Positions 1 through 64,000 of a stretch of DNA of 64,000 nt are shown here, one piece after another. The DNA is from an uncultured Planctomycetales bacterium. GTDB taxonomy: Bacteria > Omnitrophota > Gorgyraeia > Gygaellales > Profunditerraquicolaceae. The stretch's first letter is position 1; each line of letters opens with the position of its first letter. Location: NCBI GenBank assembly GCA_964645795.1, contig CAZYCL010000003.1, positions 101,771 through 165,770 on the forward strand, given 5' to 3'. Made by a program: the position numbers and the translations under genes. Below the pieces are notes generated by a model. The model saw only the letters and a program-made list of their open reading frames with translations. It had not been told where the DNA came from and ran no database searches.

Positions 1-205
1 ATTTATCGCCTTTATCGCGATCTTTCCGGACCTGATTATGGCATGGCTGAAGATCCCGTATCTGGTGGCAAGCTTTTTCGGCGGCACCGGCATCCTTATC
101 GTTGTCGGCGTGATGCTTGATACCTTAAAACAGATCGAGAGCCATCTTTTGACCCATAATTACGAAGGGTTCATGAAGAGCGGCCACATCAGGGGAAGAA
201 GATAA
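1..205 (+). CDS. secY: Preprotein translocase SecY, C-terminal fragment (5' end lies outside the window)
   Basis: Frame 2 translates to ...[43 protein letters not shown], the conserved SecY C-terminus, with TAA at 203-205. It sits immediately upstream of adk as in spc operons. Confidence 0.85.
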
Positions 206-206
206 G

Positions 207-854
207 ATGAGGATGGTGCTTTTAGGGCCGCCCGGCGCGGGAAAAGGGACTCAAGCAAAGGTGCTTTCGTCAAGGCTGGAGCTCGCGCATATTTCTACAG
301 GAGACCTGCTAAGGCAGAACGTGAAAGATTCCAGCGACCTGGGCAGGGAAGCCAAGGGCTTTATGGATAAGGGGTTGTTGGTTCCCGATGAGCTTGTGGC
401 CAAGATGCTGGAAGAAAGGTTTTCGCGTCCCGATATAAAGCGCGGTTTCATACTTGACGGCTACCCCCGCAACCTTAACCAGGCCAAGACCCTCGAGGCA
501 ATGCTTAAAGATGCTGGTTCCGGTATTGATGCGGTAATATATCTGGACAGCAGCGAAAAGGTGATCATCCAGCGTTTAAGCGGCAGGCTGGTTTGCGGCT
601 CCTGCGGATTAAATTTTCATTCCACGAATATGCCGCCAAAGACGGCGGGGATCTGCGACAAGTGCGGCGGCAAGCTTTATCAGAGGAGCGACGATAAAGA
701 AGAAACGGTATTGAGGCGGCTGGAAGTGTACAGGAACGAGGTCGCTTCGCTCATAGATTATTACGAGAAAGAAAAGAAATTATACCGTATTTCGGCTGAT
801 AAAGACGCGGAAGTGGTCTTGAACGAGATTATGAGCCTGGCCGGGCGCTTTTGA
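207..854 (+). CDS. adk: Adenylate kinase with a zinc-binding lid (CGSCG...CDKCGG)
   Basis: 215 aa with the P-loop GPPGAGKGTQ and lid cysteines CxxC...CxxC. Canonical secY-adk-map order. Confidence 0.95.
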   Translation: MRMVLLGPPGAGKGTQAKVLSSRLELAHISTGDLLRQNVKDSSDLGREAKGFMDKGLLVPDELVAKMLEERFSRPDIKRGFILDGYPRNLNQAKTLEAMLKDAGSGIDAVIYLDSSEKVIIQRLSGRLVCGSCGLNFHSTNMPPKTAGICDKCGGKLYQRSDDKEETVLRRLEVYRNEVASLIDYYEKEKKLYRISADKDAEVVLNEIMSLAGRF

Positions 855-1597
855 TGATACCGTTAAAAACCGAGAACGACCTTATAGCCCTAAGAAGATC
901 GGGAGCGATTCTGGCCGAGGCCCTAGAGAAGCTTAAGAGCCAGGTCGTTCCAGGGATAATGACCCTGGAGCTCGACCAGCAGGCAGAAGCATTTATAACC
1001 AAAAAGGGGGCAATACCGGCTTTTAAAGGTTATAAAGGGTATCCTGCCTCTATTTGCGCTTCGGTAAACGAAGAGATCGTTCACGGCATACCCGGCAGAC
1101 GCAGGCTCAAAAACGGCGATATTATCAGTATTGACGTTGGGGTGAACCTCAACGGATATTTTACGGATGCCGCCGTGACGCTGGCGGTGGGAAAAATCAC
1201 TGAGCAGTTGGAAAGGCTAATAGAAGTCACTAAGGGCGCGCTTTGCGAAGGCATCGCCAAACTCGTTAAAGATGAGCACCTTTCCGATATATCGGCCTGC
1301 ATCCAGTCTTTCGTGGAGAAGAACGGGTTCTCCGTGGTAAGGCAGTTCGTGGGTCACGGTGTGGGTTTTGACCTTCATGAAGAGCCGGAGATCCCTAATT
1401 TCGGCAAACCCGGCGAAGGGCCGATGCTCAAGCCCGGGATGGTCCTGGCCATCGAGCCGATGGTAAACCTCGGTAGCGGCGAGTGCGAAATATTGGAGAA
1501 CGGCTGGACGGCGGTTACGCTCGACAGGCTTGCCTCGGCTCACTTTGAGCATACGGTTGCCATTACTGAGCGCGGGCCGGAGATACTGACCGCTTAA
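851..1597 (+). CDS. map: Methionine aminopeptidase type I
   Basis: 248 aa. M24 fold motifs are present (HGIPG, DVG..NGYFTD, FVGHGVG, EPM). There is an ATGA overlap with adk. Confidence 0.93.
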   Translation: MMIPLKTENDLIALRRSGAILAEALEKLKSQVVPGIMTLELDQQAEAFITKKGAIPAFKGYKGYPASICASVNEEIVHGIPGRRRLKNGDIISIDVGVNLNGYFTDAAVTLAVGKITEQLERLIEVTKGALCEGIAKLVKDEHLSDISACIQSFVEKNGFSVVRQFVGHGVGFDLHEEPEIPNFGKPGEGPMLKPGMVLAIEPMVNLGSGECEILENGWTAVTLDRLASAHFEHTVAITERGPEILTA

Positions 1598-1609
1598 AAA
1601 AGAGGATTT

Positions 1610-1828
1610 ATGGCGAAAGAAGAGCTGATAGAGACTGAGGGCAAGATAGTCGAAGCCCTGCCAAATGCCATGTTCAAGGTAGAGCTTGAGAACGGCCACA
1701 TTGTCCTGGCGCACGTATCGGGCAAGATGCGCATGAACTTTATCAGGATACTTCCGGGAGACAAGGTAAAACTGGAGCTTTCTCCGTATGACCTATCAAG
1801 GGGCAGGATTACATTCAGGGTAAAATAA
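1610..1828 (+). CDS. infA: Translation initiation factor IF-1
   Basis: 72 aa S1-like protein ([29 protein letters not shown]...) with an AGAGGA RBS upstream. Confidence 0.95.
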
Positions 1829-1829
1829 T

Positions 1830-1943
1830 ATGAAAGTCAGATCGTCAATAAGAAAAATTTGCGATAAGTGCAAGATAATCAGAAGAAGAGGGATTGTCAG
1901 GGTAATCTGCAGCAATCCCAAGCATAAACAGAAGCAGGGTTAA
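1830..1943 (+). CDS. rpmJ: 50S ribosomal protein L36
   Basis: Not in the ORF track because it is only 37 aa. ATG at 1830 gives [37 protein letters not shown], the classic zinc-ribbon L36 (C..C...C..H), in its canonical slot between infA and rpsM. Confidence 0.9.
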
Positions 1944-1973
1944 TCCGGCTTTATAGCGCAACGGGAGAATAAT

Positions 1974-2384
1974 ATGCCAAGAATCCTGGGTGTGGATATA
2001 CCTAAAGAAAAGAGGATGGAGATCGCCCTTACTTATCTTTACGGGGTAGGCAGGTTTTTGTCCAACAAGATCCTGCGGGAGGCCAATATCAGTCCCGATA
2101 AGAGGGCCAAGGAGCTTAATGAAGAGGAGATATCCCGCATTACAAATATACTTCAGAAGAGCAGCTTTAAGATCGAGGGTGACCTGCGCCGGGAGGTATC
2201 ACAGAACATAAAGCGCCTGATGGATATAGGCGCCTGGCGGGGCTTGCGCCATAAAAAGGGTCTTCCTGTGAGAGGCCAGCGTACCAAGACCAACGCCAGG
2301 ACCAGGAAAGGCCCGCGTAAAGGCGGCAGCGCGGTGATCAAAAGGGCCGAGCCTGCCAAGGCTGCACCGAAAGCGGCTAAGTAA
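1974..2384 (+). CDS. rpsM: 30S ribosomal protein S13, with a short Ala/Lys-rich C-terminal extension
   Basis: 136 aa, [26 protein letters not shown]... is a typical S13 N-terminus. Confidence 0.95.
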
Positions 2385-2398
2385 CCAAAGGGGAGAAG

Positions 2399-2788
2399 AT
2401 GGCGACTAAAGAAAAAGCTAAGAAGAAAAAGCTGGCAAGAGGCGTCACCAGCGGCATCGCGCATATCCAGGCCAGTTTTAACAATACAATAATTACCATA
2501 ACCGATAAGCAGGGCAACGTACTGGTATGGTCGGCCCCCGGCATCGTCGGATACAGCGGTTCAAAAAAATCCACTCCGTTTGCAGCACAGGTTGCGGCAA
2601 CGGACGCCGCCAGGAAAGCCAAGGAAATAGGCATGAAAGAAGTTGAGGTCTGCGTTAAGGGGCCGGGGTTTGGCAGGGAATCAGCCATAAGGGCCCTGCA
2701 GGCATCGGGCCTGACCATTACATCCATCAAGGACGTCACGCCTATTCCTCATAACGGCTGCCGCCCAAAGAAGAAAAGGAGAGTTTAA
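2399..2788 (+). CDS. rpsK: 30S ribosomal protein S11
   Basis: 129 aa with typical S11 motifs (...[24 protein letters not shown]). Confidence 0.95.
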
Positions 2789-2791
2789 TAA

Positions 2792-3418
2792 ATGGCTCGT
2801 TACACTGAAGCCGTCTGTAGGCTTTGCCGGCGGGAAGGTCAGAAGCTGTTCCTTAAGGGCATTAGGTGCAACAGCGAGAAGTGCGCCCTGGCAAAGCGCG
2901 CATACGCGCCCGGCCAGCACGGAAAGAACAAATCTAAATTATCCAATTACGGACTTCAGCTGAGGGAAAAGCAGAAAGTCAAGCGTATGTACGGGGTGCT
3001 TGAAAGGCAGTTCCGCAAGTACTTTAAGATCGCTTCGAAGTCAAAAGGGGTCACCGGCAAGATGCTCCTGCAGCTTTTGGAGAGGCGGCTGGATAACGTC
3101 ATATTCAGGCTGGGGCTGGCTACTTCCAGGTCGCAGGCCAGGCAGGTCGTGCGCCATAACATGGTAACGGTTAACTCAAAGCGGGTCAATATCCCTTCTT
3201 TTCAGGTCGATACGGAAGATTTGGTAAAGCTAAAAGTCAAAGAAAAAGGCCTCAAGAAGATCAAAGAGAACCTTGAGCTCTCCAAGGACCGCAGCGTGCC
3301 GACATGGCTGGAGTTTGACGCCGCTAATTTATCGGCCACGGTAAAAAGGCTTCCGGAGAAGGATGATATCGAGCATCTTATTAACGAACAGCTGATCGTA
3401 GAACTGTATTCAAAATAA
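2792..3418 (+). CDS. rpsD: 30S ribosomal protein S4
   Basis: 208 aa. N-terminal zinc-finger-like CRLCRREG...C, and an S4 RNA-binding domain. Confidence 0.95.
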   Translation: MARYTEAVCRLCRREGQKLFLKGIRCNSEKCALAKRAYAPGQHGKNKSKLSNYGLQLREKQKVKRMYGVLERQFRKYFKIASKSKGVTGKMLLQLLERRLDNVIFRLGLATSRSQARQVVRHNMVTVNSKRVNIPSFQVDTEDLVKLKVKEKGLKKIKENLELSKDRSVPTWLEFDAANLSATVKRLPEKDDIEHLINEQLIVELYSK

Positions 3419-3464
3419 GCACATAGATTTACCATCCGCTATAATCAATCATTAGGGGGAGAAC

Positions 3465-4457
3465 ATGGGAATAAAATGGAAGGATTTTCAGTTACCTAAA
3501 AGGCTGGAATGCGACGAGTCTAGTTATACGGATACTTACGGCAAGTTTTCCGCGGCTCCTTTTGAAAGAGGTTACGGCGTTACGCTCGGTAACTCGCTCA
3601 GGCGCGTGCTGCTTTCTTCGATCGAAGGCTCTGCCGTGACTTCCGTTAAGATTTCCGGAGTCCAGCATGAGTTTTCAAGCATCCCGGGTGTCCTGGAAGA
3701 AGTCCCCGAGATCATCCTCAACGTTAAAAGCCTGATCATCAACTCGCACTCCAAGATACCCAAGTCCATATTCGTAAAACGCGACACTAAGGGCGAAGTC
3801 AGGGCCAAGGATATAGAGCTTGATGAGACCGTCGAGATCATCAATCCCGACCTGCATATCGCCACTCTTACCAAAGACACGAAGTTTGCCATGGAGATGG
3901 AAGTCGGCCGCGGCAGAGGTTATGTGCCCGCCGAGTCGAATAAAAAGGAAGAACAGGTAGCCGGCGACATACCGATCGATGCGGTTTTCACACCGGTAAA
4001 AAATGTTAGTTTTTACGTCGAGAATACCAGGGTCGGACAAAGGACGGATTATGACAAGCTGATATTCGAGATACGCACCAACGGCTCGATCACCCCAAAG
4101 GACGCTCTGCTTTATGCATCCAATATCCTGCAAAGACACCTGGATATATTCGTCAACTTCGGACAGCTTCCGGAAGACCTCATAGGCGAAGAGGTAGAGA
4201 TGACCAAGGAGGAGGTAGCGCTTTACGAGAAGCTCAGGCTTCCTATTTCGGAGCTTGAATTATCCGTGCGCAGTTCAAACTGCCTGAGAGAGGCCAGCAT
4301 CAAGACGATCTCGGAGTTGGTGAGAAAGACGGAAGACGAGATGCTGGGCTTTAAGAACTTCGGGAAAAAATCCCTGACCGAGATAAAAGAGCTGCTTGCC
4401 GGCATGGGGTTGGGCCTGGGGATGCAGGTAGACCCTAAAAAATTAAAGAAAGTCTGA
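3465..4457 (+). CDS. rpoA: DNA-directed RNA polymerase alpha subunit
   Basis: 330 aa with an N-terminal dimerisation domain and a C-terminal alpha-CTD (LSVRSSNCL...IKTISEL). It sits between rpsD and rplQ. Confidence 0.95.
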   Translation: MGIKWKDFQLPKRLECDESSYTDTYGKFSAAPFERGYGVTLGNSLRRVLLSSIEGSAVTSVKISGVQHEFSSIPGVLEEVPEIILNVKSLIINSHSKIPKSIFVKRDTKGEVRAKDIELDETVEIINPDLHIATLTKDTKFAMEMEVGRGRGYVPAESNKKEEQVAGDIPIDAVFTPVKNVSFYVENTRVGQRTDYDKLIFEIRTNGSITPKDALLYASNILQRHLDIFVNFGQLPEDLIGEEVEMTKEEVALYEKLRLPISELELSVRSSNCLREASIKTISELVRKTEDEMLGFKNFGKKSLTEIKELLAGMGLGLGMQVDPKKLKKV

Positions 4458-4459
4458 TC

Positions 4460-5026
4460 ATGAGACATAGACTAAGACGACTAAAGTTGAACCGTTTTAC
4501 CAGCTGGCATACGGCCACGATAAAAAGTCTTTGCAGGAGCCTTATCCTGAATCAAAGCATCAGGACTACCCTTGCAAAGGCCAAGGCTTCAAGGGGCCAG
4601 GCTGAGCGGCTTATCTCTATGGCCAAAACCAATACCCTCGCATCCAGGAGGCGGGCCTTCAGTATCCTGGGAGACCATAGCCTGGTGCGTTTATTATTTC
4701 AAGAGATAGGCCCGCGTTTCAAGGAAAGGCCCGGAGGCTTTACCAGGATAATACCGCTGGGGGCGCGCAGAGGCGACGGCGCCACCATGGTTATTCTGGA
4801 GTTGACCGAGATAAAGAAAAAAGAGCCGTCTAAGAAAGCAAAAAAAGAAGCCAAGCCTTCAGCGGACGACACCCACCAGAAGCCCGAAGCGGCCAAGGGC
4901 GAAGGAGCAAAACCGAAGGAAACAAGGCAGGCGGCGCACGAAGAAAGGGCTGAGCCCAAGAAGCCATCAAAGAAGTTCCTCGGCGGCATCAGAAAGATAT
5001 TCAAAAAAGAGAGGGACTCCCTATAA
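4460..5026 (+). CDS. rplQ: 50S ribosomal protein L17 with a ~65 aa lysine/alanine/glutamate-rich C-terminal tail
   Basis: The L17 core is residues ~1-120 (GRAERLISMAKT...FTRIIPLGARRGDGA). A histone-H1-like KKEPSKKAKKEAKPS...PKKPSKKF tail follows. Confidence 0.9.
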   Translation: MRHRLRRLKLNRFTSWHTATIKSLCRSLILNQSIRTTLAKAKASRGQAERLISMAKTNTLASRRRAFSILGDHSLVRLLFQEIGPRFKERPGGFTRIIPLGARRGDGATMVILELTEIKKKEPSKKAKKEAKPSADDTHQKPEAAKGEGAKPKETRQAAHEERAEPKKPSKKFLGGIRKIFKKERDSL

Positions 5027-5032
5027 AAAACA

Positions 5033-6202
5033 ATGCGCACAAGACTGGCAGGCAGATTAAAGGAGCTGAAGCCTTCTTCGACCCTACGGATAACCTCCAA
5101 AGCCAGGAGATTGAAAGCCGAAGGCCGCGACATCGTAAATCTATCTGCGGGTGAGCCGGACTTCGACACCCCGGATTTCATAAAGCAGGCAGCGGTCAAA
5201 TCCATAAACAGCGGCTTTACCAAATACACCCCATCCACCGGCACCGCCGAACTAAAAAATCTTATCAGCGAAAAGTTCAAGTCCGACAACGGCCTTGAAT
5301 ACTCACCCAGCCAGATAATCGTATCGTGCGGGGCAAAGCACAGCATATTTAATGCGATGCTCGCCCTGATAAATGAGGGAGACGAAGTGCTCATACCTTC
5401 GCCTTACTGGGTAAGTTACCCCGAGATGACGAATCTGTGCTTGGGGGCCAACCGTTTTATTAAGACCGAACCAGAAAACAACTTTAAGCTTACCCCCAGA
5501 CAGCTTGAGAAGAGCATCGGCACAAACTCCAAGCTCCTTATCATAAACTCACCCTCCAATCCTTGCGGCTGCGTTTACAGCCAGAGCGAACTGGCCGACA
5601 TTGCCAGGATATGCTCGGAGAGAAAATTATTCGTCATTAGCGACGAGATATATGAGAAGATCATCTTTGACGGCCTCAAGCATTCCTCTATCGCCTCTTT
5701 CGGCAAAGAGATCTACGACCTGACTATTACCGTAAACGGCCTCTCCAAGAGCTTTTCAATGACCGGCTGGAGGATAGGGTATCTGGGCGCGCCTGCCGAG
5801 ATCGCCGAGGCAATTTCCAGGATACAGGACCACACCACATCCAACCCCACATCCATATCGCAGAAGGCTGCGGAAGCGGCTTTGTCAGGCCCAAAGGATT
5901 TCATGGAGAAGGCGCGTAAGGAGTTTGAGGAGAGAAGGGATTTTATGATCCGCGGGCTCAAAGAGGTTAAAGGCATGAAACCAGTGCTTCCTCAAGGCGC
6001 TTTTTACATATTTGCCGATATTTCGGCAACGGGGCTTGGCTCGGTCGATTTAGCAAACAGGCTGCTTGAAGAAGGCGGAGTCAGCGTTATTCCGGGAGAT
6101 GGTTTCGGTATGGACGATTATATAAGGATAAGTTTTGCCAATTCCAAGGAGCAGTTAGCCAGGGCCATGGATAAGCTCAAGGCATGGTTTAATAACTTAT
6201 AA
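5033..6202 (+). CDS. Class I/II PLP-dependent aminotransferase (aspartate/aromatic aminotransferase family)
   Basis: 389 aa with the PLP-lysine motif SKSFSMTGWRIGY and an N-terminal LSAGEPDF. Confidence 0.85.
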   Translation: MRTRLAGRLKELKPSSTLRITSKARRLKAEGRDIVNLSAGEPDFDTPDFIKQAAVKSINSGFTKYTPSTGTAELKNLISEKFKSDNGLEYSPSQIIVSCGAKHSIFNAMLALINEGDEVLIPSPYWVSYPEMTNLCLGANRFIKTEPENNFKLTPRQLEKSIGTNSKLLIINSPSNPCGCVYSQSELADIARICSERKLFVISDEIYEKIIFDGLKHSSIASFGKEIYDLTITVNGLSKSFSMTGWRIGYLGAPAEIAEAISRIQDHTTSNPTSISQKAAEAALSGPKDFMEKARKEFEERRDFMIRGLKEVKGMKPVLPQGAFYIFADISATGLGSVDLANRLLEEGGVSVIPGDGFGMDDYIRISFANSKEQLARAMDKLKAWFNNL

Positions 6203-6204
6203 AT

Positions 6205-7458
6205 ATGGGAAAGACTATAGCGGAAAAGATATTAAGCGCTCACGCAGGCAAAGAGCTTAAGGCGGGTGATTTTGCGATATGCGGCGTGGATTTTGTATTC
6301 GGGCAGGACGGCACCTCCTCCATCATCATCGACCGGCTTAAGGACATGGGGATAAAAAAGCTGCATGCGGATTTCTCCATGGTCATCGACCACAGCTCGC
6401 CGTCTCCGAATGAAGGCGTATCACGGGTCCACAAGAAGATGAGGGATTTTAGCAAAGAGTTTAAGGCCGGGCTTTTTGATATAGGCTGCGGGGTTTGCCA
6501 TCAGGTGATACCGGAGGCAGGCAAGGCCGTGCCCGGGAGCCTTGTCCTGGGAGCCGATTCTCATACTTGCACCTACGGGGCGCTCGGTTCGTTTGCCACC
6601 GGCGTCGGTTCTACCGACCTGGCTATCGCTGCGGCAACAGGCAAGAACTGGTTTAAAGTCCCCGCCAGCTTCAAGATGATCATAAACGGAAAGCTGCCAA
6701 AGGGGGTTTATGCCAAAGACATCATCCTGCATGTTATCGGCAAGATCGGCGCCGACGCCGCCACTTATAAGGCGGTAGAGTTTAGCGGAAAGAGCATAGA
6801 GGCCCTTGATATGGACGGGCGTTTCACCATATGCAATATGCTTATTGAGATGGGCGCTAAGACCGGTTTTATGCCTGTTGATAAAAAGACCATCGATTGG
6901 CTGAGGCCCAGGGTCCATAAGGGCAGGAAGTTTTTGCCGGTGACAGCGGATAAGGACGCCGTTTATGAAAAGGTTTTCGAATTCGATGCCTCCAAGATCA
7001 AGCCGACGGTATCCATGCCTCATACCGTCGATAATACAATCACCGCGCAGAAACTCAAGAATGTGAGGGTCGATGAAGCTTTTATCGGGACCTGCACAAA
7101 TGCCAGGATATCGGACCTTAGGGTCGCATCCAGGATCCTTTCCGGCAAGCAGGCTGCCCCGTGGGTCAAACTTATCGTGGCACCGGCTTCCCGTGAAATA
7201 TACCTGGAGGCGATAAAGACAGGCCTGGTCGATACTTTTATTAAAGCGGGAGCGGCGATAGTCGCCCCGGGTTGCGGTCCCTGCGTTGGCACGCATAACG
7301 GGGTCCCGGCTGACGGCGAGAACGTGATCTCAACCGCCAACAGGAACTTTAAGGGGAGAATGGGCAACCCCAACGCGTTTATTTACCTGGCCAGTCCCGC
7401 TACCGTTGCTTCTTCGGCGATAAAGGGGTTTATCGCCGATCCCAGGAGTTATTTGTAA
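6205..7458 (+). CDS. leuC: 3-isopropylmalate/homoaconitate dehydratase large subunit, type 2 (aconitase family, LeuC-like)
   Basis: 417 aa with aconitase-family Fe-S cysteines (CGPCVGT...) and the short 'archaeal-type' length. Paired with a small subunit at 8519. Substrate (IPM, homoaconitate or cis-aconitate) cannot be fixed from sequence alone. Confidence 0.8.
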   Translation: MGKTIAEKILSAHAGKELKAGDFAICGVDFVFGQDGTSSIIIDRLKDMGIKKLHADFSMVIDHSSPSPNEGVSRVHKKMRDFSKEFKAGLFDIGCGVCHQVIPEAGKAVPGSLVLGADSHTCTYGALGSFATGVGSTDLAIAAATGKNWFKVPASFKMIINGKLPKGVYAKDIILHVIGKIGADAATYKAVEFSGKSIEALDMDGRFTICNMLIEMGAKTGFMPVDKKTIDWLRPRVHKGRKFLPVTADKDAVYEKVFEFDASKIKPTVSMPHTVDNTITAQKLKNVRVDEAFIGTCTNARISDLRVASRILSGKQAAPWVKLIVAPASREIYLEAIKTGLVDTFIKAGAAIVAPGCGPCVGTHNGVPADGENVISTANRNFKGRMGNPNAFIYLASPATVASSAIKGFIADPRSYL

Positions 7459-7475
7459 TAAACAAAGGAGGTTAG

Positions 7476-8522
7476 ATGGAGATGCATGAACTGTTGTCAC
7501 TGTGCATTCAGAAAGAGGCCTCTGATCTGCATTTAACGGAAAACGAGCCGCCGATCCTGCGTATCGACGGAAGATTGCACCGCACTACCCTGGCCCCCAT
7601 AGACAGGCAGAACCTTAAGAGGATGATCTACAGCATCCTTACCAGCTCCCAAAAGGAGATATTCGAAAGGGATATGGAGATAGACTTCTCCCTGGCCCTG
7701 CCGGAGTTGAACCGTTTCCGAGTGAATATCCACACGCAAAAGGGCAGCGTCGAAGCTGCCTTCAGGAAAGTACCCATTAAAATACCGTCCTTGGCTGAAC
7801 TGGGATTGCCGCCGATCGCCAGCGAACTGGCACGCAGACCCAATGGCCTGGTGCTTGTGACCGGGCCTACTGGTATGGGCAAGACCACGACATTAGCGGC
7901 GATGATCGACCTTATCAATAACGAAAAGGAGTGCCTGATCATCTCCATCGAAGACCCCATCGAGTTTATCTTCTCCAACAAGAAATCCGTGATCAAGCAA
8001 AGGGAGGTTTACTCCGATACCCGCAGCTTCGCCGAGGCCCTGAAGCGCGTATTAAGGCAGGACCCGAACGTGATCGTGGTCGGGGAGATGCGCGACCTTG
8101 AAACGATCTCGACCGCACTGACCGCGGCGGAGACCGGCCATCTGGTCCTGGCGACTCTGCATACGCCCGATGCCCCGCAGACGGTCGAGAGGATCATCGA
8201 TGTCTTTGCCCCTCATCAGCAGCAGCAGGTCAGGCTTCAACTGGGCAACTGTCTTCAGGGAGTGATCTCTCAGATACTGCTTCCTCATGCTTGCGGAAAA
8301 GGGCGGGTTTTGGCTACGGAGGTGATGGTCGGTACCCCGGGGGTGCGCAACCTTATCCGTGAGCAGGAAATAGAGCAGGTGCCGACCCTCATGCAGACGG
8401 GGTTCCAATACGGGATGAGGACGATGGATAAATCGTTGAAGGAGCTGCTCCAGAAGGAATTAATAAGCCTGGAAACGGCTATGTCAAAGGTCAAGAATCC
8501 GGAGGAGTTCAGGCAGCTATGA
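7476..8522 (+). CDS. pilT: Type IV pilus retraction ATPase PilT (twitching motility protein)
   Basis: 348 aa with Walker A GPTGMGKTTT, Walker B/Asp box (VIVVGEMRD) and PilT-type His box motifs. PilT-length, not PilB. Confidence 0.85.
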   Translation: MEMHELLSLCIQKEASDLHLTENEPPILRIDGRLHRTTLAPIDRQNLKRMIYSILTSSQKEIFERDMEIDFSLALPELNRFRVNIHTQKGSVEAAFRKVPIKIPSLAELGLPPIASELARRPNGLVLVTGPTGMGKTTTLAAMIDLINNEKECLIISIEDPIEFIFSNKKSVIKQREVYSDTRSFAEALKRVLRQDPNVIVVGEMRDLETISTALTAAETGHLVLATLHTPDAPQTVERIIDVFAPHQQQQVRLQLGNCLQGVISQILLPHACGKGRVLATEVMVGTPGVRNLIREQEIEQVPTLMQTGFQYGMRTMDKSLKELLQKELISLETAMSKVKNPEEFRQL

Positions 8523-9022
8523 TGCTTTCAGGCAAGTCTCTAAGGCTCGGTGACAATATCAATACGGATTTTATTATTTCAGGCAGGTACAAATTCTCCA
8601 TTACCGACATGAAAGAGCTGGCAAAGCATATCATGGAGGATATTGACCCGGCATTTCCCTCAAAGATCTCATTCGGCAGCTCCATAATCGTAGCGGGCAG
8701 CAACTTCGGCATGGGCTCAAGCCGTGAACAAGCGCCCCTGGTGATTAAGGAGGCGGGGATAGTGGCGGTAATCGCAAAGCAGTTCGCCAGGATATTTTAC
8801 CGAAATGGTTTTAATATAGGCCTGCCGCTGATCGAGGCCGATACCGATAAAATAGGCGAGTCCGATGAGCTGTCCATCGATCTTAGCGCAGGTTATATCT
8901 TTGACATCACCAAAGGCAGCAGGATAGAGATAAAGCCGTTTCCAAGATTCATGCAGGAGCTTTTAAGCGAAGGCGGCGTGGTCAGCTATTATAAGAAGTT
9001 TGCAAGGCTACCCCAAGTATAA
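8519..9022 (+). CDS. leuD: 3-isopropylmalate/homoaconitate dehydratase small subunit, type 2 (LeuD-like)
   Basis: 167 aa aconitase swivel-domain protein (GDNINTDFIISGRY...). ATGA overlap with pilT. Confidence 0.8.
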   Translation: MMLSGKSLRLGDNINTDFIISGRYKFSITDMKELAKHIMEDIDPAFPSKISFGSSIIVAGSNFGMGSSREQAPLVIKEAGIVAVIAKQFARIFYRNGFNIGLPLIEADTDKIGESDELSIDLSAGYIFDITKGSRIEIKPFPRFMQELLSEGGVVSYYKKFARLPQV

Positions 9023-9043
9023 ACCAGGAGTTTAGCGTATAAA

Positions 9044-10129
9044 ATGGCGCATAAAATAACCTTGATACCAGGAGACGGGATAGGGCCTGAAGTATCCGAG
9101 GCAGCGCGGTTGTGCATCGAGGCTACCGGGGTAAAGATTGACTGGGAACTCGCTTTGGCCGGCCAGGTCGCCCTGGAGAAAACCGGCAGCCTTCTTCCCG
9201 AGAGCACGCTTGAGTCGATAAGGAAGAATAAAGTCGCCCTTAAGGGGCCGATGACTACTCCTATTGGCACGGGTTTCAGATCAGTAAACGTGGCTATTAG
9301 GCATGCGCTTGATCTATACGCCTGCGTCAGGCCAGCAAAATCATGCCCAGGGACAAAAACGCTGTATAAGGATATAGACCTGGTGATCGTAAGGGAGAAC
9401 AGTGAAGACCTCTATGCGGGCATAGAGTTCGAGCAAGATTTGCCTGCGACAAGGGAGCTGATCTCTTTCATAGAAAAGTCGACCGATAAGAAGATCTTAC
9501 CGGATTCCGGAATATCCATTAAGCCGATCTCCAAATCCGCCTCCCGCAGGATCGTCCGTTTTGCTTTTGAGTACGCACTAAAAGAGGGGCGCAGGAAAGT
9601 TACCGCCATACATAAAGCCAACATAATGAAGTTTACCGACGGACTGTTCTCAAAAGCGGCAAAGGATGTAGCCAAAGAGTATGAGGGCAGGGTCGAGTTT
9701 GAAGAGGCATTGGTTGACAACATGGCCATGCAGCTGGTGCAAAAGCCGCATAAATATGACGTTCTGGTGCTGCCGAATTTATACGGAGACATACTTAGCG
9801 ACCTTTGCGCGGGTTTGGTGGGAGGCTTGGGCGTTGCCCCGGGCGCAAATATCGGCGACTCCATGGCGGTCTTTGAGGCGGTGCATGGTTCCGCCCCTAA
9901 GTACGCAGGGCAGGACAAAGTAAATCCCAGCGCGATGATACTTTCAGGCGCACTGATGCTAAGACATATCGGTGAAAAGGATGCGGCTTCAAAGCTTGAA
10001 AACGCGGTAAGAGAAGTCATCAAAAAATCAAAGTTTGTTACCTACGACCTTAAGCCTTCTCCTGCCGATCCTTCGGCGGCAGGGACAAAAGAAATGGCCC
10101 AGGCCATAATCAAGCAGATCAGAAAATGA
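9044..10129 (+). CDS. leuB: Isocitrate/3-isopropylmalate dehydrogenase family protein (LeuB/IDH/HICDH-like)
   Basis: 361 aa with family motifs ([19 protein letters not shown]). Length fits the IPMDH/NAD-IDH subfamily; specificity is uncertain. Confidence 0.75.
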
Positions 10130-11046
10130 AGATATCGGTTATCGGAGCCGGAAACGTGGGCAGCCTGGCAGCGATGCGCATAAACCAGGAGTCGCTGGGC
10201 GAGGTTGTGCTGATCGACGTGGTCAAAGGCCTTGCCGCGGGCAAAGCCATGGATATCGAGGACTCACGCGTGCTCGTAAAGGCGGGCCCTGCGGTCAAAG
10301 GCAGCGACGACATTTGCCGGGCGAGCGATTCGGATATCGTAGTCATAACCGCGGGTCTGGCCAGGAAGCCCGGGATGACCAGGGAAGAGCTGCAGAATAA
10401 GAATGCCGCTATTCTTAAGGATATATGCCATAGCATCAAAAAGCTTGCGCCTGAATCGATTGTGGTGGTAGTTACCAATCCCCTCGATATAATGACATAC
10501 TACGCCCTAAAGCTTACCGGTTTTAAACCTAATAAGCTGTTCGGCATGGGCATCAGCCTTGATAGCGCCAGGTTCGCTAATATGATCAGCAACGAGCTTG
10601 GCGTATCCCCTTTAGATGTAGAGGCGCTCGTCTTGGGCAGCCACGGGGAAGGGATGCTTCCTATGGCAAGATTAAGCCGCTTAAGGGGAGTATCTTTGGA
10701 CAAGCTTATCGATAGCCAAAAGTTGGAGGAGCTGGCGCAAAGGACGGTAAACAGAGGGGCCGAGATCGTCTCGCTCCTTGGCAGCGGTAGCGCCTTTTTT
10801 GCCCCCTCGGCAGCCATTGCCGCCATCGTAAGGGCGCTGGCAAAAGACGAAAAACGCATTATCGGCGTATGCGCCGCGCTAAACGGCGAATACGGGATTA
10901 AAGACTCCTGCATCGGCGTCCCTTGCCGGCTGGGGGCTTGCGGAATAGAGCAGATAATCGAGCTTGAATTAACAGATCAAGAAACCGGGATTCTGGCTGC
11001 CTGTGCCGATTCGGTACGGCAGCGAGCCAGCCAACTGCCATACTAG
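10126..11046 (+). CDS. mdh: Malate dehydrogenase (LDH-like MDH family)
   Basis: 306 aa, [13 protein letters not shown] Rossmann N-terminus. The substrate motif [16 protein letters not shown] carries Arg, which is MDH-type (LDH has Gln). Confidence 0.85.
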
Positions 11047-11048
11047 AG

Positions 11049-12344
11049 ATGTACGATCTTACGGTCATCGGCGCCGGATGGGCAGGTATTAACGCCTGTT
11101 TAAGCGCAAAGCAGCGCGGCAAAAAAACCTGCCTTATTGAATGCTCCCTGCTGGGAGGCGTCTGCCTTAACCGCGGATGCATCCCCACCAAAAGCCTGAT
11201 ACATTGCGCGAAGCTTTACTCCCTGAGCAAAAAGGCACAAATTTTCGGCATCGACTCTCCGGACCCCGGCCTTAATTTTCTGAAGGTCCAGGAGAGAAAG
11301 GATAAAGTTATCCAGGGTTTAAGAAGGGGGTTGGAGACCGTGCTTAAAGGGGTGGATATCGTAAACGGCTATGCCCGTATAACCGGACCCCACCAGGTGC
11401 GCGTAGGCGAAAAACATATTGAATCCAAGCTCGTCCTCATTGCCACCGGTTCCAGCCCGGCAGAGCTTGATGGCCTTAAATTCGACGGCAAAAAGGTCCT
11501 TACCAGCGACCAGATGCTTGAGTGCCGCACGATTGCCGATCCCCTGTTGATCGTAGGCGCAGGGGTGCTTGGCTGCGAGTTCGCGTCCCTGTTCGCTAAT
11601 TTCGGCTCAAAGGTTACTCTCGTAGAGAAAATGCCGGCCATCCTGCCGGGCGAGGACGCCGAAGTTTCCAGAAAACTGGAAACGATTTTTAAAAAAAGAG
11701 GTATCGATGTGCGCACCTCTTTTGACGCAACGGCTCTTGACCTCAATAAGTATCAGGCAGTATTGGTTGCCGTCGGTAGAAGCGCCTATTACGCGGGGCT
11801 GGGGATTGATGAGCTTGGCCTGGATTGCGATGAAAAAGGCATCAAGGTAGACGACGGCCTTAAAACCAGCATCGACGGTATCTACGCTGCCGGCGACTGT
11901 ACGGGCAGATTGATGCTGGCGCATTTTGCCTCTTATCAGGGAAGGCTTGCGGTCAAAAGCATGTTCGAGCCGCAATTTGCGGCCAACGCCTCAGCGCTCA
12001 TCCCAAATTGCATATTCACTGAGCCCGAGGTGGCAAGCATCGGTTTTAGCGAGCAAGCGGCAGCGCAAAAAGGCCTGGATTATGTATCGGGAAGATTTGA
12101 TTTCAGGGCCAGCGGCATGGCCAATATTCTGGACGAAACCGATGGTTTCATCAAGCTCATTTGGGACGGCAAGAGCGGCAAGCTCTTGGGCGGACACATC
12201 ATCGGCCCAAGGGCAACGGAGCTTATCGGCATACTGACCCTGGCGCTGCAATCAAGCATGAGCATATCCCAAATAAGGGCCGTTATTTTTGCTCATCCTA
12301 CTCTTTCCGAGTCGATCAGCGAATGCTGGCAAGCCGGAGGATAG
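11049..12344 (+). CDS. lpdA: Dihydrolipoamide dehydrogenase (E3) / pyridine nucleotide-disulfide oxidoreductase
   Basis: 431 aa. It has the redox-active disulfide GGVCLNRGCIPTK and the C-terminal HAHPTLSE His-Glu motif. It is shorter than typical E3 enzymes. Confidence 0.8.
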   Translation: MYDLTVIGAGWAGINACLSAKQRGKKTCLIECSLLGGVCLNRGCIPTKSLIHCAKLYSLSKKAQIFGIDSPDPGLNFLKVQERKDKVIQGLRRGLETVLKGVDIVNGYARITGPHQVRVGEKHIESKLVLIATGSSPAELDGLKFDGKKVLTSDQMLECRTIADPLLIVGAGVLGCEFASLFANFGSKVTLVEKMPAILPGEDAEVSRKLETIFKKRGIDVRTSFDATALDLNKYQAVLVAVGRSAYYAGLGIDELGLDCDEKGIKVDDGLKTSIDGIYAAGDCTGRLMLAHFASYQGRLAVKSMFEPQFAANASALIPNCIFTEPEVASIGFSEQAAAQKGLDYVSGRFDFRASGMANILDETDGFIKLIWDGKSGKLLGGHIIGPRATELIGILTLALQSSMSISQIRAVIFAHPTLSESISECWQAGG

Positions 12345-12346
12345 AT

Positions 12347-12586
12347 ATGGCACAGATCAACCTGCCCGAACTAGGGGAAGGCATAAATAAAGCGACGGTG
12401 ACCTACTGGTTTGCCAAGCCAGGCGACAGGGTAAACCAAAACGATGAGCTGGTGGAGTTGGCAACCGATAAAGCTACCTTTAACCTCCCGTCGCCGGTCA
12501 GCGGAAAACTGCGCGAAATAATCGCGCAGGAAGGGGCCCTGGTCCTGCAAGGGGAGCCCTTATGCGTGATCGATGACGATAAATAG
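12347..12586 (+). CDS. Stand-alone lipoyl/biotinyl attachment domain protein (79 aa)
   Basis: Start re-assigned to the ATG at 12347, in frame with the track ORF 12161-12586; the upstream part overlaps lpdA. It has the lipoyl-lysine motif ELATDKATFNLPSPVSGKL. No E1 or E2 genes are nearby. Confidence 0.7.
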   Translation: MAQINLPELGEGINKATVTYWFAKPGDRVNQNDELVELATDKATFNLPSPVSGKLREIIAQEGALVLQGEPLCVIDDDK

Positions 12587-12612
12587 TTACGATTGATTTT
12601 TCCCTTCCTATA

Positions 12613-12655
12613 TATATAATTATATTTGGTTGTGCCTGGTTCTATATAATTATAC
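12613..12655. promoter_or_regulatory. Two exact copies of the palindrome-containing 12-mer TATATAATTATA (12613-12624 and 12644-12655). Putative operator / -10 region for the HTH-HD-GYP operon
   Basis: Exact 12-mer direct repeat, each containing the perfect 10-bp palindrome TATAATTATA, with a 31-bp centre-to-centre spacing (about three helical turns) in the AT-rich gap upstream of 12671. Confidence 0.45.
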
Positions 12656-12670
12656 GCACCTTAACCACCC

Positions 12671-12889
12671 ATGATCAGAGAAAAAGAGATCCTTACGGCA
12701 AAAGAGGTGGCCGAGTATTTAAGCATACACCCTTTTACTGTGCATAGGTACGCCAGGGAAGGCAAGATCCCGGCGTTTAAGATAGGTTCCGACTGGAGGT
12801 TTCATAAAAAGTTTATCGACCGCTGGATCCGGGAGAAGTCATCAGTGCCTTTTTGCCGCAAAGGCAAAGACAGGCTAGAGCTGGGATAG
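12671..12889 (+). CDS. Excisionase-family helix-turn-helix DNA-binding protein
   Basis: 72 aa matching the HTH_17 (excisionase/MerR-like) pattern: LTAKEVAEYLSIHPFTVHRYAREGKIPAFKIGSDWRF. Confidence 0.75.
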   Translation: MIREKEILTAKEVAEYLSIHPFTVHRYAREGKIPAFKIGSDWRFHKKFIDRWIREKSSVPFCRKGKDRLELG

Positions 12890-12892
12890 GTT

Positions 12893-14059
12893 ATGGCCAT
12901 TAACTACAAGAAGGAGCTGGAAAACGCCGCCAAGAACATGATCCTGGTCCATGAGCCGGAGGCCTTGATCAAAATGATCGTGCATAGGATCGTGCAGAAA
13001 GTCGGGGTCTGCTACGCCGCCATACTTTTACACGATAAGGCCGGCCTTGCTTACAGGCTGACGACCTCAAAGCTTCCCTCCCAGGCCAAGGTACCCGCAG
13101 GTTTTATCCGCATGAAGGAATCGAGCCCCCTTATAAGGTTTTTTCGTTCGCACAAGGACAAAGAGCTGCTTAACTCCGGCATACTTACCTACAAAAATCT
13201 TCGTCGCGCTCTTGAAAAAAAAGGCATCAGCCCCTATTTAAACAGGCTTCTTGCTAAGGTCGCTTTAAGCATGGAATCATTCGGGGTCGATGTGTGTATC
13301 CCGGGCTATTTCCGGGGGGAGCTTATAGGTATACTTCTGTTGGGAAGAAAGAAGAACGGCAGGGATTTCGACACTCATGAAAGGGATTTCTTCATGGCTA
13401 TAACTAACGACGTAGTTATGGCTATCCGTAATGCCCAGCTGTTCAATGACCTTGAGCAGGAGCTCGATAAGAAACAGAAGCTTTTTATCAACACAACCAT
13501 CGCCCTTGCCGCGGCGATCGACGCCAAGGACCATTATACCCACGGTCATACCGCTCGCGTGACGAATTTAAGCCTGGCTATCGCTAAGCACTTGATTAAA
13601 AGCAACAACAACGGCCTTAACGGCAGATTTCTTGACCAGCTGCATATCGCCGCGCTCCTCCATGATATCGGCAAGATCGGCATACCCGAAGCGATACTGA
13701 ATAAAGACGGTCCGCTGACGCAGGAGGAGAGCAGGTTGATACAGGAGCATCCTAACATCGGCGCTAATATCCTTCAGCCGATAAGGGAACTGGAAGAGGC
13801 GATCATGGGGGTCAAGTATCATCATGAGTATTACGACGGCTCCGGTTACCCCCATGGCCTCAAAGGCAATAAGATCCCGCTGATTGCCGCGATCATATCG
13901 GTTGCCGATGTGTTTGACGCCATGACCACGGACAGGCCTTACAGAAACAGGCTTACCAAAGAGGAGGCCATAAGGGAGATCAAGCGAGTAAGTAAACGCC
14001 AGCTTAACCCCCGCATAGTTTCGGCGCTGGTGAAGATCTACGAAGAAGGGGGGATATAG
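12893..14059 (+). CDS. GAF-domain HD-GYP phosphodiesterase (c-di-GMP hydrolase family)
   Basis: 388 aa with an N-terminal GAF-like region. The HD domain has HDIGKIGIP and the HD-GYP signature HHEYYDGSGYP. Confidence 0.85.
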   Translation: MAINYKKELENAAKNMILVHEPEALIKMIVHRIVQKVGVCYAAILLHDKAGLAYRLTTSKLPSQAKVPAGFIRMKESSPLIRFFRSHKDKELLNSGILTYKNLRRALEKKGISPYLNRLLAKVALSMESFGVDVCIPGYFRGELIGILLLGRKKNGRDFDTHERDFFMAITNDVVMAIRNAQLFNDLEQELDKKQKLFINTTIALAAAIDAKDHYTHGHTARVTNLSLAIAKHLIKSNNNGLNGRFLDQLHIAALLHDIGKIGIPEAILNKDGPLTQEESRLIQEHPNIGANILQPIRELEEAIMGVKYHHEYYDGSGYPHGLKGNKIPLIAAIISVADVFDAMTTDRPYRNRLTKEEAIREIKRVSKRQLNPRIVSALVKIYEEGGI

Positions 14060-15175
14060 TTGAGACCTAAACGCATAATCCTCATGTATATCTCGGAGGT
14101 ATCCGGCCATCACAGCGCGACACTGGCCATCGAAAAGGCGATAAAAGAACTGTCTGCCGCCAGCGAAATACTCAATATCAACTCTTTTAATTATACTAAT
14201 CCCATCTCCGAGAAGATCGTCAACAAGATTTATATGGGGGTGATAAAACGCGCCCCAAAAATATGGGATTATCTTTATGACAATCAGAAGGTGGTCAAGG
14301 GGATAGAAAAACTGAAGAAAACAGTGCATAAGTTCAATTCACCGAAGTTCAAGGCCCTTTTCGACAGATTCAGGCCGGACGCGGTAGTCTGCGCGCAGGC
14401 TTATCCCTGCGGAATGGTGGCGGATTATAAAAAAACCTATAACTCGCAAATACCCCTTATCGCCGTCCTTACCGATTACGTCCCGCACTCCTATTGGATT
14501 TACGATAACATCGATTATTATATAACCCCTTCCGAGACGGTCTCCGCAAGATTGGCCAATAAGGGTGTTGCCAGGGCCAAGATCAGGGCGCTGGGCATAC
14601 CTTTCGATCCGGATTTCAGCAGGGATATGGACAAAGGCCTGATAAAAAAGAAACTCGGCCTGTCCGCAGATAAGCCGGTAGTCCTGATAATGGGCGGCGG
14701 TCAGGGCCTCGGGCCCATAAAAAGCGTGGTCAATTCCCTGGAGGGCCTTCCTTTTGATATACAGGAGCTGATCGTCACCGGTACGAACGCCAAATTATAC
14801 AAATCCCTCAAAAAACGCATCAAGCGGCTCAAAAACCAGGTAAAGCTATACAGGTATGTGAACAACATCAACGAGATGATGACCGCCTCGGATTTATTGA
14901 TCTCTAAACCCGGGGGGGTTACGACCGCAGAGGCGCTGGCAAAGGATTTACCCATGATCATCGTTAAGCCCATACCCGGGCAGGAAGCCAATAATACCGC
15001 CTATCTTACCGAGAGCGGCGCTGCGATCAAGATCGACGATCCGCGGCAAATACATGCGACCGTCAGGGCTCTTTTAAGCGACCCGCTGGAGCTTGAGAAG
15101 TTCAAGGAGGGCTGCCGCAAAATAAAAAAGCCGAACGCCAGCATTGATATAGCTTCTCTTATACTGGGGCTTTAA
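14060..15175 (+). CDS. MGDG-synthase-like / processive diacylglycerol glycosyltransferase (GT28 family)
   Basis: 371 aa with an N-terminal MGDG_synth-like region (SEVSGHHSATLAIEKAI) and a GT28 C-terminal half (MGGGQGLGP...PGG.TTAEAL). Confidence 0.7.
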   Translation: MRPKRIILMYISEVSGHHSATLAIEKAIKELSAASEILNINSFNYTNPISEKIVNKIYMGVIKRAPKIWDYLYDNQKVVKGIEKLKKTVHKFNSPKFKALFDRFRPDAVVCAQAYPCGMVADYKKTYNSQIPLIAVLTDYVPHSYWIYDNIDYYITPSETVSARLANKGVARAKIRALGIPFDPDFSRDMDKGLIKKKLGLSADKPVVLIMGGGQGLGPIKSVVNSLEGLPFDIQELIVTGTNAKLYKSLKKRIKRLKNQVKLYRYVNNINEMMTASDLLISKPGGVTTAEALAKDLPMIIVKPIPGQEANNTAYLTESGAAIKIDDPRQIHATVRALLSDPLELEKFKEGCRKIKKPNASIDIASLILGL

Positions 15176-15180
15176 GCAGC

Positions 15181-16038
15181 ATGGTTAACTACTGTCTTTA
15201 CAGGCTTGGTCAGTTGATAGCCCTGGCACTTCCTTTGAAGTTAGGCTATAGGCTGGCAGTATTGATATCGGACCTGCATTATTTTTGGGCGCTGGCCGAC
15301 CGCAGGGCCGTTACCGGGAACTTGCGGGCGATATTCCCGGATAAGAGCGCCGAATGCATCGAGCGCATACAGGTATCGATGTTCCGTAACTTCGCTAAGT
15401 ACCTTGTGGATTTCTTCCGTTTTGAGAAGATCGACCGCGATTACATCAAGAAGTACGTTACAGTAGAAAACAGGAAGTATTTAGACCAGGCAAGGCTTGA
15501 AGGTAAGCCCGCGATACTATTGACCGCCCATTTGGGTAACTGGGAATTGGGAGGAGTGGTGGTTTCCCTGTCGGGTTATCCCCTTTACGCCGTAGCCCTG
15601 CCGCATAAGGACAGGAGGGTGAATAGCTTCTTCAACGCTCAAAGAGAGCGCTGCGGCCTTAACGTTATCCCCATTGCCGATGCGGTAAAGCAGAGCCTGC
15701 AGGTATTAAAAAAAGGTCAAATGCTTGCCCTGGTTGGTGACCGCAACTTCAAGGAGAACGGCCGGCTTACAAGCTTTTTTGGGAAAAAAGCGTATTTCCC
15801 CGAAGGGCCGGCGATGTTCAGCTTGAGGACGCAGGCCCTGATAATCCCGGGTTTTATGGTCCGTAATCAAGACGATACTTTTACTTTACGTTTTGAAGCG
15901 CCTCTTTCTGTGCGCAACAGCGGTAATACCGATATCGACGCAGGCTTTATCATCGAGCAATATAAGGAGATTTTTGAAAATTATATCAGGAAGTATCCGG
16001 ATCAATGGTATATGTTCAGGAGATTCTGGCAGCAATGA
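15181..16038 (+). CDS. LpxL/HtrB-family lipid A (Kdo2-lipid IVA) late acyltransferase-like protein
   Basis: 285 aa with the HX4D/E acyltransferase motif in TAHLGNWELGG and an N-terminal membrane anchor. Confidence 0.7.
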   Translation: MVNYCLYRLGQLIALALPLKLGYRLAVLISDLHYFWALADRRAVTGNLRAIFPDKSAECIERIQVSMFRNFAKYLVDFFRFEKIDRDYIKKYVTVENRKYLDQARLEGKPAILLTAHLGNWELGGVVVSLSGYPLYAVALPHKDRRVNSFFNAQRERCGLNVIPIADAVKQSLQVLKKGQMLALVGDRNFKENGRLTSFFGKKAYFPEGPAMFSLRTQALIIPGFMVRNQDDTFTLRFEAPLSVRNSGNTDIDAGFIIEQYKEIFENYIRKYPDQWYMFRRFWQQ

Positions 16039-16709
16039 AGACCTGTGTCGTGATACCTGCCCATAATGAAGAGGCGACTATCGGAGAGCTTGTGCAAAAA
16101 ATAAAGAGTGTATCGTCTCTGGAGGTGGTAGTCATCGATGACGGCTCGACTGATGCGACATCCGGCTGCGCCCGCCATGGCGGCGCCGCTGTATTAAGAA
16201 ACCCTTCCAACCGCGGCAAAGGGGCGTCCCTTGTCCAGGGTTTTGATTATTGCCTGAATAACGGTATCGAGGCGGTGATCACCATGGATGCGGACGGCCA
16301 GCATCTTGCGGAAGACATCCCTGCTTTTTTACGGTGTGCCGGTTCATCAGAGGCCGGCATATTTATCGGCAACAGGATGTCCGAAACGGGTTCCATGCCG
16401 TGGCTGCGCTTCTTGACAAATAAGCTCATGTCAGGGTTGATCTCGGCGATAACCGGCCAGAGGATACCAGACAGCCAATGCGGTTTCCGTATGATCAAAA
16501 GGAAAGTGCTTGAGAAAGTGGAGCTTAAGACGCGCCGTTACGAGACCGAATCAGAGCTTCTGATCAAGGCTTGCGCTTACGGTTTCGGCGTCGAATCCGT
16601 CCCGATAAAAACAGTCTATAACCAGGAGAGAAGCCATATTAATCCTTTAATCGACAGCCTGAGGTTCATCAGATTTATCTGCGGATATTTATGGAATTCG
16701 AATCATTGA
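16035..16709 (+). CDS. Family 2 glycosyltransferase, polyprenol-phosphate sugar synthase-like (DPM1/ArnC/GtrB-type)
   Basis: Start moved to the ATG at 16035 (MKTCVVIPAHNEE...), giving an ATGA overlap with the upstream stop. It has the GT-A DxD motif (VIDDGSTD). The track ORF's 16005 start would overlap by 34 nt. Confidence 0.75.
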   Translation: MKTCVVIPAHNEEATIGELVQKIKSVSSLEVVVIDDGSTDATSGCARHGGAAVLRNPSNRGKGASLVQGFDYCLNNGIEAVITMDADGQHLAEDIPAFLRCAGSSEAGIFIGNRMSETGSMPWLRFLTNKLMSGLISAITGQRIPDSQCGFRMIKRKVLEKVELKTRRYETESELLIKACAYGFGVESVPIKTVYNQERSHINPLIDSLRFIRFICGYLWNSNH

Positions 16710-17332
16710 AGAAGCAGATGGTCCGTGAGCAGATCGAAAACCGCGGAATAAGCGAGCGCCGGGTCCTGGAGGCATTTCTTAAGGTCGACAGGCACGAGTT
16801 CATTCCAGAGGGGCTGCAAAAAGATGCCTACGCAGACTTTCCGGTTCCCATCGGAGACGGCCAAACCGCTTCACAACCCTACATCGTAGCACTGATGACT
16901 GAGCTTCTGAAGCTTAAGGGCGGCGAAAAAGTCCTTGAGGTCGGTTCGGGCAGCGGTTATCAGACCGCGATACTCCTGGCGCTTTCGGCACAGGTATTTT
17001 GCGTTGAAAGAATAGCCGGGCTTGCCGAAACCGCAGATTCAAACCTGAGGAGACTGGGATACTCAAACTATAGGCTTAGAGTCGGCGACGGGACGCTGGG
17101 CTGGGAGCAGATGGCGCCTTTTGACAGGATACTGGTAGCGGCAGCTTCAACGGAGGTGCCCGGGCCGCTCATCGAGCAGCTTAAAGACGGCGGGATCATG
17201 CTCATCCCTCTTGGCGATCATTTCGAACAGACGCTGACTGCGATCGAAAAAAAAGGCGCTGATACGCCCAGAAAAAGTATTTGCGGCTGCGTTTTTGTGC
17301 CCCTGGTCGGCAAATACGGTCATGGAGGATGA
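16691..17332 (+). CDS. pcm: Protein-L-isoaspartate O-methyltransferase
   Basis: 213 aa with the SAM-binding motif VLEVGSGSGYQTA and PIMT family motifs. Confidence 0.88.
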   Translation: MEFESLKKQMVREQIENRGISERRVLEAFLKVDRHEFIPEGLQKDAYADFPVPIGDGQTASQPYIVALMTELLKLKGGEKVLEVGSGSGYQTAILLALSAQVFCVERIAGLAETADSNLRRLGYSNYRLRVGDGTLGWEQMAPFDRILVAAASTEVPGPLIEQLKDGGIMLIPLGDHFEQTLTAIEKKGADTPRKSICGCVFVPLVGKYGHGG

Positions 17333-17832
17333 GCTTGATACATATTTATACGGGTGAAGGCAAAGGAAAGACGACCGCCGCCCTGGGGCTGGCTTTAAGG
17401 GCCAGTGGCGCAGGTCTTAAAGTATATATATGCCAGTTTGCCAAAGCTGCAAGGTGCAGCGAGCATATGGCGCTAAAAAAATTAAAGAACATAAAAGTAG
17501 AGCAGTTCGGCACAGGCGCTTTCATCAGAAAGCCGTCGAAAGCGCACAAGCAGCAGGCCGCAGCCGGATTTAACAGCTTTAGGCGTGCGCTTAAAAGTAA
17601 ATATGATATGATAATACTTGATGAGGTGTGCGTGGCGGTGAAGCTCGGCCTTATCGAAGCTGGCGCGCTGGCTGGCCTGCTAAGGAAAGTCCCCCCTTCC
17701 AAGGAAGTAGTGCTTACGGGAAGATGGGCCCATCCGGCGCTGATTAAATGCGCCCATCTTGTCAGCCGTATTAAGAAGATAAAGCATTACCATGACCGCG
17801 GGCTTAAGGCCAGAAAAGGGATAGAATACTGA
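17329..17832 (+). CDS. cobO: Cob(I)yrinic acid a,c-diamide / cob(I)alamin adenosyltransferase (CobO/BtuR/CobA family)
   Basis: Start at the ATG at 17329, in frame with the track ORF 17281 and in ATGA overlap with the pcm stop. The P-loop IHIYTGEGKGKTTAALGLALRA is typical of CobA/BtuR. Confidence 0.8.
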   Translation: MSLIHIYTGEGKGKTTAALGLALRASGAGLKVYICQFAKAARCSEHMALKKLKNIKVEQFGTGAFIRKPSKAHKQQAAAGFNSFRRALKSKYDMIILDEVCVAVKLGLIEAGALAGLLRKVPPSKEVVLTGRWAHPALIKCAHLVSRIKKIKHYHDRGLKARKGIEY

Positions 17833-17849
17833 AATTTCGGGACAGACGC

Positions 17850-19784
17850 ATGTTAGACTTTCGTTCGAAAATAAGGGAGCTGGGCAGAAGGCCTTATCTT
17901 GCTTACTTTATCGGCTGGTTTTTCGTTTATATGGTTATTGTCGGGCTGGCGGCCTCTTACAGCGGGATGAGGATCCGCGGCCGCCTCCTTGACCAGATCG
18001 ATGAGCAGCTCATGCTCACGGCCAAAAGCCTTAAATACATGCTTGCCGACGATTTCCACGACCGGGCAGTAAGCGAGAATTCGATCAGCTTTCAGGAAGA
18101 GATGAAGAACCGTAAAGCCCTTTCAGGGTTCGTCTCCGAGACCAATATCAGGTTTGTCTATACCCTTGCTGCCAAAGACGGCAAGTTTTACTTTTCCGCC
18201 CCTACGGTAACCGAAGAAGAGGCAAAGCAGCGCAAGTCATGGTATTTTTATCCCTATGATGACGCGCCTGCTTCATTCTGGCAGGCGCTTGAGAGCGGCA
18301 AGCCCACATTTGTAAGCTATTCGGACCAGTGGGGCAGATTCCGGTCGGTCGCGCTGCCGCAAAAGTCGCCTGGGGCAAGAGTATACCTGGCCTGCGCAGA
18401 TTACGATATCGGCGACATAAGTCAGACAATCGCAGCAGAGCAGATAAGGGTAATATTGACAGGCATGGTCCTTTTCCTGGCCAGCCTTCCTTTCCTGTTT
18501 CTCTACCGCCTTACTTACAGGTCCCATGCCGGCGAGCTCAGACGTAAGAACCAGGAGCTCCAGAATTATCAGGCCCATTTACAGGACCTGGTCGATGAAC
18601 GCACCAGAGAGCTTACGCTCGCAAAAGAGGAGGCAGAAGAGGCAAACCGCATGAAGTCAAGGCTGCTTTCGAGCATATCCCATGAGATCCGCACTCCGCT
18701 TCATGCCATTATCGCCTTCTCCGAGCTTATCATGCATACTTCGGCCGTTGAACAGATACAGGACCATATCAAAACGGTATTAAGCGAATCCAAAATATTG
18801 CTGCGCCTGTTAAACGACCTGCTGGATCTCACAAAGCTGGAAAGCGGCAGGCTTGATCTTAAGATAGACGAGTTAAACATCTACAGGCTATTGGAAGAAG
18901 TAAAGTGTTTTATGAGCCCGGTTGCCGAAGAAAAAGGGTTGTCGGTCATACTCTATGCCGACAGAAACCTTGATATCTGCGTCCTGGGAGACGCTTACAG
19001 ATTACGGCAGATACTTATGAACCTTATCGGAAACGCCATAAAGTTTACGGAAACCGGTTATGTGCGCGTGGATGCAAATCTCATCAAGGATTTGCCGGAT
19101 AAGATCGCGGTTGATTTCAAGGTCATTGATACCGGCATAGGTATAGAGCCGCAGAAAATAAGAAACGTATTCCAGGCTTTTTTTCAGATAGACGGGGGAA
19201 TCCAGAAGAAATACCGCGGGACAGGCCTGGGCAACAGCATCGTCAAGAACCTTGTAGAATTGATGGGCGGCCATATCGGCTGCAGCAGCGTTTTTGGAAA
19301 AGGTAGCACATTTTGGTTCGACCTGCCATTCAGCCGCTGCACTAAGCAGGTGCATTCCTGCGAACCGGAAACCGTCTGCCAGCAAGAGGCATTCGCAGGC
19401 GGATTCGAGGATTTTACGGGCAGCTTTCTGTTAGTAGAAGACAATGAAGTAAACCAAAGGGTGCTCCAGTTGCAGCTTAACTCGCTTAATCTAAACAATA
19501 TAACCGTTGCCGAGGACGGACTGGTGGCGCTGGATAAATGCAGAGAGAGAAAGTTTGATATAATGCTGGTAGATCTACATATGCCCAAAATGGACGGCTA
19601 CGAACTTTGTCAAAGGCTACGCCAGTTAAGCCAGCATTACGCCAGTATCCCTATTATCGCCATGACCGCGGACGCCGGGGAAGATGTTGTCAGTAAATGC
19701 AAGAGCTCGGGGTTTAGCGATATTATCTATAAGCCTTTCCAGATCAAAGAGATAAGTAATTTGTTCACAAGGATTTTGCGCTGA
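17850..19784 (+). CDS. Hybrid sensor histidine kinase / response regulator with a periplasmic sensor domain
   Basis: 644 aa. Two TM segments flank a ~165 aa periplasmic domain. It carries a HisKA H-box (SHEIRTPLHAI), HATPase_c motifs (N, G1 DTGIGI, G2 GTGLGNSIV) and a C-terminal REC (VDLHMPKMDG). Confidence 0.88.
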   Translation: MLDFRSKIRELGRRPYLAYFIGWFFVYMVIVGLAASYSGMRIRGRLLDQIDEQLMLTAKSLKYMLADDFHDRAVSENSISFQEEMKNRKALSGFVSETNIRFVYTLAAKDGKFYFSAPTVTEEEAKQRKSWYFYPYDDAPASFWQALESGKPTFVSYSDQWGRFRSVALPQKSPGARVYLACADYDIGDISQTIAAEQIRVILTGMVLFLASLPFLFLYRLTYRSHAGELRRKNQELQNYQAHLQDLVDERTRELTLAKEEAEEANRMKSRLLSSISHEIRTPLHAIIAFSELIMHTSAVEQIQDHIKTVLSESKILLRLLNDLLDLTKLESGRLDLKIDELNIYRLLEEVKCFMSPVAEEKGLSVILYADRNLDICVLGDAYRLRQILMNLIGNAIKFTETGYVRVDANLIKDLPDKIAVDFKVIDTGIGIEPQKIRNVFQAFFQIDGGIQKKYRGTGLGNSIVKNLVELMGGHIGCSSVFGKGSTFWFDLPFSRCTKQVHSCEPETVCQQEAFAGGFEDFTGSFLLVEDNEVNQRVLQLQLNSLNLNNITVAEDGLVALDKCRERKFDIMLVDLHMPKMDGYELCQRLRQLSQHYASIPIIAMTADAGEDVVSKCKSSGFSDIIYKPFQIKEISNLFTRILR

Positions 19785-19798
19785 TTTAGATACAGGTG

Positions 19799-20194
19799 CT
19801 AGAATTCGGGGTACTCCGAAGGCAGCTTCGGCTGCTCGACTTGCGGATCTTCGTTTATTCTGCTAAGACTGGGTTTGCCCACGGATTGTTTTAGCGGCGG
19901 TTTATCCCTTCTGTCAAACAAGCGCATAAGTATTTCCCTTAGCTGCGTGTCAGGGACTGCGACGCCAGAGTTTTCTGAGCGCTTAGATTTGGAATCCGGA
20001 AGCAGCTTCCTTGCGCCCTGAGACAGCTCTCTGTTTATTGACGCATTGCCGGAGTATACCGTTGAGCTCTTGTCTTTTTTGTCTTTCTTGTCTTTTTTGT
20101 CCTTGCCCGGCTTGCAATAACCGTCGCTAAAGCACAAAAACACCGATAGCAATAGTATTATAGAGATCCAGAGCGGCCGCCTTGATACCTCCAT
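19799..20194 (-). CDS. Small secreted/lipoprotein-like protein with a (KDK)n repeat, lysine-rich; hypothetical
   Basis: 131 aa. Signal peptide with a possible lipobox (LSVFLCFSDGYC), then KPGKDKKDKKDKKDK. A GGAGG RBS lies 6 nt upstream. It is the only gene downstream of the GEMM-like leader. Confidence 0.7.
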   Translation of the reverse strand: MEVSRRPLWISIILLLSVFLCFSDGYCKPGKDKKDKKDKKDKSSTVYSGNASINRELSQGARKLLPDSKSKRSENSGVAVPDTQLREILMRLFDRRDKPPLKQSVGKPSLSRINEDPQVEQPKLPSEYPEF

Positions 20195-20204
20195 TGAGCG
20201 CCTC

Positions 20205-20240
20205 CTAATAAAAAACCTACTCTTCTTAAAGTAGGTTTTC
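20205..20240 (-). terminator. Intrinsic terminator hairpin (expression platform) between the riboswitch aptamer and the RBS
   Basis: Minus-strand RNA: AAAACCUACU-UUAAGAAG-AGUAGGUUUU followed by UUUUUUAUU, i.e. a 10-bp stem, 8-nt loop and U-tract. GGAGG and the AUG follow immediately. Confidence 0.7.
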
Positions 20241-20244
20241 GGAC

Positions 20245-20340
20245 GCTAGAGTTTTCGGTAGCCTGACTACCCGTGTCGCTGTCGGGCTCACGGCTTTGCG
20301 TCCTCTCCTTGCGAAGAGTTTGCCTTTATCGAACAATATT
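20245..20340 (-). promoter_or_regulatory. c-di-GMP-I (GEMM) riboswitch aptamer
   Basis: Minus-strand RNA: ...GGCAAAC-CUCUUC-GCAA-GGAGAG-GACGCAAAGCC-GUGAG-CCCG-ACAGCGACA-CGGG-UAGUCAGGCUACCGA... Compared with the Vibrio cholerae Vc2 aptamer (...GGCAAACC-AUUC-GAAA-GAGU-GGGACGCAAAGCC...UACCGA), GGCAAAC and GACGCAAAGCC are identical and there is a 6-bp P1b hairpin capped by a GNRA tetraloop (GCAA). A second hairpin and the 3' UACCGA follow. Confidence 0.8.
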
Positions 20341-20353
20341 ATGACCCTAATAA

Positions 20354-20381
20354 ATTATAACATATTTAAATAAATATTCAA
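20354..20381 (-). promoter_or_regulatory. Sigma-70-like promoter for the riboswitch transcript (-35 TTGAAT, 16-nt spacer, -10 TATAAT)
   Basis: Reverse complement of 20354-20381 reads TTGAAT-atttatttaaatatgt-TATAAT. The predicted TSS lies a few nt upstream of the aptamer P1 region. Confidence 0.55.
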
Positions 20382-20527
20382 TCCATTCTATGCCATTCGT
20401 TCAAGGTATTTATGTTGTTATTTATTGTGCCCCAACAGATTAGGACAAAGGCCATTGATATCCCAAGGGCTGGGCGCATAATTAATATTTCTTGACTAAA
20501 CCGATAAAAAAGGTAATAATTCATTAG

Positions 20528-21067
20528 ATGGCCAAATATACGCTTCTGGTTCTGATGTTCCTCCTGTGCATCTTTTCTACGGCATCGCCCATTTCTTACC
20601 AGGATAAAAGGCGAGTGGAGGAGGAGAATAGAAAGAGCCTTGATCATAGCGAAAGGCCGTTTCACCCGCCAAAAAACGCCCCCTCACCAGACGAAGATGA
20701 CCCCAGTGACCTAAGGTACCTCAAAGGACTAAGAAACAAGGAGTTTTCTACTTTTGGCGACTGCCTTCAGCTCCTGCGCATACTGTTAGGCAAAAAAGAG
20801 TTGGTCGATAAGCTTGTTTCGGATGCCAACTTAAGCCTATCGCCTGAATCGGCCCTGACAAGAGGGATTGCTGCCGTACTCTTCTGCCGAGCGCTTGAAA
20901 TAAAAGGCGGGGTTTTGCTTCGGGTATTTGGCCTCAGCCAGCGCTACGCCTTAAAAGAGCTTGTTTACCTGGATATATTTGCCCCGGGACCTTTAGATAG
21001 CGTCATAAGCGGTGCAGAGCTGATTTCAGTGTTCAGCAACTGCGCAGCATACTTATTAAATAAATGA
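20528..21067 (+). CDS. Hypothetical exported protein
   Basis: 179 aa with an N-terminal signal peptide (MAKYTLLVLMFLLCIFSTASP) and no recognisable catalytic motif. It overlaps the next gene by 4 nt, suggesting an operon. Confidence 0.55.
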   Translation: MAKYTLLVLMFLLCIFSTASPISYQDKRRVEEENRKSLDHSERPFHPPKNAPSPDEDDPSDLRYLKGLRNKEFSTFGDCLQLLRILLGKKELVDKLVSDANLSLSPESALTRGIAAVLFCRALEIKGGVLLRVFGLSQRYALKELVYLDIFAPGPLDSVISGAELISVFSNCAAYLLNK

Positions 21068-22452
21068 GGCTCAGGCCCAGTCTGATGCTTATATGCTTCT
21101 TAGCCGCAACAGCCGGTGCGCAGGCAGATCCTTCGGTTAAGAGGATTGAGGAGGGGGCGCGGGAGGCCTTAAGCCGTACAGAAGCCAATTACAGACCGCC
21201 AAACAGTCGGCTGGCCATTGACTACGGGGGATGGCTCAATTTCAGGTATATTGACTACAACCAAGATGATAACGACCCCGCGCTTAGAGACGAAATAGAT
21301 TATCGCTTCTGGCAGGATAGCCGCCTATGGGCAAAGGTCAACTTTGACCCGGACAGCTCAGGGCTTAAAAATACGCATTCTTTGTATGTGAGGATCAAGA
21401 ATCTTTATTCTGTCAGCCGGCCCAACGAGACTGCCGGAAGTTCTGATAACGACGGGGTTCACCTTGATTATGCCTATTTAGAGCTTGACCTGCAACCTGT
21501 TTGGGTTAAGGCAGGAAGGCAGTATTTCAGCGTGGGCCAGGGCATTGCTTACTCCGATGTAGGTGACGGGCTCCAGTTCACGCTTGAACGGCATAAGCTT
21601 TCACTTAAGACTTTTTTCTCCCAATCCCTGCCACGAGAGGACAATATCGATACCAGCGCCCCAGGTTACGATAAACACTCCAGGCGCCAATTCTTCGGCG
21701 CAGAAGCCAGTTATAAGCCGACGGAAAACCAAAGTTTTTATGCCTTTACGGTCATCCAGAGAGATAAAAGTAAAGAGTATCCCGATGACCCCGAGCACGA
21801 CTTCAAATACGATTCTGAATACTACGGAATGGGCTTGCGCGGCACTCTTCTGCGCCCGGTCTCTTACTGGTGGGGCGTAATCCTGGAAAAAGGCAAAAGC
21901 TATATTTATGAGACCAACGAAAGAAAGGATGTGCTGGCTTGGGCCAATGTCCTGGCGATATCCTACGAGCCCGCCGTCTATTCCCACCCGAACTTCTACT
22001 TTAAGTACGCTTACGGTTCGGGGGATAAGGACAGGGTTAACGTCACCAATACCGAGGACGGTAATTCCTTCGGTAAAGATAGAAACTTCCTGTATTTCGG
22101 CTTTATCCCTACGGGCTACGCGCTTTCACCCCAGCTATCCAACCTGCAGTTTTTAAAAGGCGGTTTTACCTTTAAGCCTTTTGAGAAAAACAGGTTTTTG
22201 AAAGGCCTGTCTTTAGGCCTGGATTATTACAGGTATTTTAAAGCAGAGCCAAGCGGTGGCATTTATGACGAAGAGGCGTCTGAAGAGAGCTTTGATGTCG
22301 GCCATGAGGTCGATCTGACCGTAGACTGGCAGGTGTTTTCCGATCTGAATCTGTCTTTTGAATACGGGCGCTTTATGCCCGGAAAGGCATTTGCGCCTAG
22401 CTCAGGGCACAGCGAGGATTACCTATCCATAAGTACGACGCTCACTTTTTAA
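21064..22452 (+). CDS. Putative outer-membrane beta-barrel protein (porin/export-like), hypothetical
   Basis: 462 aa. Signal peptide ([21 protein letters not shown]). Alternating aromatic/hydrophilic beta-strand patterns throughout. C-terminal ...SISTTLTF ends in Phe, an OMP beta-signal. Confidence 0.6.
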
Positions 22453-23444
22453 TGAGAGCAAAAACATGGATATTGGCAGTTTTAATGATCGTATTTAGCG
22501 CAGGGGCATGCATGGCCGGCCAAAAAATACGCATTTACAACGCGCAAAGCAAGAAGATTGAAACGGTTGAGAAGGTTGCCAACTCCGAAGAGGAATGGAA
22601 AATAATATTAACGCCTGAGCAGTTTGAGGTAATGCGCAGAAAAGGCACCGAGCCGCCGGTCAAGGGCAAATGCGATTTACCCGACCAGGCAGGCATCTAT
22701 AGATGCGCCGGATGCGGCACTGACCTTTTTGAGGTAGGCGCAAAGTTTGAGTCCGGCACGGGCTGGCCGAGCTTCTGGCAGCCGGTTTCAGGGCTTAACG
22801 TCGCAACCCGCCATGATGAGAGCTTCGGTATGAGCCGCACAGAGGTCTTATGCGCCAGATGCGACTCCCATCTTGGCCATGTATTTGACGATGGGCCGCC
22901 CCCTACCGGCAGGCGTTATTGCATAAACTCCATAGCCCTGCAATTTGTGCCGCTAGCAAAGGGCAGCGAATCAGCAACTTTTGCGGCGGGATGCTTTTGG
23001 GGGGTAGAGGAGGCTTTCCGCGCCCTCAACGGCGTCTTGAATACCCGCGTAGGATATACCGGAGGCAGGTCAGCAAATCCTTCCTATGAGGATGTTTCAA
23101 GCGGCAAAACCGGCCATGCCGAGGCCGTGGAAGTAGAGTTTGATCCCGGCAAAACCTCGTATAAAGAGCTCTTAAAGGCCTTTTGGTCAATTCATGACCC
23201 TACTACCGTTGACAGGCAGGGTCCTGATACAGGAAGCCAATACCGTTCGGCTATCTTCTATCATAACCGCCAGCAGGAGTACGAAGCCCGACTATATTTG
23301 AAAGAGCTTCAGAGTTCGGCTAAATTCAAAGGGAGGATCGTCACTCAAATACTTGCGGCAGGCAACTTTTATCCTGCAGAAGAATACCACCAGCGCTACT
23401 TCCAAAAGCGCGGCATGGCGAGGAACTGCCATATAGCTGAATAA
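22452..23444 (+). CDS. msrAB: Exported bifunctional peptide-methionine sulfoxide reductase MsrB-MsrA fusion
   Basis: 330 aa with a signal peptide. The MsrB half has two CxxC pairs (CAGCGTDLF...[18 protein letters not shown]). The MsrA half has the [12 protein letters not shown] active site. Confidence 0.88.
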
Positions 23445-23899
23445 TGTTGAACTCCGGCTCTATTAAAGGTATAATTTACTCAATGGACATCATTAGGCAG
23501 ATACCTTCCGATCTTATGGCTGCGCAAAGGTTTATAAGCTACGCTGCCGAAGAGATAAAGGCCCTTCCTTTCACGGCAGAGCAACTTTACGATATCAGGC
23601 TATCCCTGGAAGAAGCGATCGTAAATTCGATAAAACACGGGAATAAATTCAAGGACGGCCTTTTTGTCACGGTGCGCTTAAAAGATAACGGGGACGGGCT
23701 TACTATCATTGTTTGCGACCAGGGCCAGGGTTTTGATTACTGCAATATTCCTGATCCGACCAGGCCTGCCAACCTTCAAAAACCTTCGGGAAGAGGCGTA
23801 TTCCTTATGCGCAGCCGCATGGATGAGATCCAGTTCTCTGACGGAGGCCGCTCGATAAAGATGCTGAAGCTTTTCAATAAGCAGGGAGGTAGCAAGTGA
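23444..23899 (+). CDS. RsbW/SpoIIAB-family serine-protein kinase (anti-sigma-factor-type HATPase)
   Basis: 151 aa with N-box EAIVNSIKHG, G1 CDQGQGF and G2 SGRGVFLM (HATPase_c_2). The start could instead be the Met at 23483. There is a 1-nt TAATG overlap with msrAB. Confidence 0.75.
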   Translation: MLNSGSIKGIIYSMDIIRQIPSDLMAAQRFISYAAEEIKALPFTAEQLYDIRLSLEEAIVNSIKHGNKFKDGLFVTVRLKDNGDGLTIIVCDQGQGFDYCNIPDPTRPANLQKPSGRGVFLMRSRMDEIQFSDGGRSIKMLKLFNKQGGSK

Positions 23900-24228
23900 A
23901 AATATCCCAAGACAGAATATCGGATGTGGTTATCTGCGTCCCTGAGGGAGAGGTGAATATCTCAAACTCCCCGGAACTTAGAAAACGTTTCGATGAATTG
24001 ATCAATAAAAGCGAGAAGAAGGTGCTGGTGGATTTTTCTGCCATCTCCTACATTGACAGCTCGGGGCTGGCCACGTTGATAGAGCTGTATCAGAGGTTAA
24101 AGAAGATCGGCGGGCGCATGAGGTTTTGCTCGATGGAAGAGAAGGTAAGAAACACCTTCGAAATCACCAAGCTTAACAAGCTATTCGAGATATTCCCGGG
24201 CCGACAGGAAGCCTTGAGGGACTTCTGA
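23896..24228 (+). CDS. STAS-domain protein (anti-sigma-factor antagonist / MlaB-like)
   Basis: 110 aa with the SpoIIAA-type phospho-serine motif DFSAISYIDSSGLATL. It sits directly upstream of mlaE. Confidence 0.8.
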   Translation: MKISQDRISDVVICVPEGEVNISNSPELRKRFDELINKSEKKVLVDFSAISYIDSSGLATLIELYQRLKKIGGRMRFCSMEEKVRNTFEITKLNKLFEIFPGRQEALRDF

Positions 24229-25016
24229 TGATAGAGGGCATCGGCAAAACGATCATAGGTTTTTTTGTATGGGCCGGGGATATATTAAAGCTCTTATCAA
24301 AGGTCGTTTACTGGATAATCATCGGCCCCTTTAAAGGCAAACCAGTGCATAGCGACAGCGTATTCAACCAGATGGCCTTTGTGGGGCTGCGGTCTATAAT
24401 CATCGTCTTCTTCGTAGATATGTTCACCGGCATAGTCCTGGCCATGCAGAGCGCATACCAGCTTGAGAAGATGGGCGCCGTAATCTATGTTGCTTCGCTT
24501 GTAGCGGTGTCCCTGTGCCGGGAGCTAAGCCCGGTATTGACGGGCCTGGTAGTTGCCGGCAGGGCCGGCTCTTCCATTGCCGCAGAGCTTGGTACGATGA
24601 AGGTCACCGAACAGATCGAGGCCTTGAGCACCATGTCGATCGATCCGGTGCGTTTTCTTGCGGTCCCCAGGTTTCTTGCATTGCTGGTCATGTTGCCGTG
24701 CCTGGTCGTCCTTGGCAATCTTTCCGGCATACTCGGGGGTTTTATCGTAGGCACCACAAGCCTTAACATAAACCCCGATCTCTATGTCCAGACCATGTTT
24801 AAATACCTGGCCATAAAGGATATTTATACCGGGCTTATAAAAGCGGCAGTTTTCGGAGTGATCATTGCGTTGGTCTCCTGCCACGAAGGCCTGAACGCCA
24901 AAGGCGGGGCCGAAGGGGTCGGCAAGGCTACTACGGCTAGCGTCGTCTCCAGCTTCATACTTATCATACTCTCGGACTGCCTGATTACCGCGATCTTCTA
25001 CTTCTCAAAGATATGA
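24228..25016 (+). CDS. mlaE: Phospholipid ABC transporter permease MlaE
   Basis: 262 aa MlaE/YrbE/Ttg2B-family permease with 5-6 TM segments. Confidence 0.85.
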   Translation: MIEGIGKTIIGFFVWAGDILKLLSKVVYWIIIGPFKGKPVHSDSVFNQMAFVGLRSIIIVFFVDMFTGIVLAMQSAYQLEKMGAVIYVASLVAVSLCRELSPVLTGLVVAGRAGSSIAAELGTMKVTEQIEALSTMSIDPVRFLAVPRFLALLVMLPCLVVLGNLSGILGGFIVGTTSLNINPDLYVQTMFKYLAIKDIYTGLIKAAVFGVIIALVSCHEGLNAKGGAEGVGKATTASVVSSFILIILSDCLITAIFYFSKI

Positions 25017-25831
25017 GTAAAAAAGAGCCGATACTTTCTTTACAGGGTGTCACAAAATCATTCCTGGGAAAGCCCGTGATCGATAATGTCAGCTTTGATG
25101 TTTTTGCCGGCGAGACTTTTGTGATCATGGGCTGTTCCGGTTCGGGAAAGAGCACGCTGCTGCGCCTGATGAACGGCACTATTGCTCCGGATAAAGGGAC
25201 CGTGCTCATCAAAGGCAAGGACATTTACAATATCCCGGCGCAGGAGCTTGGCGACATTAAAAAGAGCTTCGGCATGCTTTTTCAGTACTCTGCCCTGCTG
25301 GATTCTCTTACGGTAGAAGAGAACATTGCCCTGCCCCTCAGGGAGCACTCAAGGCTGGCGGATGAGATCATCGACATAATCATCAAGATGAAGCTGTCTT
25401 TGGTTGGGCTGCGCGGATATGAAAAGTATTATCCGTCGCAGATCTCAGGCGGCATGCGCAAACGCGTAGGGCTTGCCCGCGCGATAGCGCTTGACCCCGA
25501 TATAGTCTTTTATGATGAGCCTACATCCGGGCTTGACCCGGTGGTCGCAGCCATCATCGACAAGCTGATCAAGGATCTGAGCGCCAAACTCCTCATCACA
25601 TCCGTTGTCGTTACTCACGACATGCAGAGCGTATTTGAACTGGCTGACAGGGTTGCCATGGTGCATAAGGGAAGGGTTGTCGAAGTAGGCAGCGCAAAAG
25701 AGATACGGCATTCCTCCAATCCCTATATACAACAGTTTATTAACGGCAGGCCCGAGGGGCCGATAGATTTCTTTAAGGACGACGCCGGGATCATCGAGTA
25801 TCTCGGGTTACAGGAAGAGGGGAGCTTATGA
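25013..25831 (+). CDS. mlaF: Phospholipid ABC transporter ATP-binding protein MlaF
   Basis: 272 aa with Walker A GCSGSGKST, signature LSGGMRKRVGLAR and Walker B IVFYDEPTSGLD. Confidence 0.88.
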   Translation: MSKKEPILSLQGVTKSFLGKPVIDNVSFDVFAGETFVIMGCSGSGKSTLLRLMNGTIAPDKGTVLIKGKDIYNIPAQELGDIKKSFGMLFQYSALLDSLTVEENIALPLREHSRLADEIIDIIIKMKLSLVGLRGYEKYYPSQISGGMRKRVGLARAIALDPDIVFYDEPTSGLDPVVAAIIDKLIKDLSAKLLITSVVVTHDMQSVFELADRVAMVHKGRVVEVGSAKEIRHSSNPYIQQFINGRPEGPIDFFKDDAGIIEYLGLQEEGSL

Positions 25832-26379
25832 AAAAACATACGAACGAATTCAAGGTAGGTGTATTTGCGCTTCTTTGTCTTGCGGGCCTGCTCTATTTGA
25901 CCGTATCTACAGGCAAGCTCTCTTTCGGCAGCGCCGGATATCCGATAAACGTCGTTTTTGACGAAATAGCCGGGCTTGACAAGAAGGCGCCGGTGATGCT
26001 TAACGGCCTGGAGGTCGGCAAGGTCAGCGACATCGATGTATCCTACGAAGGGGAGAGGACACTGATAAAGCTCTGCCTGAAGATTGACAAGGATGTCAAG
26101 ATCCGGCAGGGCTCGCGCGTCTTTATTAAAACGCTAGGGCTTATGGGCGAGAAGTATATACAGATCGCCTCGTCAGAGAACCCCGAGTTCCTTTTGCCAG
26201 GCGATACCATTGAAGGCCAGCCTTACGCGGACATGGATATCCTCATATGCAATCTGAACAGCACGCTTGAGGATAACAATGAGCGTTTCGCAAATATTGC
26301 CAAAAACTTCGAAGCCTTCAGCGACGACATAAGAAAACATCCCTGGAAGCTATTGATCAAGACCAGGGAAAACAGGTAG
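25828..26379 (+). CDS. mlaD: MCE-domain periplasmic substrate-binding protein MlaD
   Basis: 183 aa with an N-terminal TM anchor, then an MCE domain (VVFDEIAGLDKKAPVMLNGLEVGKVSDI). Confidence 0.85.
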   Translation: MKKHTNEFKVGVFALLCLAGLLYLTVSTGKLSFGSAGYPINVVFDEIAGLDKKAPVMLNGLEVGKVSDIDVSYEGERTLIKLCLKIDKDVKIRQGSRVFIKTLGLMGEKYIQIASSENPEFLLPGDTIEGQPYADMDILICNLNSTLEDNNERFANIAKNFEAFSDDIRKHPWKLLIKTRENR

Positions 26380-26399
26380 CGCAAGAAAAACGGAGGTGC

Positions 26400-27197
26400 A
26401 TGTTGAAGAAGATTATTTTTAGCTGGACGTTGATTTTATTTTTATCGCTAGGCTGTGCTTGGGCCGAATCTGCAAAGATAATCGATCTTGAAGGACAGGT
26501 TTTCCTGAAAAATACGCCTAAGTCGCAATGGGCTGCCGCCAGGCTTAATGACGAGGTCAATGGCGCTTCAGAGATCAAGACGCAAAAGGGCGCCTATTGC
26601 ACTATCAGTTTTGATGCGGCAAGGAAAAATTTGGTAACTATAAAAGAAAATTCCTCGATCAGGGTGGATAGTATCAAGCCGGGCAGGATTTTTTTGCCTA
26701 AAGGCAGGGTGCTTTCATTGATTAGGCAGGCATCGAGAAACCAGGTTTTCGAGGTGCGGACGCCTACGGCAGTTGCCGGGGCGCGCGGGACAGGCTGGCT
26801 AACCGATTCTGACGGGACGCAGACTCAGGCGCAGTGTTTCGAGAACATGATTTTCGTTCAGGGCCTGGATGAAGACGGCAATGTAACCGATGAAACCGAT
26901 CTAGAAGAGGGGATGGGGTTAAATGTTTCCAGGGGCGGCGGATTGGGGCAAAGCCGGCCGCTCGATGAGTCTGATTTTAACGAATGGAATGATTTTTCCG
27001 GATATGCGCAGGATGTATCCTCAGGCGGATCCGGCCAGGGAGGCGACAATAACCCGATAAATACCCCTGGCGGCCTGCAGGATCTAAGAGACGATCAACG
27101 TAATGATTTGCGCGGGAATTTCTTAGAGGAAAACAGAAAAGGAGAGATAACCGACATTAAGGATGAAGAGGGGGGCGGTTATCTGGTGGAGGAGTAG
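26400..27197 (+). CDS. Exported FecR-domain protein with an acidic Gly/Asp-rich C-terminal tail
   Basis: 265 aa. Signal peptide, then a FecR-like beta-sandwich pattern (...VRTPTAVAGARGTGWLTD...). C-terminal low-complexity D/E/G-rich region. Confidence 0.6.
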   Translation: MLKKIIFSWTLILFLSLGCAWAESAKIIDLEGQVFLKNTPKSQWAAARLNDEVNGASEIKTQKGAYCTISFDAARKNLVTIKENSSIRVDSIKPGRIFLPKGRVLSLIRQASRNQVFEVRTPTAVAGARGTGWLTDSDGTQTQAQCFENMIFVQGLDEDGNVTDETDLEEGMGLNVSRGGGLGQSRPLDESDFNEWNDFSGYAQDVSSGGSGQGGDNNPINTPGGLQDLRDDQRNDLRGNFLEENRKGEITDIKDEEGGGYLVEE

Positions 27198-27236
27198 GCG
27201 AAAGGGTTCTTCTTCTAAACATATAAAGGAGCTTGC

Positions 27237-28247
27237 ATGCATTCGAAAAAATTGCTGATTTCGGTCGTAGTTTTGGCGTTGGTTTGTTTATTCGCGCATT
27301 ACCCGTGTTTCTCTCAGGTAGAAGAAGACAAAGAAAGCCGCCAGCCGCAGAGGCAGATGTTACGAAAGGCCAAACCTTACAAATTCAGCAGTTCGGCTTC
27401 GGTTTTTGGCGGTTACGATACCAACGTCAAGCTTGTTCCGCAAGGCAAAGGCTCGGCTTTCCAGGAATTCCTGTATTCGCTATACTTTGATAAGCCTCTT
27501 TCCGGAGGTTTCAGGCTAAAGTTATACTATGACCTGGATTATCTTAACTATAGCGAAATTACCGATTCCTCTAACCTGATGAACCACTTAAGGCTCGACC
27601 TTAGCAAAAAGCTCGATAGGAAGTTCAGCGTGGGAACGGGCTACGATTTCTCCGATTTCTATTATCCCAAGAACGAAGACGGAGATTTCCTTTTTCATAA
27701 AGGGTTTGTGTATCTAAGGCATGATATTTCCCGCAGCCTGTTCCATCGTGTTTTGTTCGAATACGGCTACAAAGCCCACGTTCATAAAAAAGCGCTGGCT
27801 GATTCAATAACCGAGTTATCGGATAAAGAGTCGTCCGACAGAAGGCAGGTAGTCGAGTATACCGTCGGCTGGCTCGCCAGCCGCGATCTTTATCTTAATT
27901 TGAGAACCAGGTTCTCCATAAACAACGCAAACGCGCGCTACATGGATTTCTACGATTACAACTCTTATGAGATCTCGCCCGCTTTAAACTACAGGCTATG
28001 CCCTAAAGCAATCCTTAGCGCATACTTTTCGTATTTGCGCAGAGAATATAAGAGCCGGCTGCTTAGTACCGGAGGGCAGAAGACGCAAAAGGACAACGTC
28101 TGGGCCCCCAATGTGGGTATCCGCTACAATATTAACAAGCAGGTCAGCACATCTCTTTTTTATACCTATCGCAATAACTGCACCAACGAACCCTTAGAAA
28201 AATATAAGGAAAGCGTATTTACCTGGGGGTTGGAGTACAGCTTCTAA
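27237..28247 (+). CDS. Putative outer-membrane beta-barrel protein
   Basis: 336 aa. Signal peptide (MHSKKLLISVVVLALVCLFA), amphipathic beta-strand repeats, and C-terminal WGLEYSF ending in Phe. Confidence 0.6.
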   Translation: MHSKKLLISVVVLALVCLFAHYPCFSQVEEDKESRQPQRQMLRKAKPYKFSSSASVFGGYDTNVKLVPQGKGSAFQEFLYSLYFDKPLSGGFRLKLYYDLDYLNYSEITDSSNLMNHLRLDLSKKLDRKFSVGTGYDFSDFYYPKNEDGDFLFHKGFVYLRHDISRSLFHRVLFEYGYKAHVHKKALADSITELSDKESSDRRQVVEYTVGWLASRDLYLNLRTRFSINNANARYMDFYDYNSYEISPALNYRLCPKAILSAYFSYLRREYKSRLLSTGGQKTQKDNVWAPNVGIRYNINKQVSTSLFYTYRNNCTNEPLEKYKESVFTWGLEYSF

Positions 28248-28251
28248 CCCC

Positions 28252-30144
28252 ATGGTCATCTCAAGCCTCATTTTTAAAAAAACAGCCCCCGTGCTTTTAG
28301 GGGCGTTTTTTGTTCTGGTGCTTGCCTCGGGCAGGTATCTGGACGGTCCGGAGATCTCCTCCTATGACCTAAGGATGGCCATGAGGCCGGCGCTTAAGGT
28401 CTCTGACAAGATCGTGATCATCGAGATCTCCGACGACACGCTTAAAAACCTCGGGCTTTGGCCCCTGCCCAGGGATTTCCACGCCACCATTACCGCAGTT
28501 TTAAAAGAAGCCGGCGCAAGGGCCCTGGTCTTTGACATCCTTTTCAGCGAGCCCTCTGTGTATGATAAAGAGTTTGCCGAAACCTTAAAGGATTTCGGCA
28601 GGGCATATCTGGGGGTGGCTTTTGATTCCGGGGTATCCAAAAATCCGCGGCTGCTTGCCGGTATTGCGCCGCAGCTAACAGGGGCAGCCTGCGCAATAGG
28701 CCACATCAATACGGTAGTTGACGCTGACGGCAAGATCAGAAAGGTGCCTGTTTTTGTCTCTGGCGGCAGCGCAAAAACCCCTCAACTCGGTTTTAAAGTC
28801 GCCTGCGATATCCTGGGGCTGGATATATCAAAATCAAGGCTTAGTGCAGGCGCCTTAATCATCGATGGCCGCATGAAGCTGCCCCTGGTGGACGATAAAT
28901 ACCTGTTGGTGAATTATCCCGGCCGCTGGCAGGATTCTTTTCTGCACCTTTCATACTTTGATATCCTCGATTCTTACAACCAGCTTATCGATGGCAAGGC
29001 CCCCCGCATAGACCTCTCGGTCCTGAAGGATAAAATATGTTTTATAGGGCTGACCGCCACCGGCACTTCCGACTTTCAGCCTGTTCCGCTTGAAAACGTC
29101 TATCCGCTGGTAGGGCTGCAGGCAAGCATCACAAACAGCCTGCTTAATAACAATTTTATCCATCGGGCCTCCAGGGGCATTAACGCCCTTATCGCTTTGC
29201 TGATCTTTTTCTTAAGCCTCTATGCCTGTTTGAAGTTTGCCCCGCTGAAGGCGCTGCTTAATAACATTGTGCTGGGCAGCGTCTACTTCGTTATTGCCTG
29301 CCTGTTGTTTGTCCTTTACGGGGTCTGGGTCGACCTGTTTTTGCCGCTGGCAGTGGTTTTTGCGCTGTATTTGACGCTTACCGTCCGGCGGTTCTTCATC
29401 GAGAACAGATTAAGGCAGCTTTTGGAAAAAGAGCTGGAGATCGCCCGCTCCATCCAGGAAAGCTTCCTGCCGGATAAACCGGCAATAACCGAAGGCTTGG
29501 GGCTCCACAGTCATTTATCGGCGGCAAAGTTTGTCGCGGGCGACCTCTACGACCTGGTGGCGCTTGGCGACAGGAGCGCCGGAATGTTTATCGCTGACGT
29601 AGCCGGAAAAGGGGTTTCCGCATCCCTGGTCATGGCTCAGGTGATCTCGCTTTTCAGGATATACTCCCGCCAGTATCATGATTGCGCCAGGGTATTGGGC
29701 CTTCTCAATGAAGAGCTTTGCAGCAGGGAGTCGCTTCGTTTTGTGACCGCCCTCTATATAATAATCGATACCGCAAAGAAAACCGTCTCTGCTTCTTCGG
29801 CCGGCCACGGGCCCCTGTTGATTTATCGAGGTTCTTGTGTGACGGTAGAAGAAGCCTGCCTTGATCAGGGGTTGCCTTTGGGGATTGAGAAGAATGCGGG
29901 GTATCGGAATGTTGAATTCACCGTCAGCCCCGGAGACAGGCTTATGATATTTACCGACGGACTTCCTGAGTCCAGGAACCGCAAGCGTCAGGAGTTCGGC
30001 ACGGAAAGGATCCGGGATATCCTTATTAAATCCGGGGCAAAAGATGCCGGTGGGATATCGCAGGCAATAATGGAAGAGGTGGCCAGGTTTTGCGCCGGCG
30101 CCGCCCAGCATGACGACATAACCCTGCTTGTCGGGGCAGTGTAA
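28252..30144 (+). CDS. CHASE2 sensor domain - transmembrane - PP2C (SpoIIE/RsbU-type) serine phosphatase
   Basis: 630 aa. Periplasmic CHASE2-like domain (residues ~30-300), three or four TM helices, then a PP2C catalytic domain (FVAGDLYDL...FIADVAGKGVSASLVMAQ...FTDGLPE). Confidence 0.8.
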   Translation: MVISSLIFKKTAPVLLGAFFVLVLASGRYLDGPEISSYDLRMAMRPALKVSDKIVIIEISDDTLKNLGLWPLPRDFHATITAVLKEAGARALVFDILFSEPSVYDKEFAETLKDFGRAYLGVAFDSGVSKNPRLLAGIAPQLTGAACAIGHINTVVDADGKIRKVPVFVSGGSAKTPQLGFKVACDILGLDISKSRLSAGALIIDGRMKLPLVDDKYLLVNYPGRWQDSFLHLSYFDILDSYNQLIDGKAPRIDLSVLKDKICFIGLTATGTSDFQPVPLENVYPLVGLQASITNSLLNNNFIHRASRGINALIALLIFFLSLYACLKFAPLKALLNNIVLGSVYFVIACLLFVLYGVWVDLFLPLAVVFALYLTLTVRRFFIENRLRQLLEKELEIARSIQESFLPDKPAITEGLGLHSHLSAAKFVAGDLYDLVALGDRSAGMFIADVAGKGVSASLVMAQVISLFRIYSRQYHDCARVLGLLNEELCSRESLRFVTALYIIIDTAKKTVSASSAGHGPLLIYRGSCVTVEEACLDQGLPLGIEKNAGYRNVEFTVSPGDRLMIFTDGLPESRNRKRQEFGTERIRDILIKSGAKDAGGISQAIMEEVARFCAGAAQHDDITLLVGAV

Positions 30145-30170
30145 TCTCAGGATAATAACCGGGAGGGACC

Positions 30171-30560
30171 ATGGCCCTACGCACCAGAACCGAAAAGAGG
30201 ACAGAGGAAGGCGTATGCATTATTTCCTGTTTAGGGTCTCTGGATTCATCAACCTATCAGGAGCTTGAAAAAGAGATCGAAAGGGCTTTGAACATATTCC
30301 CGAAGCTGGTGATGCTCGATTTTAAAGAGCTTGATTACATAAGTAGTATCGGCGTCTCCGTGGTCTTAAAAGGCAAAAAGAGCATGGAAGAAAGAGGCGG
30401 CCAGCTTATCCTGGCAAATCTTCAGCCCCAGGTCAAGAAGGTCCTGGATATAATCAAAGCCATACCTTCCCATGCGGTATTTAAAGATGTGGATGAGCTG
30501 GACGCTTACCTTTACCGGATCCAAAAGAAAGAGCTGGAAAAAGACAAGCCGCCGCTCTAA
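30171..30560 (+). CDS. STAS-domain anti-sigma-factor antagonist-like protein (second copy)
   Basis: 129 aa with the conserved Ser in [17 protein letters not shown]. Confidence 0.78.
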
Positions 30561-30585
30561 ACTTGCGCTAAAGCTGCTTTCCGTC

Positions 30586-31602
30586 ATGCCTAAGACAAAG
30601 ATAGTTTCTACCATAGGCCCTTCATCTGCCGCAGCTGGAGTTTTACGCAGGATGATGCTTGCCGGTATGGATATCGCGCGATTGAACTTTTCGCACGGCA
30701 GCCACGAATTCCTCCAAGGCTGCATTTTCAGGATCCGCCTCTTAAACCGCAAATACCGCCGCCATGTACGCATACTCGCTGACCTGGAAGGCCACCGTGT
30801 GCGCATAGGCAGGTTCGGAAAAGTTAAAGAAATACCTCTTAAAAAAAGACAATCGTTGATTCTTTCTAGTAAGCCTACTTCGTCCGCAAGTCCAGTAATC
30901 CCCTTTGATTACAGGGGCAGCCTGCGCGACATACCAAAAGGTGTATTTATTTATATTGACGACGGGAATATCTGCCTTAGGGTGACAAGGGTCACCGGGG
31001 ATTACGTCCGGACAGAGGTGGTGACGCCAGGAGTCCTTAAGGAGAGAAAAGGAGTCAATATCCCCCAGGCCAACCTTAAATTCCGCGGGACCAGCCCTAA
31101 AGACAGGGATGATATCGCTTTTGCTATAAAGCATAAAGTCGATTTTATCGCTCAGTCTTTTGTCTGCAGTTCTAAGGACCTGCTGGCTGTGATGAGGCTG
31201 GTCAGGCCCGGCCTTGCGGGCTGTCGAGTGATCGCCAAGATCGAAAACCGCCAGGGTATCAATAATATTGACAGCATCATAAAGGCAGCTGACGGAATAA
31301 TGATCGCAAGGGGCGACATGGGCGTTTCCATACCGTTATATGAGGTTCCGATCGTGCAGAAGGTTATCATCAAAAAGTGCAATGAAGCGGATAAGCCCGT
31401 GATTACCGCTACGCAGATGCTGGAGAGCATGACCGAGAATAGGCGTCCAACGAGGGCCGAGGTTGCCGATGTGGCCAACGCGGTTTTGGACGGTTCGGAT
31501 TGCCTTATGCTGTCAGCGGAGACTGCGGTAGGCAAATACCCGGTTGAAAGCGTGGAGATGATGAATAAAATTATTTCTTATACTGAGAAATCGCTGATTT
31601 AG
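30586..31602 (+). CDS. pyk: Pyruvate kinase (short form lacking the C-terminal allosteric domain)
   Basis: Start at the ATG at 30586 ([14 protein letters not shown]...), in frame with the track ORF 30472 whose N-terminus overlaps the STAS gene. PK motifs present: [24 protein letters not shown]. Confidence 0.85.
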
Positions 31603-31617
31603 GAGGGTCTGACTTAA

Positions 31618-32304
31618 CTATCCGTGATAGCCCAGGCCTTTTTCGCGGGCGAGCCTGTCACTGACATACTTTGCTAGCCTGTCCTGCTCTTCAGAGCTTA
31701 TGTCGATAAGCTTTATGCCGTAGTACCATTTATCCGCCTTCAAGAATTCGCTCTTCCAGACTATCCTGCCCATGTACTCGGTATTATTTACCTCGGGCAG
31801 CTTTATGGCGATCTTTGCCCCATCTTCATACTTGGTCCTGGAGATAAGCAGCAGGCCGCCGGCCCCCAGATTTTTGGTTACGCCTTCATCATAATCCTGG
31901 AAAATGTTGGGATACTCCTGGGTATAAGCTTTGATTACGTGCTCCATCCGGAAGAACCGTCTTCTGTCCTTGTGGGGCCTGAAGCTTCTGGGCCTGCTCA
32001 ACACCCACAGGTATACGGGCTGCTCAACGGTCTCTTTAAATTTGACCTCGGATTTAAAGTACTGGTCACCCCTAAGGACAAATACCTCGATCCTCTGGTC
32101 CGGGAGGGATTCCATGGATTCTACCTCATGAGGGCTTATGCCGCCTATATAGATATTCTCCTGGTCCCAGTCTTCGATGCGGCTGACAAGGGTCCGCTGA
32201 GAATCGCCTATACGCAGGAATATGCTTTGGTGAGGCGATATTTTATCGTCAAGCTTCTCGACTTTGCTTTCTGCTAACTTCTTAAAAAGATTTACAATTT
32301 CCAT
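31618..32304 (-). CDS. YcgR-like c-di-GMP-binding protein (PilZN + PilZ domains)
   Basis: 228 aa with PilZ signatures RRRFFR (RxxxR) and NLGAGGLLL (D/NxSxxG). Confidence 0.75.
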   Translation of the reverse strand: MEIVNLFKKLAESKVEKLDDKISPHQSIFLRIGDSQRTLVSRIEDWDQENIYIGGISPHEVESMESLPDQRIEVFVLRGDQYFKSEVKFKETVEQPVYLWVLSRPRSFRPHKDRRRFFRMEHVIKAYTQEYPNIFQDYDEGVTKNLGAGGLLLISRTKYEDGAKIAIKLPEVNNTEYMGRIVWKSEFLKADKWYYGIKLIDISSEEQDRLAKYVSDRLAREKGLGYHG

Positions 32305-32389
32305 ACTTAATCTCCAAACTAAATAAGTATATATTACAACTAGACCTAATTCAATATCATTTTAAATTGATCAATGAAGGGTTGGGGGG

Positions 32390-33070
32390 TTAGTCGCTTT
32401 CCGCAGCGCCTTTGGCCAGCCTGTCCTTTACATATGAATCGAGCTTATGCAATGCTTCAGGGCTGATGTTCAGAAATTTCATGCCGTAATACCATTTATC
32501 ATATTTGGGGGAAGGGCTTTTCCAGAGGGTATGGCCTAAAAACTCGTATTTACATATATCCGGGAACTTAAGCACGATCTTTGTCCTTAGGTCAAAGCTG
32601 TTTCTGGATATGAGCATCGCTCCGCCCAGGCAGATATTCTTGACCATCGTCTCTTCGTAATCCTGGAAGATGTTCGGATATTCCTGTATAAAGGTTTTGG
32701 CTACATTCTCCAGGCGGTAGCACTGCCTCCTGTCCTGGTGCACAACGAACTTTTTAGGCATACTCAGCACCCACAGGTATATCGGCTGCTCGATCATTTT
32801 AATAAAGAACACTTCCGATCTATAATAGGAGCCGCCTATAAGGATGAAGAGCTCTATTTTCTGTCCGGGGTAGGGAACGGCAAAGTGGTTCTCATCGCTG
32901 CTTATGCCGGAGACGTGGATCCTGTCTTCGTACCAGTCTTCTATGCGGGAAACCAGGGTCTGAGGAGAGGCGCCGAAGCGTATAAACAAGCTTTGGCGCA
33001 GCTTCACCTTGTCCTGAAGCCTGAAAGAACTGTTTGCCGGCATTCTCTGAAAAAACCGCATAATATTCAT
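32390..33070 (-). CDS. YcgR-like PilZ-domain protein, tandem paralog of 31618-32304
   Basis: 226 aa, collinear with the neighbouring paralog. PilZ motifs RRQCYR and NICLGGAML. Confidence 0.72.
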   Translation of the reverse strand: MNIMRFFQRMPANSSFRLQDKVKLRQSLFIRFGASPQTLVSRIEDWYEDRIHVSGISSDENHFAVPYPGQKIELFILIGGSYYRSEVFFIKMIEQPIYLWVLSMPKKFVVHQDRRQCYRLENVAKTFIQEYPNIFQDYEETMVKNICLGGAMLISRNSFDLRTKIVLKFPDICKYEFLGHTLWKSPSPKYDKWYYGMKFLNISPEALHKLDSYVKDRLAKGAAESD

Positions 33071-33163
33071 TGTGTAATAATTTTACACTATAAATAGGGA
33101 TTTAACAACCAAAATCTTCAAAATGTAAATCTTTGCAGCGCAAACATATGCCGAAATATATAT

Positions 33164-33192
33164 TTGCAAAACCGATAAAACAAGCGTAGAAT
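33164..33192 (+). promoter_or_regulatory. Candidate sigma-70 promoter (-35 TTGCAA, 17-nt spacer, -10 TAGAAT) abutting the response-regulator start
   Basis: TTGCAA at 33164-33169 and TAGAAT at 33187-33192. The ATG at 33202 lies only ~9 nt downstream, implying a leaderless or near-leaderless mRNA. Confidence 0.35.
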
Positions 33193-33201
33193 ATCCCCAT
33201 A

Positions 33202-33570
33202 ATGGCCAGGATACTGGTAGTCGATGACGATAAAGATATTTGCAAGCTGATTGAATTATTGCTGGTCAAAGCGGGATTTCAGGTGATAACCGCCCAGGAC
33301 GGCGCAAGCGGCCTTGAGCAAGCCAGGGCTATGCATCCTGACCTGCTTATTCTGGATCTGGACCTTCCGGGCTTACCCGGAGAAGAGGTCTGCAGGGAGC
33401 TGAAGAAAGACCCCGCAACAGAGGTTATCCCCGTCATCATGCTCACCGGTAAGGATTCGGACGCGGACAGGGTCATCGGCAGGGTAATCGGCGCTTCTTA
33501 TTACATTCCCAAGCCGTTTGATAACAAGGACCTGGTGAGCAAGGTTAAGGCCTGCGTGAAGAGCGCATGA
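33202..33570 (+). CDS. Single-domain response regulator (CheY-like REC only)
   Basis: 122 aa with the acid pocket VVDDD, phospho-acceptor LLILDLDLPG and conserved K in YIPKPF. Confidence 0.88.
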   Translation: MARILVVDDDKDICKLIELLLVKAGFQVITAQDGASGLEQARAMHPDLLILDLDLPGLPGEEVCRELKKDPATEVIPVIMLTGKDSDADRVIGRVIGASYYIPKPFDNKDLVSKVKACVKSA

Positions 33571-33591
33571 GATCTTTTAGTCAAATATGTA

Positions 33592-33619
33592 TTGACAATC
33601 GGACCTTAGCTGCTATGAT
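33592..33619 (+). promoter_or_regulatory. Candidate sigma-70 promoter for csp (-35 TTGACA, 16-nt spacer, -10 TATGAT)
   Basis: TTGACA at 33592-33597 and TATGAT at 33614-33619. It would place the 33655-33697 hairpin inside the csp 5' UTR. Confidence 0.4.
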
Positions 33620-33654
33620 ATATATGTAATGTAAGCAAACAAGATTAGAAGTCG

Positions 33655-33697
33655 GAAACCGAAAGGTCTGAAGATTGCTAGCCTTTCGGTTTTTTTA
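33655..33697 (+). terminator. Rho-independent terminator-like hairpin (AAACCGAAAGG / CCTTTCGGTTT + T7)
   Basis: A 10-11 bp GC-containing stem with a 15-nt loop followed by TTTTTTT. It lies 85 nt after the REC gene and 33 nt before the csp start. Confidence 0.6.
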
Positions 33698-33729
33698 TCT
33701 TTTAATCGGATTCTAAAAAGGAGGAATGG

Positions 33730-33936
33730 ATGGCGCATACGGGAAAAATCAAGAAGATCGTCGGTGACAGAGGCTTCGGTTTTATCAGCGATACCGACGG
33801 AAGAGAGCTGTTTTTTCACCGCAGCGGCGTTGAAGGCACTCAGTTTGATTCGCTGCAGGAAGACCAGAAGGTTGAATTTGAGGTAGAGTCTTCGCCAAAA
33901 GGGCCGCGCGCAGTGCACATACGCCTGTCTGCCTAA
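33730..33936 (+). CDS. cspA: Cold-shock protein (CspA family)
   Basis: 68 aa with RNP1 KGFGFI and RNP2-like motifs. AAGGAGG RBS upstream. Confidence 0.93.
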   Translation: MAHTGKIKKIVGDRGFGFISDTDGRELFFHRSGVEGTQFDSLQEDQKVEFEVESSPKGPRAVHIRLSA

Positions 33937-33947
33937 GCCTTGATTCA

Positions 33948-35051
33948 ATGAGCGCTAGCCTGAAGGGTTTGAGGATAGGGGATCTTCATATACGAATCCC
34001 GATAATCCAGGGAGGGATGGGAGTGCGTGTTTCTGCCTCCGGTTTGGCCGCCGCTGTTTCAAATCAGGGGGCTTTAGGGGTCATTGCCGCTGTCGGTTTA
34101 GGGGAGGAGGATGACGCCAGGGGCCTGAATTATGTGGAGCGTTCGGCCAACTCCCTTAAAGACATCATCCGCAATGCCCGCAGCCTTACTTGCGGTCCGG
34201 TCGCGGTCAATATCATGTGCGCTCTTACTAATTACGACAGCCTGGTTATGACCGCACAAGACGAAGGCGTTGAAGTGATAATTTCAGGTGCGGGCCTGCC
34301 CCTGGACCTCCCTTCTTTAATTAAAAATGCTTCTACCAAGCTTATACCCATAGTCTCATCGGCCCGCGCGGCGCGCATAATCTGCGAAGCCTGGAAGAGG
34401 AGGTACCACAGGCTCCCTGATGCGATCATCGTAGAGGGCCCGCTTGCCGGCGGCCATCTCGGCTATAGCGCCGGGGAGCTCTCTGATCCGGAAAACATTT
34501 ACCTGGAAAAGATCCTCAGCCAGACCCTGGAGGTCATTTCTTCATACCGGCATCATGATAACGGGATCCCGCTTATAGCGGCCGGGGGGATTTTTAACGG
34601 AGCTGATATGGTCAAGATGTTCAGGCTTGGGGCAAGCGCCGTCCAAATGGCCACCCGCTTTGTCTGCACCTACGAGTGCGACGCCTCGAATAAATACAAA
34701 GAGGCATATCTTAACTGTTCGCAAGAAGACATTACCATAATCCAGAGCCCGGTAGGCATGCCGGGCAGGGTGATCCGCAATAAGTTTGTAAAAAGGATCG
34801 AGAGCGGAGAGAAAATAGATTTCGATTGCCCTTACAAATGCCTGTCAACTTGCGAACCGAAAAATGCAAAATATTGTATTGCCAAGGCGCTTTTAAACGC
34901 TTACAGAGGCGATTTTGTCAACGGTTTTGCCATGTGCGGAAGCAATGCCCACAGGATAAAGAGTATCGTATTTGTCAAAGACCTCATTTCTGAACTTGTG
35001 AGGGAGGCAGAAGAGGCGTATTCCGGCCAGGAGGCCCTATCAAAAAAGTAA
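33948..35051 (+). CDS. NPD-family flavoenzyme (enoyl-ACP reductase FabK / nitronate monooxygenase-like) with a Cys-rich C-terminal segment
   Basis: 367 aa with a TIM-barrel FMN-binding pattern (IIQGGMGVRVSASGLAAAVSNQGALGVI...AAGGI). Extra cysteines near the C-terminus (CPYKCLSTCEPKNAKYC). Confidence 0.7.
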   Translation: MSASLKGLRIGDLHIRIPIIQGGMGVRVSASGLAAAVSNQGALGVIAAVGLGEEDDARGLNYVERSANSLKDIIRNARSLTCGPVAVNIMCALTNYDSLVMTAQDEGVEVIISGAGLPLDLPSLIKNASTKLIPIVSSARAARIICEAWKRRYHRLPDAIIVEGPLAGGHLGYSAGELSDPENIYLEKILSQTLEVISSYRHHDNGIPLIAAGGIFNGADMVKMFRLGASAVQMATRFVCTYECDASNKYKEAYLNCSQEDITIIQSPVGMPGRVIRNKFVKRIESGEKIDFDCPYKCLSTCEPKNAKYCIAKALLNAYRGDFVNGFAMCGSNAHRIKSIVFVKDLISELVREAEEAYSGQEALSKK

Positions 35052-35193
35052 AGACTTCTCCTAAGCACAGAAAGTGCAGGTACCCGGGGTGCAAACAGAT
35101 TTTGAGCATTTACAATCACGAGATCTATTGTCATTTGCATCTGGGCCTGCTCTCCCTGGAAACCACCCGTAAGCATGATGGTTTTTTATCGAG

Positions 35194-36447
35194 ATGATGC
35201 ATAAAACAACAATTCCCGCGGAAGGCGGGTTTTACGGGTTAGGCATAGCTCCGAAGATACTTGATATCCTTGAACGGCTGAGATTCAAGGTGCCGACTCC
35301 CATCCAGTTCAAAGCCATACCGCTGGCTCTCTCGGGTAAAGATGTAGTAGGTATCGCCCAGACCGGCACGGGAAAAACGCATGCCTTTGCCATACCCTTG
35401 TGTCAGGTGCTGGCGCAAAAAACTGGGATGGGCCTGGTTTTGGCGCCTACGCGCGAGCTGGCCGTCCAGATCAGCGAAAGCTTTCAGCCTTTAGCCCAGG
35501 CATTCTCGATGCGCACCGCCTGTCTTATCGGCGGAGCGCCGATGCCCCCTCAAGTGCAGGCCCTGCGCAAGGACCCCAGGATCGTGATCGCCACGCCAGG
35601 CAGACTGATCGACCATATGAGCCAGTGGAATATCATCCTCGACGATGTAAGGATGCTGGTCCTGGATGAAGCCGACCGCATGCTGGATATGGGTTTTGCC
35701 CCTCAGATAGAAAAGATACTTCGATTCGTGCCCAAAGAAAGACAGACGATGCTGTTTTCCGCGACCATCCCTAAAGAGATCATGGAGATGGCGTCACACC
35801 ATATGAAGCTGCCGGTAAGCATAGAGATCGCCCCTTCAGGCACGACCGCAGAACAAGTCACTCAGGAGCTCTTTATCGTCCGCAAAGAATCAAAGCTTCG
35901 TCTCCTGGGCAAGCTCCTTGCCAAATATAATGGCTCGGTGATCCTTTTTTCGCGCACAAAACACAACGCCAGGAAGATCACGCGCGCGATCAAAGACATG
36001 GGCTACAGCGCCACAGAGATACACTCTAACCGCACCCTTATACAGCGAAGAGACGCCTTAGATGGTTTTAAATCCGGAAAGTATAAGGTCCTGGTCGCTA
36101 CCGATATCGCCTCACGCGGTATCGATGTGAGGGGGATAGAGCTGGTAGTCAATTTCGATCTTCCGGACGAGGCGCAAAACTATGTCCACCGCATCGGCCG
36201 CACCGGAAGGGCAGGACATAAAGGCCATGCGGTCTCGTTTGCCACCCCGGATCAAAGTCGCGACGTCATGGATATCGAGAAGATAACCAGGATCTCGCTT
36301 CCGGTCTCCAAGCATCCGGAGCTGCCATGCGAAGAGTTTGAAAAACCCGGCCGAGAGCAGCACGGGCAAGCCAAACGCAGGGCTTTTCCCCGCAATAACC
36401 GCAACAGGTTCAACCGCAGACCCAGGGACTACCACCGCCCTTATTGA
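35194..36447 (+). CDS. DEAD-box ATP-dependent RNA helicase
   Basis: 417 aa with the Q-motif, motif I AQTGTGKT, motif II DEAD, motif III SAT, motif VI HRIGRTGRAG, and a basic C-terminal tail. Confidence 0.9.
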   Translation: MMHKTTIPAEGGFYGLGIAPKILDILERLRFKVPTPIQFKAIPLALSGKDVVGIAQTGTGKTHAFAIPLCQVLAQKTGMGLVLAPTRELAVQISESFQPLAQAFSMRTACLIGGAPMPPQVQALRKDPRIVIATPGRLIDHMSQWNIILDDVRMLVLDEADRMLDMGFAPQIEKILRFVPKERQTMLFSATIPKEIMEMASHHMKLPVSIEIAPSGTTAEQVTQELFIVRKESKLRLLGKLLAKYNGSVILFSRTKHNARKITRAIKDMGYSATEIHSNRTLIQRRDALDGFKSGKYKVLVATDIASRGIDVRGIELVVNFDLPDEAQNYVHRIGRTGRAGHKGHAVSFATPDQSRDVMDIEKITRISLPVSKHPELPCEEFEKPGREQHGQAKRRAFPRNNRNRFNRRPRDYHRPY

Positions 36448-36518
36448 TCTTGCCGCATCCCGCGGAAATCTTTTTTGAATATTATTGCCTTAAGCAAATA
36501 GTAGTGTTATTATTATCA

Positions 36519-37367
36519 ATGGAGGAGGTATGGAGAGTGGAGTATTTATTTGACAGCCTGGTTGGCATCAGCGAAACGCTCAGGAACCGCAGACTGTTTA
36601 TTTTTCTGGATTACGACGGCACAATAGCCCCTATCGTGGATATTCCTGATCAGGCCGATATCCCGCGCGAGCTTCGTAAGGTGCTTGAAGCGATCTGCGC
36701 CAACCCGAGGATGAGGCTTGCTTTTATAAGCGGGCGCAGGCTCGTAGATATCAAAACCAGGGTCGGGCTGAAAAACGCGATATACTCCGGCAACAAGGGA
36801 TTGGAGATAGAAGGCGATAAGATAGAGTTTCGCACCTCGCTGCCTGCAAATTACCGCAATTGTATCGTCCGGATTAAAAGAGGCCTTCAGGACAGGTTGT
36901 CCGGGGTCAAGGGCATATTCATCGAAGACAAGGAATTGACCCTGAGCCTCCATTACCGCAAGGTCCCGCAACAGGACGTTGTCGCGGTAAAAGAGGCTTT
37001 TTGTTCCATTGTCGGCGACTACGTTCTCAGAAACCAGATCAAAGCAAGATGCGGCAAGATGGTATTTGAGGTGACGCCCTCGTTGAATTGGAACAAGGGC
37101 ACGGCTGCCCTGGCTATACTGGCGCTGGACCCCTTTGCTTTTACAAACAGCGACCTGCTGCCCGTTTACATCGGGGACGACATCGCGGATGAGGACGCCT
37201 TCAGGGCCCTGGATAAGAGCGGTTTGACCATATATGTGGGCCAGCCCAAAATATCCTCTGCCAAGTATTATGTCAAAGATACCTATGAGGTCATGGGTTT
37301 CTTGAAAGAAATGTTAAACAGCCATTCCCCCAGGCTTGATGCAGCAGGATTGTTCTCTTTGAATTAA
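36519..37367 (+). CDS. otsB: Trehalose-6-phosphate phosphatase-like HAD hydrolase
   Basis: HAD motif I LFIFLDYDGTIAP and motif III/IV (GDDIADEDAF). Start chosen at the internal Met (MEEVWRVEY...) because the track ORF's 36444 start overlaps the helicase. The true start is uncertain. Confidence 0.6.
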   Translation: MEEVWRVEYLFDSLVGISETLRNRRLFIFLDYDGTIAPIVDIPDQADIPRELRKVLEAICANPRMRLAFISGRRLVDIKTRVGLKNAIYSGNKGLEIEGDKIEFRTSLPANYRNCIVRIKRGLQDRLSGVKGIFIEDKELTLSLHYRKVPQQDVVAVKEAFCSIVGDYVLRNQIKARCGKMVFEVTPSLNWNKGTAALAILALDPFAFTNSDLLPVYIGDDIADEDAFRALDKSGLTIYVGQPKISSAKYYVKDTYEVMGFLKEMLNSHSPRLDAAGLFSLN

Positions 37368-37379
37368 GAACGTGTTCAA

Positions 37380-37691
37380 ATGCAAGAACGCCATTTGGTT
37401 TATTCTACCGACGCGCAATGGAAACGTTCGTGCGGTTGCGCCAACCCGATAAAGCGGACGCGCGAGGACGGTAAAGTCAATATCCGTTTCGAGAAATCCG
37501 GTCGCAAGGGCAAAGAAGTGACCGTGATCTCAGGCCTACCTCTGGATCATGAAAGGCTGCTTGAGACAGCCAGGGCCTTAAAGGCGCGCCTGGGTACAGG
37601 CGGTACGGTCAAAGGCGCCGAGATCGAACTCCAAGGCGATCAGAGGAAGAAAACGGTTTTAGAGCTGCGCAGGAACGGATTTTCTGTCTGA
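37380..37691 (+). CDS. Translation initiation factor SUI1/eIF1 family (YciH-like)
   Basis: 103 aa with the SUI1 fold pattern (...KVNIRFEKSGRKGKEVTVISGL...GTGGTVKGAEIELQGD...). Confidence 0.8.
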   Translation: MQERHLVYSTDAQWKRSCGCANPIKRTREDGKVNIRFEKSGRKGKEVTVISGLPLDHERLLETARALKARLGTGGTVKGAEIELQGDQRKKTVLELRRNGFSV

Positions 37692-37697
37692 TAAGAG

Positions 37698-38051
37698 ATG
37701 GAACAGCAATTACCTGAAGAACGGCGCAAGGCGGTAAGGATCAAGAAGCAGCTTTCGGTGCAGTACCAGGATCTGGACGACCCCCGGATCTGGGACAGGG
37801 CCGATATCAAGGATTTCAGCGAAACGGGGCTGGTTATGGTAGTAGAGAGGAGCTTTGATCCGGATACCTGCCTGCACTTCCGGATCAAGATCCCGCTTGA
37901 TCCTTTTCGCTGGCATGAGTTCCGCGGTAAGGTCGTGGCGAGCGAACACCGTAAGGTCAGGATCCGGATCACCGAGATCGGCGACGAGGCCTTAGGGATG
38001 GTCCGTCAATATATAGCCTGGCACTTGAGTCAGAAGAAACCCCGTGCTTGA
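37698..38051 (+). CDS. Single-domain PilZ c-di-GMP-binding protein
   Basis: 117 aa with RRKAVR (RxxxR) in the N-terminal 15 aa and DFSETGLVM (DxSxxG). Confidence 0.7.
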   Translation: MEQQLPEERRKAVRIKKQLSVQYQDLDDPRIWDRADIKDFSETGLVMVVERSFDPDTCLHFRIKIPLDPFRWHEFRGKVVASEHRKVRIRITEIGDEALGMVRQYIAWHLSQKKPRA

Positions 38052-38071
38052 GCGCGGTTCAATAAAAACAG

Positions 38072-38100
38072 TTGACAAGATGCTCCGGGGTTGGTAAAGT
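38072..38100 (+). promoter_or_regulatory. Candidate promoter for the cobalamin riboswitch/btu-cob operon (-35 TTGACA, 17 nt, -10 TAAAGT)
   Basis: TTGACA at 38072-38077, with a weak -10 at 38095-38100. Confidence 0.35.
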
Positions 38101-38114
38101 ATAAACAAATTTGA

Positions 38115-38285
38115 TTATACGGGTTAGGGAAATCAGTCGAAGTACAAGCTGATGCGGTCCCGCCGCTGTGATCCCGGCCTCCTTGAAAGGGAGGCAGCCT
38201 TTGGAGTTAGTAAAGCCACTGTCCGCCGCAAGCGGGTGGGAAGGCTAACCAATGGCCAAGGAAAGCCAGAAGACCTGCCTGTATA
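38115..38285 (+). promoter_or_regulatory. Cobalamin (AdoCbl-type) riboswitch aptamer
   Basis: Conserved blocks appear in the canonical order: GGGAA...CTG...CCCGCCGCTGTGA (cf. CCCGCAACTGTAA), then the GCCACTG core, then GGGAAGGC, then the B12 box AAGCCAGAAGACCTGCC. It is upstream of btuF. Confidence 0.8.
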
Positions 38286-38329
38286 AAGACGCAAAAGCCT
38301 CGAGGAAAGGGCCAAGTAAATATTTGGGT

Positions 38330-38376
38330 GCAGCCCGATTTCAGTACGAAAGTACGGATCGGGCATTTTTATTTTT
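38330..38376 (+). terminator. Riboswitch expression-platform intrinsic terminator
   Basis: GCCCGAT-TTCAGTACGAAAGTACGG-ATCGGGC followed by ATTTTTATTTTT. The btuF ATG at 38380 follows with only a weak SD. Confidence 0.65.
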
Positions 38377-38379
38377 GAG

Positions 38380-39261
38380 ATGTCAAGAGTTCGCAATATC
38401 CTTTTTTTCATTTTAGTCTTAACAACAACCGTAATCCGGCTATTTGTACTTTGTGATACAGGATCTTGTCATGAGGGGGAAAAAAGCTCGCCCAGATACA
38501 TTTCCCTGGCGCCTTCTACCACCGAAATCCTTTTCGCGCTGGGTCTGGACAAAGAGATAGTGGGGGTAAGCACTTTCTGCGATTACCCGCCGCAAGCAAG
38601 GCATAAGCGTAAAGTGGGCAGTTTCAGCAGCCCCAGCATCGAAACCATTCTTTACCTGAGGCCCGATTACATCTTCTGCACAGGGCTGGAACAGGCGCCG
38701 GCAATAGAAGTCCTAAGGCGCCTGGGTTTAGCGGTATTTGTTTGCGACCCTGCCGGCACAAAAGAGTTGTTTGACTCTATCGCCCAGATCGCAATGATAG
38801 TCGGCAGAGAAACAGAGGGCAAAGAGCTTATAAACAAGATGCGCTCTGAGATAATGACGGTCGCCCGGAAGTCGGAAAATATCCCCGATGAAACAAAATT
38901 GCGGGTTTTCATCGAGATCTGGCATGAGCCTCTGATGACTGCAGGAAAAGGGTCATTTGTGGATGAGCTTATCGGCCTGGCAGGCGGCATAAATATAGCC
39001 CATAATACTATCAGGCCTTACAGCAATTACAGCGCAGAGATGGTGATCAAATCCAACCCACAGGTGATCATCCTGACATACATGGATAAAGAATCGCCGT
39101 TGAAGCTTGTTGAAAACAGGTTCGGTTGGAAAGGTATCGAGGCAATACGGAAGAGGCGCGTATTTAACGATATAAGCTCAAGCCTGCTTTTGAGGCCCGG
39201 GCCAAGGGTTGGCGAAGGGCTCAAGGCCGTCTACGAGAAGCTATATGGAAAGACCGATTAA
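38380..39261 (+). CDS. btuF: Periplasmic cobalamin/corrinoid ABC transporter substrate-binding protein (BtuF-like, class III SBP)
   Basis: 293 aa with a signal/lipoprotein-like N-terminus and a PBP fold typical of BtuF/FhuD. Riboswitch-controlled and followed by FecCD permease and ATPase genes. Confidence 0.75.
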   Translation: MSRVRNILFFILVLTTTVIRLFVLCDTGSCHEGEKSSPRYISLAPSTTEILFALGLDKEIVGVSTFCDYPPQARHKRKVGSFSSPSIETILYLRPDYIFCTGLEQAPAIEVLRRLGLAVFVCDPAGTKELFDSIAQIAMIVGRETEGKELINKMRSEIMTVARKSENIPDETKLRVFIEIWHEPLMTAGKGSFVDELIGLAGGINIAHNTIRPYSNYSAEMVIKSNPQVIILTYMDKESPLKLVENRFGWKGIEAIRKRRVFNDISSSLLLRPGPRVGEGLKAVYEKLYGKTD

Positions 39262-40204
39262 ACGCAATCTGGTTGTCCTGTTTTCTTTATTCTTTTTGGC
39301 CGTGGTCCTTAGCATTACCAACGGCGCGGTCAATATTGCGTTTCCGGAGCTTTTGCGCCAGGACAACAGGCAGATCCTGAATTTAAGGCTTCTAAGGATA
39401 GCCGCGGCAGTGCTTGCGGGAAGCGGATTGGCCGTCTCGGGGATAGCCTTACAGGCCATTCTGCGCAATCCTCTTGCCGAGCCGTATCTTCTGGGGACTT
39501 CCAGCGGAGCGGGGCTGGCATCGGTCAGCGCCGCGATACTCGGGATATCGCGCGTATTCATGCCATTGGCAGCTTTCCTGGGGGCTCTGATCAGCATAAT
39601 CGTCGTCTACGGCCTTAGCCGCGAGCAAGGCAAGGTAACCGAAAAATCGCTTATCCTTTCCGGGGTGATAATTGCCGTTGCGCTTTCCTCGGTCATAGTG
39701 TTTTTGGTGTCGTTATTCGGCAACGAAGCCTTGCATGAGATGAACTGGTGGCTTTGGGGCAGTCTCCAGGTATACGATCTTAAGCTTTTATTTATTGTAA
39801 GTATCCCCGTGCTGGCAGGGATCGCATCTATATATTTATTCGCTCAGGATTTAAACGCTATAAGCCTGGGCGAAGAAGATGCGATACATCTGGGCATAAA
39901 CCCTCAGAAAACCAGAAAGCTTATAATACTGCTTACGGCCCTGATTACCGCCAGCATCGTCTGCGTGTGCGGGATAATCGGTTTTGTGGGGCTGATCGTG
40001 CCCCATATGATGCGTTTCGTGGTGGGGCCAAACCACAGAATACTCATACCTGCTGCAATTATCGCCTCAAGCCTGTTTATGATGCTTTGCGACTTATTGA
40101 GCCGGTCGCTATTCGGGCCCATAGAGATCCCTATCGGAGTGATCACCGCCATTATCGGGGCGCCGGTTTTTGTCTTGCTGCTCAAAAAAAGAAGGCGTAT
40201 CTGA
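39245..40204 (+). CDS. btuC: FecCD-family ABC permease (BtuC-like)
   Basis: Start at the internal Met (MERPIKRNLVVLF...) to limit overlap with btuF. 9-10 TM helices. Motif GIIGFVGLIVPHMMRF. Confidence 0.8.
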   Translation: MERPIKRNLVVLFSLFFLAVVLSITNGAVNIAFPELLRQDNRQILNLRLLRIAAAVLAGSGLAVSGIALQAILRNPLAEPYLLGTSSGAGLASVSAAILGISRVFMPLAAFLGALISIIVVYGLSREQGKVTEKSLILSGVIIAVALSSVIVFLVSLFGNEALHEMNWWLWGSLQVYDLKLLFIVSIPVLAGIASIYLFAQDLNAISLGEEDAIHLGINPQKTRKLIILLTALITASIVCVCGIIGFVGLIVPHMMRFVVGPNHRILIPAAIIASSLFMMLCDLLSRSLFGPIEIPIGVITAIIGAPVFVLLLKKRRRI

Positions 40205-40995
40205 TGCAAACTTTGCTTGAAATAAGGAGAATATGCGGAGGCTACCGCGACTTCAACGTAATAGAAGATGTAAGTCTGTGCGTTAATACGGGTGATATCC
40301 TGGGCATTATCGGCCCTAACGGTTCGGGCAAAACCACATTACTGCGGCTGGCAACGCGGGTATTAAGGCCGTCTTCGGGCAGCCTCTGTCTTTACGGTGA
40401 AGATATTTTTGGTATGAAGCCGAAAGAATTTGCTAAAAAGGTGGCTTTTGTCGGCCAGGATATCAATACCGGTTTTTCGTTTACCGCGCTGGAAGTGGCG
40501 CTCCTGGGAAGAATACCTCACCTGGGCAGGCTGCAGTTTGAAGGTAAAATTGACAGGCGTATCGCGGAAGAATCGCTCGAGCTTACGGATTCCCTCGGGC
40601 TTAGGAACAAATGCGTGGATGAGCTGAGCGCCGGCGAAAGGCAGCGCGTAATCATCGCCCGCGCGCTTGCACAAGAACCAGCGCTATTGCTTTTGGATGA
40701 ACCAACGTCGCATTTGGATATCGGCCATCAGATACAGACGCTCGACCTTCTTAAGCGCTTAAACCGGGCTAAAAATCTTACCATTGCCATGATCCTGCAC
40801 GACCTTAACCTTGCCAGCGCATATTGCAACCGGATCGCGCTCCTCGAAGGCGGCAGGATATTCAAAGAGGGGGATCCCGAAGATGTCCTTACCTATCAGA
40901 ATATTGAATCCGTCTATAAAACGGTTGTCCTGGTAACTAAAAACCAGGTAACCGGAAAGCCCAATGTGATGCTGGTGCCGGGGGAGGCGGCATGA
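40204..40995 (+). CDS. btuD: ABC transporter ATP-binding protein (BtuD/FepC-like)
   Basis: Start at the ATG at 40204, a TGATG overlap with btuC; the track ORF's upstream extension overlaps btuC. Walker A GPNGSGKTT, signature LSAGERQRV, Walker B LLLLDEPTSHLD. Confidence 0.85.
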   Translation: MQTLLEIRRICGGYRDFNVIEDVSLCVNTGDILGIIGPNGSGKTTLLRLATRVLRPSSGSLCLYGEDIFGMKPKEFAKKVAFVGQDINTGFSFTALEVALLGRIPHLGRLQFEGKIDRRIAEESLELTDSLGLRNKCVDELSAGERQRVIIARALAQEPALLLLDEPTSHLDIGHQIQTLDLLKRLNRAKNLTIAMILHDLNLASAYCNRIALLEGGRIFKEGDPEDVLTYQNIESVYKTVVLVTKNQVTGKPNVMLVPGEAA

Positions 40996-41588
40996 CTACG
41001 CGGATTTATCTTATCAGGCACGGACGGACCAGATGGAACAGGTTAAGGCGTTATTGCGGAAGGCTGGATGTACCTCTGAGCCGCGAAGGGGCGTCGCAGG
41101 CAAAAAGGCTTTATCGCTCTCTCAATAGCATCGTATTTGACAGGGTATTCTGCAGCCCCCAGAAACGGGCGCTGCAAACGGCGCGTATCCTATTTGGCAA
41201 ATCCGGTATAACCTGCCTTGACAAATTAAGGGAGATCGATTTTGGAGTTCTCGAAGGCATGCATTATAAGGCTATAATGAAAAAATACGGCAGGGTTTAT
41301 AAAAACTGGATAAGTGATCCTTACAGGCACCGTCTCCCCGGATCGGAACCGATTAACGCTTTCAAGAAAAGGGTGGTCTCGGCGATCAATGGCATCGCCA
41401 GCAAGAATCCGGGCAGAACCGTTGCGGTTATCTGCCACGGCGGGGTGATCGCCATGTTTGTGAGCAACCTGAAAAAAGCGGGTAATTTCTGGCCGTATGT
41501 GCCGAAATCGACAAGCGTTACTGTCGTTGAATACGGTAATGGCAAACCAAAAGTAAAAAAGTTCAACGATATAGATCACCTGGGTTAG
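40992..41588 (+). CDS. cobC: Alpha-ribazole-5'-phosphate phosphatase (CobC, histidine phosphatase family)
   Basis: 198 aa with the RHG motif (IYLIRHGRTRWN) and a second His (ICHGGVI). Confidence 0.75.
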   Translation: MTTRIYLIRHGRTRWNRLRRYCGRLDVPLSREGASQAKRLYRSLNSIVFDRVFCSPQKRALQTARILFGKSGITCLDKLREIDFGVLEGMHYKAIMKKYGRVYKNWISDPYRHRLPGSEPINAFKKRVVSAINGIASKNPGRTVAVICHGGVIAMFVSNLKKAGNFWPYVPKSTSVTVVEYGNGKPKVKKFNDIDHLG

Positions 41589-41625
41589 CCGGTTTTACCA
41601 TTAGCCGCAAAACTGAACAACTATT

Positions 41626-42141
41626 ATGGGTAGATTAATCTTAATTTTGGGGGGAGCGCGAAGCGGTAAAAGCACTTACGCGCTGGAGTTGGCCAAAAAA
41701 CACAAAAAGGTCGCCTTCATCGCTACATGCCAGGGGCTCGATGACGAGATGAAAGAGCGTATCCGGCTGCATCAGCAAGGCCGGCCGAAAGAATGGAAGA
41801 CGTACGAAGAGCCCAAGGACCTTCTTTCGTTGATAAGCAATATCGGCAATGAACACAACTGCATTCTTATAGACTGCCTGACCCTGCTTGTCTCTAATTT
41901 GATCCTGGACGGTTATCAGGAAAATGATATTATCCAAAAGATCAAAGCTATGATAGCGGCCTTAAAACATAGAGACATACCCGTGATCTTGGTTTCTAAC
42001 GAGACGGGATTAGGCATAGTCCCTGATACTAAGCTGGGAAGGGAGTTCAGGGATATCGCCGGCAAAGTAAACCAGGTAGCCGCCGCTGAAGCCGATGAGG
42101 TGTTCTTTATGTTCTGCGGCCTGGCAAGTAAGTTAAAGTAA
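41626..42141 (+). CDS. cobU: Adenosylcobinamide kinase / adenosylcobinamide-phosphate guanylyltransferase
   Basis: 171 aa with P-loop LILGGARSGKS and the CobU-family LIDCLT motif. Confidence 0.8.
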   Translation: MGRLILILGGARSGKSTYALELAKKHKKVAFIATCQGLDDEMKERIRLHQQGRPKEWKTYEEPKDLLSLISNIGNEHNCILIDCLTLLVSNLILDGYQENDIIQKIKAMIAALKHRDIPVILVSNETGLGIVPDTKLGREFRDIAGKVNQVAAAEADEVFFMFCGLASKLK

Positions 42142-42147
42142 TACGCT

Positions 42148-42184
42148 GGGGACGGTTCTGGGGACAGGTCCCAGAACCGTCCCC
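42148..42184. repeat. Perfect 15-bp inverted repeat hairpin (GGGGACGGTTCTGGG-7nt-CCCAGAACCGTCCCC) between cobU and cobT
   Basis: Exact reverse-complement arms at 42148-42162 and 42170-42184. No T-tract follows. Confidence 0.6.
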
Positions 42185-42200
42185 GCAATACGAGGGTCGG

Positions 42201-43262
42201 ATGGGAAGATTGGCATCTATAGTCAGCAATATCGCTTCATTAGACACTGAGGCTATGGACAGGGCTCAAGCCAGGCTTGACTCTTTGACCAAGCCTCTTG
42301 GGAGCCTGGGCAGACTTGAAAGCCTGGCTAAGCAGATCTGCGGGATAACCGCAAAAACAAACCCCTCGCTGACCAACAAGATCATATTTACCCTGGCCGC
42401 AGACCACGGGGTAACGCAGGAAGGCGTAAGCGCGTTTCCTAAGGAAGTGACCGCACAAATGGTCTATAATTTTATCAAAGGGGGAGCGGCAATTAACGTC
42501 CTGGCAAATCATATCAATGCCAAAGTCGTAGTCGTAGATATCGGCGTTTGCTGCGACCTGAAACCCGACCGCAACCTGGCAATAAAGAAGGTTGCCTGCG
42601 GAACCAAGAATATGGCTGACGGGCCCGCAATGTCCAGGGAACAGGCGCTGGAGGCCATAGATGCGGGTTTTGAAGTTTTTGACAGCGAATTCGATCGAGG
42701 CGTAGATATTATCGGTACAGGCGAGATGGGAATAGGCAACACTACCGCTGCAAGCTGCATAACAGCGGTATTTACTAAAAAAACCCCTCAAGAAGTCACT
42801 GGCAGAGGCGCGGGGCTTGATAATAAAGCACTGGAGCACAAAGTTGAAGTCGTGAAAAAAGCGCTCAGGCTCAATGACCCTGACCCCGCAGACCCTCTGG
42901 GCGTGCTATCCAAGGTCGGAGGGCTGGAGATCGCAGGCCTTGTCGGCATAATCCTGGCGGCAGCCGCCAAGAGGGTACCAGTCGTTATAGACGGTTTTAT
43001 TTCCGGCGCGGCAGCGCTAGTTGCCTGCCGGATGGCGCCGAAGGTAAAGGATTTCATGATCGCCGCGCATGTATCAGCCGAAGGCGGCCACAGGTACGCA
43101 CTCGATCATATGGGGCTGAAGCCGCTTTTAGACCTCGATATGAGGCTGGGTGAAGGGACGGGTGCGGCCCTGGCAATAGGATTGTGCGAGGCGGCGCTAA
43201 ATTTATTGACGCAAATGGCGACGTTTGAGAACGCCAAAGTTTCCAAAAGGAGGCCCGGATGA
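42201..43262 (+). CDS. cobT: Nicotinate-nucleotide--dimethylbenzimidazole phosphoribosyltransferase
   Basis: 353 aa, a CobT-family Rossmann-like protein with the conserved GEMGIGNTT motif. Confidence 0.85.
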   Translation: MGRLASIVSNIASLDTEAMDRAQARLDSLTKPLGSLGRLESLAKQICGITAKTNPSLTNKIIFTLAADHGVTQEGVSAFPKEVTAQMVYNFIKGGAAINVLANHINAKVVVVDIGVCCDLKPDRNLAIKKVACGTKNMADGPAMSREQALEAIDAGFEVFDSEFDRGVDIIGTGEMGIGNTTAASCITAVFTKKTPQEVTGRGAGLDNKALEHKVEVVKKALRLNDPDPADPLGVLSKVGGLEIAGLVGIILAAAAKRVPVVIDGFISGAAALVACRMAPKVKDFMIAAHVSAEGGHRYALDHMGLKPLLDLDMRLGEGTGAALAIGLCEAALNLLTQMATFENAKVSKRRPG

Positions 43263-44008
43263 AACCTTTTCTATTGGCGCTGCAGTTTTTGACTATCATC
43301 CCGGTACAGATAAACAAAGTCAAGACCAGGCACATTGCCTCTTCGGTGGCGTATTTCCCTCTGATCGGCATATTCCTGGGCTCATGTCTCATTATTATTA
43401 ACTTCATATTGCAGCGGAGCGGCTTCAACGCCTTGACGGTTGATACTTTGCTGGTAGTCGCGCTTATTGTCCTTACCGGCGGCCTGCATATGGACGGCCT
43501 TGCCGATACTTGTGACGCTTTAGGCAGCGGTAGCGGCAGGGAGAAAATGCTTGAGATCATGCGAGATTCGCGTATCGGGGCAATGGGGGTTTTAGGCATA
43601 ATATGCGTCATCGTATCCAAGATATCCCTGCTTAACAGCATGGATCAGTTTTTGAAACCTTATGCCCTGCTCTTAATGTGTGTTTTAAGCCGCTGGGGCA
43701 TGGTGCTGGAAATGCTGTCTTTTCGCTATGCCAGGCAAGAAGGCAAGGCAAAGGATTACATAGAAGGCGCGGACCTTAAATTTTTTGTTTTGGCAACGAC
43801 GATAACTTTCGTAACGGTCCTGGCTGCTGGAGGGGCCAGAAGCATAATCGCCATGGCAGTCGTCGCCTTGGCGGTTTTTCTTCTAGGGTTGTTCTTTTCA
43901 AAAAAGTTCGGCGGGATCACCGGAGATACGATCGGGGCAGGCAACGAAATTACGGAACTGGTCTCTCTGGTGGCTATTATTGGGGTGCACCAAGGGTGGC
44001 TGGCATGA
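43259..44008 (+). CDS. cobS: Cobalamin-5'-phosphate synthase (adenosylcobinamide-GDP ribazoletransferase)
   Basis: 249 aa polytopic membrane protein with the CobS signature (GGLHMDGLADTCDAL). Confidence 0.85.
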   Translation: MKPFLLALQFLTIIPVQINKVKTRHIASSVAYFPLIGIFLGSCLIIINFILQRSGFNALTVDTLLVVALIVLTGGLHMDGLADTCDALGSGSGREKMLEIMRDSRIGAMGVLGIICVIVSKISLLNSMDQFLKPYALLLMCVLSRWGMVLEMLSFRYARQEGKAKDYIEGADLKFFVLATTITFVTVLAAGGARSIIAMAVVALAVFLLGLFFSKKFGGITGDTIGAGNEITELVSLVAIIGVHQGWLA

Positions 44009-44697
44009 ATGAACAAGTTGCCCTGTCTTCCTGGAGCGGAGGCAAAGACAGCTGTTTGGCATACTTCAAGGCCATAAACAGCGGCGTCCAGGTAAAGGCC
44101 CTTCTTAATTTCATCGGCCGCGAATCGAAGCGAGGCTGTTTTCATGGCCTAGAGGGCAGGCTTCTAAAGTTCCAGGCCGATCTCATAGGGGTTCCTTTGG
44201 TTCAGAAAGAAGTAAGCCCTGATATGAAGATGTATGAAGGCGAGTTCAAGGCTGCGGTTGAGGAGCTCAAGGCCTCCCGGAAAATAAACTCCATGGTTTT
44301 CGGCGATATTTACCTGCTGGAGCACCAAAGCTGGGTTGAAAGGGTATGCTCGGAGCTTGGAATTAAAGCGGTCGAACCTCTCTGGAACAACGATCCGGAA
44401 AAGATTATCGAAGAGTTTTTGGATGCGGGATTTAGGTCCGTCGTGGTCAGTTGCAAGGCCGATGTCATGGGGCGCGAGTTTATCGGCCGCTTTATAGATA
44501 GGGAGATGGTTAAAGACCTCAAGAAACTCCAAATTTGCCCCTGTGGGGAGAAAGGAGAGTACCATACTTTAGTGGTTGATGGGCCGATATTCAAGAAGCG
44601 CATCGAGATCGCCGAATCCGAGGTGATCAAGAAGGAGAGCTTCTGGACGCACTGGTTTTTGGATATCAAGAGGTACGAAGCGGTAGAAAAGAGCTAA
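43996..44697 (+). CDS. PP-loop ATP pyrophosphatase-like protein of the MJ0570/Dph6 (DUF71) family
   Basis: 233 aa with an N-terminal SGGKDS PP-loop. It is the last gene of the riboswitch-controlled btu-cob operon, ending immediately before the second riboswitch. Confidence 0.6.
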   Translation: MAGMNEQVALSSWSGGKDSCLAYFKAINSGVQVKALLNFIGRESKRGCFHGLEGRLLKFQADLIGVPLVQKEVSPDMKMYEGEFKAAVEELKASRKINSMVFGDIYLLEHQSWVERVCSELGIKAVEPLWNNDPEKIIEEFLDAGFRSVVVSCKADVMGREFIGRFIDREMVKDLKKLQICPCGEKGEYHTLVVDGPIFKKRIEIAESEVIKKESFWTHWFLDIKRYEAVEKS

Positions 44698-44714
44698 AAT
44701 AATCGTTAACTATC

Positions 44715-44850
44715 CGTATGTGCGAAGGAACTCCCGGTGTGATCCCGGGGGCTGCCCCGCAACAGTAATTTAGTTCACAGCCCACTGTCAACTGTCAACT
44801 AATTAGCCTGGTCCATCGTACATAACGGAAAGTACCTTCGCGGGAAGGAA
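44715..44850 (+). promoter_or_regulatory. Second, compact cobalamin riboswitch-like element upstream of btuB
   Basis: It has GGTGtgATCC, GCTGCCCCGCAACAGTAA (consensus GCUGnCCCCGCAACUGUAA) and the AGCCCACTG core. A putative P1 pairs GCGAAGG (44730-44736) with CCTTCGC (44837-44843), with the GGAAAGGAG RBS immediately 3'. The 3' B12-box match (AGCCTGGTCC) is weaker. Confidence 0.55.
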
Positions 44851-44865
44851 AGGAGAATATTTATC

Positions 44866-46707
44866 ATGAACCGGCTTCTGTGTGTATTCATTTCGTTGTT
44901 ATTCATGGGCTGTAACAGCGTTTTTGCGGGTGAGGTCGAGCTTGAGAAGATCGTTGTGACCGCCTCACGGATGCTTCAGCAGGACAGTTCTGTTAACCAA
45001 AAAGTAGACGTTGTAGAAGATAGCCTCATCGAAAGCCGTCAAGCCAATAATCTTGCTAAGGCAATCGAAAGCCTGACCCCGGTCCAGGTGATCAATTACG
45101 GAGGCCTAGGGGCAAGCAAGAGCGTAAGAATGCGGGGGGCTAGCCCTTCGCAGGTCCTGGTCATGGTTGACGGCCGCCCTATCAATAATGCGCGCGACGG
45201 CCAGGCAGAGCTCAATAGCATACAACTGGACAATATCGGGCGAATTGAACTTTTGCGCGGCGCGGCCTCCAGCCTATACGGCTCATCAGCTATGGGTGGC
45301 GTGATAAACCTAATCAGCCGCCCTGTGCCTAAAAAAGGATTCCACAGCGAAATCCATAGCGGCTTCGGGACATTCAGGAGGTATAGCGAACGCCTGCTTC
45401 ATGAAGGCAGGCCAATCCCCCAAATAGGCTACAGCATAAATTATTCTTACAACCATTCGCAGGGCCACAGGAGTAATAGCGATTTTGAAGCAAATAACTT
45501 TAACGCGAAGATAAGCTGCGAACCAACCGATCAAAACAGATTCGAATTTTTGGGAGGAGCCTACAAGGATGAAGCCGGCACTCCCGGACCGGCCAGCTTC
45601 CCCGATGAAGATGACCGCCAGAAATCCAGGAAAAATTACTACGATATAATCTGGGAGTTTGATACCGACGAAAAAACGCAAGTTAAGCTGCGCACTTACC
45701 AGAACTACGACAGGCTAGAGTTCATTGAAAATACTCCGGGCGACTTATGGAGCACGCCTTTTGCCAAAGATATTCATGCTACCAGGCAAAGGGGGCTTGA
45801 TTTTACCGCCAGCCGCGCGTTCTGCGAAAATTTTAGCGCTGTGGGAGGGTTTAATTACGTTGACAACAAAAATGACAGCACGACCTCAGCAAAGCACAAG
45901 TATATCGTAAAAAGCTGGTATTTTACCGGTAAACTCAAGCCTTTGCCGGGCCTTGATCTTGATTTCGGCTCCAGGGTAGACGATTATTCTAACTTCGGCA
46001 GCCAGGTAAGCCCGAATATAGGCATAGGTTGTGATCTGAGAAAGGGTTTGAAGTTTTATGCTTTGACCAGCCGCTCCTTCAGGGCGCCCACGTTTAACGA
46101 CCTTTACTGGCCTGATGAGGGTTGGGCAAAGGGCAACCCTTCCCTGAAGCCTGAAAAAGGCATAAACGGCGAGGCAGGATTCAGGCTCGATTTAGATAAA
46201 CACATCCGGGCCAATCTTTGCTACTTCCGCAGCCGTTACAGCCAGCTTATAAACTGGGTGCCGGATGCATCCGGCTGGGTGTGGTCTCCGACGAACATAG
46301 GCAAGGCGCTTATTGACGGTATCGAATCCGACTTGTCCGTAATGCTGACCGAGGATGTCGGGCTCAGTTTTGGCTATACCTATGTCCGAGCAAAAGACAG
46401 CGATACCCGCAAGTTCCTTATTTATCAACCTAAGCATAAGGCAAAGTTCGGCCTTAAGCATAGCGATATTTACGGTTTTTCTGTCGAATTGAAAGGCGAA
46501 TTCACAGGCAAAGCCTTTCATGATTCCCAGAATGCCACATTCATTGAACGCTACTATCTTCTTGGCTTTAACATCGACAGAAAGATAAACCAACATGCGC
46601 ATTTCTACCTGTCTGTGGATAACCTGCTTAACAAGAAGTATGCAATCGTGCAGGACTATCCCATGCCAGGATTTAGCGTAAACGCGTGCCTTAAGCTTGA
46701 ATTTTAA
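44866..46707 (+). CDS. btuB: TonB-dependent outer-membrane receptor (BtuB-like cobalamin/corrinoid receptor)
   Basis: 613 aa with a signal peptide, TonB box EKIVVTASR, plug domain, 22-strand barrel region, and a C-terminal ...LKLEF ending in Phe. Preceded by a cobalamin riboswitch-like leader. Confidence 0.85.
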   Translation: MNRLLCVFISLLFMGCNSVFAGEVELEKIVVTASRMLQQDSSVNQKVDVVEDSLIESRQANNLAKAIESLTPVQVINYGGLGASKSVRMRGASPSQVLVMVDGRPINNARDGQAELNSIQLDNIGRIELLRGAASSLYGSSAMGGVINLISRPVPKKGFHSEIHSGFGTFRRYSERLLHEGRPIPQIGYSINYSYNHSQGHRSNSDFEANNFNAKISCEPTDQNRFEFLGGAYKDEAGTPGPASFPDEDDRQKSRKNYYDIIWEFDTDEKTQVKLRTYQNYDRLEFIENTPGDLWSTPFAKDIHATRQRGLDFTASRAFCENFSAVGGFNYVDNKNDSTTSAKHKYIVKSWYFTGKLKPLPGLDLDFGSRVDDYSNFGSQVSPNIGIGCDLRKGLKFYALTSRSFRAPTFNDLYWPDEGWAKGNPSLKPEKGINGEAGFRLDLDKHIRANLCYFRSRYSQLINWVPDASGWVWSPTNIGKALIDGIESDLSVMLTEDVGLSFGYTYVRAKDSDTRKFLIYQPKHKAKFGLKHSDIYGFSVELKGEFTGKAFHDSQNATFIERYYLLGFNIDRKINQHAHFYLSVDNLLNKKYAIVQDYPMPGFSVNACLKLEF

Positions 46708-46778
46708 CATGGCTTAAGCCTGAATTTTATCCTGCGGGCCCGGCCCGGACAATGAGCACAAACGTGCGGGTAAAATAA

Positions 46779-47504
46779 TTGTGGCAAAAGCAGCCGGTTT
46801 ATGTTAACTTAAACTGCATGGAATTCACCAGAAGCTTTCAGACTGCTCTTGCTATCTCCATTATAGCCCACACGACGGCGATCCTGCCATTGCCGGGCCT
46901 AAACCGCCTTTCTGAAAACAAAAAGGAAAAAACGCTCGCCGTAAAATATATAAGGCTGCCTAAAGAAAAACGTGAACAGATCCGGCTGGAGGCTAAAACC
47001 CGGGAACGGCTCCTGCCTATCCCCGAGAAGGCTGCCGTCCGGCCAAAACTTCCTGCTCCGGCGCTTACCGACAAAGAGGAGCTGTTTAAGAAGGCCGGTC
47101 CGGGCCAATCCAGGACAGCTCAGCTTAACAAGCCTGCCGTAGCCAATAGCGACGTCATCTCCATAAGGAAAAAGATATCCCTGCCTCCGGTAGACCTTGA
47201 TAAGATCGATAACCCTTCCTATATCGGCTACTACCAGCTGATCCGCGAGAAGATCAAGCGCGCCGCTTACCAGAATTATTCTCGCAGCGACTGCGGTGAC
47301 GTATATATCTCTTTCGTGATCTCTTCCGACGGCCATTTGAAAAACCTGATCCTCAGCGGCGAAAAATCCTCCTCTAACAATTATTTAAAACAAATCGCGG
47401 TTCAAAGCGTCAAAGACGCTTCGCCTTTCCCGAATTTCCCTAAAGAGCTGGATTACCCCCAGCTTTCCTTTAACGTCATCATTTCTTTTGAGATAGACGG
47501 ATAA
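46779..47504 (+). CDS. tonB: Energy transducer TonB
   Basis: 241 aa with an N-terminal TM anchor, a Pro/Lys-rich spacer (PIPEKAAVRPKLPAP) and a TonB_C domain. Possible alternative start at the Met at 46818. Confidence 0.75.
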   Translation: MWQKQPVYVNLNCMEFTRSFQTALAISIIAHTTAILPLPGLNRLSENKKEKTLAVKYIRLPKEKREQIRLEAKTRERLLPIPEKAAVRPKLPAPALTDKEELFKKAGPGQSRTAQLNKPAVANSDVISIRKKISLPPVDLDKIDNPSYIGYYQLIREKIKRAAYQNYSRSDCGDVYISFVISSDGHLKNLILSGEKSSSNNYLKQIAVQSVKDASPFPNFPKELDYPQLSFNVIISFEIDG

Positions 47505-47515
47505 GCTTAGCGAAT

Positions 47516-48208
47516 ATGATCGATGTCAGCGTAATTCTGCCCTGCCTTAATGAAGAGAGGACCGTAGGCGTTTGCATCGACAAGATCCAGCAGGCCTTCC
47601 GGGACAGCCGCATAACCGGCGAGGTGATAGTCGTAGATAATAATTCTTTTGACGGGTCTGCACAGATAGCCCTCCAAAAAGGGGTGAAGGTGCTTCATGA
47701 AGATAAACAAGGCTACGGTAACGCGTACTTAAAGGGCCTGTCGCAAGCGCAAGGGAGAACCGTTATTTTTGGAGATATCGACAACACCTATGATTTCCGT
47801 GAAATTCCGCGTCTTTTGGATGCGATGAAAAAGAACAGCTGCGGCGCGGTAAACGGAAGCCGGTTCATGGGAAGGATAGAGCCGGGGTCTATGCCCTGGC
47901 TGCATCAATATATAGGGAATCCGTTTTTCACGGGATTATTCAATATTTTATTCGGTGCCGGGTTATCCGACCTGCTAAGCGGGTTTAAGGCTGTCAGCAG
48001 AGAGCGCCTGGATACCATCCACCTCAAAGAAACGGGAATGGAATTTATCGCTGAATTGGCGATAAAGCTGATAAAATCCGGCTGCCGGATAGAAGAAGTG
48101 CCCATAACCTATTGCCCCAGGAATAAAGATTCAAAGTCGAAGTTGAATACCTTTAGAGACGGCTGGAGGTATCTTAAGTTCATATGGACGGCCCGCTGGT
48201 CAGCATAA
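47516..48208 (+). CDS. Family 2 glycosyltransferase, soluble DPM1/GtrB-like polyprenol-phosphate sugar synthase
   Basis: 230 aa with GT-A DxD motifs (VSVILPCLNEE...VVDNNSFDGS...FGDIDN). Confidence 0.75.
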   Translation: MIDVSVILPCLNEERTVGVCIDKIQQAFRDSRITGEVIVVDNNSFDGSAQIALQKGVKVLHEDKQGYGNAYLKGLSQAQGRTVIFGDIDNTYDFREIPRLLDAMKKNSCGAVNGSRFMGRIEPGSMPWLHQYIGNPFFTGLFNILFGAGLSDLLSGFKAVSRERLDTIHLKETGMEFIAELAIKLIKSGCRIEEVPITYCPRNKDSKSKLNTFRDGWRYLKFIWTARWSA

Positions 48209-49164
48209 TCATACCGGCACGCAATGAGGCGGCCAACATAGAAAGATGCCTTGGCGCCCTTAGGCGGCAGACTTACCCAAAGATAGAGATTGTCGTAATT
48301 GATAACTGCAGCACGGACAACACGGCCCTTTTGGCCCAAGGGCTGGCCCATAAGGTCGTCGATGAACGGCGCAAGGGGATCGTTCATGCCAAAAACGCCG
48401 GCATAAAGGCTTCTTCAGGAGATCTGGTGGCCACAATCGACGCCGATTGCCTGGCCCGGGAAGATTGGATCAAAGAGCTGCTGCCATGTTTTGAAGATGC
48501 CGGTGTTGCTGGCGCCGGCGGACCCAATATTGCCCATGAAAATTCCGGGGCTATCCAGGGCTACATCGATGCTTTAATGCTTTTGCTATGCAAATGGATA
48601 GGCTCAAGATATGTAACGCAGGACACCCTGCGCAGGGACGTTACTCATATACCCGGCTGCAACGCTATATACAGAAGGACAGTATTGGATAAACTTGGCG
48701 GTTTTGACCCCAGGCTCCTTACCGTTGAAGACGAAGAGCTTGACTACCGCATCCTTGCGGCTGGCCACCGGATCATCTACGTTCCTTCTGCCGTGGTCTT
48801 CCACCGGCGCAGGGGCGACTGTCTAAGTTTTGCCCGCCAGATTTACAGGTATGCTATCGGCAGGATGCAGTTTATCAGGCTCCACCGGCTCTACCTTAAG
48901 CAGTTCCCCAGAATCCTGCCCTCTATTTTACTGATGTCAGCCGCCCTGCTTGTTATCGCAGGTTTTTTCGTCCCGGGGCTTTCAAGGCCGCTTGAGTTTT
49001 TAGCGTTTTCTTGCACGGCCTCACTTGCGGCGGCGTCTTTATATTTATGCTTCACAAGCCGAAAGGCTAACCCATTTATTTTTATGCTTTTGTTTGCGGT
49101 TGCTTTTTTCGCCTGGGGATCGGGCATGATCAGGGGATTGGCGTATCCGTACGAGGAATCTTAG
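48184..49164 (+). CDS. Family 2 glycosyltransferase with C-terminal TM helices (GtrB-like)
   Basis: 326 aa with GT-A motifs (VSIIIPARNEA...VIDNCSTDNT...TIDADC) and two or three C-terminal TM segments. Confidence 0.75.
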   Translation: MDGPLVSIIIPARNEAANIERCLGALRRQTYPKIEIVVIDNCSTDNTALLAQGLAHKVVDERRKGIVHAKNAGIKASSGDLVATIDADCLAREDWIKELLPCFEDAGVAGAGGPNIAHENSGAIQGYIDALMLLLCKWIGSRYVTQDTLRRDVTHIPGCNAIYRRTVLDKLGGFDPRLLTVEDEELDYRILAAGHRIIYVPSAVVFHRRRGDCLSFARQIYRYAIGRMQFIRLHRLYLKQFPRILPSILLMSAALLVIAGFFVPGLSRPLEFLAFSCTASLAAASLYLCFTSRKANPFIFMLLFAVAFFAWGSGMIRGLAYPYEES

Positions 49165-49165
49165 G

Positions 49166-50296
49166 ATGAGGTTCATAAACCAATTTGATACTATATTGCG
49201 CTACATCGCCGGTGTGCCTAAAGCCGGCTTGCCTCAACAGGTCTATTGGGTAATAAATGAAGAGTGCAATCTCAAATGCCGGTTCTGCAATTTTTGGAAA
49301 GGTATTTACCGCGAGGATGGCCGCAGGCCTCTTTCAACGGCCAACATAAAATCGATAATTGATAAAGCTTCGCGAGCCGGCATACCCTACCTGCTTTTCA
49401 CCGGAGGCGAGCCTTTCCTGAGGCCCGATCTGCCTGAAATACTGGAATATGCCGCAAAAAGGATGCCTTGCGTGCGGGTCCAGACTAACGGGACCCTGCT
49501 GACAGACGCGAAACTCCAAGCCATCGTAAATAGAAGATCCCTGGATGAGCTATGGATTTCCGTCGACGGTATCGGGTCTACGCACGATAGGTTCCGCGGA
49601 TGCGAGGGCATCTTCGAAAAAGTCATTGGCGCCCTGAAATCGATCGACCTTTTGAAAAAGAAGCATTCTGCCAGGCTGCCGTATATAGTAGTGCATACCG
49701 TGGTCAACAAAGAATGCATGGAAGAACTGCCGCAAATACTCAAAATCTGCGATGATTACAATGTCAATGAATGGTTCCTCAGCTATTTGACCGATGTCAG
49801 TGAATCGGCGGTCGCTGCTACAAACGGGATTTTAAAACGAGACTGCGTTTATTCCGGGCAGATGCAGCAGGGAGGGGACCAGGCTACCGGCGATCTGCGG
49901 ATTTCCGATGATATGCTCAAATCGATAAGAGAAGCCAGAAAAAAAGGCCTGGTCGTCTACATTGACCCGTTCCTGCTGGACGGATACGGCCGGCGCCCCA
50001 GAGAGAAATGCCTCCTGCTATGGTCGAGCATGATGGTTTCTCCTTACGGCGAGCTTCTGGTCTGCCCGATGCTTGACAAATGCCGCATGGGGAATCTCCT
50101 GGAAAACGAAATACCGGTAATCTGGAACAGCAAGGAATTCATCGAAATAAGGAAAAAGGTCATTTCCAGGGACGTGCCTCTATGCGAAGAATGCTGCGTG
50201 CAGCGCAGGACCATATGGTCTCAGTTTAAGGATCCGGCTAATTTCAGCCGTATTTTAATCCCAAGAGGCGTGCGCCAACGCCTTTACCGAAGATAA
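49166..50296 (+). CDS. Radical SAM enzyme with a SPASM/twitch auxiliary Fe-S domain
   Basis: 376 aa with CNLKCRFCNFW (CxxxCxxC) and a C-terminal Cys-rich SPASM-like region (CLLLWS...LLVCPMLDKCRMGNL...CEECCV). Confidence 0.8.
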   Translation: MRFINQFDTILRYIAGVPKAGLPQQVYWVINEECNLKCRFCNFWKGIYREDGRRPLSTANIKSIIDKASRAGIPYLLFTGGEPFLRPDLPEILEYAAKRMPCVRVQTNGTLLTDAKLQAIVNRRSLDELWISVDGIGSTHDRFRGCEGIFEKVIGALKSIDLLKKKHSARLPYIVVHTVVNKECMEELPQILKICDDYNVNEWFLSYLTDVSESAVAATNGILKRDCVYSGQMQQGGDQATGDLRISDDMLKSIREARKKGLVVYIDPFLLDGYGRRPREKCLLLWSSMMVSPYGELLVCPMLDKCRMGNLLENEIPVIWNSKEFIEIRKKVISRDVPLCEECCVQRRTIWSQFKDPANFSRILIPRGVRQRLYRR

Positions 50297-50316
50297 CCGG
50301 GCCATTTGATAGAGAA

Positions 50317-51735
50317 ATGAAAATACTTCTTCTAAGCCCTCCTTTCGTAAAAGGATTCGCCCGCAACGGCAGATGCGATTATGTCACCTGGTCGGGTACC
50401 CAGTGGTATCCGATATGGTTGGGGTATTGCGGAGGGTTGCTTGAGAAAAATAACCACAAGGTAAAACTTATCGATGCGCCGGCAATGAGGATCGGCTTTA
50501 AAGAAACACTGAGAGCCGTAAAAGAGTTCAAGCCCGATCTTGTGACGGTTTACAGTTCAACCCGCAGCCAGAAAAGCGACATCGATTTCTTAAAGGAAAT
50601 CAGGTCGCGCTTTTTTGGGCGCATAATTCTTGCCGGGCCTTATGTATCGGGAATAGAGGAAGAGCTCTTAAAATCAAACAACAGCATAGACGGGGTTGTC
50701 AGAGGAGAATTTGAATATCCGCTCCTTAAGATGGCCGGCGGTTCGCGCGAATCCGAAATCGATAACCTCATTTGGAGAAAAGGCTGCGAGGTATTCTCCA
50801 ATCCCATGCGGGGGCCGCTTACCGGCAGTGAACTGGATAGCCTTCCTTTTGTTACCGATTTCTATGCGCGCCACCTTGACCTAAGAAATTATCACGTACC
50901 TTCGGAGCTTTTCCCATTTCTGGACCTGTTTACCGGAAGGGGCTGCGCATGGGGAAGGTGCATTTTTTGCCTCTGGCCGCACGCATTTATAAAAGGCCCG
51001 GCCTATGCCACCCGCAGCATCAATAATGTTATGGAGGAGTTGGATTTTGTGGCCAGAAAGCTTTCGTCTATACGGCAAGTATTTTTCCAGGACGACACTT
51101 TGCCGGCGCACAGAGCTACGGAGCTATCAGAAGCGATCCTAAAGCGGCGGATAAAGCTGACCTGGGGATGTTATGTCAGGGCGGATACGAGCTATGAAAC
51201 CCTAAGGCTTATGAAAAAGGCGGGTTGCCGCACGCTGCATGTCGGCTATGAGAGCGGGGTTCAGGCTTTGCTTGATACCATTAATAAAGGAATTACCCTG
51301 CAACAGATGCATGAATTCAGCAAGAATTCCCGTAAGGCCGGCTTGAGGGTGCACGGTGACTTCCTCTTTGGCCTTCCCGGAGAAACCAGGGACTCCCTGC
51401 GCACGACCATAAATTGGGCGATCAACCTTGATCCGGAGACAGCCCAATTCCTTAAAATAAATTTATACGGTTCAACGCCTGTCTATGGAATGCTTGAAAG
51501 CGCAAGTTTTCATAAAAAAGGAGTTTACGAACGGGCCGCGGTCACGGACAAAGAGATTGACGATTTCATCAGGCAGGCATACCGAAAATTCTATTTAAGG
51601 CGGGGTTTCATGAAAAGATTATGCCTGTACCCATTCGAATATTGTTTCAGGCAGATCCCCGCAGTAGAACAAATGATAAAAAGAATGCTTTTTGGCCCTG
51701 ACCGGCCATATTCGCAAGCAGCGGATCAGAGATGA
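50317..51735 (+). CDS. Cobalamin-binding radical SAM enzyme (class B, B12-binding domain + rSAM)
   Basis: 472 aa with an N-terminal B12-binding Rossmann-like domain (MKILLLSPPF...), then GRGCAWGRCIFCLWP. Confidence 0.8.
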   Translation: MKILLLSPPFVKGFARNGRCDYVTWSGTQWYPIWLGYCGGLLEKNNHKVKLIDAPAMRIGFKETLRAVKEFKPDLVTVYSSTRSQKSDIDFLKEIRSRFFGRIILAGPYVSGIEEELLKSNNSIDGVVRGEFEYPLLKMAGGSRESEIDNLIWRKGCEVFSNPMRGPLTGSELDSLPFVTDFYARHLDLRNYHVPSELFPFLDLFTGRGCAWGRCIFCLWPHAFIKGPAYATRSINNVMEELDFVARKLSSIRQVFFQDDTLPAHRATELSEAILKRRIKLTWGCYVRADTSYETLRLMKKAGCRTLHVGYESGVQALLDTINKGITLQQMHEFSKNSRKAGLRVHGDFLFGLPGETRDSLRTTINWAINLDPETAQFLKINLYGSTPVYGMLESASFHKKGVYERAAVTDKEIDDFIRQAYRKFYLRRGFMKRLCLYPFEYCFRQIPAVEQMIKRMLFGPDRPYSQAADQR

Positions 51736-54578
51736 AAACAAGAACGGTTATATTGATAGGTTTGGCCGCACTATGCTCCCAATTGCTGGTAAACCAACAT
51801 ATCATGGGCAATTCCAGGCTGCTTAGGCCTAGTGACCAGGAGCAGAGGATGCTGGAGAGCATCGAAGTTTTTAAAAACTTATCGGAAGGGAATCTGGTCG
51901 CCTGCCTCAAGCAGGCAACGAGTTTCAATCTGCAAGGCCCGGCCCATCCCAAGTTGTTTTCTTTTGTCCAGGGAGTATTCTTATTCCTGATTAGCAGACC
52001 GGGTCATTGCGATTATGAACTTATGATCCTGACCACCAATATGTTCTACCTTTTGTTACTTTTTATCGCTGTGTTCGGCATAGGCGCCATGCTGGCCGAC
52101 AGAAAAACCGGCCTATTTGCCGCGGTAACGGTCCTATTCTCACCCGTAGTCTTTAGCTTCTCGCGGGCAAGCATGCTGGACCTTTCCCTTGCCGCGATGG
52201 TCGCGTTAACGTTCTTTTGCCTTCTTAGGACCAGGCAGTTTGAATCACTTATATTTACCATCCTGACCGCCCTGATGTTCTTCTTCTCGCAGCTGACCAA
52301 AGAGACCGCCTGGATTTTTGTCTTTCCGGTATTAGCGTATTACACGCTAAACTCCCTTACCCAAAGAAAACGCCTTGCGGCGCGCCTGCCTAATCTACTC
52401 TTGTTTGCGGCAGTTTTCTCTCTGCTGTTAGCAGGCATTTTCTTTACCAACCGCTTTGCGGCCGGAGCCCTGCGCAGCTATTATAATGTTTTTTACTATA
52501 ACTGCTGTCACTATGACCTGTTTTATGCTGACGCGCTTCTGAGGGCATATCTTGGGGTTGCCCTCTCAATATGCGTTATCCCATTATTGCGGAGATTGCC
52601 TTCCTGTTTGCGTAAAACAGGGCCTTTGCTTTTATTATGGGCGATAGTCCCTTTCCTGGTATTTTCCGTCCTATCTTTCAAAGCCGCCCGTTATCTTATG
52701 CCTATAGTGCCGGCGCTCTTTTTAACGGTAGCCATTTTGGTCTTCAGCATCAATAACAGCTATTACAGGCGCATTTATGTATGTTTACTGGCCCTTGTAA
52801 TAGCAGCTCAATACATAGGCCTTAATTTTTTCAACAAGCAGTGTTATCTGGACGAAGGGATATACTGCGCTACTGAAGACGAAAATTATTACTGGTCCGG
52901 CAAGCTGATCGAAATCTTTCGCGAAGAGCGGCCCCTTGACCCCGAAATAAACTGGCGGATCTTGGTTATATTTGACCTGGGGGCCCACGCGCCTCTATAC
53001 AGGGAGGTTGCCCTCAAGAGGATGCCGTTTGAAATATCTGTCCCGGCCGAAGACGAAGAGTATACAAAATTCCATAATTTTGAATTCTCCGATTGCGAGA
53101 ATTTGATACTCTGCGCGGATTATATCGTAGATAAAACAGGGGTTTTATCAAGCTCGCCATTTCATGCCGTCCTCGCCGGCTGCCTACAGGAGGCGTTTAA
53201 TAAAAATAAGTCGGTTTTCACTGAAATATCCTCTTTTGGCCTTGATAATGGGGACCGTGTTTTTATCTATAAAAAGGACATGCAAAAAGCCCTGGAATAT
53301 TTTACCGCGACCTTAAAGCTTGCGCCCGAATATCTGATAGCCTATGAAAGATTGGGTTGGATCCATAGAAGGCTGGGCGAATCATGCGAAAGCAGGTCTC
53401 TTGCCGATGAAGCCCGTGCTCACTTCAACAAATCGCTTCAGCTCTACCCCGCTAATCCGCAGGCATACCTGAGACTTGCCCAGAATTTGCTTAAAAACAA
53501 AAAGTTTGATGCGGCGATCGATAGTTTCAATAAGGCCCTGGCGTTAAAACCCGACTGCGCGGAGGCCTATAATGGGCTGGGCTGGGCATGCAGAGAAATG
53601 GGGCGGCTGGGTCAAGCCGAGGATTATTTTGATAAAGCCTTAAAGATCAAATCCGATTTCACGGCTGCGTTGATCGGGCTTGGATGGATATATCACTTGA
53701 AAGGCTGCCTTCCGGAGGCAGAGAAGTGTTTTTACAGGTCCATTGGCCTCGATCGCCAAGACAGAGAGGCTTATATCGGCCTGGGATGGAATTACCATAA
53801 AATGGGCAACTTCCCTAAGGCTGAGGAGGCTTTTAAGAAGGCGCTTGAACTCAGTCCTGACTACGCCGAAGCCTACAAGGGCCTGGCCTGGACCTATCGC
53901 AGCCAGGGCAAGCTCAAGGAAGCGGGGGAGTGCATCGATAAGTGGTTGAAGACCCATCCAGGTTCGTCAGAAGCCTATTGTATTTTAGGATGGTCTCGCC
54001 ATGTGGAAAACAAGCTCTCTGAAGCCGAAAGACTCTTTCAAAAAGCCATACAGCTTGATTCCAAGAACCGCGAAGGCTATATCGGCCTGGGATGGAATTA
54101 CCATAAAATGGGCAACTTCCCTAAGGCTGAGGAGGCTTTTAAGAAGGCGCTTGAACTCAGTCCTGACTACGCCGAAGCCTACAAGGGCCTGGCCTGGACC
54201 TATCGCAGCCAGGGCAAGCTCAAGGAAGCGGGGGAGTGCATCGATAAGTGGTTGAAGACCCATCCAGGTTCGTCAGAAGCCTATTGTATTTTAGGATGGT
54301 CTCGCCATGTGGAAAACAAGCTCTCTGAAGCCGAAAGACTCTTTCAAAAAGCCATACAGCTTGATTCCAAGAACCGCGAAGGCTATATCGGCCTGGGATG
54401 GAATTACCATAAAAGCGGTAAATTCAATGAAGCGCAGAAGGCCTTTAAACAGGCCCTGGCCCTTAGCCCCGGCTATGCCGAGGCATATAAAGGCCTGGCC
54501 TGGACCTATCGCAGCCAGGGCAAGCTCAAGGAAGCGGCACAATATTTAGAAAAGGCCGGTAAAAAAGTCGATAAATGA
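51732..54578 (+). CDS. Polytopic GT-C-type (PMT/ArnT-like) membrane glycosyltransferase fused to a C-terminal TPR array
   Basis: 948 aa. The N-terminal ~480 aa have ~11 TM helices with GT39/ArnT-like loops. The C-terminal ~450 aa are TPR repeats (GLGW.YH..G.F..A...F.KAL.L.PD.AEAY). Confidence 0.65.
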   Translation: MKTRTVILIGLAALCSQLLVNQHIMGNSRLLRPSDQEQRMLESIEVFKNLSEGNLVACLKQATSFNLQGPAHPKLFSFVQGVFLFLISRPGHCDYELMILTTNMFYLLLLFIAVFGIGAMLADRKTGLFAAVTVLFSPVVFSFSRASMLDLSLAAMVALTFFCLLRTRQFESLIFTILTALMFFFSQLTKETAWIFVFPVLAYYTLNSLTQRKRLAARLPNLLLFAAVFSLLLAGIFFTNRFAAGALRSYYNVFYYNCCHYDLFYADALLRAYLGVALSICVIPLLRRLPSCLRKTGPLLLLWAIVPFLVFSVLSFKAARYLMPIVPALFLTVAILVFSINNSYYRRIYVCLLALVIAAQYIGLNFFNKQCYLDEGIYCATEDENYYWSGKLIEIFREERPLDPEINWRILVIFDLGAHAPLYREVALKRMPFEISVPAEDEEYTKFHNFEFSDCENLILCADYIVDKTGVLSSSPFHAVLAGCLQEAFNKNKSVFTEISSFGLDNGDRVFIYKKDMQKALEYFTATLKLAPEYLIAYERLGWIHRRLGESCESRSLADEARAHFNKSLQLYPANPQAYLRLAQNLLKNKKFDAAIDSFNKALALKPDCAEAYNGLGWACREMGRLGQAEDYFDKALKIKSDFTAALIGLGWIYHLKGCLPEAEKCFYRSIGLDRQDREAYIGLGWNYHKMGNFPKAEEAFKKALELSPDYAEAYKGLAWTYRSQGKLKEAGECIDKWLKTHPGSSEAYCILGWSRHVENKLSEAERLFQKAIQLDSKNREGYIGLGWNYHKMGNFPKAEEAFKKALELSPDYAEAYKGLAWTYRSQGKLKEAGECIDKWLKTHPGSSEAYCILGWSRHVENKLSEAERLFQKAIQLDSKNREGYIGLGWNYHKSGKFNEAQKAFKQALALSPGYAEAYKGLAWTYRSQGKLKEAAQYLEKAGKKVDK
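53772..54414. repeat. Perfect 306-bp tandem duplication (about 2.1 copies) inside the TPR-coding region
   Basis: 53772-54108 is nucleotide-identical to 54078-54414 (period 306 bp = 102 aa = three TPRs). This produces the identical shadow ORFs in the minus-strand track (53640-53957, 53985-54263, 54291-54542). Confidence 0.9.
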
Positions 54579-55705
54579 CAGGATTATTCGCTGGTGATTT
54601 CAAAGCCGTATACCTGGCTTTACTTTTCCTGGTATGGTGGAGCTACCAGGGTTATTTTATTTACTTGTATACGCATGCACGCAAGCCCCGTGAAAACTCA
54701 CCCGATCCAAACAGGCATTTCTTTACCATCGTCGTACCTGTTTTTAACGAGAAGGAGCTTATTGAAGCGAAGGTCGAAAATCTCAGGCGCCTCAGAGGAG
54801 GGAATTACGAAGTTTATTTTTCAGACGCCTCTTGCGATGAAACCTCCAAGATGATCAATAATCTTATTGACGGTTTGGACAATTTCAAGCTGATCCGGGC
54901 AGAGTATCGTAGCCGCAGCTTCCAGATCAATCAAGTTTTGTGCAGAGCTAAAGGAGACTTGATACTTATCAGCGACTGTGACGGACTTATCAGCGAAGAT
55001 GCGCTGGAAAAAATATCGGCAGAATTCGCTGACCAGGATACGGCCGTGGTCGGGGCCTACGTTGTGCCGCGCACCGGCTACGTCAAAGATATCCGATTCT
55101 GGACGGTCCAAAACAGCATGCGCAGCCTTGAAAGCTCTTATGGGCACGCTTCGACGGCAGTGGGTGTCTGTTACGCCTTTCGTAAGGATCTGTTAAGCCG
55201 CATCCCCGATGACTCGCTGGCAGAAGACATATACATATCGCTATTTGCCAACTTCAAAGGTCGACGCACCGTTTACTCGGCGGATGTAATCGCTTATGAG
55301 TTGCGATTCCCGCGCAATTTCAAGCAATTCCTGAAACACAAGATCGCTAAAGCAGAAAACAACATCACGGAGATGTTCAGGTTCCTGCCTTGCGTATGGA
55401 GTGCCGGCGCAAAGTGGTTGATAGTTTATCTTACCAGGCTCAGCCAGATAGCCATACTGCCCATACTTGTTTATGCCTTTTTTTACCTGGCATTCTTTCA
55501 AAAACCAACGATGATCTTTTTCAGCGCATGCCTTCTGTTTTTCTCAGGCATAGCGCAGTTGCATATAATCTCAAAAATCAAGAAAGAGCAAACGAGGTTA
55601 AACCTGGCGCAGGTAATAGAGATAGCTGCATTGACCAATTTAATTCTTTTTATCGCGATAATTAAACACTTCGTTTTGAGAAGGAAAGTCTATACGCGCA
55701 TATGA
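54575..55705 (+). CDS. Integral-membrane family 2 glycosyltransferase (processive synthase-like topology)
   Basis: 376 aa with two N-terminal TM helices, a GT-A catalytic core (IVVPVFNEKE...DASCDE...SDCDG) and 3-4 C-terminal TM helices. Confidence 0.7.
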   Translation: MTGLFAGDFKAVYLALLFLVWWSYQGYFIYLYTHARKPRENSPDPNRHFFTIVVPVFNEKELIEAKVENLRRLRGGNYEVYFSDASCDETSKMINNLIDGLDNFKLIRAEYRSRSFQINQVLCRAKGDLILISDCDGLISEDALEKISAEFADQDTAVVGAYVVPRTGYVKDIRFWTVQNSMRSLESSYGHASTAVGVCYAFRKDLLSRIPDDSLAEDIYISLFANFKGRRTVYSADVIAYELRFPRNFKQFLKHKIAKAENNITEMFRFLPCVWSAGAKWLIVYLTRLSQIAILPILVYAFFYLAFFQKPTMIFFSACLLFFSGIAQLHIISKIKKEQTRLNLAQVIEIAALTNLILFIAIIKHFVLRRKVYTRI

Positions 55706-55709
55706 GCAT

Positions 55710-57140
55710 ATGGATGTATTGATCTTAAACGGGCCGTTCATCAAGGATTTTTGCAGAAATCAACGCTGGCCCGCAAGAACAAGGGCAAGGGTGCTGCGGC
55801 CCCCGGATTGGCTATGTTACGCAGCCGCCGTACTCAAAAAAGAAAGTTTAAGCGTCTCGCTTTACGATTTTGTCGCCAGGGGTTGGGATAAAGACAGGCT
55901 GGCCGAGATTGCACGCCGGGAAAAACCCGATTTCGTCGTTATTGACTCTTCCACGCCTTCGATATATTCAGATATCGAGTGCGCCTGGATATGCAAGTCC
56001 AATTCGCGGGCCAAGGTCATAATGGTTGGCACTCACGCTACGGCTTTCCCGCGGGAAACCCTCATGGCGGCAAAGGGAAGCATTGACGTTATCGCGCTGG
56101 GAGAATATGACCATACTATAAGCGATATCATCCGGTCCTGGCCGCGTCTTGAAGGGGTGCGCGGGGTAGCTTATCTAAGGCAAGGGAAAACGGAATTTGG
56201 CGCCTGCCGGCCGCTTATCGATGATTTAGACAGCCTTCCTTTCCCGGCATGGCATTACCTGGATATATACAGCTATTTTGACGCAGGAAGGCTTTATCCC
56301 TATATAAATATTATCGGCGGGCGGGGCTGCCCATACCAATGCTCTTTTTGCCAGTGGCCTCAGCTTATGTTCGGCCACCAGTACCGTTTTCGTTCGCCGA
56401 AAAACATCGTTGACGAAATCGAGTACGACCTCTCGCTCTTCCCGGGCCTTAAAAAGGGCGAGTTTTTCTTCGAAGACGACACATTCACAGTCAATAAAGA
56501 GCGGGCGGAGCTTATCACTGAGGAAATCAGCCGGCGAGGCCTGGGCATAACCTGGTCTGCCAATTCGCGGCCGGATATTCTTGATCCGGGGCTGTTTCGC
56601 AAGATGAAACTGTCGGGCTGCCGAGAATTGCTGGTTGGGTTTGAATCCGGAGACCAGCACATTCTCGATAACATCAAGAAGAACCTGAAACTGGAGCACT
56701 CTTGGGAGTTTGTTAGGCTGGCCAGGGAAGCCGGGTTACAGGTGCACGGTTGTTTTGTCCTCGGACTTCCGGGAGAGACAAAGGAGTCGGCCGCCAGAAC
56801 CATAGAGTTTGCCCTGAAGCTTGGTATCGATACCCTGCAGTTCTCGGCCGCAGTGCCTCTGCCGGGTTCGGAGTATTTTGACTACTGCCAAAAACAAGGG
56901 CTCCTGAAAGCTTCATCCTGGGACAACTGGCTTGAAGGGGGAGAGCAGGGGGCGGTAGTCGAGTATCCGGGGCTGAGCATAAAAGACATCAACCGCATGG
57001 TTGATGACGGATTAAAAAGATTTTATCTGAATCCGCGGTTTATCCTCAAATCGCTTGCCTCTAGCCGCGGCCTCCGTGATGTTTTCTGCAAGGCCAGGGG
57101 CGGCTTCAATTTTCTTTCCTACCTGCTTAATCGCAGTTGA
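55710..57140 (+). CDS. Cobalamin-binding radical SAM enzyme (class B), paralog of 50317-51735
   Basis: 476 aa with the same architecture (MDVLILNGPF...; GGRGCPYQCSFCQWP) and alignable with the other copy throughout. Confidence 0.8.
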   Translation: MDVLILNGPFIKDFCRNQRWPARTRARVLRPPDWLCYAAAVLKKESLSVSLYDFVARGWDKDRLAEIARREKPDFVVIDSSTPSIYSDIECAWICKSNSRAKVIMVGTHATAFPRETLMAAKGSIDVIALGEYDHTISDIIRSWPRLEGVRGVAYLRQGKTEFGACRPLIDDLDSLPFPAWHYLDIYSYFDAGRLYPYINIIGGRGCPYQCSFCQWPQLMFGHQYRFRSPKNIVDEIEYDLSLFPGLKKGEFFFEDDTFTVNKERAELITEEISRRGLGITWSANSRPDILDPGLFRKMKLSGCRELLVGFESGDQHILDNIKKNLKLEHSWEFVRLAREAGLQVHGCFVLGLPGETKESAARTIEFALKLGIDTLQFSAAVPLPGSEYFDYCQKQGLLKASSWDNWLEGGEQGAVVEYPGLSIKDINRMVDDGLKRFYLNPRFILKSLASSRGLRDVFCKARGGFNFLSYLLNRS

Positions 57141-57143
57141 CCG

Positions 57144-57171
57144 TTGACATATATCATTTAAATGATATAAT
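57144..57171 (+). promoter_or_regulatory. Consensus sigma-70 promoter for rpsU (-35 TTGACA, 16 nt, -10 TATAAT)
   Basis: TTGACA at 57144-57149 and TATAAT at 57166-57171. The spacer contains the perfect palindrome TCATTTAAATGA. Confidence 0.6.
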
Positions 57172-57206
57172 AATTATCTAATTTTAGAATGAAAGGAGTG
57201 ATTATC

Positions 57207-57368
57207 TTGCCGCAGATCGAAGTAAGAAAGGACGAGCCGTTTGAGGCGGCCCTTCGCCGTTTCAAGAAAAAGATCGAACAGGAGGGCATCCTCAAAGAGG
57301 TGCGCGACCGCAAACACTACGAAAAACCCAGCGAACGCAAAAGAAAGAGGGCCAAGGGTAGAAGATAG
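57207..57368 (+). CDS. rpsU: 30S ribosomal protein S21
   Basis: Absent from the ORF track because it has a TTG start and is only 53 aa. It reads [53 protein letters not shown], a textbook S21. AAAGGAG RBS 7 nt upstream. Confidence 0.85.
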
Positions 57369-57369
57369 A

Positions 57370-58299
57370 ATGCCTGTTTCCTTGTCCACCGCCTGGAACG
57401 CATGGAGGCATTCGGACGGGTACTCCATGCTCTTTGAAATCAAGGAATTAGGTTTTGGGGATGCGGAATTGAGCTTTAACATCGGCCCCGATATGATACA
57501 GGGAATTAAGCGCGCCGTAGATGAGGGGTTGATCAGGATATCCAGCATCCATAACACCTGCCCTACCCCGGACGGCCTGCCCAGGTTTCAGGCGCTTCCT
57601 GACCACTATTCGATGTCCTCTGCTGAATCCGATAAAAGGGCGTTGGCTGTCAAATTCGCTAAAAAAAGCCTTGATACGGCCCGCCTACTCGGCGCCAGGG
57701 TACTTGTCCTGCACTGTGGCAGGGTCGAGATCCCGGACAGAACCCGCCAGATGATCGAGCTTGCTGACGCAGGGCTGCTAAATTCCCGCGAATTCCAGGA
57801 GATCCGAACTCATGCTATCCTGGAAAGAGAAAGGGCTTCAGCTCCGTTTTTAGAAAATACATTGCGCAGCCTCGAAGAAATATCCGATTACGCTAAAGTA
57901 TCCGGCATCTTACTCGGCATCGAAAACAGGTTCTACTACCGCGAGATACCGGCTTTTGATGAGATCGCGGTCATTTTAGACAAACTCAAAGGGGCCAATC
58001 TTTTTTATTGGCACGACACCGGACACGCCCAGATCATGAATGCGCTGGGACTCGGGCCGCCCCAGAAAGAATCCCTTGCCGCTTTCGGCGACTCAATCAT
58101 AGGCTTTCACCTGCACGATGTATCCGGCTTAAAAGACCACCTTGCGCCTTCGAAAGGGACGATCGATTTCAAGATATTCTCGCCATACCTAAAGAAGGAT
58201 GTGATAAAAGTAATTGAGGCGCACAGCCCGGCGGACACAATAGACATTGATAACAGCAGGAAGATGCTTGTCTCCCTATGCCAAGATGAATGCCGATGA
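57370..58299 (+). CDS. Xylose-isomerase-like TIM-barrel protein (sugar phosphate isomerase/epimerase family)
   Basis: Start at the ATG at 57370, in frame with the track ORF 57241 whose N-terminus overlaps rpsU. Metal-ligand motifs LGIEN, WHDTGHA and HLHD are present. Confidence 0.7.
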   Translation: MPVSLSTAWNAWRHSDGYSMLFEIKELGFGDAELSFNIGPDMIQGIKRAVDEGLIRISSIHNTCPTPDGLPRFQALPDHYSMSSAESDKRALAVKFAKKSLDTARLLGARVLVLHCGRVEIPDRTRQMIELADAGLLNSREFQEIRTHAILERERASAPFLENTLRSLEEISDYAKVSGILLGIENRFYYREIPAFDEIAVILDKLKGANLFYWHDTGHAQIMNALGLGPPQKESLAAFGDSIIGFHLHDVSGLKDHLAPSKGTIDFKIFSPYLKKDVIKVIEAHSPADTIDIDNSRKMLVSLCQDECR

Positions 58300-59107
58300 T
58301 ATAAGGGAAGCGATAGTTGCGGGAAAATTTTACCCGGCTTCAGCTCAAGGAATACGAAAACAGCTGGGTTCGTTCATTGAAACTGAGGGCGTCAATACCG
58401 ACGCCTACGCGTGCGTCCTGCCCCACGCAGGATACCTTTATTCTGGCAAAGTCGCTACCCAGACCGCCTCGCAGGTACTCATAAAAGATACGGTCATTCT
58501 TCTGGGGCCCAACCATACCGGATACGGAAAGCCGTTCAGCATCATTTCCAGCGGAACCTGGCAGACGCCCCTGGGGGACATCGGGATCGATACCGGATTT
58601 GCTGCCTCGCTTCTGGGTTCCTCCAAGCTGCTTAAAGAAGACCGCTCGGCGCATGCTTACGAACATTCATTGGAGGTAGAGCTGCCGGTTTTGCAATATT
58701 TCAGGGCCGACTTCAAGATCGTCCCTATCAGCATAGCAAGCGCCAGCCTTAAGGAGCTTAGGGATTTGGGTGAGGAGCTCTCGGCTGCCCTTACCAGGGC
58801 GAACAAGAAAAGATCCGTCCTTATTGTTGCCAGCTCCGATTTTTCTCATTATGAGCCGCTTGAAGTCGCCCGGGAGAAAGACTCCAAGGCGATCAAGGCA
58901 ATCCTTGAGCTTGATGAAGAGCTTCTTTTTGAAAATGTGAAAAAGTTCGACATATCCATGTGCGGCTGGGCGCCGGTGGCCGCCGCGATTTGCTGTTCAA
59001 AAAGGTTAGGGGCAAAAAAATCGCGCCTGGTCGCCTATCAGACCAGCGCCGACCAGACTCATGACGAAACCAGCGTTGTAGGTTACGCCGGTATAATAAT
59101 CTACTAA
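58286..59107 (+). CDS. MEMO1-family protein (AmmeMemoRadiSam system protein B-like)
   Basis: Start at the internal Met (MNADDIREAIVAGKFYP...). MEMO motifs AGKFYP and LPHAGYLYSG. Metal/His residues conserved. Confidence 0.7.
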   Translation: MNADDIREAIVAGKFYPASAQGIRKQLGSFIETEGVNTDAYACVLPHAGYLYSGKVATQTASQVLIKDTVILLGPNHTGYGKPFSIISSGTWQTPLGDIGIDTGFAASLLGSSKLLKEDRSAHAYEHSLEVELPVLQYFRADFKIVPISIASASLKELRDLGEELSAALTRANKKRSVLIVASSDFSHYEPLEVAREKDSKAIKAILELDEELLFENVKKFDISMCGWAPVAAAICCSKRLGAKKSRLVAYQTSADQTHDETSVVGYAGIIIY

Positions 59108-59120
59108 GGAGAGATCCGCG

Positions 59121-59471
59121 ATGGGGGAGCCAGAAAAAAAAGTCGACCAGGAGTGGAAAGAAAGGGCGGAAAGGGAAAAGGAAGAACTGGGCAGCGGTGA
59201 GGGGGCGTTCAGCGCGCCTGAGCCGACTTTCAGTTTTTTTATTACGACCCTCTCGATGCAGGCCTCTATTGCCTTGGGGATGATGGAGAACCCCGTTACC
59301 AATAAGACCGAAGAGAACCTCGAACAGGCAAAGTTCCTTATTGAGACTCTGGCTATGCTGCAGGATAAGACCAGGAACAATCTTATGGGCGAAGAAGGAA
59401 AGCTGCTGGACAACCTTCTCTTCGAGCTTAGGAACGCCTATATATCCAAAACAAAGGGGGTAAAAAGTTGA
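59121..59471 (+). CDS. Hypothetical protein (116 aa, charged N-terminus, central hydrophobic helix)
   Basis: ORF with a GGAGAGA-like RBS and no recognisable catalytic motif. Confidence 0.5.
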   Translation: MGEPEKKVDQEWKERAEREKEELGSGEGAFSAPEPTFSFFITTLSMQASIALGMMENPVTNKTEENLEQAKFLIETLAMLQDKTRNNLMGEEGKLLDNLLFELRNAYISKTKGVKS

Positions 59472-59623
59472 TAGACAAAGAGCTTCTGGAGATCTTGGCC
59501 TGCCCCGACTGCAAAGGCGATGTCGCTCTTAAAGATAACAGGATCGTCTGCGGCAAGTGCGGGAAAAAATACCCCATCCGCGACGGCATCCCCATTATGC
59601 TAATAGATGAGGCCGAACAATAA
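59468..59623 (+). CDS. Trm112-like zinc-ribbon mini-protein (51 aa)
   Basis: TTG start, in TTGA overlap with the upstream stop. It reads LIDKELLEILACPDCKGDVALKDNRIVCGKCGKKYPIRDGIPIMLIDEAEQ*, the Trm112/DUF343 pattern (LACP.C...C..C...YP...GIP.ML). Confidence 0.65.
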   Translation: MIDKELLEILACPDCKGDVALKDNRIVCGKCGKKYPIRDGIPIMLIDEAEQ

Positions 59624-59698
59624 AAAGTCACCAAGTCACAAAGTCACCATGTCACCCGTTTGACCGGTGACATGGTGGCGCGGTGACCTGGTGACCCT
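59624..59698. repeat. Array of four GTCAC(C)-type octamers followed by four inverted GGTGAC(C)-type octamers (long imperfect palindrome)
   Basis: AAAGTCACC AAGTCACA AAGTCACC ATGTCACC CGTTTGA CCGGTGACAT GGTGGCGC GGTGACCT GGTGACCC. The arms are reverse complements with a few mismatches. It lies between the Trm112-like ORF and aroQ. Confidence 0.7.
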
Positions 59699-59717
59699 GA
59701 ATTGCTATTGCGATTAT

Positions 59718-60152
59718 ATGAAGAAAATACTGGTCATCCACGGCCCCAACCTTAACCTGCTTGGCAAGAGGGAGCCGGCGGTATACGGCAAAGTAACACT
59801 GGGGGAAATAAACAAGCGGCTAAGGACGCTGGCTAAAAAGAGAAAAACCGGCCTTAGTATCATTCAATCAAACCACGAGGGCAGGATTGTAGATCTGGTC
59901 GGCAAGAGCCCTAAACGCTTCCACGCTATCCTGATCAACCCCGCCGCCTATACCCACACCAGCGTTGCAATAAGGGACGCCATCGCCGGCTGCGGTATCC
60001 CTGCCATCGAGGTGCATCTGTCTAACATCCACTGCCGCGAAGAGTTCAGGCACAGATCCCTTATAAGCCCGGTAGCCAAAGGCACGATCATGGGTTTCGG
60101 CGCCAATAGCTACTGTCTGGGGCTGGAAGCGCTGCTAGATATACTCTCATGA
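59718..60152 (+). CDS. aroQ: 3-dehydroquinate dehydratase, type II
   Basis: Start at the ATG at 59718 ([20 protein letters not shown]...); the track ORF's upstream extension runs through the repeat array. Type II DHQase motifs are present. Confidence 0.88.
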
Positions 60153-61216
60153 AAGAAAGATCCAGGCTGCACAGGCTTTACCCTGCCCTTCAAGAGCGGG
60201 GCCTGGACGGACTCATTATCTCCAGCCCGCACAACATAAGCTATCTTTCTGGCTTTACGAGCCGCGATTCATATTTTCTGGCTTCGCCAAAAACCAACCT
60301 ATACTTTACAGATTCCAGATATAGCGCCGAGGTTAAAGGCAGCCTTAAGGACAAGGCCGTCCTGAAAGAGATAAACGGTTCGGTCTTCAGGCTTATTGCC
60401 GACTCATGCAGGCAGTTACGGCTTAAACGGATAGGTTTTGAAGAACGCCTGATGCCTTTTGCCGAATACAAAAACATCAAAAGGTGGTCAGGGAAAGGTC
60501 TGGTTTTGGTGCCGGTCCATTCAATGGTAGAAGAATTGCGTAAGTACAAATCAAAAGAGGAATTAGGGCATATCCGTAAGGCTGTGAGTATCGCAGCGAA
60601 GGCCTTGAACCATATAGGCTCGCTCCTGAGACCCGGACTGACAGAGCTTGAAGTCGCCTCAGAGGTGGAATGTCATATCAGGAGGAATGGGGCCTTAAAA
60701 GCCAGCTTTGACATAATCGTAGCTTCGGGCCCTAACTCGAGCTTCCCCCACCACATAACTTCCACTCGAAAGCTCCAGAAGAACGAAACTGTCCTTATCG
60801 ACATGGGGGTAGACTGCCAAGGCTACAAATCCGACTTGACAAGGGTTTTCTTTTTGGGTAAAATTAACCTTCTTAGACGAAAAATATACGGTATTGTCTT
60901 GGAAGCGCAAAAAAGGGCACTGGAAAAGATACGCCCCGGAATAAGGGCGTCCGAAATAGATGCAGCAGCCCGCCAACATATAGCTCGCAGTGGCTACGGC
61001 GCCTACTTTCTGCACAGTCTTGGGCATGGAGTGGGCCTGGAGATTCATGAAGAGCCGCAAATATCTGCAAAAAGCGACAATATCGTAGCCGAATCAATGG
61101 TGTTCACGGTTGAGCCGGCCATTTATCTTCCGGGAAAATTCGGAATAAGGATCGAGGACATGGTTTTAGTTACTGAAAAAGGCTGTGAGGTGTTAAGTGG
61201 CGCTGTCGATAAATGA
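60149..61216 (+). CDS. pepP: Xaa-Pro aminopeptidase / M24B family peptidase
   Basis: 355 aa with a creatinase-like N-terminal domain and M24 metal ligands ([27 protein letters not shown]). Confidence 0.85.
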
Positions 61217-61760
61217 CGTAAAAAGCGGTTTGACGATCCTGGTGGACGCTACCGTCTATATGGTGGTGGATGCCCAGCATGTCAAGCCCGGCAAAGGGGC
61301 GGCATTCGTGCGCGCCAGGATGCGCAACATGAAGACGGGCAATATCCAGGAGCAGACCTTCAGGGGAGACGAAAAGATAGAGCAGGCCTTTGTAGAGGAA
61401 AGAAAGCTTCAGTACCTGTATCATTCCGGAAGCATGTACCATTTTATGGATCAGGAGAATTACGAGGAAGTCGCCGTCAGCGAAGAGAGTATCGCGGATA
61501 AAAAGGGCTTCCTTAAAGACAACCTTGATGTTACCGGATACTTCTATAAAGGCGATACCCTGACCATCAACCTTCCGAATTTCATCGAACTAAAGATCAC
61601 CCACACTGAACCCGGCATCAAGGGCGATACGGCAAAAAGCGGCACCAAACCCGCAGAGGCCGAGACCGGCGCCACGATCCAGGTTCCTCTATTCATAGAT
61701 GTCGGAAACACCATAAAAGTCGACACAAGGACAGGCGGTTACGTCGAAAGGATCTCCTAA
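61197..61760 (+). CDS. efp: Elongation factor P
   Basis: 187 aa with the KPGKG loop (HVKPGKGAAFVRARMRN) and three OB-like domains. Confidence 0.93.
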   Translation: MALSINDVKSGLTILVDATVYMVVDAQHVKPGKGAAFVRARMRNMKTGNIQEQTFRGDEKIEQAFVEERKLQYLYHSGSMYHFMDQENYEEVAVSEESIADKKGFLKDNLDVTGYFYKGDTLTINLPNFIELKITHTEPGIKGDTAKSGTKPAEAETGATIQVPLFIDVGNTIKVDTRTGGYVERIS

Positions 61761-61808
61761 AACGCCTGAAAGTTTCTAATCCCGCCTCACAGAGGAGGAG
61801 TATTCAAG

Positions 61809-62270
61809 ATGAATATCAAAGAGATCAGGGAAATGATAACGCTGATGAACGAGAACGGCCTGGTTGAGCTCGAGATCGAAAAAGAAGGCATGCGCATCCG
61901 CCTCAGAAAGAACTCTGCCGGGAACATCGAAGCTTACAGCGGCCCGCTGCCGGTGGCGATGGAAAGGCCTCCTCAAACGCTCCAGCAGTTGCCCGCGGGC
62001 AAGTCGGCCCAGGATGAGCCTGCTTCCAAGTCGCTTGAGATAAAATCCCCGATGGTCGGGACTTTTTACCGCGCCCCTTCACCGGAAGCCGCGCCGTACG
62101 TGCAGGCAGGCCAAACCATAGAACCCGGCCAGGTCATCTGTATCATTGAAGCAATGAAACTTATGAACGAAATCAAGGCTGAAGCAAGGGGCAAGATCCT
62201 TGAGATACTGGTAGATAACGCCGAACCCGTTGAATTCAGTCAACCCTTGTTCCTGATAGAGCCCCTCTAA
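61809..62270 (+). CDS. accB: Acetyl-CoA carboxylase biotin carboxyl carrier protein
   Basis: 153 aa with a Pro/Ala linker, then a biotinyl domain with EAMKLMNEI. Confidence 0.92.
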
Positions 62271-62271
62271 A

Positions 62272-63633
62272 ATGTTTTCCAAGATCCTGATCGCTAACCG
62301 TGGCGAAATAGCCCTTAGAATAATCCGCGCCTGCCGGGAGCTGGGGATACGCACCGTAGCCGTCTACTCCCAGGCAGACAGAAACTCTCTCCACGTGCGC
62401 TTTGCCGACGAGGCGATCTGCATAGGCCAGGCCACTTCAAGCTCCAGTTACCTCAATATACCCGCGATAATCAGCGCCGCCGAGATCGCGGATGTGGAAG
62501 CGATACACCCCGGCTACGGGTTCCTGGCCGAGAATCCCCACTTTGCCGAAATCTGCGAATCATGCAAAATAACCTTCATCGGCCCGACCCCCGAGAACAT
62601 AAGGCTGATGGGCGATAAGATGGCCGCGCGAATAAGCATGCAGAAAGCGGGCCTGCCTATCATTCCCGGAAGCAGCACCGCGGTAAAAAACAAAGAAGAA
62701 GCGATAAAGACCGCCAAAGCCATCGGCTATCCGGTGATAATAAAAGCCGCGGCCGGCGGAGGCGGAAAAGGCATGCGCGTCTGCCACAATGACCTTACCC
62801 TTATCTCCAGCCTTATGACCGCCCAGGCAGAAGCGGAAGCCAACTTCGGCAACTCCAGCGTCTATATCGAAAAGTATATCGAAAAACCGAGGCACATCGA
62901 AGTCCAGATACTTGCCGACAGGCACGGCCATATGATCCATCTTGGAGAAAGGGATTGCAGCATACAGAGGCGGCATCAGAAACTGCTGGAAGAATCGCCG
63001 TCGCCGGCGCTTGATATCAAGACCCGCAAACGCATAGGGGAGTTGGCGGTTAAGGGAATAAAAAGCATAAATTACGTTAGCGCAGGCACTGTCGAGTTCC
63101 TCCTGGACCAGAAGAGCAACAACTTTTATTTCATGGAGATGAACACGCGCATACAGGTCGAGCATCCGGTCACCGAAATGGTCACCGGCATGGACCTGAT
63201 AAAAGAACAGATCAGGCTGGCGGGCGGAGAAAAATTGAAGATTGTGCAGGAGGAGGTCCGCATCCAGGGCGCAGCCATGGAGTGCCGCATCAACGCCGAG
63301 GACCCTGAAAACAACTTCATGCCCTGCCCGGGGAAAGTCGAACAGCTCAACTTGCCGGGAGGCCCGGGCGTAAGAGTAGACACGCATATGTACTGCGGTT
63401 ACGATATCCCCCCATACTACGACTCCATGATCGCCAAGATCATAACTTACGGCAAAACAAGGCTCGATGCCATAAAGACCATGCAGCGCGCGCTTAACGA
63501 ATTCTATATTTCACCCGTCAAAACTACTGCGGCATTCCATCAAAAAGTGATGCTCAACCCGCAGTTCTTAAAAGGGGACATTTCCACTCATTTCCTTCAG
63601 GACATCCTGAAACAGGAACAGAAAGAAGGTTAG
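62272..63633 (+). CDS. accC: Acetyl-CoA carboxylase biotin carboxylase subunit
   Basis: 453 aa with an ATP-grasp fold ([17 protein letters not shown]...GGGGKGMRV...[14 protein letters not shown]). Confidence 0.93.
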
Positions 63634-63635
63634 CC

Positions 63636-63998
63636 ATGTTAAGAGAAGAAGCCCGATCGGACCTGGGCGTGATCAAGATCCACAAAAACGTCATCGCCTC
63701 CATCACCGCCATAGCGGCTATGGAGATCGATGGGGTAAAAAAGGTCGCAGGAAACCTTGCTGCCGGGATCCTGGGCATGCTTGGCAACAAGGGGCTTGCC
63801 GGAGTAAAGGTGGAGCTTAACGATAAAAACGAAGAGGTAAAGGTCGAGGTGCCGCTTGTTATAAAATACGATTACAACGTAGGGGAGGTGGCGGTAAAGG
63901 TCCAGGAGAACGTGCGTGCCGCGCTTGAAAAGATGACCAGTCTTTATATCAAAGATATTAACGTAAGCATCCAGGGGGTCGAAAGGGGGCAAGAATGA
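63636..63998 (+). CDS. Asp23/Gls24-family alkaline-shock-like protein
   Basis: 120 aa with the characteristic N-terminus (...GVIKIHKNVIASITAIAAMEIDGV...). Confidence 0.75.
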   Translation: MLREEARSDLGVIKIHKNVIASITAIAAMEIDGVKKVAGNLAAGILGMLGNKGLAGVKVELNDKNEEVKVEVPLVIKYDYNVGEVAVKVQENVRAALEKMTSLYIKDINVSIQGVERGQE

Positions 63999-64000
63999 GG

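Follow-up and report, generated by a model that had tools for sequence, protein, structure and literature searches.

The 64,000-nt stretch of DNA analysed here (the window) carries a canonical cobalamin riboswitch at the head of a B12 gene cluster, and a shorter leader within that cluster raises the question of whether it is a second switch, of what class, and by what means it would control the gene that follows. The compact leader is the 168-base spacer at 44698-44865, which lies 5´ of an outer-membrane B12 receptor gene and is bounded by the TAA (44695-97) of a gene for a Dph6-like PP-loop ATPase and by the ATG (44866) of the receptor gene. The regulated gene encodes a BtuB-like TonB-dependent receptor of 613 aa with plug and beta-barrel domains (44866-46707, + strand). 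Its top NCBIfam match is TonB-B12 (TIGR01779; 214 bits, full length, below the equivalog cut-off), and its nearest protein relatives are at most 49% identical to it and nearly all labelled Candidatus Omnitrophota. The initial annotation had read the spacer as a second, compact, possibly Cbl-II-like aptamer with apparent translational control. The analysis described below leads to a related reading with a different internal structure: the leader is probably a class II type cobalamin (corrinoid) riboswitch, of a sub-family specific to Omnitrophota/PVC and predicted to turn translation off through an L5-L13 kissing loop.

An Rfam scan of the whole window at gathering thresholds gave no match in the compact-leader spacer. 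The matches at this level were RF00174 at 38104-38296 (62.9 bits), referred to here as riboswitch 1, and a c-di-GMP-I-GGC riboswitch aptamer (RF03167) at 20253-20333 (-), with 68.7 bits against a gathering score of 59. A permissive scan of 44600-44950 (351 nt), on the other hand, recovered a full-length match to RF01482 (AdoCbl) at 36.3 bits (E 3e-5), which does not reach the gathering score of 50 but is better than those to the other clan models; one further clan member matched the leader at a lower score. The covariance search proposed as a check in the initial annotation, with RF00174 and RF01689, was thus negative at gathering level, and the best match below it was to RF01482. We take RF01482 to be the Cbl-IIb, or Enterococcus faecalis eut, type. 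The leader falls outside RF00174, as it scores below the gathering score of 31.5 and has neither the P2 arm nor the P6 extension containing GCCACUG. With regard to Cbl-IIa, no 5-nt bulged J1/3 segment is visible in the P1 5´ strand, and RF01689 was not the best clan match in a scan that reported the score of the best member alone.

Three orthologous loci (L001, L003 and L011) have leaders that are arranged alike and flanked by the same pair of genes; of these, L011 gave a sub-threshold RF01482 match at 36.8 bits. A scan of genome contigs with a receptor alignment returned, among the matches listed, mostly distant receptors sharing the generic TonB-receptor motif FRAPTFND; the useful loci among the matches listed were these three and L024. 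A metagenome collection was scanned with a pattern for the 5´ half of the element alone (GGAA-N5-GGT-N3-19-AYYC-N6-CTG-N4-GCAAC-N-GTAA), and the matches, at least 120 in number, yielded 108 unique complete elements among the matches listed. Since this collection is pattern-based, several core columns are invariant by construction, and since the relatives share descent, shuffle controls overstate significance. The metagenome contigs carry no taxonomy, and the clade is described here as Omnitrophota-type; no literature report on cobalamin riboswitches in Omnitrophica was found. The 3´ half is conserved even though it lies outside the pattern: it contains AGYCYGG, a six-nt J6/3 strand (GUCGAU, GACGAU, GUCCAU and others) and the 3´ strand of the closing helix. 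After the closing helix, the relatives have AAGUA, then pyrimidines that end in an invariant C, a loop and Shine-Dalgarno (SD) sequence rich in purines, and the start codon.

We built a covariance model of 128 positions (R1) from 55 non-redundant relatives, with the window sequence left out (alignment A3). On the 64-kb window, R1 gave a sole hit at 44710-44854, covering model positions 1-128 of 128 with 102.7 bits (E about 3e-25; E-values from R1 are rough), and it does not detect riboswitch 1. When R1 was run on 80 named genome loci with BtuB-like receptors from many phyla, the scores were bimodal, with 82-108 bits for L024 (from a Planctomycetales-labelled MAG), L003, L011 and L001 and at most 36 bits for all other loci. 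This bimodality indicates a tight, clade-specific sub-family, to which the leader belongs. The relatives score on either side of the Rfam cut-offs, with 39.6-56.4 bits for RF01482 or 25.5-39.4 bits for RF00174 (GGAC sub-type); a curated Rfam cut-off was reached by about 8 of the 35 relatives tested, and that of RF01482 by 4 of those tested. The 36.3 bits of the window sequence are therefore typical of the clade and not noise. In all likelihood the leader is a true cobalamin riboswitch of compact type, which goes undetected at standard Rfam thresholds.

The minimum free energy (MFE) fold of the leader is a four-way junction with a small 3´ hairpin (-55 kcal/mol, z = -2.6), in independent agreement with the RF01482 alignment. 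All parts described here are on the + strand. The 5´ strand of the closing helix (44714-44724) consists of P1a (CCG, 44714-16) and P1b (UAUGUGCG, 44717-24), and its 3´ strand (44817-44828) of CGUACAUA (44817-24), a bulged A44825 and CGG (44826-28). Both strands are placed alike by the RF01482 alignment, the MFE fold, R1 and covariation. The J1/3 junction strand that follows (AAGGAA, 44725-44730) is single-stranded, has no P2 arm and aligns to the RF01482 junction; its GGAA is invariant in the family, but this is imposed by the search pattern. P3/L4 (44731-44750), identified by covariation, comprises an outer pair C44731-G44750, a bulged U44732, the stem CCCGG/CCGGG and a T-loop-like L4 (UGUGAUC, 44738-44). 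P5 (UG/CA, 44753-44761) carries the loop L5 (CCCCG, 44755-59), which is the aptamer half of the kissing loop as judged from L5-L13 covariation. P6 (44763-44810) is composed of a base, CAG (44763-65) with CUG (44808-10), in which the window has an A-U pair where most relatives have G-C, followed by an internal UAA/AGC and a variable hairpin (44769-44804). J6/3 (GUCCAU, 44811-44816) occupies a conserved position outside the search pattern; the consensus is G(U/A)C(G/C/U)A(U/C), and 8 of 108 relatives among the matches listed share GTCCAT with the window.

The aptamer so defined spans 44714-44828, or ~115 nt, and the regulatory hairpin P13 begins six nt downstream, after the J1/13 linker AAAGUA (44829-44834); AAGUA stands before P13 in 76/108 relatives among the matches listed. 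P13 (44835-44848), seen in MFE folds and in family covariation, pairs CCUU (44835-38) with AAGG (44845-48) around the loop L13 (CGCGGG, 44839-44). The SD sequence AAGGAG (44850-44855) is located 1-2 nt 3´ of P13 and 10 nt 5´ of the start codon.

The sequence strings that had been quoted in the initial annotation are all present, at 44736-44745 (GGTGTGATCC), 44751-44768 (GCTGCCCCGCAACAGTAA), 44779-44787 (AGCCCACTG), 44805-44814 (AGCCTGGTCC) and 44847-44855 (GGAAAGGAG), though not all in the roles given to them. AGCCCACTG, which had been called a core motif, sits in the hypervariable P6 hairpin and occurs in 1 of 108 relatives among the matches listed, and AGCCTGGTCC, taken for a degenerate B12 box, is instead the conserved AGYCYGG together with J6/3 of the sub-family. 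The GCCCACUG-like string is found in one of the 108 relatives among the matches listed and is not conserved. The P6 hairpin ranges from 12 to 104 nt in the family (median 20.5, among the matches listed) and has no conserved sequence; in the window, 7 nt within it are directly repeated in tandem (CTGTCAA CTGTCAA, 44785-44798), and a similar TTAGTTGACAGTTAACTGTTAACTAA sequence is present in the P6 hairpin of L105. In five relatives (L001, L003, L097, L102 and L168), whose riboswitches are otherwise conserved, the P6 loop contains an insertion of long, repeat-like hairpins of 70-105 nt, and in seven (L135, L161, L172, L178, L168, L087 and L189) the J1/13 linker is interrupted by GC-rich hairpins of the GCCUGCC...GGCAGGC type. 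These insertions could represent small hairpin elements that are mobile or able to expand.

Covariation was assessed in a MAFFT alignment of 60 sequences including that of the window (A2), in which 23 pairs were tested: 2 bp in P1a, 8 bp in P1b, 1 + 5 bp in P3 with its bulged U, 2 bp in P5, 3 bp at the P6 base and two kissing-loop pairs. The cells were paired in 96.3% of cases, compared with 34-50% in slid registers, and 15 of the 23 pairs had changes on both sides; the observed values were reached by 0/500 shuffles. Compensatory changes were found across the 60 sequences in all eight P1b pairs and in four of the six P3 pairs, with 99% of P3 cells paired and the outer P3 pair being GC in 41, AU in 15 and CG in 1. 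The leader retains every invariant column of this alignment, including seven outside the search pattern. The comparative alignment of leaders that had been suggested at the outset hence supports the class II anatomy and the kissing loop.

An L5-L13 kissing loop has been described as shared by all cobalamin riboswitch classes (PMC7367189). P13 was left out of the covariance model because its loop lengths differ, and the kissing loop was therefore tested without alignment. In the family, L5 has the form CUG-x1x2x3x4-G-C, and L13 has an invariant C at its first position and y2 at its second. Pairing of x4 with y2 is seen in 60/60 sequences with four pair types (CG 55, AU 3, GU 1, UA 1), and additional L5-L13 pairs form after a 0-2-nt bulge, as in UCGCG/CGCGA, ACGUG/CACG, CCCAG/CUGGG and GGCG/CGCU. 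For 53 distinct L5/L13 combinations, the mean duplex energy of native partners was -3.95 kcal/mol compared with -2.59 +/- 0.23 kcal/mol for permuted partners, and 0/2000 permutations reached the native value. In the window, L5 CCCGC (44756-60) complements GCGGG (44840-44) over 5 bp, for which a simple estimate gives a duplex energy of -10.1 kcal/mol; energies of this kind approximate a tertiary kissing loop only crudely.

Cbl-II riboswitches are defined by the lack of a loop-stem-loop P2 arm and by a simple stem-loop on P6 (PMC7367189). The leader has this organization, in line with the Cbl-II-like class that the initial annotation had suggested as possible: just 6 nt (AAGGAA, 44725-30) separate the closing helix from P3, and a simple stem-loop (44769-44804) sits on P6 in place of the P7-P11 extension. 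The four-way junction P3-P4-P5-P6 is present with its core motifs in the covariance-model alignments, P3 and the P6 base covarying and P5 being invariant, and the L5-L13 kissing loop (CCCGC/GCGGG in the window), detected both by covariation and by the permutation test, joins the aptamer to the expression platform. Genes for B12 transport and metabolism adjoin the leader, with the BtuB-like receptor downstream and btuFCD-cobCUTS upstream, and do so likewise in the relatives. Among the subclasses, Cbl-IIb has a P1 that is almost continuous but for a small mismatch, together with a short P6 hairpin, and is said to bind AdoCbl (PMC7367189). The leader resembles this type in its long P1, with a small mismatch for the P2 arm, its P3-P6 junction and its short P6 hairpin. 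It is like RF01482 also in that its 3´ hairpin forms the L5 kissing loop, that it aligns to the model at full length and that RF01482 is its best-matching curated model. It differs from RF01482 in the J6/3 of its family (GUCGAU/GACGAU rather than GUCUUU) and in the family L5 (CUG-N4-GC), and it is clade-specific and precedes a btuB-like receptor rather than eut genes.

With the class IIa riboswitch env8HyCbl (Rfam AdoCbl-variant, RF01689, PDB 4FRN), the leader shares the L5-L13 kissing loop, which ligand stabilises in env8, the bulged L13, the short J1/13 and a ribosome-binding site in or beside SL13, and translational repression as in env8 is proposed for the leader, where the mechanism is a prediction. 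Unlike env8HyCbl, the leader has no visible J1/3 T-loop internal loop; its core is nearer the canonical or RF01482 consensus, and its family resembles those class II members that lack the J1/3 T-loop (PMC6158498). In common with canonical class I elements (RF00174, riboswitch 1, E. coli btuB) are the core strings GGAA..GGUG..AUCC..GCUGCCCCGCAAC.GUAA..AGCC.GG, the association with B12-uptake genes and the principle of the L5 kissing loop. Compared with class I, however, the leader lacks both a P2 arm and the GCCACUG-containing P6-P11 extension, its L5 is one nucleotide shorter, it spans ~115 nt rather than ~190 nt, and its platform is probably translational where riboswitch 1 has a terminator.

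No terminator-like site was found on the + strand at 44300-45100, as the initial annotation had also stated, and no sigma-70-type promoter was found on the + strand of the spacer. Since a terminator is absent and the SD sequence adjoins the regulatory hairpin, translational control is the best reading of the leader, in keeping with the control that had been suggested in the initial annotation. Of the relatives, 55/108 have an SD that overlaps P13 at its 3´ strand and 29/108 one that lies 1-3 nt past P13, and the start codon has a median position 8 nt after P13 (all among the matches listed). The leader is of the sub-type CCUUC...GAAGG-AAAGGAG, in which the SD lies 1-2 nt past the hairpin and outside the predicted P13 helix, and its distance of 17 nt from P13 to the ATG is the longest of the family among the matches listed. 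A shifted P13 register, in which CCUU would pair with AAGG of the SD (44850-53), was considered and discarded, being weaker than that with AAGG at 44845-48 (-1.0 versus -2.2 kcal/mol, both for an open loop). No direct pairing of the SD is thus predicted in the window copy, and occlusion would therefore be steric. The isolated platform folds no better than shuffles (z = +0.8).

In the env8 class II riboswitch, a cobalamin-dependent kissing loop occludes the ribosome-binding site, bulged L13 nucleotides matter, and regulation requires a J1/13 linker of 5 nt or more (PMC5028336). The leader has a bulged L13 nucleotide and a 6-nt J1/13 that match these features. By analogy with env8, bound corrinoid would stabilise the L5-L13 kissing loop, which would dock P13 onto the aptamer and bury the ribosome-binding region, so that translation of the BtuB-like receptor would be off; in the absence of ligand, the kissing loop would be loose and the SD accessible. 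Corrinoid-stabilised docking of the kissing loop that blocks receptor translation is the best-supported mechanism by this analogy, from which we infer the ligand identity, the OFF direction and the SD occlusion in the leader.

The wider gene context is that of a B12 cluster controlled at two places. Riboswitch 1 (38104-38377, + strand) consists of the canonical aptamer (38104-38296; RF00174, 62.9 bits) and an intrinsic terminator (38331-38377), whose stem and U-run were read from the sequence; a promoter-like pair, TTGACA (38072-77) and TAAAGT (38095-100), lies upstream. As this strong terminator stands directly before the btuF ATG, riboswitch 1 is a transcriptional switch. It is followed by homologues of btuF, btuC and btuD, then cobC, cobU, cobT, cobS and the PP-loop ATPase gene, and then by the compact leader, after which come the receptor, a TonB C-terminal domain protein, two GT2 glycosyltransferases, a radical SAM/SPASM protein and an HpnJ-like B12-binding radical SAM protein. 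The receptor is presumably co-transcribed with the upstream cluster and, because riboswitch 1 separately attenuates that cluster at the level of transcription, B12 probably controls the receptor at two levels. In the related loci, a receptor homologue lies downstream of the element in 87/92, and a B12 gene lies directly upstream on the same strand in 64/94 (PP-loop ATPase in 45, btuD in 12, cobS in 7), both among the matches listed. Of the 14 loci, among the matches listed, whose upstream sequence extends for 6 kb or more, 9 have a canonical RF00174 element (47-126 bits) upstream on the same strand. By this recurrence, a class I transcriptional switch combined with a probable class II translational one is a conserved design. 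A class I element at the operon head and a compact switch before the receptor make a neat but unsurprising arrangement.

Several observations at this and related loci stand somewhat apart. The Dph6-like PP-loop ATP pyrophosphatase (43996-44697; PF01902; TIGR03679 at 147 bits, below cut-off) is conserved in related B12 transport and salvage clusters; that it amidates a corrinoid carboxylate would be a guess. The HpnJ-like protein (TIGR03471, 311 bits, below cut-off) is encoded at 50317-51735; its gene and that of the radical SAM/SPASM protein have the orientation of the receptor gene and lie downstream of it, so that a B12 consumer may be encoded near the uptake genes. In L119 (1579-1122, -) and L195 (3953-3504, -), a canonical RF00174 element and a compact member are arranged in tandem in one leader, ~85-100 nt apart. 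At three loci, L115 (ORF after 1258-1382, +), L196 and L180 (second copy at 376-522, -), the compact switch precedes, in place of a receptor, a protein with a prepilin-type N-terminal methylation motif and DUF1559 (PF07963 and PF07596), a family typical of PVC, which hints at a B12-related role for these proteins. The compact member of L201 precedes cobU and would regulate it. An Omnitrophota receptor orthologue, L004, uses a canonical RF00174 element (2092-2289, 91.6 bits) and not the compact type, and in L002 (2440-2500) the receptor gene follows the PP-loop gene with practically no leader in between.

Four other readings of the leader were weighed against a translational class II switch. 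The compact aptamer could sense a different corrinoid from riboswitch 1 (hydroxo- or methyl-cobalamin, or an incomplete corrinoid), so that operon and receptor would answer different inputs, as had been raised in the initial annotation. Two structurally different classes do recur in one cluster, with RF00174 upstream in 9/14 long loci among the matches listed, and some Cbl-II members are selective for MeCbl or HyCbl, selectivity varying widely within the class (PMC7367189, PMC6158498). The best curated match of the leader, however, is RF01482 (AdoCbl) and not the AdoCbl-variant model, no env8-type J1/3 T-loop bulge is visible, and the continuous P1 and short P6 hairpin fit the AdoCbl-binding Cbl-IIb; selectivity, moreover, is not readable from sequence. 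Given that model and that architecture, the leader would, if anything, have the same ligand class as riboswitch 1, and we consider a different ligand unlikely. The further proposition that the compact switch is a clade-specific selectivity class, systematically paired with class I to sense two corrinoid species, strikes us as quite improbable. If it were true, the complete coenzyme would stop transcription of the salvage and ABC-import genes and another corrinoid would stop translation of the receptor, giving a two-input logic in one operon. A distinct matter is whether the switch acts mainly on the level of the mRNA, by Rho-dependent termination or decay after ligand binding, and not by direct SD occlusion. 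The position of the window SD outside the P13 helix would allow for this, regulation by env8 also involves mRNA abundance (PMC5028336), and, among the matches listed, six relatives (L086, L181, L133, L143, L159 and L201) have a terminator-like hairpin and U-run after P13 with the start codon far downstream, from which it appears that the same aptamer and kissing loop also serve transcriptional platforms. Against this, no intrinsic terminator was found at the leader itself, and most relatives bear a translational signature, with the SD in or at most 3 nt from P13 and the ATG at a median of 8 nt after it, among the matches listed; we regard action mainly on the mRNA level as distinctly unlikely.

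The initial annotation had paired GCGAAGG with CCTTCGC as the aptamer P1 and coupled the SD through the 3´ strand of this helix. Both strings exist, at 44722-44728 and 44835-44841, the first being displaced from the position of about 44730 given for it, and they form a 7-bp Watson-Crick complement in the window (duplex estimate -13 kcal/mol), with at least 5 pairs, G-U allowed, possible in 69/108 relatives among the matches listed. The helix might also be an alternative of the ligand-free state that holds the anti-SD strand. The strings do not covary across the relatives, however: native partners averaged -5.18 kcal/mol and permuted ones -5.06 +/- 0.16 kcal/mol, 245/1000 permutations were as good, and the full 7 bp are present in only 7/108 relatives among the matches listed. 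The pairing as P1 was accordingly rejected family-wide. It also overlaps, and is incompatible with, the covarying P1b and the junction, the closing helix being CCG plus UAUGUGCG with CGUACAUA plus CGG. CCTTCGC, moreover, does not abut the SD, as 5 nt (GGGAA) intervene before GGAAAGGAG; coupling would run instead through the L5-L13 kissing loop and P13. The complementarity itself arises because the purine-rich junction GAAGGAA resembles an SD and the P13 5´ strand is an anti-SD, and we judge a role for the helix, as P1 or as a ligand-free alternative, to be very improbable. That the leader is a decayed, non-functional remnant might be suspected from its Rfam score below threshold and its odd P6 hairpin with the direct repeat. 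The full-length match to the family model (102.7 bits), the retention of every invariant column of the 60-sequence alignment and the integrity of all helices and of the 5-bp kissing-loop complementarity make this hardly credible.

A translational class II switch thus remains our preferred reading of the leader, and as such it leaves the current understanding of cobalamin riboswitches unchanged, being a familiar type of element from a group of bacteria that has received little study. It does document a recurrent operon design, in which a terminator-type class I element stands at the head and a translational class II element directly before the receptor, and the family provides at least 100 natural L5/L13 variants as a ready covariation data set for a regulatory kissing loop. 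Most B12 riboswitches of this candidate-phylum lineage escape the curated thresholds of Rfam, and since just ~8 of the 35 relatives tested pass the cut-offs, the B12 regulons of Omnitrophota-type genomes are under-annotated.

Follow-up and report, generated by a model that had tools for sequence, protein, structure and literature searches.

A candidate pathway for radical-tailored, lipid-linked glycans in a seven-gene cluster of an uncultured Omnitrophota bacterium

Layout of the cluster

Seven adjacent genes at positions 47516-57140 of the window (the 64,000-nucleotide stretch of DNA analysed here) bring glycosyltransferases of the GT2 and GT-C types together with three radical SAM (rSAM) enzymes. 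This raises the question of whether they belong to one system and, if so, what that system makes. The features of the cluster and its flanks are as follows.

44866-46707, + strand: BtuB-like TonB-dependent receptor (TonB-B12 receptor TIGR01779, 214 bits, below cut-off; Pfam Plug and TonB_dep_Rec)
about 46818-47504, + strand: TonB-family protein (tonB_Cterm, 30.2 bits, above the cut-off of 27.1; gene call in L001)
47516-48208, + strand: GT2a, soluble GT2 of 230 aa with a DPMS/AglJ-type catalytic domain (polyprenyl-phosphate hexose synthase-like) and no TM tail
48184-49164, + strand: GT2b, GT2 of 326 aa with two to three C-terminal TM helices, MftF/AglG/EpsD-like
49166-50296, + strand: SPASM rSAM, 376 aa, Radical_SAM and SPASM domains, without an N-terminal peptide-recognition domain
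50317-51735, + strand: B12a, B12-binding and Radical_SAM domains, HpnJ-like paralogue, cluster motif CX4CX2C
51732-54578, + strand: GT-C/TPR protein of 948 aa, PMT_2 followed by TPR
51732-53300, + strand: its GT-C domain, 11 TM helices (N-in, C-out) and an alpha/beta periplasmic domain, ArnT/ALG12/PMT-like
53301-54578, + strand: its C-terminal TPR domain, about 12 repeats, predicted periplasmic
53767-54537, + strand: tandem repeat, 306 bp x 2.5, 93% identical (Tandem Repeats Finder score 1344)
54575-55705, + strand: GT2c, membrane GT2 of 376 aa with one N-terminal TM helix, a GT-A domain and about four C-terminal TM helices, PgaC/GT21/HpnI-like
55710-57140, + strand: B12b, B12-binding and Radical_SAM domains, HpnJ-like paralogue, canonical CX3CX2C
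57144-57171, + strand: sigma-70 promoter (consensus match 12/12, extended -10 TG)
57207-57368, + strand: rpsU, ribosomal protein bS21 (TTG start; from the translation, bS21 match in the PDB, E = 5e-15)

All seven open reading frames (ORFs) proposed in the first-pass annotation were recovered, co-directional on the + strand, with neighbouring genes overlapping or separated by 1-20 nt and with ATGA overlaps at two junctions. The 3' edge is sharp: the promoter at 57144-57171 drives rpsU. At the 5' side, 11 nt separate the stop of the TonB-family gene from the start of GT2a, and the receptor/TonB pair (44866-47504) is probably cotranscribed with the cluster; it is absent at every related locus and lies outside the conserved system. 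The Pfam domain matches of the seven ORFs were above curated cut-offs and included every domain that had been expected (PMT_2, TPR, Radical_SAM with B12-binding, and SPASM). None of the seven proteins reached a curated family cut-off, and all seven assignments are therefore at the superfamily or nearest-family level. The cluster contains no precursor-peptide gene, since its gaps of at most 20 nt are too small to hold one, and no flippase gene (GtrA, MATE, or Wzx), in agreement with the first-pass annotation on both counts.

Recurrence of the gene set

We looked into how the cluster genes are associated in other genomes, using about 16 contexts chosen for their homologues of the cluster genes; the counts given here describe this selected set and are not a statistical enrichment. 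An AglJ-like GT2, B12b (57-70% identical, in several phyla) and a membrane GT2 recurred beside STT3 or another GT-C. Two such loci (L024 and L025) combine STT3, a GT2a orthologue (45% identical), B12b (65-69%) and a GT2b-like enzyme, and in other phyla B12b always lay between a GT2a orthologue and a GT2b-type enzyme. GT2b, the SPASM protein and B12a, together with the same GT-C family, recurred within the Omnitrophota: an Omnitrophica locus (L014) carries a same-family GT-C (250 bits), a GT2, GT2b (42%), the SPASM protein (51%, collinear) and B12a (53%). Looser versions of this second set were found in the Saccharibacteria and in two archaeal phyla. Loci with B12a orthologues held PMT/PMT_2-type GT-C genes in six of eight cases and GT2s in all eight, and rSAM genes were present in all four loci of the cluster's GT-C family that had usable flanks. 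Genes characteristic of lipid-linked glycan assembly accompany the set at some related loci: an initiating phosphoglycosyl transferase, a Wzx-like flippase, SDR epimerases and GT4s. UDP-glucose dehydrogenases were also among the partner genes in other phyla.

Because orthologous sets recur in unrelated phyla, the grouping of the seven genes is beyond chance, and the gene neighborhoods show a conserved functional association of GT2, GT-C and rSAM enzymes, which bears out the earlier reading of the combination as a system. We found no published description of the combination and no characterized pathway matching it. It is rare in cultured organisms and widespread in uncultured bacterial and archaeal lineages; the cluster is thus a member of an undescribed class and not a one-off. 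The first-pass annotation had not recognized the locus as a known one, which still holds; the combination is not unique.

The glycosyltransferases

GT2a matched Pfam Glycos_transf_2 (83.5 bits), and its top NCBIfam match was AglJ (TIGR04182, 146 bits, below the cut-off of 325), followed by a dolichyl-phosphate hexose transferase. AglJ puts the first sugar onto dolichol phosphate (PMC3871713). The nearest solved relative of GT2a was the dolichyl-phosphate-mannose synthase (DPMS) of P. furiosus (5mlz, E = 3.6e-15, residues 3-224), and the ArnC score was only 31 bits. No TM segment was predicted in GT2a, whereas its closest orthologues do have a TM domain (an additional GT2_TM_C domain in L024 and L025).

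GT2b and GT2c both matched Pfam GT2 families, including Glyco_transf_21 (39.4 bits for GT2c), as well as the membrane GT2 mannosyltransferase 6yv7 (E = 4.8e-12 and 8e-12, respectively). In NCBIfam, GT2b, with TM segments at residues 240-317, matched MftF (152 bits) and AglG (64.5 bits, cut-off 440), both below cut-off, and GT2c matched PgaC (69.9 bits) and HpnI (26 bits, cut-off 310), both far below cut-off. Orthologues of GT2b were 42% identical in L014 and L003 and 32-34% identical beside B12b orthologues, while relatives of GT2c (30-37% identical) adjoined B12a-type genes in four loci (L015, L016, L021, L022). GT2b, like GT2c, belongs with the membrane GT2s of the MftF/AglG/minimal cellulose-synthase type and is not DPM1-like, and both resemble the AglG/MftF-type enzymes that extend lipid-linked glycans. 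Two DPM1/GtrB-like synthases had been proposed; GT2a alone fits that description.

The 948-aa protein gave a modest PMT_2 match (30.0 bits, E = 7e-7; cut-off 26.1), and its high-confidence structure model has a GT-C fold. The model confirmed the membrane domain as a true GT-C, as the first-pass annotation had held, and not as the O-antigen ligase that it had considered as a competing identity. The 14 structures that matched it best are all of enzymes with polyprenyl- or dolichyl-(P)P-linked donors. Across 34 family members, D35, R145, D150, K190/E191 and R320 are conserved, with 'DQ' in place of 'DE' in the first loop of the cluster GT-C. The TPR array was found as described (TPR_1, 248 bits, nine stretches in Pfam), at a length of about 420 aa (residues ~530-948) instead of the ~450 aa first given. 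A periplasmic location is predicted from the GT-C architecture and from the topology of the 11 TM helices under the positive-inside rule, and the array is likely an acceptor- or partner-binding module. Most members of the GT-C family lack TPRs, so a protein acceptor is a guess specific to the 948-aa protein.

TMTC1-4 and related PMT-clan O-mannosyltransferases likewise join a PMT_2-type GT-C to a long array of TPRs in the lumen or periplasm, an architecture linked for TMTC to protein-specific O-mannosylation (PMC7801869). Unlike them, the cluster GT-C has the 'DQ' first loop, showed no detectable DUF1736/TMTC-specific motif, draws its membrane domain from a small and mostly TPR-free prokaryotic family, and presumably uses a modified sugar as its donor. 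The ArnC/ArnT system for lipid A aminoarabinose (GT83) also differs: genes for ArnA/B/D/E/F are absent from the cluster, ArnT carries no TPRs, and the similarity of the ArnT profile to the GT-C sequence was not significant (E = 0.11).

The radical SAM enzymes and the proposed pathway

Three rSAM enzymes, two of them cobalamin dependent, had been claimed and were found by Pfam: one with Radical_SAM (77 bits) and SPASM (41.8 bits) domains, and two with B12-binding and Radical_SAM domains (39.3 and 60 bits in B12a, 40.3 and 76.3 bits in B12b). HpnJ (TIGR03471, cut-off 577.6) was by a wide margin the nearest characterized family of both B12 enzymes, which scored below its cut-off at 311 bits (B12a; next family, 109 bits) and 348 bits (B12b; next family BchE, 150 bits). 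Both are full-length HpnJ homologues at 30-34% identity (33-34% for B12a against true HpnJ) with the FCLWP motif in common, and the CX4CX2C motif of B12a was read from the alignment. Judged by sequence, they are HpnJ-like paralogues and not HpnJ. B12a had 2612 homologues at E <= 1e-40 (best, 55%) and B12b had 2164; the 119 non-self proteins listed for B12b are 56-70% identical, and come, by source name, from at least 10 lineages, among them one Thermoproteota archaeon. B12b is the system's most conserved component.

The SPASM protein matched no NCBIfam family at its cut-off. Its nearest solved relatives were the sugar-acid decarboxylase BlsE (7vob, E = 4.7e-14) and then SkfB, with BtrN also found (1e-5); its rSAM core begins at residue ~31, and it has no N-terminal RRE. 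The nearest solved relative of B12b was the sugar diol-dehydratase AprD4 (6fd2, E = 3.4e-24). Since HpnJ is the nearest family, AprD4, BlsE and BtrN act on carbohydrates, and the SPASM protein lacks an RRE, the comparison points to sugars or lipid-linked sugars as the substrates of the rSAM enzymes.

C-methylation, which the first-pass annotation had read from the B12 enzymes, was too quick a conclusion. HpnJ is proposed to carry out a nonmethylating ring contraction of a lipid-linked sugar (glucosamine), a reaction inferred from genetics alone, as is that of Cds, and B12a and B12b are its paralogues; C-methylation is therefore best treated as one option and not the default. In a sequence similarity network published in a review, HpnJ falls together with MoeK5 and Fom3, both methylases, even at a stringent threshold. 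Homology therefore does not reveal the type of reaction; ring contraction to a cyclitol, C-methylation, oxidation/epimerization and decarboxylation are all candidates. MoeK5 (moenomycin), GenK and GenD1, compared by description only, are likewise B12-binding rSAM methylases acting on sugars, and the sugar substrate of MoeK5 is lipid anchored; they come from secondary-metabolite clusters and not from GT-C-containing envelope loci.

SPASM rSAMs and B12 rSAM C-methyltransferases are also typical maturases of RiPPs, and the SPASM and B12 enzymes could accordingly cross-link and C-methylate a ribosomal peptide that the GTs then glycosylate. We consider this highly improbable. The rank of SkfB and weak NCBIfam matches to RiPP methyltransferase and sactipeptide families favor it, but those scores are far below the HpnJ score, a precursor gene would not fit into the gaps, an RRE/PqqD-like domain, a protease and an exporter are all absent from the cluster, and no conserved small ORF was found near any family member in the loci examined. 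The partners elsewhere (SDR epimerases, UDP-glucose dehydrogenases, phosphoglycosyl transferases, Wzx, STT3) belong to sugar pathways. Quite improbable, too, is a modification of the polyprenyl chain itself (methylation, cyclization, or saturation) that would give the GT-C a specialized carrier. Many recently characterized lipid-modifying rSAMs do target isoprenoid chains (review, PMC13459092), and a ladderane-associated lipid B12 rSAM family scored 97-103 bits; isoprenoid-lipid families nevertheless score much below HpnJ, the solved nearest relatives act on sugars, and the position of B12b between two GTs fits a step inside glycan assembly.

The HpnJ similarity itself raises an unlikely but more serious alternative, a membrane-lipid head-group pathway of the HpnI/HpnJ type whose product is a glycolipid and not a transferred glycan. 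In that case GT2b and GT2c would attach sugar to a lipid already resident in the membrane (a hopanoid polyol, diacylglycerol, ceramide-like, or other), the paired HpnJ-like rSAM would turn the sugar into a cyclitol-type ether (compare BHT cyclitol ether and calditol), and the GT-C would decorate the lipid further on the outer face. As in the hpnI-hpnJ pair, whose model enzyme is proposed to act on a lipid-anchored hexose, each membrane GT2 has a B12 rSAM one to two genes away; the Glyco_transf_21 and weak HpnI matches noted above agree with this, as does an HpnI match (36.5 bits) of the GT2b-like enzyme paired with B12b in L024, and rSAM head-group chemistry has precedent in Cds and HpnJ. However, the HpnJ, HpnI and HpnK cut-offs were not reached, while true HpnJ of Geobacteraceae MAGs (L005 and L006) scored ~720 bits and adjoins HpnK in L006. 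The cluster has no HpnK-like deacetylase and no hpn or shc neighbors, and no gene for the synthesis of hopanoids or other lipids turned up at a distance of up to 10 kb or in those parts of the window that were sampled. Furthermore, the conserved DPMS-like GT2 and GT-C partners, including STT3, would be superfluous to a head-group pathway, and several hosts are Saccharibacteria or belong to the small-celled archaeal phyla Aenigmatarchaeota and Altiarchaeota. Many Saccharibacteria and small-celled archaeal lineages lack de novo lipid synthesis.

On balance we favor an Agl-like pathway, in which a short polyprenyl-phosphate-linked glycan is built, radical tailored and transferred by the GT-C to a periplasmic acceptor, probably yielding a chemically modified surface sugar. 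In the Agl system of Haloferax volcanii (AglJ, AglG/I/E, AglP, AglS, AglB; PMC3871713), an AglJ-type GT2, which GT2a resembles, primes polyprenyl monophosphate, more GT2s (compare GT2b and AglG) lengthen the lipid-linked glycan, a tailoring enzyme is active during assembly, and GT-C enzymes act outside the membrane, the partner GT-C in L024 and L025 being STT3, like AglB. The cluster differs in scoring under the AglJ and AglG equivalog cut-offs, in tailoring with three rSAM enzymes where Agl uses a class I methyltransferase, in having an ArnT/ALG12-like GT-C with a TPR tail and not STT3, and in its host, an outer-membrane bacterium. The GtrA/GtrB/GtrC and GT136 pentofuranose systems also pair a polyprenyl-phosphate sugar synthase with a periplasmic GT-C that uses its donor, and in them auxiliary enzymes (epimerases) can act on the lipid-linked sugar ahead of its transfer (Kelly et al. 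2024, PMC11127046). The cluster shares with this three-component scheme the pairing of a DPMS-like GT2 with a GT-C but lacks its flippase; moreover, it has two additional membrane GT2s, rSAM enzymes in the epimerase's place, and a GT-C of another family with TPRs instead of a carbohydrate-binding module.

We infer the carrier, the acceptor, the step order and the side of the membrane on which each step takes place as follows. GT2a would load a hexose onto polyprenyl phosphate at the cytoplasmic face, and B12b would then modify this lipid-linked sugar, a placement suggested by its constant position between GT2a orthologues and GT2b-type genes. GT2b and GT2c would add one or more further sugars, which the SPASM enzyme and B12a, travelling with GT2b, may tailor. 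The product would reach the outer face via a flippase encoded elsewhere or via the GT2 membrane domains, and the GT-C would move the sugar or glycan from carrier to acceptor, employing the conserved first-loop Asp35 and other charged periplasm-facing residues. The TPR domain would choose the acceptor, most likely a protein.

The 306-bp tandem repeat within the TPR domain is a recent duplication of a three-TPR unit, with duplicated 102-aa blocks evident in the translation of 53767-54537. Both public short-read contigs end within it.

Layout and borders of the cluster

All seven open reading frames claimed by the first-pass annotation were found at the coordinates listed here, all on the + strand, and Pfam searches returned the domains it had predicted: GT2 in three proteins, Radical_SAM with SPASM in one, B12-binding with Radical_SAM in two and, in one, PMT_2 with a large TPR array after it.

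47516-48208, + strand, GT2a
48184-49164, + strand, GT2b
49166-50296, + strand, SPASM radical SAM (rSAM) protein
50317-51735, + strand, B12a, rSAM protein with B12-binding domain
51732-54578, + strand, GT-C/TPR protein (948 aa)
54575-55705, + strand, GT2c
55710-57140, + strand, B12b, rSAM protein with B12-binding domain
57144-57368, + strand, sigma-70 promoter (12/12 match to TTGACA-16-TATAAT, with an extended -10 TG) and rpsU, 3 nt past the B12b stop

The packing of the seven genes is operon-like: GT2a and GT2b overlap by 25 nt, ATGA overlaps occur at the B12a/GT-C and GT-C/GT2c junctions, and the remaining gaps are 1 to 20 nt. The 3' edge of the cluster is unambiguous, being set by a perfect sigma-70 consensus promoter that drives rpsU, a gene of 53 codons that starts with TTG and encodes ribosomal protein bS21. 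This gene is absent from the open reading frame list, which had a minimum of 80 aa; a 352-aa frame at 57241-58299 was over-extended across rpsU, and the TIM-barrel gene that follows probably starts at the ATG at 57370.

We rejected a recent horizontal transfer of the cluster, as there was no compositional sign of one (GC, GC3 and tetranucleotides match the rest of the window to within about 1 to 1.5 SD). None of the seven proteins reached a curated equivalog cut-off. EF-P, AroQ, PepP, CobT and three other proteins of the window each formed a singleton cluster at 90% identity in a collection of 15 billion proteins, and the exact B12a sequence occurred in only one NCBI contig and two Logan assemblies (ERR4524290 and ERR14964780); the source organism appears to be one that has no sequenced close relative.

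The radical SAM enzymes and glycosyltransferases

B12a and B12b each combine an N-terminal B12-binding Rossmann domain (39.3 and 40.3 bits, cut-off 32.1) with an rSAM core (60 and 76 bits) that has three invariant Cys, and are thus predicted to be cobalamin-binding (class B) rSAM enzymes. Their nearest curated family was HpnJ (TIGR03471), with 311 bits for B12a and 348 bits for B12b against a cut-off of 577.6, and the next curated families followed at 109 to 150 bits. HpnJ proteins of Geobacteraceae metagenome-assembled genomes (MAGs), found by the same scan and serving as positive controls, scored 718 to 720 bits and were just 33 to 34% identical to B12a and B12b. Given these scores, far under the cut-off, and this low identity to true HpnJ, we rejected HpnJ identity for both proteins and regard them as HpnJ-like paralogues. 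A hopanoid context was rejected as well, as there is no HpnK-like protein, GT2c scored 26 bits against HpnI (cut-off 310), and the neighbors are cob/btu genes and rpsU. In one of the Geobacteraceae MAGs (L006, 8038-12401), hpnJ adjoins hpnK (718 and 347 bits), and about 1.2 kb upstream of the pair is a small AglJ/PpgS-like GT2, separated from it by a short open reading frame that has no assignment (9006-9536); the link of HpnJ-type enzymes to polyprenyl-phosphate-sugar-synthase-like GT2s may extend to hopanoid loci themselves.

On genetic evidence, HpnJ has been proposed to turn a lipid-linked hexose into a five-membered carbocycle by ring contraction, and calditol synthase, by analogy, to do likewise (PMC13459092). 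The review literature classes HpnJ among the non-methylating B12 rSAMs, yet in the review that does so it groups with the methylases MoeK5 and Fom3 when the stringency is high, and the reaction type is therefore unreadable from homology. The nearest solved structure for both B12b (E value = 3.4e-24) and B12a was AprD4, a carbohydrate enzyme. The motif CX4CX2C (GRGCxWGxCxFC, with a one-residue insertion) was present in all seven B12a-type sequences aligned, those of the window and six orthologues, and the canonical CX3CX2C was kept in B12b and true HpnJ (alignment A3).

The nearest solved structures for the SPASM protein, BlsE (E value = 4.7e-14) and BtrN, are likewise carbohydrate enzymes. Its rSAM core begins at about residue 31, and Pfam and NCBIfam searches found neither an N-terminal peptide-recognition domain nor a PqqD/RRE match in it. 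That the locus is a RiPP cluster is extremely unlikely: it has no RRE, no exporter and no precursor, a gene whose absence had been reported before and for which there is no intergenic space, and sugar-nucleotide genes surround its relatives.

Among the GT2 enzymes, GT2a (230 aa) has as its best solved relative the dolichyl-phosphate-mannose synthase (DPMS) of Pyrococcus (5mlz, E value = 3.6e-15), aligned over query residues 3 to 224, the full catalytic domain, and thus shows the full-length GT-A homology to a solved DPMS that marks polyprenyl-phosphate hexose synthases. It scored below the curated equivalog cut-offs (146 bits against 325 for AglJ, its best family; 93 bits against 375 for the Halo Dol-P hexose transferase) and has no TM helix, hence no membrane anchor of the kind these synthases carry; its orthologues in two related loci (L024 and L025) do have GT2_TM_C. 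GT2b has C-terminal TM helices and GT2c has TM helices at both termini. Both resemble the MftF, AglG, PgaC and GT21 families and match the membrane GT2 of PDB 6yv7; the set therefore has a single synthase-like GT2 plus a pair of membrane GT2s such as those that extend lipid-linked glycans. Of the two DPM1/GtrB-like synthases proposed by the first-pass annotation, only GT2a is DPM1-like, GT2b being, like GT2c, a membrane GT2 of another type.

The GT-C/TPR protein matched Pfam PF13231 (PMT_2) at residues 96 to 229 (30.0 bits against a gathering threshold of 26.1, E value = 6.9e-7), and family relatives in three related loci (L003, L004 and L014) scored 38 to 47 bits. A word-indexed homology search with residues 1 to 523 gave no matches, an artefact of sensitivity or candidate selection, because exhaustive HMMER against 1.84 billion representatives returned 1377 relatives, 53 of them at E < 1e-30. 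Identity never exceeded 35%, and most relatives are about 520 to 535 aa long and lack TPRs; the window protein is thus a small GT-C family fused to a TPR array. An AlphaFold model built from a 34-member alignment (pLDDT 88.7, pTM 0.89) matched ArnT first in Foldseek (E value = 6.8e-8, TM 0.63), followed by ALG12 and STT3/PglB/AglB, and showed the GT-C superfamily fold: a polytopic membrane module, a long first extracytoplasmic loop and an extracytoplasmic C-terminal domain. The GT-C assignment made from the sequence alone thus stood, and the outcome that would have spoken against it, an unrelated family such as O-antigen ligase, did not arise: there was no Wzy_C match even at E ≤ 10, and no ligase was among the structural matches listed, the strong ones being GT-C. 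Orthology with ArnT (GT83) was also rejected, as the family profile, searched against PDB sequences, matched ArnT only, at an E value of 0.11, and no arn genes (ArnA/B/C/D/E/F) lie nearby.

The acid of the first extracytoplasmic loop, D35, is conserved in at least 90% of the 34 family members and kept in the window protein; the residue after it is E in the family and Q in the window protein. The fold and the adjacent DPMS-like GT2 suggest a polyprenyl-(di)phosphate-linked sugar as the donor. Read against the sequence, the model has 11 TM helices with all Arg/Lys-rich loops on one side, which argues for a cytoplasmic N terminus and would put the alpha/beta domain, the TPRs and the conserved residues D35, R145, D150, K190/E191 and R320 on the periplasmic side. 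The TPR-encoding part of the gene contains one repeated element:

53767-54537, + strand, tandem repeat of 306 bp, 2.5 copies, 93% identical, duplicating a three-TPR block

The two public short-read contigs that carry the window's own locus (L001 and L002) both end about 35 nt into this repeat, so there may be some doubt over how many copies the window has.

Recurrence in related loci and a proposed pathway

About 16 neighborhoods were examined, every one picked by homology to query genes. B12a had 2612 homologues at E ≤ 1e-40, the best of them 55% identical. In an Omnitrophica MAG (L014), the gene order is GT-C, AglJ-like GT2, GT2b (42%), SPASM (51%) and B12a (53%), and the 965-aa GT-C belongs to the same family as that of the window (250 bits against the family HMM). 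With seven further B12a-orthologue loci, from Saccharibacteria, Aenigmatarchaeota, Omnitrophota, Altiarchaeota and other MAGs, GT2 genes were present in 8/8 and PMT/PMT_2-type GT-C genes in 6/8. The usual extras were more B12 rSAM paralogues, SDR epimerases/dehydratases and class I methyltransferases; some loci also had Wzx-like or LPG_synthase_TM proteins, a WecA-type initiating transferase and GT4s. By BLASTP, the window GT-C showed no significant similarity to the PMT_2 protein of Saccharibacteria; the two belong to different GT-C families in the same kind of cluster.

B12b, with 2164 homologues at E ≤ 1e-40, is much more conserved than B12a: 119 non-self matches listed were 56 to 70% identical, and among them were at least 10 named lineages, including Omnitrophota, Elusimicrobiota, Caldiserica, Dehalococcoidia, Nitrospirota, Sumerlaeota, Deltaproteobacteria and, as one archaeal entry, a member of the Thermoproteota. 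This conservation (>2,000 close homologues) points to one conserved, probably important, reaction. L024 and L025 share a fixed block of STT3, the GT2a orthologue (45%, with its TM domain), B12b (65 to 69%) and a GT2b-like GT2, and a Dehalococcoidia locus repeats the order GT2/B12b/GT2 amid nucleotide-sugar genes.

In a reciprocal test, metagenome loci were retrieved by the GT-C family alone (7-sequence alignment, only 4 loci returned), and rSAM genes were found in every locus with usable flank. One (L017) has two GT-Cs, a B12 rSAM, a SPASM rSAM, two GT2s, a GT4 and a phosphoglycosyl transferase; another (L019) has a GT-C, a SPASM rSAM and a TPR protein; a third (L018, 1-19037) has two same-family GT-Cs, one B12 rSAM and at least nine tandem SPASM paralogues, its radical component thus being expanded to an extreme degree. 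The recurrent neighborhoods indicate that the window operon joins two modules, one of GT2a, B12b and a GT2b-type enzyme and the other of GT2b, SPASM, B12a and GT-C. An HpnI/HpnJ-like pathway for a lipid head group would account for the pairing of GT2 and rSAM but leaves the conserved DPMS-like GT2 and the GT-C/STT3 partners unexplained and has no hpn context at all; we consider it unlikely.

The composition of the cluster maps best onto the archaeal Agl scheme, in which AglJ loads dolichol phosphate with a first sugar, AglG, AglI and AglE lengthen the glycan on its lipid, the glycan is altered by a tailoring enzyme, and GT-C enzymes act at the outer face (PMC3871713). Three-component systems, in which the lipid-linked donor may be altered ahead of GT-C transfer (PMC11127046), share that feature with our proposal. 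From this mapping and precedent we therefore propose six steps. GT2a would form a polyprenyl-phosphate hexose, which B12b would modify; GT2b and GT2c would extend it, and SPASM and B12a would tailor the product. A flippase unlinked to the cluster, or else the membrane domains of the GT2s, would expose this product, and the ArnT-like GT-C would transfer the glycan in the periplasm, with the TPR array picking the acceptor, as in TMTC-type GT-C/TPR enzymes (PMC7801869).

The general scheme, an Agl-like lipid-linked glycan that is built, radical-tailored and transferred by a GT-C, is on balance probable. Beyond the domain identities, GT-C fold and gene associations observed, we infer the carrier, the step order, the sidedness and the acceptor, and the radical chemistry most of all; that the radical enzymes modify the polyprenyl chain itself is very unlikely. 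The three-component periplasmic logic first read into the locus held for the pairing of a polyprenyl-phosphate-hexose-synthase-like GT2 with a GT-C but not for a dedicated flippase: no GtrA, MATE or Wzx domain was found in the seven proteins, and the gaps of at most 20 nt have no room for such a gene. Wzx-like or LPG_synthase_TM genes are present in some related loci.

Polyprenyl-phosphate-dependent extracytoplasmic glycosylation via GT-C is known, and the radical tailoring layer is what is new. Full-text literature and reviews of B12 and lipid rSAMs, incompletely covered, were not found to describe rSAMs as core partners of GT2/GT-C glycosylation loci, which with such coverage is absence of evidence. 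In a more specific and decidedly doubtful form of the proposal, HpnJ-like B12 enzymes would turn polyprenyl-phosphate hexoses into carbocyclic (cyclitol-type) or C-branched units, which GT-Cs (ArnT-like here, STT3 elsewhere) would attach to proteins of the periplasm or surface, or to envelope polymers. If true, this would be a widespread unseen class of radical-made glycan units, common to Omnitrophota and many other bacterial phyla. Saccharibacteria and two archaeal phyla have related clusters, and in the window there is a physical coupling to a B12 uptake/salvage operon. If the system were solved, a large set of proteins annotated as "radical SAM protein" in uncultured lineages could be assigned a function, there would be a tractable biochemical handle on HpnJ/Cds-type sugar chemistry, so far genetically inferred only, and a new kind of cell-envelope sugar might come to light. 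The window version, in a Gram-negative-type genome with B12 supply genes adjacent, may be a more practical entry than the candidate-phyla versions.

Cobalamin genes and other elements near the cluster

A TonB-family gene (about 46818-47504) ends 11 nt before the cluster and itself follows a BtuB-like receptor gene (44866-46707); these two form the tail of a btuFCD-cobCUTS operon led by a cobalamin riboswitch.

38104-38296, + strand, cobalamin riboswitch (62.9 bits), heading btuF, btuC, btuD, cobC, cobU, cobT and cobS (38380-44697)
44709-44831, + strand, cobalamin-riboswitch-like element, sub-threshold (16 bits against 31.5, E value = 0.43), core CCCGGUG...GCUGCCCCGCAAC
58247-59107, + strand, AmmeMemoRadiSam system protein B (298 bits)
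20253-20333, - strand, c-di-GMP-I-GGC riboswitch aptamer (68.7 bits, gathering score 59)

We do not put forward the riboswitch at 38104-38296 as a regulator of the cluster. The weaker element lies directly upstream of the BtuB-like receptor gene and, if functional, could let B12 influence transcription that reads through into the B12-dependent cluster. A further gene of the btuFCD-cobCUTS operon encodes a Dph6/diphthine-ammonia-ligase-like ATP pyrophosphatase (43996-44697), unusual for a bacterial cob operon. The AmmeMemoRadiSam B gene is preceded by the TIM-barrel gene, which is xylose-isomerase-like and weakly matches the cobamide-remodelling enzyme CbiR (21 bits against a cut-off of 105). 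The c-di-GMP-I-GGC aptamer lies on the opposite strand, just upstream of a + strand block with an alginate-export-type porin gene.

Follow-up and report, generated by a model that had tools for sequence, protein, structure and literature searches.

A probable young, in-frame 306-bp tandem duplication of three TPRs in the GT-C glycosyltransferase gene of an Omnitrophota bacterium

Arrays of coding repeats evolve by slippage, unequal crossing-over and gene conversion (PMC5120217). When a tandem duplication is mediated by homology arms, its footprint is the duplicated unit plus one extra arm, and the microhomology arms that have been catalogued are 4–25 nt long (bioRxiv 10.64898/2026.02.28.708716). 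The locus described here resembles such duplications in having two exact copies and an extra short arm, in frame within a coding repeat array, and reversion or expansion would be expected to occur as readily. It differs from them in that its arm, at 31 nt, exceeds that range and is within reach of RecA-type homologous recombination, in that its unit is a three-TPR block and not a single repeat, and in that the arm looks like the product of an earlier gene conversion. We believe, with a probability of about 0.72, that the locus carries a real and young in-frame 306-bp tandem duplication of three TPRs (A-B-C), formed by exchange or slip from arm to arm in an Omnitrophota GT-C gene.

Among the described proteins closest in architecture are those of the TMTC family, which combine an N-terminal 11-TM GT-C domain with some 10 TPRs at the C-terminus and are marked by a DUF1736 region and by a DD motif, strictly conserved, in loop EL1 (PMC7801869). 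The gene analysed here occupies positions 51732..54578 of the window, by which we mean the whole 64,000-nt stretch of DNA under study; it and all features below are on the + strand. According to the ORF list, its translation, Pfam and an AlphaFold model (mean pLDDT 87.5), it is complete and encodes a 948-aa GT-C membrane glycosyltransferase with a C-terminal TPR array. Upstream lies a gene for a B12-binding radical SAM enzyme (50317..51735), whose stop shares an ATGA with the start of the GT-C gene; profile searches find that enzyme to be HpnJ-like but below the HpnJ family cutoff. Downstream, a second ATGA overlap joins the stop of the GT-C gene to the start of a translationally coupled GT2 glycosyltransferase gene (54575..55705, assigned by Pfam and NCBIfam). 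The GT-C family to which the enzyme belongs is consistently set among radical-SAM/SPASM, B12-radical-SAM and GT2 genes.

The N-terminal catalytic part (aa 1–515, 51732..53276) was delimited from Pfam, the structural model, Foldseek and conserved columns. It comprises 11 predicted transmembrane helices followed by a small alpha/beta domain (aa ∼370–515). A Pfam scan of residues 1–520 at E ≤ 1 returned only PMT_2, PMT and Glyco_transf_22; PMT_2 (PF13231) scored above its gathering cutoff (E 6.8e-7, 30.1 bits against 26.1), and PMT (PF02366) fell below threshold. An NCBIfam search of the glycosyltransferase gave no match, and a PDB sequence search with the N-terminal domain no meaningful one. The model of this domain (pLDDT 85, pTM 0.85) was matched best in Foldseek by ArnT (5ezm/5f15, TM 0.58–0.61), and the top 24 matches at E ≤ 1e-3 are all GT-C proteins (ArnT, STT3, PglB, AglB, ALG12, ALG9, Pmt4, AftA). 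Asp35, conserved in at least 90% of 20–36 aligned homologues, lies just past TM1 (helix 3–27) in the first extracytoplasmic loop, where the motif is D-Q in this protein (S-D-Q-E) and D-E in most relatives. Profile, fold and acidic loop residue thus place the N-terminal part in the GT-C fold of the ArnT/PMT/OST type. From the hydropathy profile and the AlphaFold model, the predicted topology is N-terminus in, 11 TM and C-terminus out.

The protein resembles TMTC1–4, the eukaryotic GT-C/PMT-clan O-mannosyltransferases with luminal TPRs, and the prokaryotic look-alikes of TMTC1–4, in its N-terminus of about 11 GT-C helices, in the acidic residue of the first external loop, and in about 10 TPRs for which a non-cytoplasmic location is predicted. 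It differs from them in lacking DUF1736 (Pfam, residues 1–520), in having D-Q, or D-E in its relatives, where TMTCs have the DD motif, in that an additional alpha/beta domain, some 145 residues long, comes between the membrane part and the TPRs, and in that its nearest relatives have no TPRs. Membership of the TMTC family was considered and rejected, because neither DUF1736 nor the DD motif is present; the protein is analogous to TMTC in architecture and is not an orthologue. The likeness to ArnT and PMT_2 enzymes (GT39/GT83-like) lies in the PMT_2 score and the structural match noted above. Nevertheless, when homologues of the N-terminal domain were searched for exhaustively with HMMER, the nearest were only 33–35% identical and no orthologue above 35% identity was returned, the C-terminal TPR tail sets the protein apart, and the gene lies among radical-SAM and GT2 genes and not in an arn operon. 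With OGT and SPINDLY it shares a long TPR superhelix joined to a glycosyltransferase, and the OGT TPR domain is the closest structure to its own; OGT, however, is soluble, has the GT-B fold and carries its TPRs at the N-terminus, whereas this is a membrane GT-C enzyme with C-terminal TPRs.

The TPR array (aa 516–948, 53277..54575) is supported by Pfam, by the model and by structural matching. About 1.5 degenerate repeats are followed by 11 canonical TPRs in exact 34-residue register, which makes about 12 in all. Pfam reports TPR_1 at E 5.1e-76 (nine stretches) and TPR_2 at E 2.8e-69, and AlphaFold predicts 25 consecutive helices at residues 517–947 with 34-residue spacing and pLDDT mostly 85–95. 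The best Foldseek matches of the array are OGT, SPY and consensus-TPR superhelices, with the OGT TPR domain 1w3b first (E 3e-18, 26% identity over 364 columns). On the modelled topology the array is probably periplasmic, and by analogy with OGT and TMTC its superhelix may dock the proteins that serve the enzyme as acceptors or partners; the role in substrate recognition proposed for it in a preliminary description of this DNA would rest on that analogy. Among the 149 best homologues, 148 stop where the TPR tail starts and one has a TPR tail; because the tail is so rare among them, we take it to be a young, lineage-specific fusion. A search of the 64-kb window with tblastn found no other similar TPR array, and hence no local donor for the tail. 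Searches with the full-length protein returned only the protein itself, the next match being 26% identical and confined to the TPRs, and word-based searches, whether with the N-terminal domain or with a profile, yielded no useful matches.

Within this array, direct comparison shows that nucleotides 53772–54108 equal 54078–54414 at 337 of 337 positions, at an offset of 306 nt, and that the identity ends abruptly at both the 5' and the 3' limit. The base-for-base identity claimed in the preliminary description is therefore confirmed, as is its reading of the unit as three TPRs (102 aa) inside a coding TPR array, on which frame, Pfam, model and Foldseek agree: the 306 nt make up 102 codons, which is three TPRs of 34 residues each, in frame with the ORF 51732–54578, which remains intact across the duplication, and each repeat scores as a TPR. 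Tandem Repeats Finder reports the region as 53767–54537, with a period of 306, 2.5 copies and 93% matches. A repeat search of the whole window found no further long repeat. The further identical stretch that had also been reported, as 55 bp at about 54479, needs correction: it is an exact run of 46 nt at 54492–54537 that is common to TPR B (53880–53925 and 54186–54231); the 13 nt preceding it contain four mismatches, and a unique C-terminal helix is encoded after it.

The length of the identity is itself informative, since 337 is 306 + 31, the unit plus one extra arm. The repeat region follows the pattern a-M-a-M-a, a being an arm of 31 nt, TATATCGGCCTGGGATGGAATTACCATAAAA, and M a body of 275 nt. 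The arm occurs three times (53772, 54078 and 54384) at 306-nt spacing, with no occurrence expected in 100 shuffles. Its first copy (53772..53802) encodes YIGLGWNYHK and is followed by the first body (53803..54077), which completes TPR A, continues through TPRs B and C and takes in 6 nt at the start of the TPR that follows. The second arm (54078..54108) is the novel M-a-M junction made by the duplication, for which the 33-mer C+a+T, CTATATCGGCCTGGGATGGAATTACCATAAAAT, is diagnostic. An identical second body (54109..54383) leads into the third arm (54384..54414), the beginning of an older and diverged TPR A', and the rest of the older A'-B' pair with the stop codon (54415..54578) was delimited by alignment and mosaic statistics. 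Arm 1 is preceded by GAGGCT, and arms 2 and 3 by GAAGGC; arm 3 is followed by GCGGTAAA, and arms 1 and 2 by TGGGCAAC. The contexts of the arms thus differ as predicted for L-a-M-a-M-a-R.

Because of this layout, we favour a single exchange or slip between pre-existing 31-nt arms. The ancestral array would have ended in ...A-B-C-A'-B' (846 aa), with a perfect 31-nt tract common to A and A' at a distance of 306 nt. Replication slipping from one of these arms to the other, or sister chromosomes undergoing an unequal homologous exchange at them, would then have produced a-M-a-M-a. The event would have added 102 residues and turned a TPR superhelix of about 9.5 repeats into one of about 12.5, leaving the frame, the TPR register and the translational coupling to the GT2 gene undisturbed.

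The A/A'-B/B' comparison shows how such an arm might itself have come about. The older pair is a mosaic, in which 77 nt that are 35% diverged from A/B (54415–54491 in A'-B') stand between perfect runs of 37 and 46 nt. Of the third codon positions, 0 of 27 differ in the perfect runs and 18 of 26 in the diverged middle, and none of 200,000 permutations matched both perfect runs. This pattern indicates that recombination had occurred within the array at an earlier time, and it points to earlier gene conversion; arm a was probably made by short-patch conversion between older paralogous repeats. We looked for a 306-nt periodicity in the older part of the array and rejected it, because T2–T4 resemble A–C no more than other TPR pairs resemble one another.

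Evidence of conversion within the array raises the question of age. If conversion is ongoing, or if short-read polishing has evened out the assembly, the duplication could be real but old, with its copies held identical by concerted evolution or by that polishing. The absence of differences in 306 nt bounds divergence only below about 1% (95%), and the duplication may predate the split of the two strains observed in public data, which differ by 0.026%. The two options offered by the preliminary description, recent expansion or assembly artefact, seem to us the right ones, but for these reasons its 'very recent' needs qualifying. We nevertheless regard an old duplication as quite improbable: identity extends over the full 306-nt unit and stops sharply at the arm boundaries, which fits a single event better, and patchwise conversion in the neighbouring pair left segments that are 35% diverged.

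The surroundings of the repeat could be compared with independent assemblies (Logan, k = 31) of four public runs that contain the organism, ERR4524288, ERR4524290, ERR14964774 and ERR14964780, found through the flanking genes with GT2 and B12-radical-SAM anchors; a literature search for the four accessions found nothing. The flanks recovered from the four runs are identical to the window or carry 3 SNPs in 11.6 kb; the two strains differ at 46343, 52320 and 53745. The assembly around the repeat is sound, since its flanks are reproduced in four independent runs. Two of the Logan contigs (L004 and L005) stop at 53801, having covered 30 nt of the first arm, and three (L001–L003) start at 54508, inside the 46-nt run. 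Because the assemblies are interrupted at precisely these two places, and their graph has the same shape for one, two or n copies, they provide neither a copy count nor confirmation of M-a-M.

These breaks would also be compatible with an assembly artefact. The genome would then hold a single copy (L-a-M-a-R, 846 aa), and the assembler would have taken the a-M loop once too often. With k at 31 or below, the 31-nt arm closes the de Bruijn graph into a cycle at any copy number, and since 31 is a commonly used assembly k, a low-k assembler might over-traverse the loop; moreover, the two-copy protein is recorded from a single NCBI contig (252,815 bp). We consider such an artefact unlikely all the same. 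The final k of current metagenome assemblers is well above 31, and at such values the M-a-M junction requires real read support, and assemblers usually collapse tandem repeats and do not expand them. The rest of the 64 kb shows no sign of misassembly, and the reproduced flanks speak for the same conclusion. An error in the opposite direction, in which the true copy number is at least three and the assembly represents the minimum traversal of the loop, is very improbable. The 337-nt perfect repeat exceeds typical short reads, a short-read assembler reports the smallest path that uses every edge, and the Logan graphs would accommodate any number of copies; however, no positive evidence speaks for additional copies, and the corresponding 1050-aa allele is absent from the protein collection, which is a weak test.

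A real, young duplication of two copies therefore remains our preferred reading. Its alleles were sought in databases by exact look-up, and the one-copy (846 aa), three-copy (1050 aa) and B/B'-recombinant forms were all absent; these look-ups are weak, because known Logan fragments were absent too. The 31-nt arm was also sought by exact matching in JGI metagenome contigs, with no hits. The preliminary description had further held that copy number here is likely variable. Such instability would be a reasonable expectation for an array of this kind, but the claim finds no support in a collection of 15 billion proteins, which contains no allele of alternative length.

We conclude that the finding is most probably an ordinary, recent expansion of a repeat array. 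It is a textbook-clean case of how such arrays grow, in that the ancestral allele, the arm and the earlier conversion can be read from one sequence. It also flags a possibly wrong copy number in a deposited assembly, and with it an uncertain protein length (948 or 846 aa). One could imagine the TPR tail as a module that evolves fast and varies in copy number, attached to a single member of a GT-C family which otherwise lacks TPRs and which works in a conserved gene module rich in radical-SAM enzymes and glycosyltransferases. Gain and loss of three TPRs at a time through conversion-made arms would then act in a contingency-like manner to tune the reach or acceptor choice of a periplasmic glycosyltransferase in Omnitrophota, although we think this decidedly unlikely. 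By consensus TPR geometry, three extra TPRs add about 27 Å of superhelix. The biological effect would thus be modest, an extra stretch of TPR superhelix on a putative glycosyltransferase, and the more interesting by-product is the context: a GT-C family that resides among radical-SAM/SPASM, B12-radical-SAM and GT2 genes.

Nucleotides 53772–54108 and 54078–54414 are the same at all 337 positions, as the preliminary description had stated, and the identity stops exactly at these coordinates on both sides. Tandem Repeats Finder reports a single array at 53767–54537 (period 306, 2.5 copies, 93% matches), and a repeat search of the whole 64 kb gave no further repeat of note. The unit proved, as had also been proposed, to be coding and in TPR register: the 306-nt offset equals 102 codons in the frame of ORF 51732–54578 (+), the only long ORF at the repeat, which encodes a 948-aa GT-C/TPR protein. 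Cut into units of 34 residues, the array reads T1–T4, A, B, C, A, B, C, A′, B′, in which A′–B′ is an older, diverged pair. A further identical stretch, previously given as 55 bp at ∼54479, is shorter; it is an exact 46-nt run at 54492–54537 that equals 53880–53925 and 54186–54231, and the 13 nt ahead of it contain four mismatches.

Because 337 = 306 + 31, the 643-nt region reads a-M-a-M-a, where a is a 31-nt arm (TATATCGGCCTGGGATGGAATTACCATAAAA) starting at 53772, 54078 and 54384 (three matches against none expected), and M is a 275-nt body. Arm 1 is preceded by ..GAGGCT, and arms 2 and 3 by ..GAAGGC; arm 3 is followed by GCGGTAAA, and arms 1 and 2 by TGGGCAAC. Short antisense ORFs (53640–53957, 53985–54263 and 54291–54542) and out-of-frame ORFs on the plus strand (53743–53949, 54001–54255 and 54307–54549) recur at the repeat period within the TPR array; they result from the repeated sequence and are not genes.

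One exchange between two arms lying 306 nt apart would generate this layout. The reconstructed ancestor, L-a-M-a-R (L and R being the flanks), would have encoded an 846-aa protein with an array ending A-B-C-A′-B′, and the exchange would have converted it to the present allele, L-a-M-a-M-a-R. Such an exchange would automatically be in frame and in TPR register because the arms were already 306 nt (3 × 34 codons) apart, and it leaves intact the ATGA in which the stop codon overlaps the start of the downstream GT2 gene. Most probably, then, a TPR array has grown by a block through the standard homology-arm-mediated route, a mechanism well documented for repeat proteins and for tandem duplications generally (PMC5120217; bioRxiv 10.64898/2026.02.28.708716). 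The case is clean and usefully flags assembly quality, but comes as no surprise.

The exact 948-aa protein is recorded once, from a single NCBI contig (252,815 bp), and several of the flanking proteins are also present in Logan assemblies of public runs. Contigs retrieved through the upstream gene (ERR4524290, ERR14964780) equal window positions 42156–53801, and those retrieved through the downstream gene (ERR4524290, ERR14964774, ERR4524288) begin at 54508; all are the same as the window, bar three SNPs in ERR14964780. They end 30 nt into arm 1 and resume 30 nt before the 46-nt run ends. A k=31 graph necessarily breaks at these repeats, and has the same form whether there is one copy, two or more; these assemblies thus confirm the flanks independently, but not the copy number. 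Reconstructed one-copy, three-copy and recombinant alleles are absent from a collection of 15 billion proteins, but so are the truncated Logan products, which makes this a weak argument.

The preliminary description's pair of readings, a very recent in-frame expansion or an assembly artefact, was essentially right, and to it can now be added a probable mechanism, the confirmed flanks and a preference. An artefact would mean that the assembler added an extra loop, which a low-k assembler could in principle have done because the arm length is 31. Modern multi-k assemblers, however, finish at k well above 31 and are more likely to collapse tandem repeats than to expand them, and we consider this explanation unlikely. 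Two copies may also be a lower bound, since a short-read assembler reports the minimal traversal of a true 337-nt perfect repeat, although we give very little credence to more than two. We favour a duplication that is real and young, with a probability of about 0.7.

The absence of differences over 306 nt places a 95% upper bound of ∼0.98% on the divergence between copies. Two strains in public data are separated by 3 SNPs over 11,646 nt (0.026%), a divergence that predicts only 0.08 differences between the repeat copies. The duplication is young beside the A/A′ pair, but it may be as old as the split of the two strains, or older. The second strain, ERR14964780, differs from the window at 46343, 52320 and 53745; two of these SNPs are non-synonymous and fall within the GT-C/TPR gene, where one changes V to I in the membrane domain and the other changes G to S in the TPR that immediately precedes the duplication.

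The array has an earlier history. Compared unit by unit, T1–T4 and A–C showed no special 306-nt relationship. A/B and A′/B′ form a mosaic, with two perfect runs, of 37 and 46 nt, around 77 nt that carry 27 mismatches (35%). Of the third codon positions, 0 of 27 differ within the runs, against 18 of 26 in the middle, and when the mismatch positions were permuted 200,000 times, both runs were never recreated together. Identity at synonymous sites cannot be accounted for by amino-acid conservation alone, and the sequence pattern indicates that short-patch gene conversion or repeated recombination acted earlier in the array; it probably created the arm used in the latest duplication. That this latest duplication is itself old, its copies having been homogenised, is to us slightly less probable than an artefact.

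The GT-C/TPR gene lies in a co-directional, partly overlapping series (47516–57140) that runs two GT2, radical SAM/SPASM, HpnJ-like B12-radical SAM, GT-C/TPR, GT2 and a second HpnJ-like B12-radical SAM. The two paralogous HpnJ-like genes (50317–51735 and 55710–57140) score 311 and 348 bits against a cutoff of 578, and the GT2 gene between them (54575–55705) has faint HpnI and PgaC similarity. The layout is reminiscent of the HpnI/HpnJ pair, which makes the cyclitol ether head group of hopanoids, but none of the genes scores high enough to pass the family thresholds. TPR-less homologues on two unrelated JGI metagenome contigs have comparable neighbourhoods: L088 (1103–9191) has B12-radical SAM, radical SAM/SPASM, two GT2, GT1 and Bac_transf genes, and in L090 (2245–16230) there are ten radical SAM genes, of which seven include a SPASM domain, besides a second PMT_2 gene. 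The enzyme thus appears to belong to a recurrent, putative glycoconjugate-modifying module.

Directly upstream of this cluster, with its two B12-dependent radical SAM enzymes, a cobalamin riboswitch (38104–38296 (+), 62.9 bits) heads a gene run that includes CobT and CobS; a TonB-dependent receptor and then a TonB-like gene come next, and the layout, which also takes in 42201–46707, suggests that B12 supply and use are arranged together. The window starts at the end of a ribosomal-protein/rpoA operon, and its RpoA is at most 84% identical to that of Candidatus Omnitrophota MAGs, and of any GTDB species representative, which makes the organism a member of the Omnitrophota with no closely related genome sequenced so far. 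The plus strand carries nearly all of the long ORFs, cumulative GC skew climbs throughout, and no tRNA gene was found in the 64 kb. Among the very few minus-strand genes is a 131-aa ORF (19799–20194) that begins like a signal peptide and contains a KDKKDKKDKKDK stretch, just downstream of a c-di-GMP-I-GGC riboswitch (20253–20333 (−), 68.7 bits).

The first 520 residues score slightly over the threshold of Pfam PMT_2, and have neither an NCBIfam match nor a sequence match in the PDB. An AlphaFold model of this part (19 homologues as input; pLDDT 85, pTM 0.85) superposes best on ArnT (5ezm, 5f15; TM 0.58–0.61), with further matches to STT3, PglB, AglB, ALG12, ALG9, Pmt4 and AftA; all 24 structural matches at E ≤ 1e-3 are GT-C enzymes. 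Asp35, just past the first membrane helix, is nearly invariant across the family. The full-length model (pLDDT 87.5) has 11 membrane helices, an alpha/beta domain (aa about 370–515) and a TPR part of 25 helices, about 12.5 TPRs, for which the TPR superhelix of OGT is the closest structural match. An inside N-terminus and 11 spans would place the TPR tail in the periplasm. A parallel architecture is seen in eukaryotic TMTC O-mannosyltransferases and in the prokaryotic look-alikes reported for them (PMC7801869), but this protein lacks both the DUF1736 region and the DD motif that are specific to TMTC, and we treat it as a TMTC analogue, not a member.

An exhaustive search with the N-terminal domain gave 1,379 homologues, with a top identity of 33–35%. 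Nearly all top matches are 515–560 aa long and end at a conserved ‘...IYVYKK’ motif, exactly where the TPRs of the window protein (53277–54575) start. Among the 149 best homologues, 148 stop at this motif; in the remaining one, P0083 (792 aa), a TPR tail is detectable, and its units are mutually alike at 21–25 of 34 residues. The TPR tail of the window protein is thus a lineage-specific addition, rare in its family. Given this rarity and the likeness among the P0083 units, TPR tails in this GT-C family look young and expandable.
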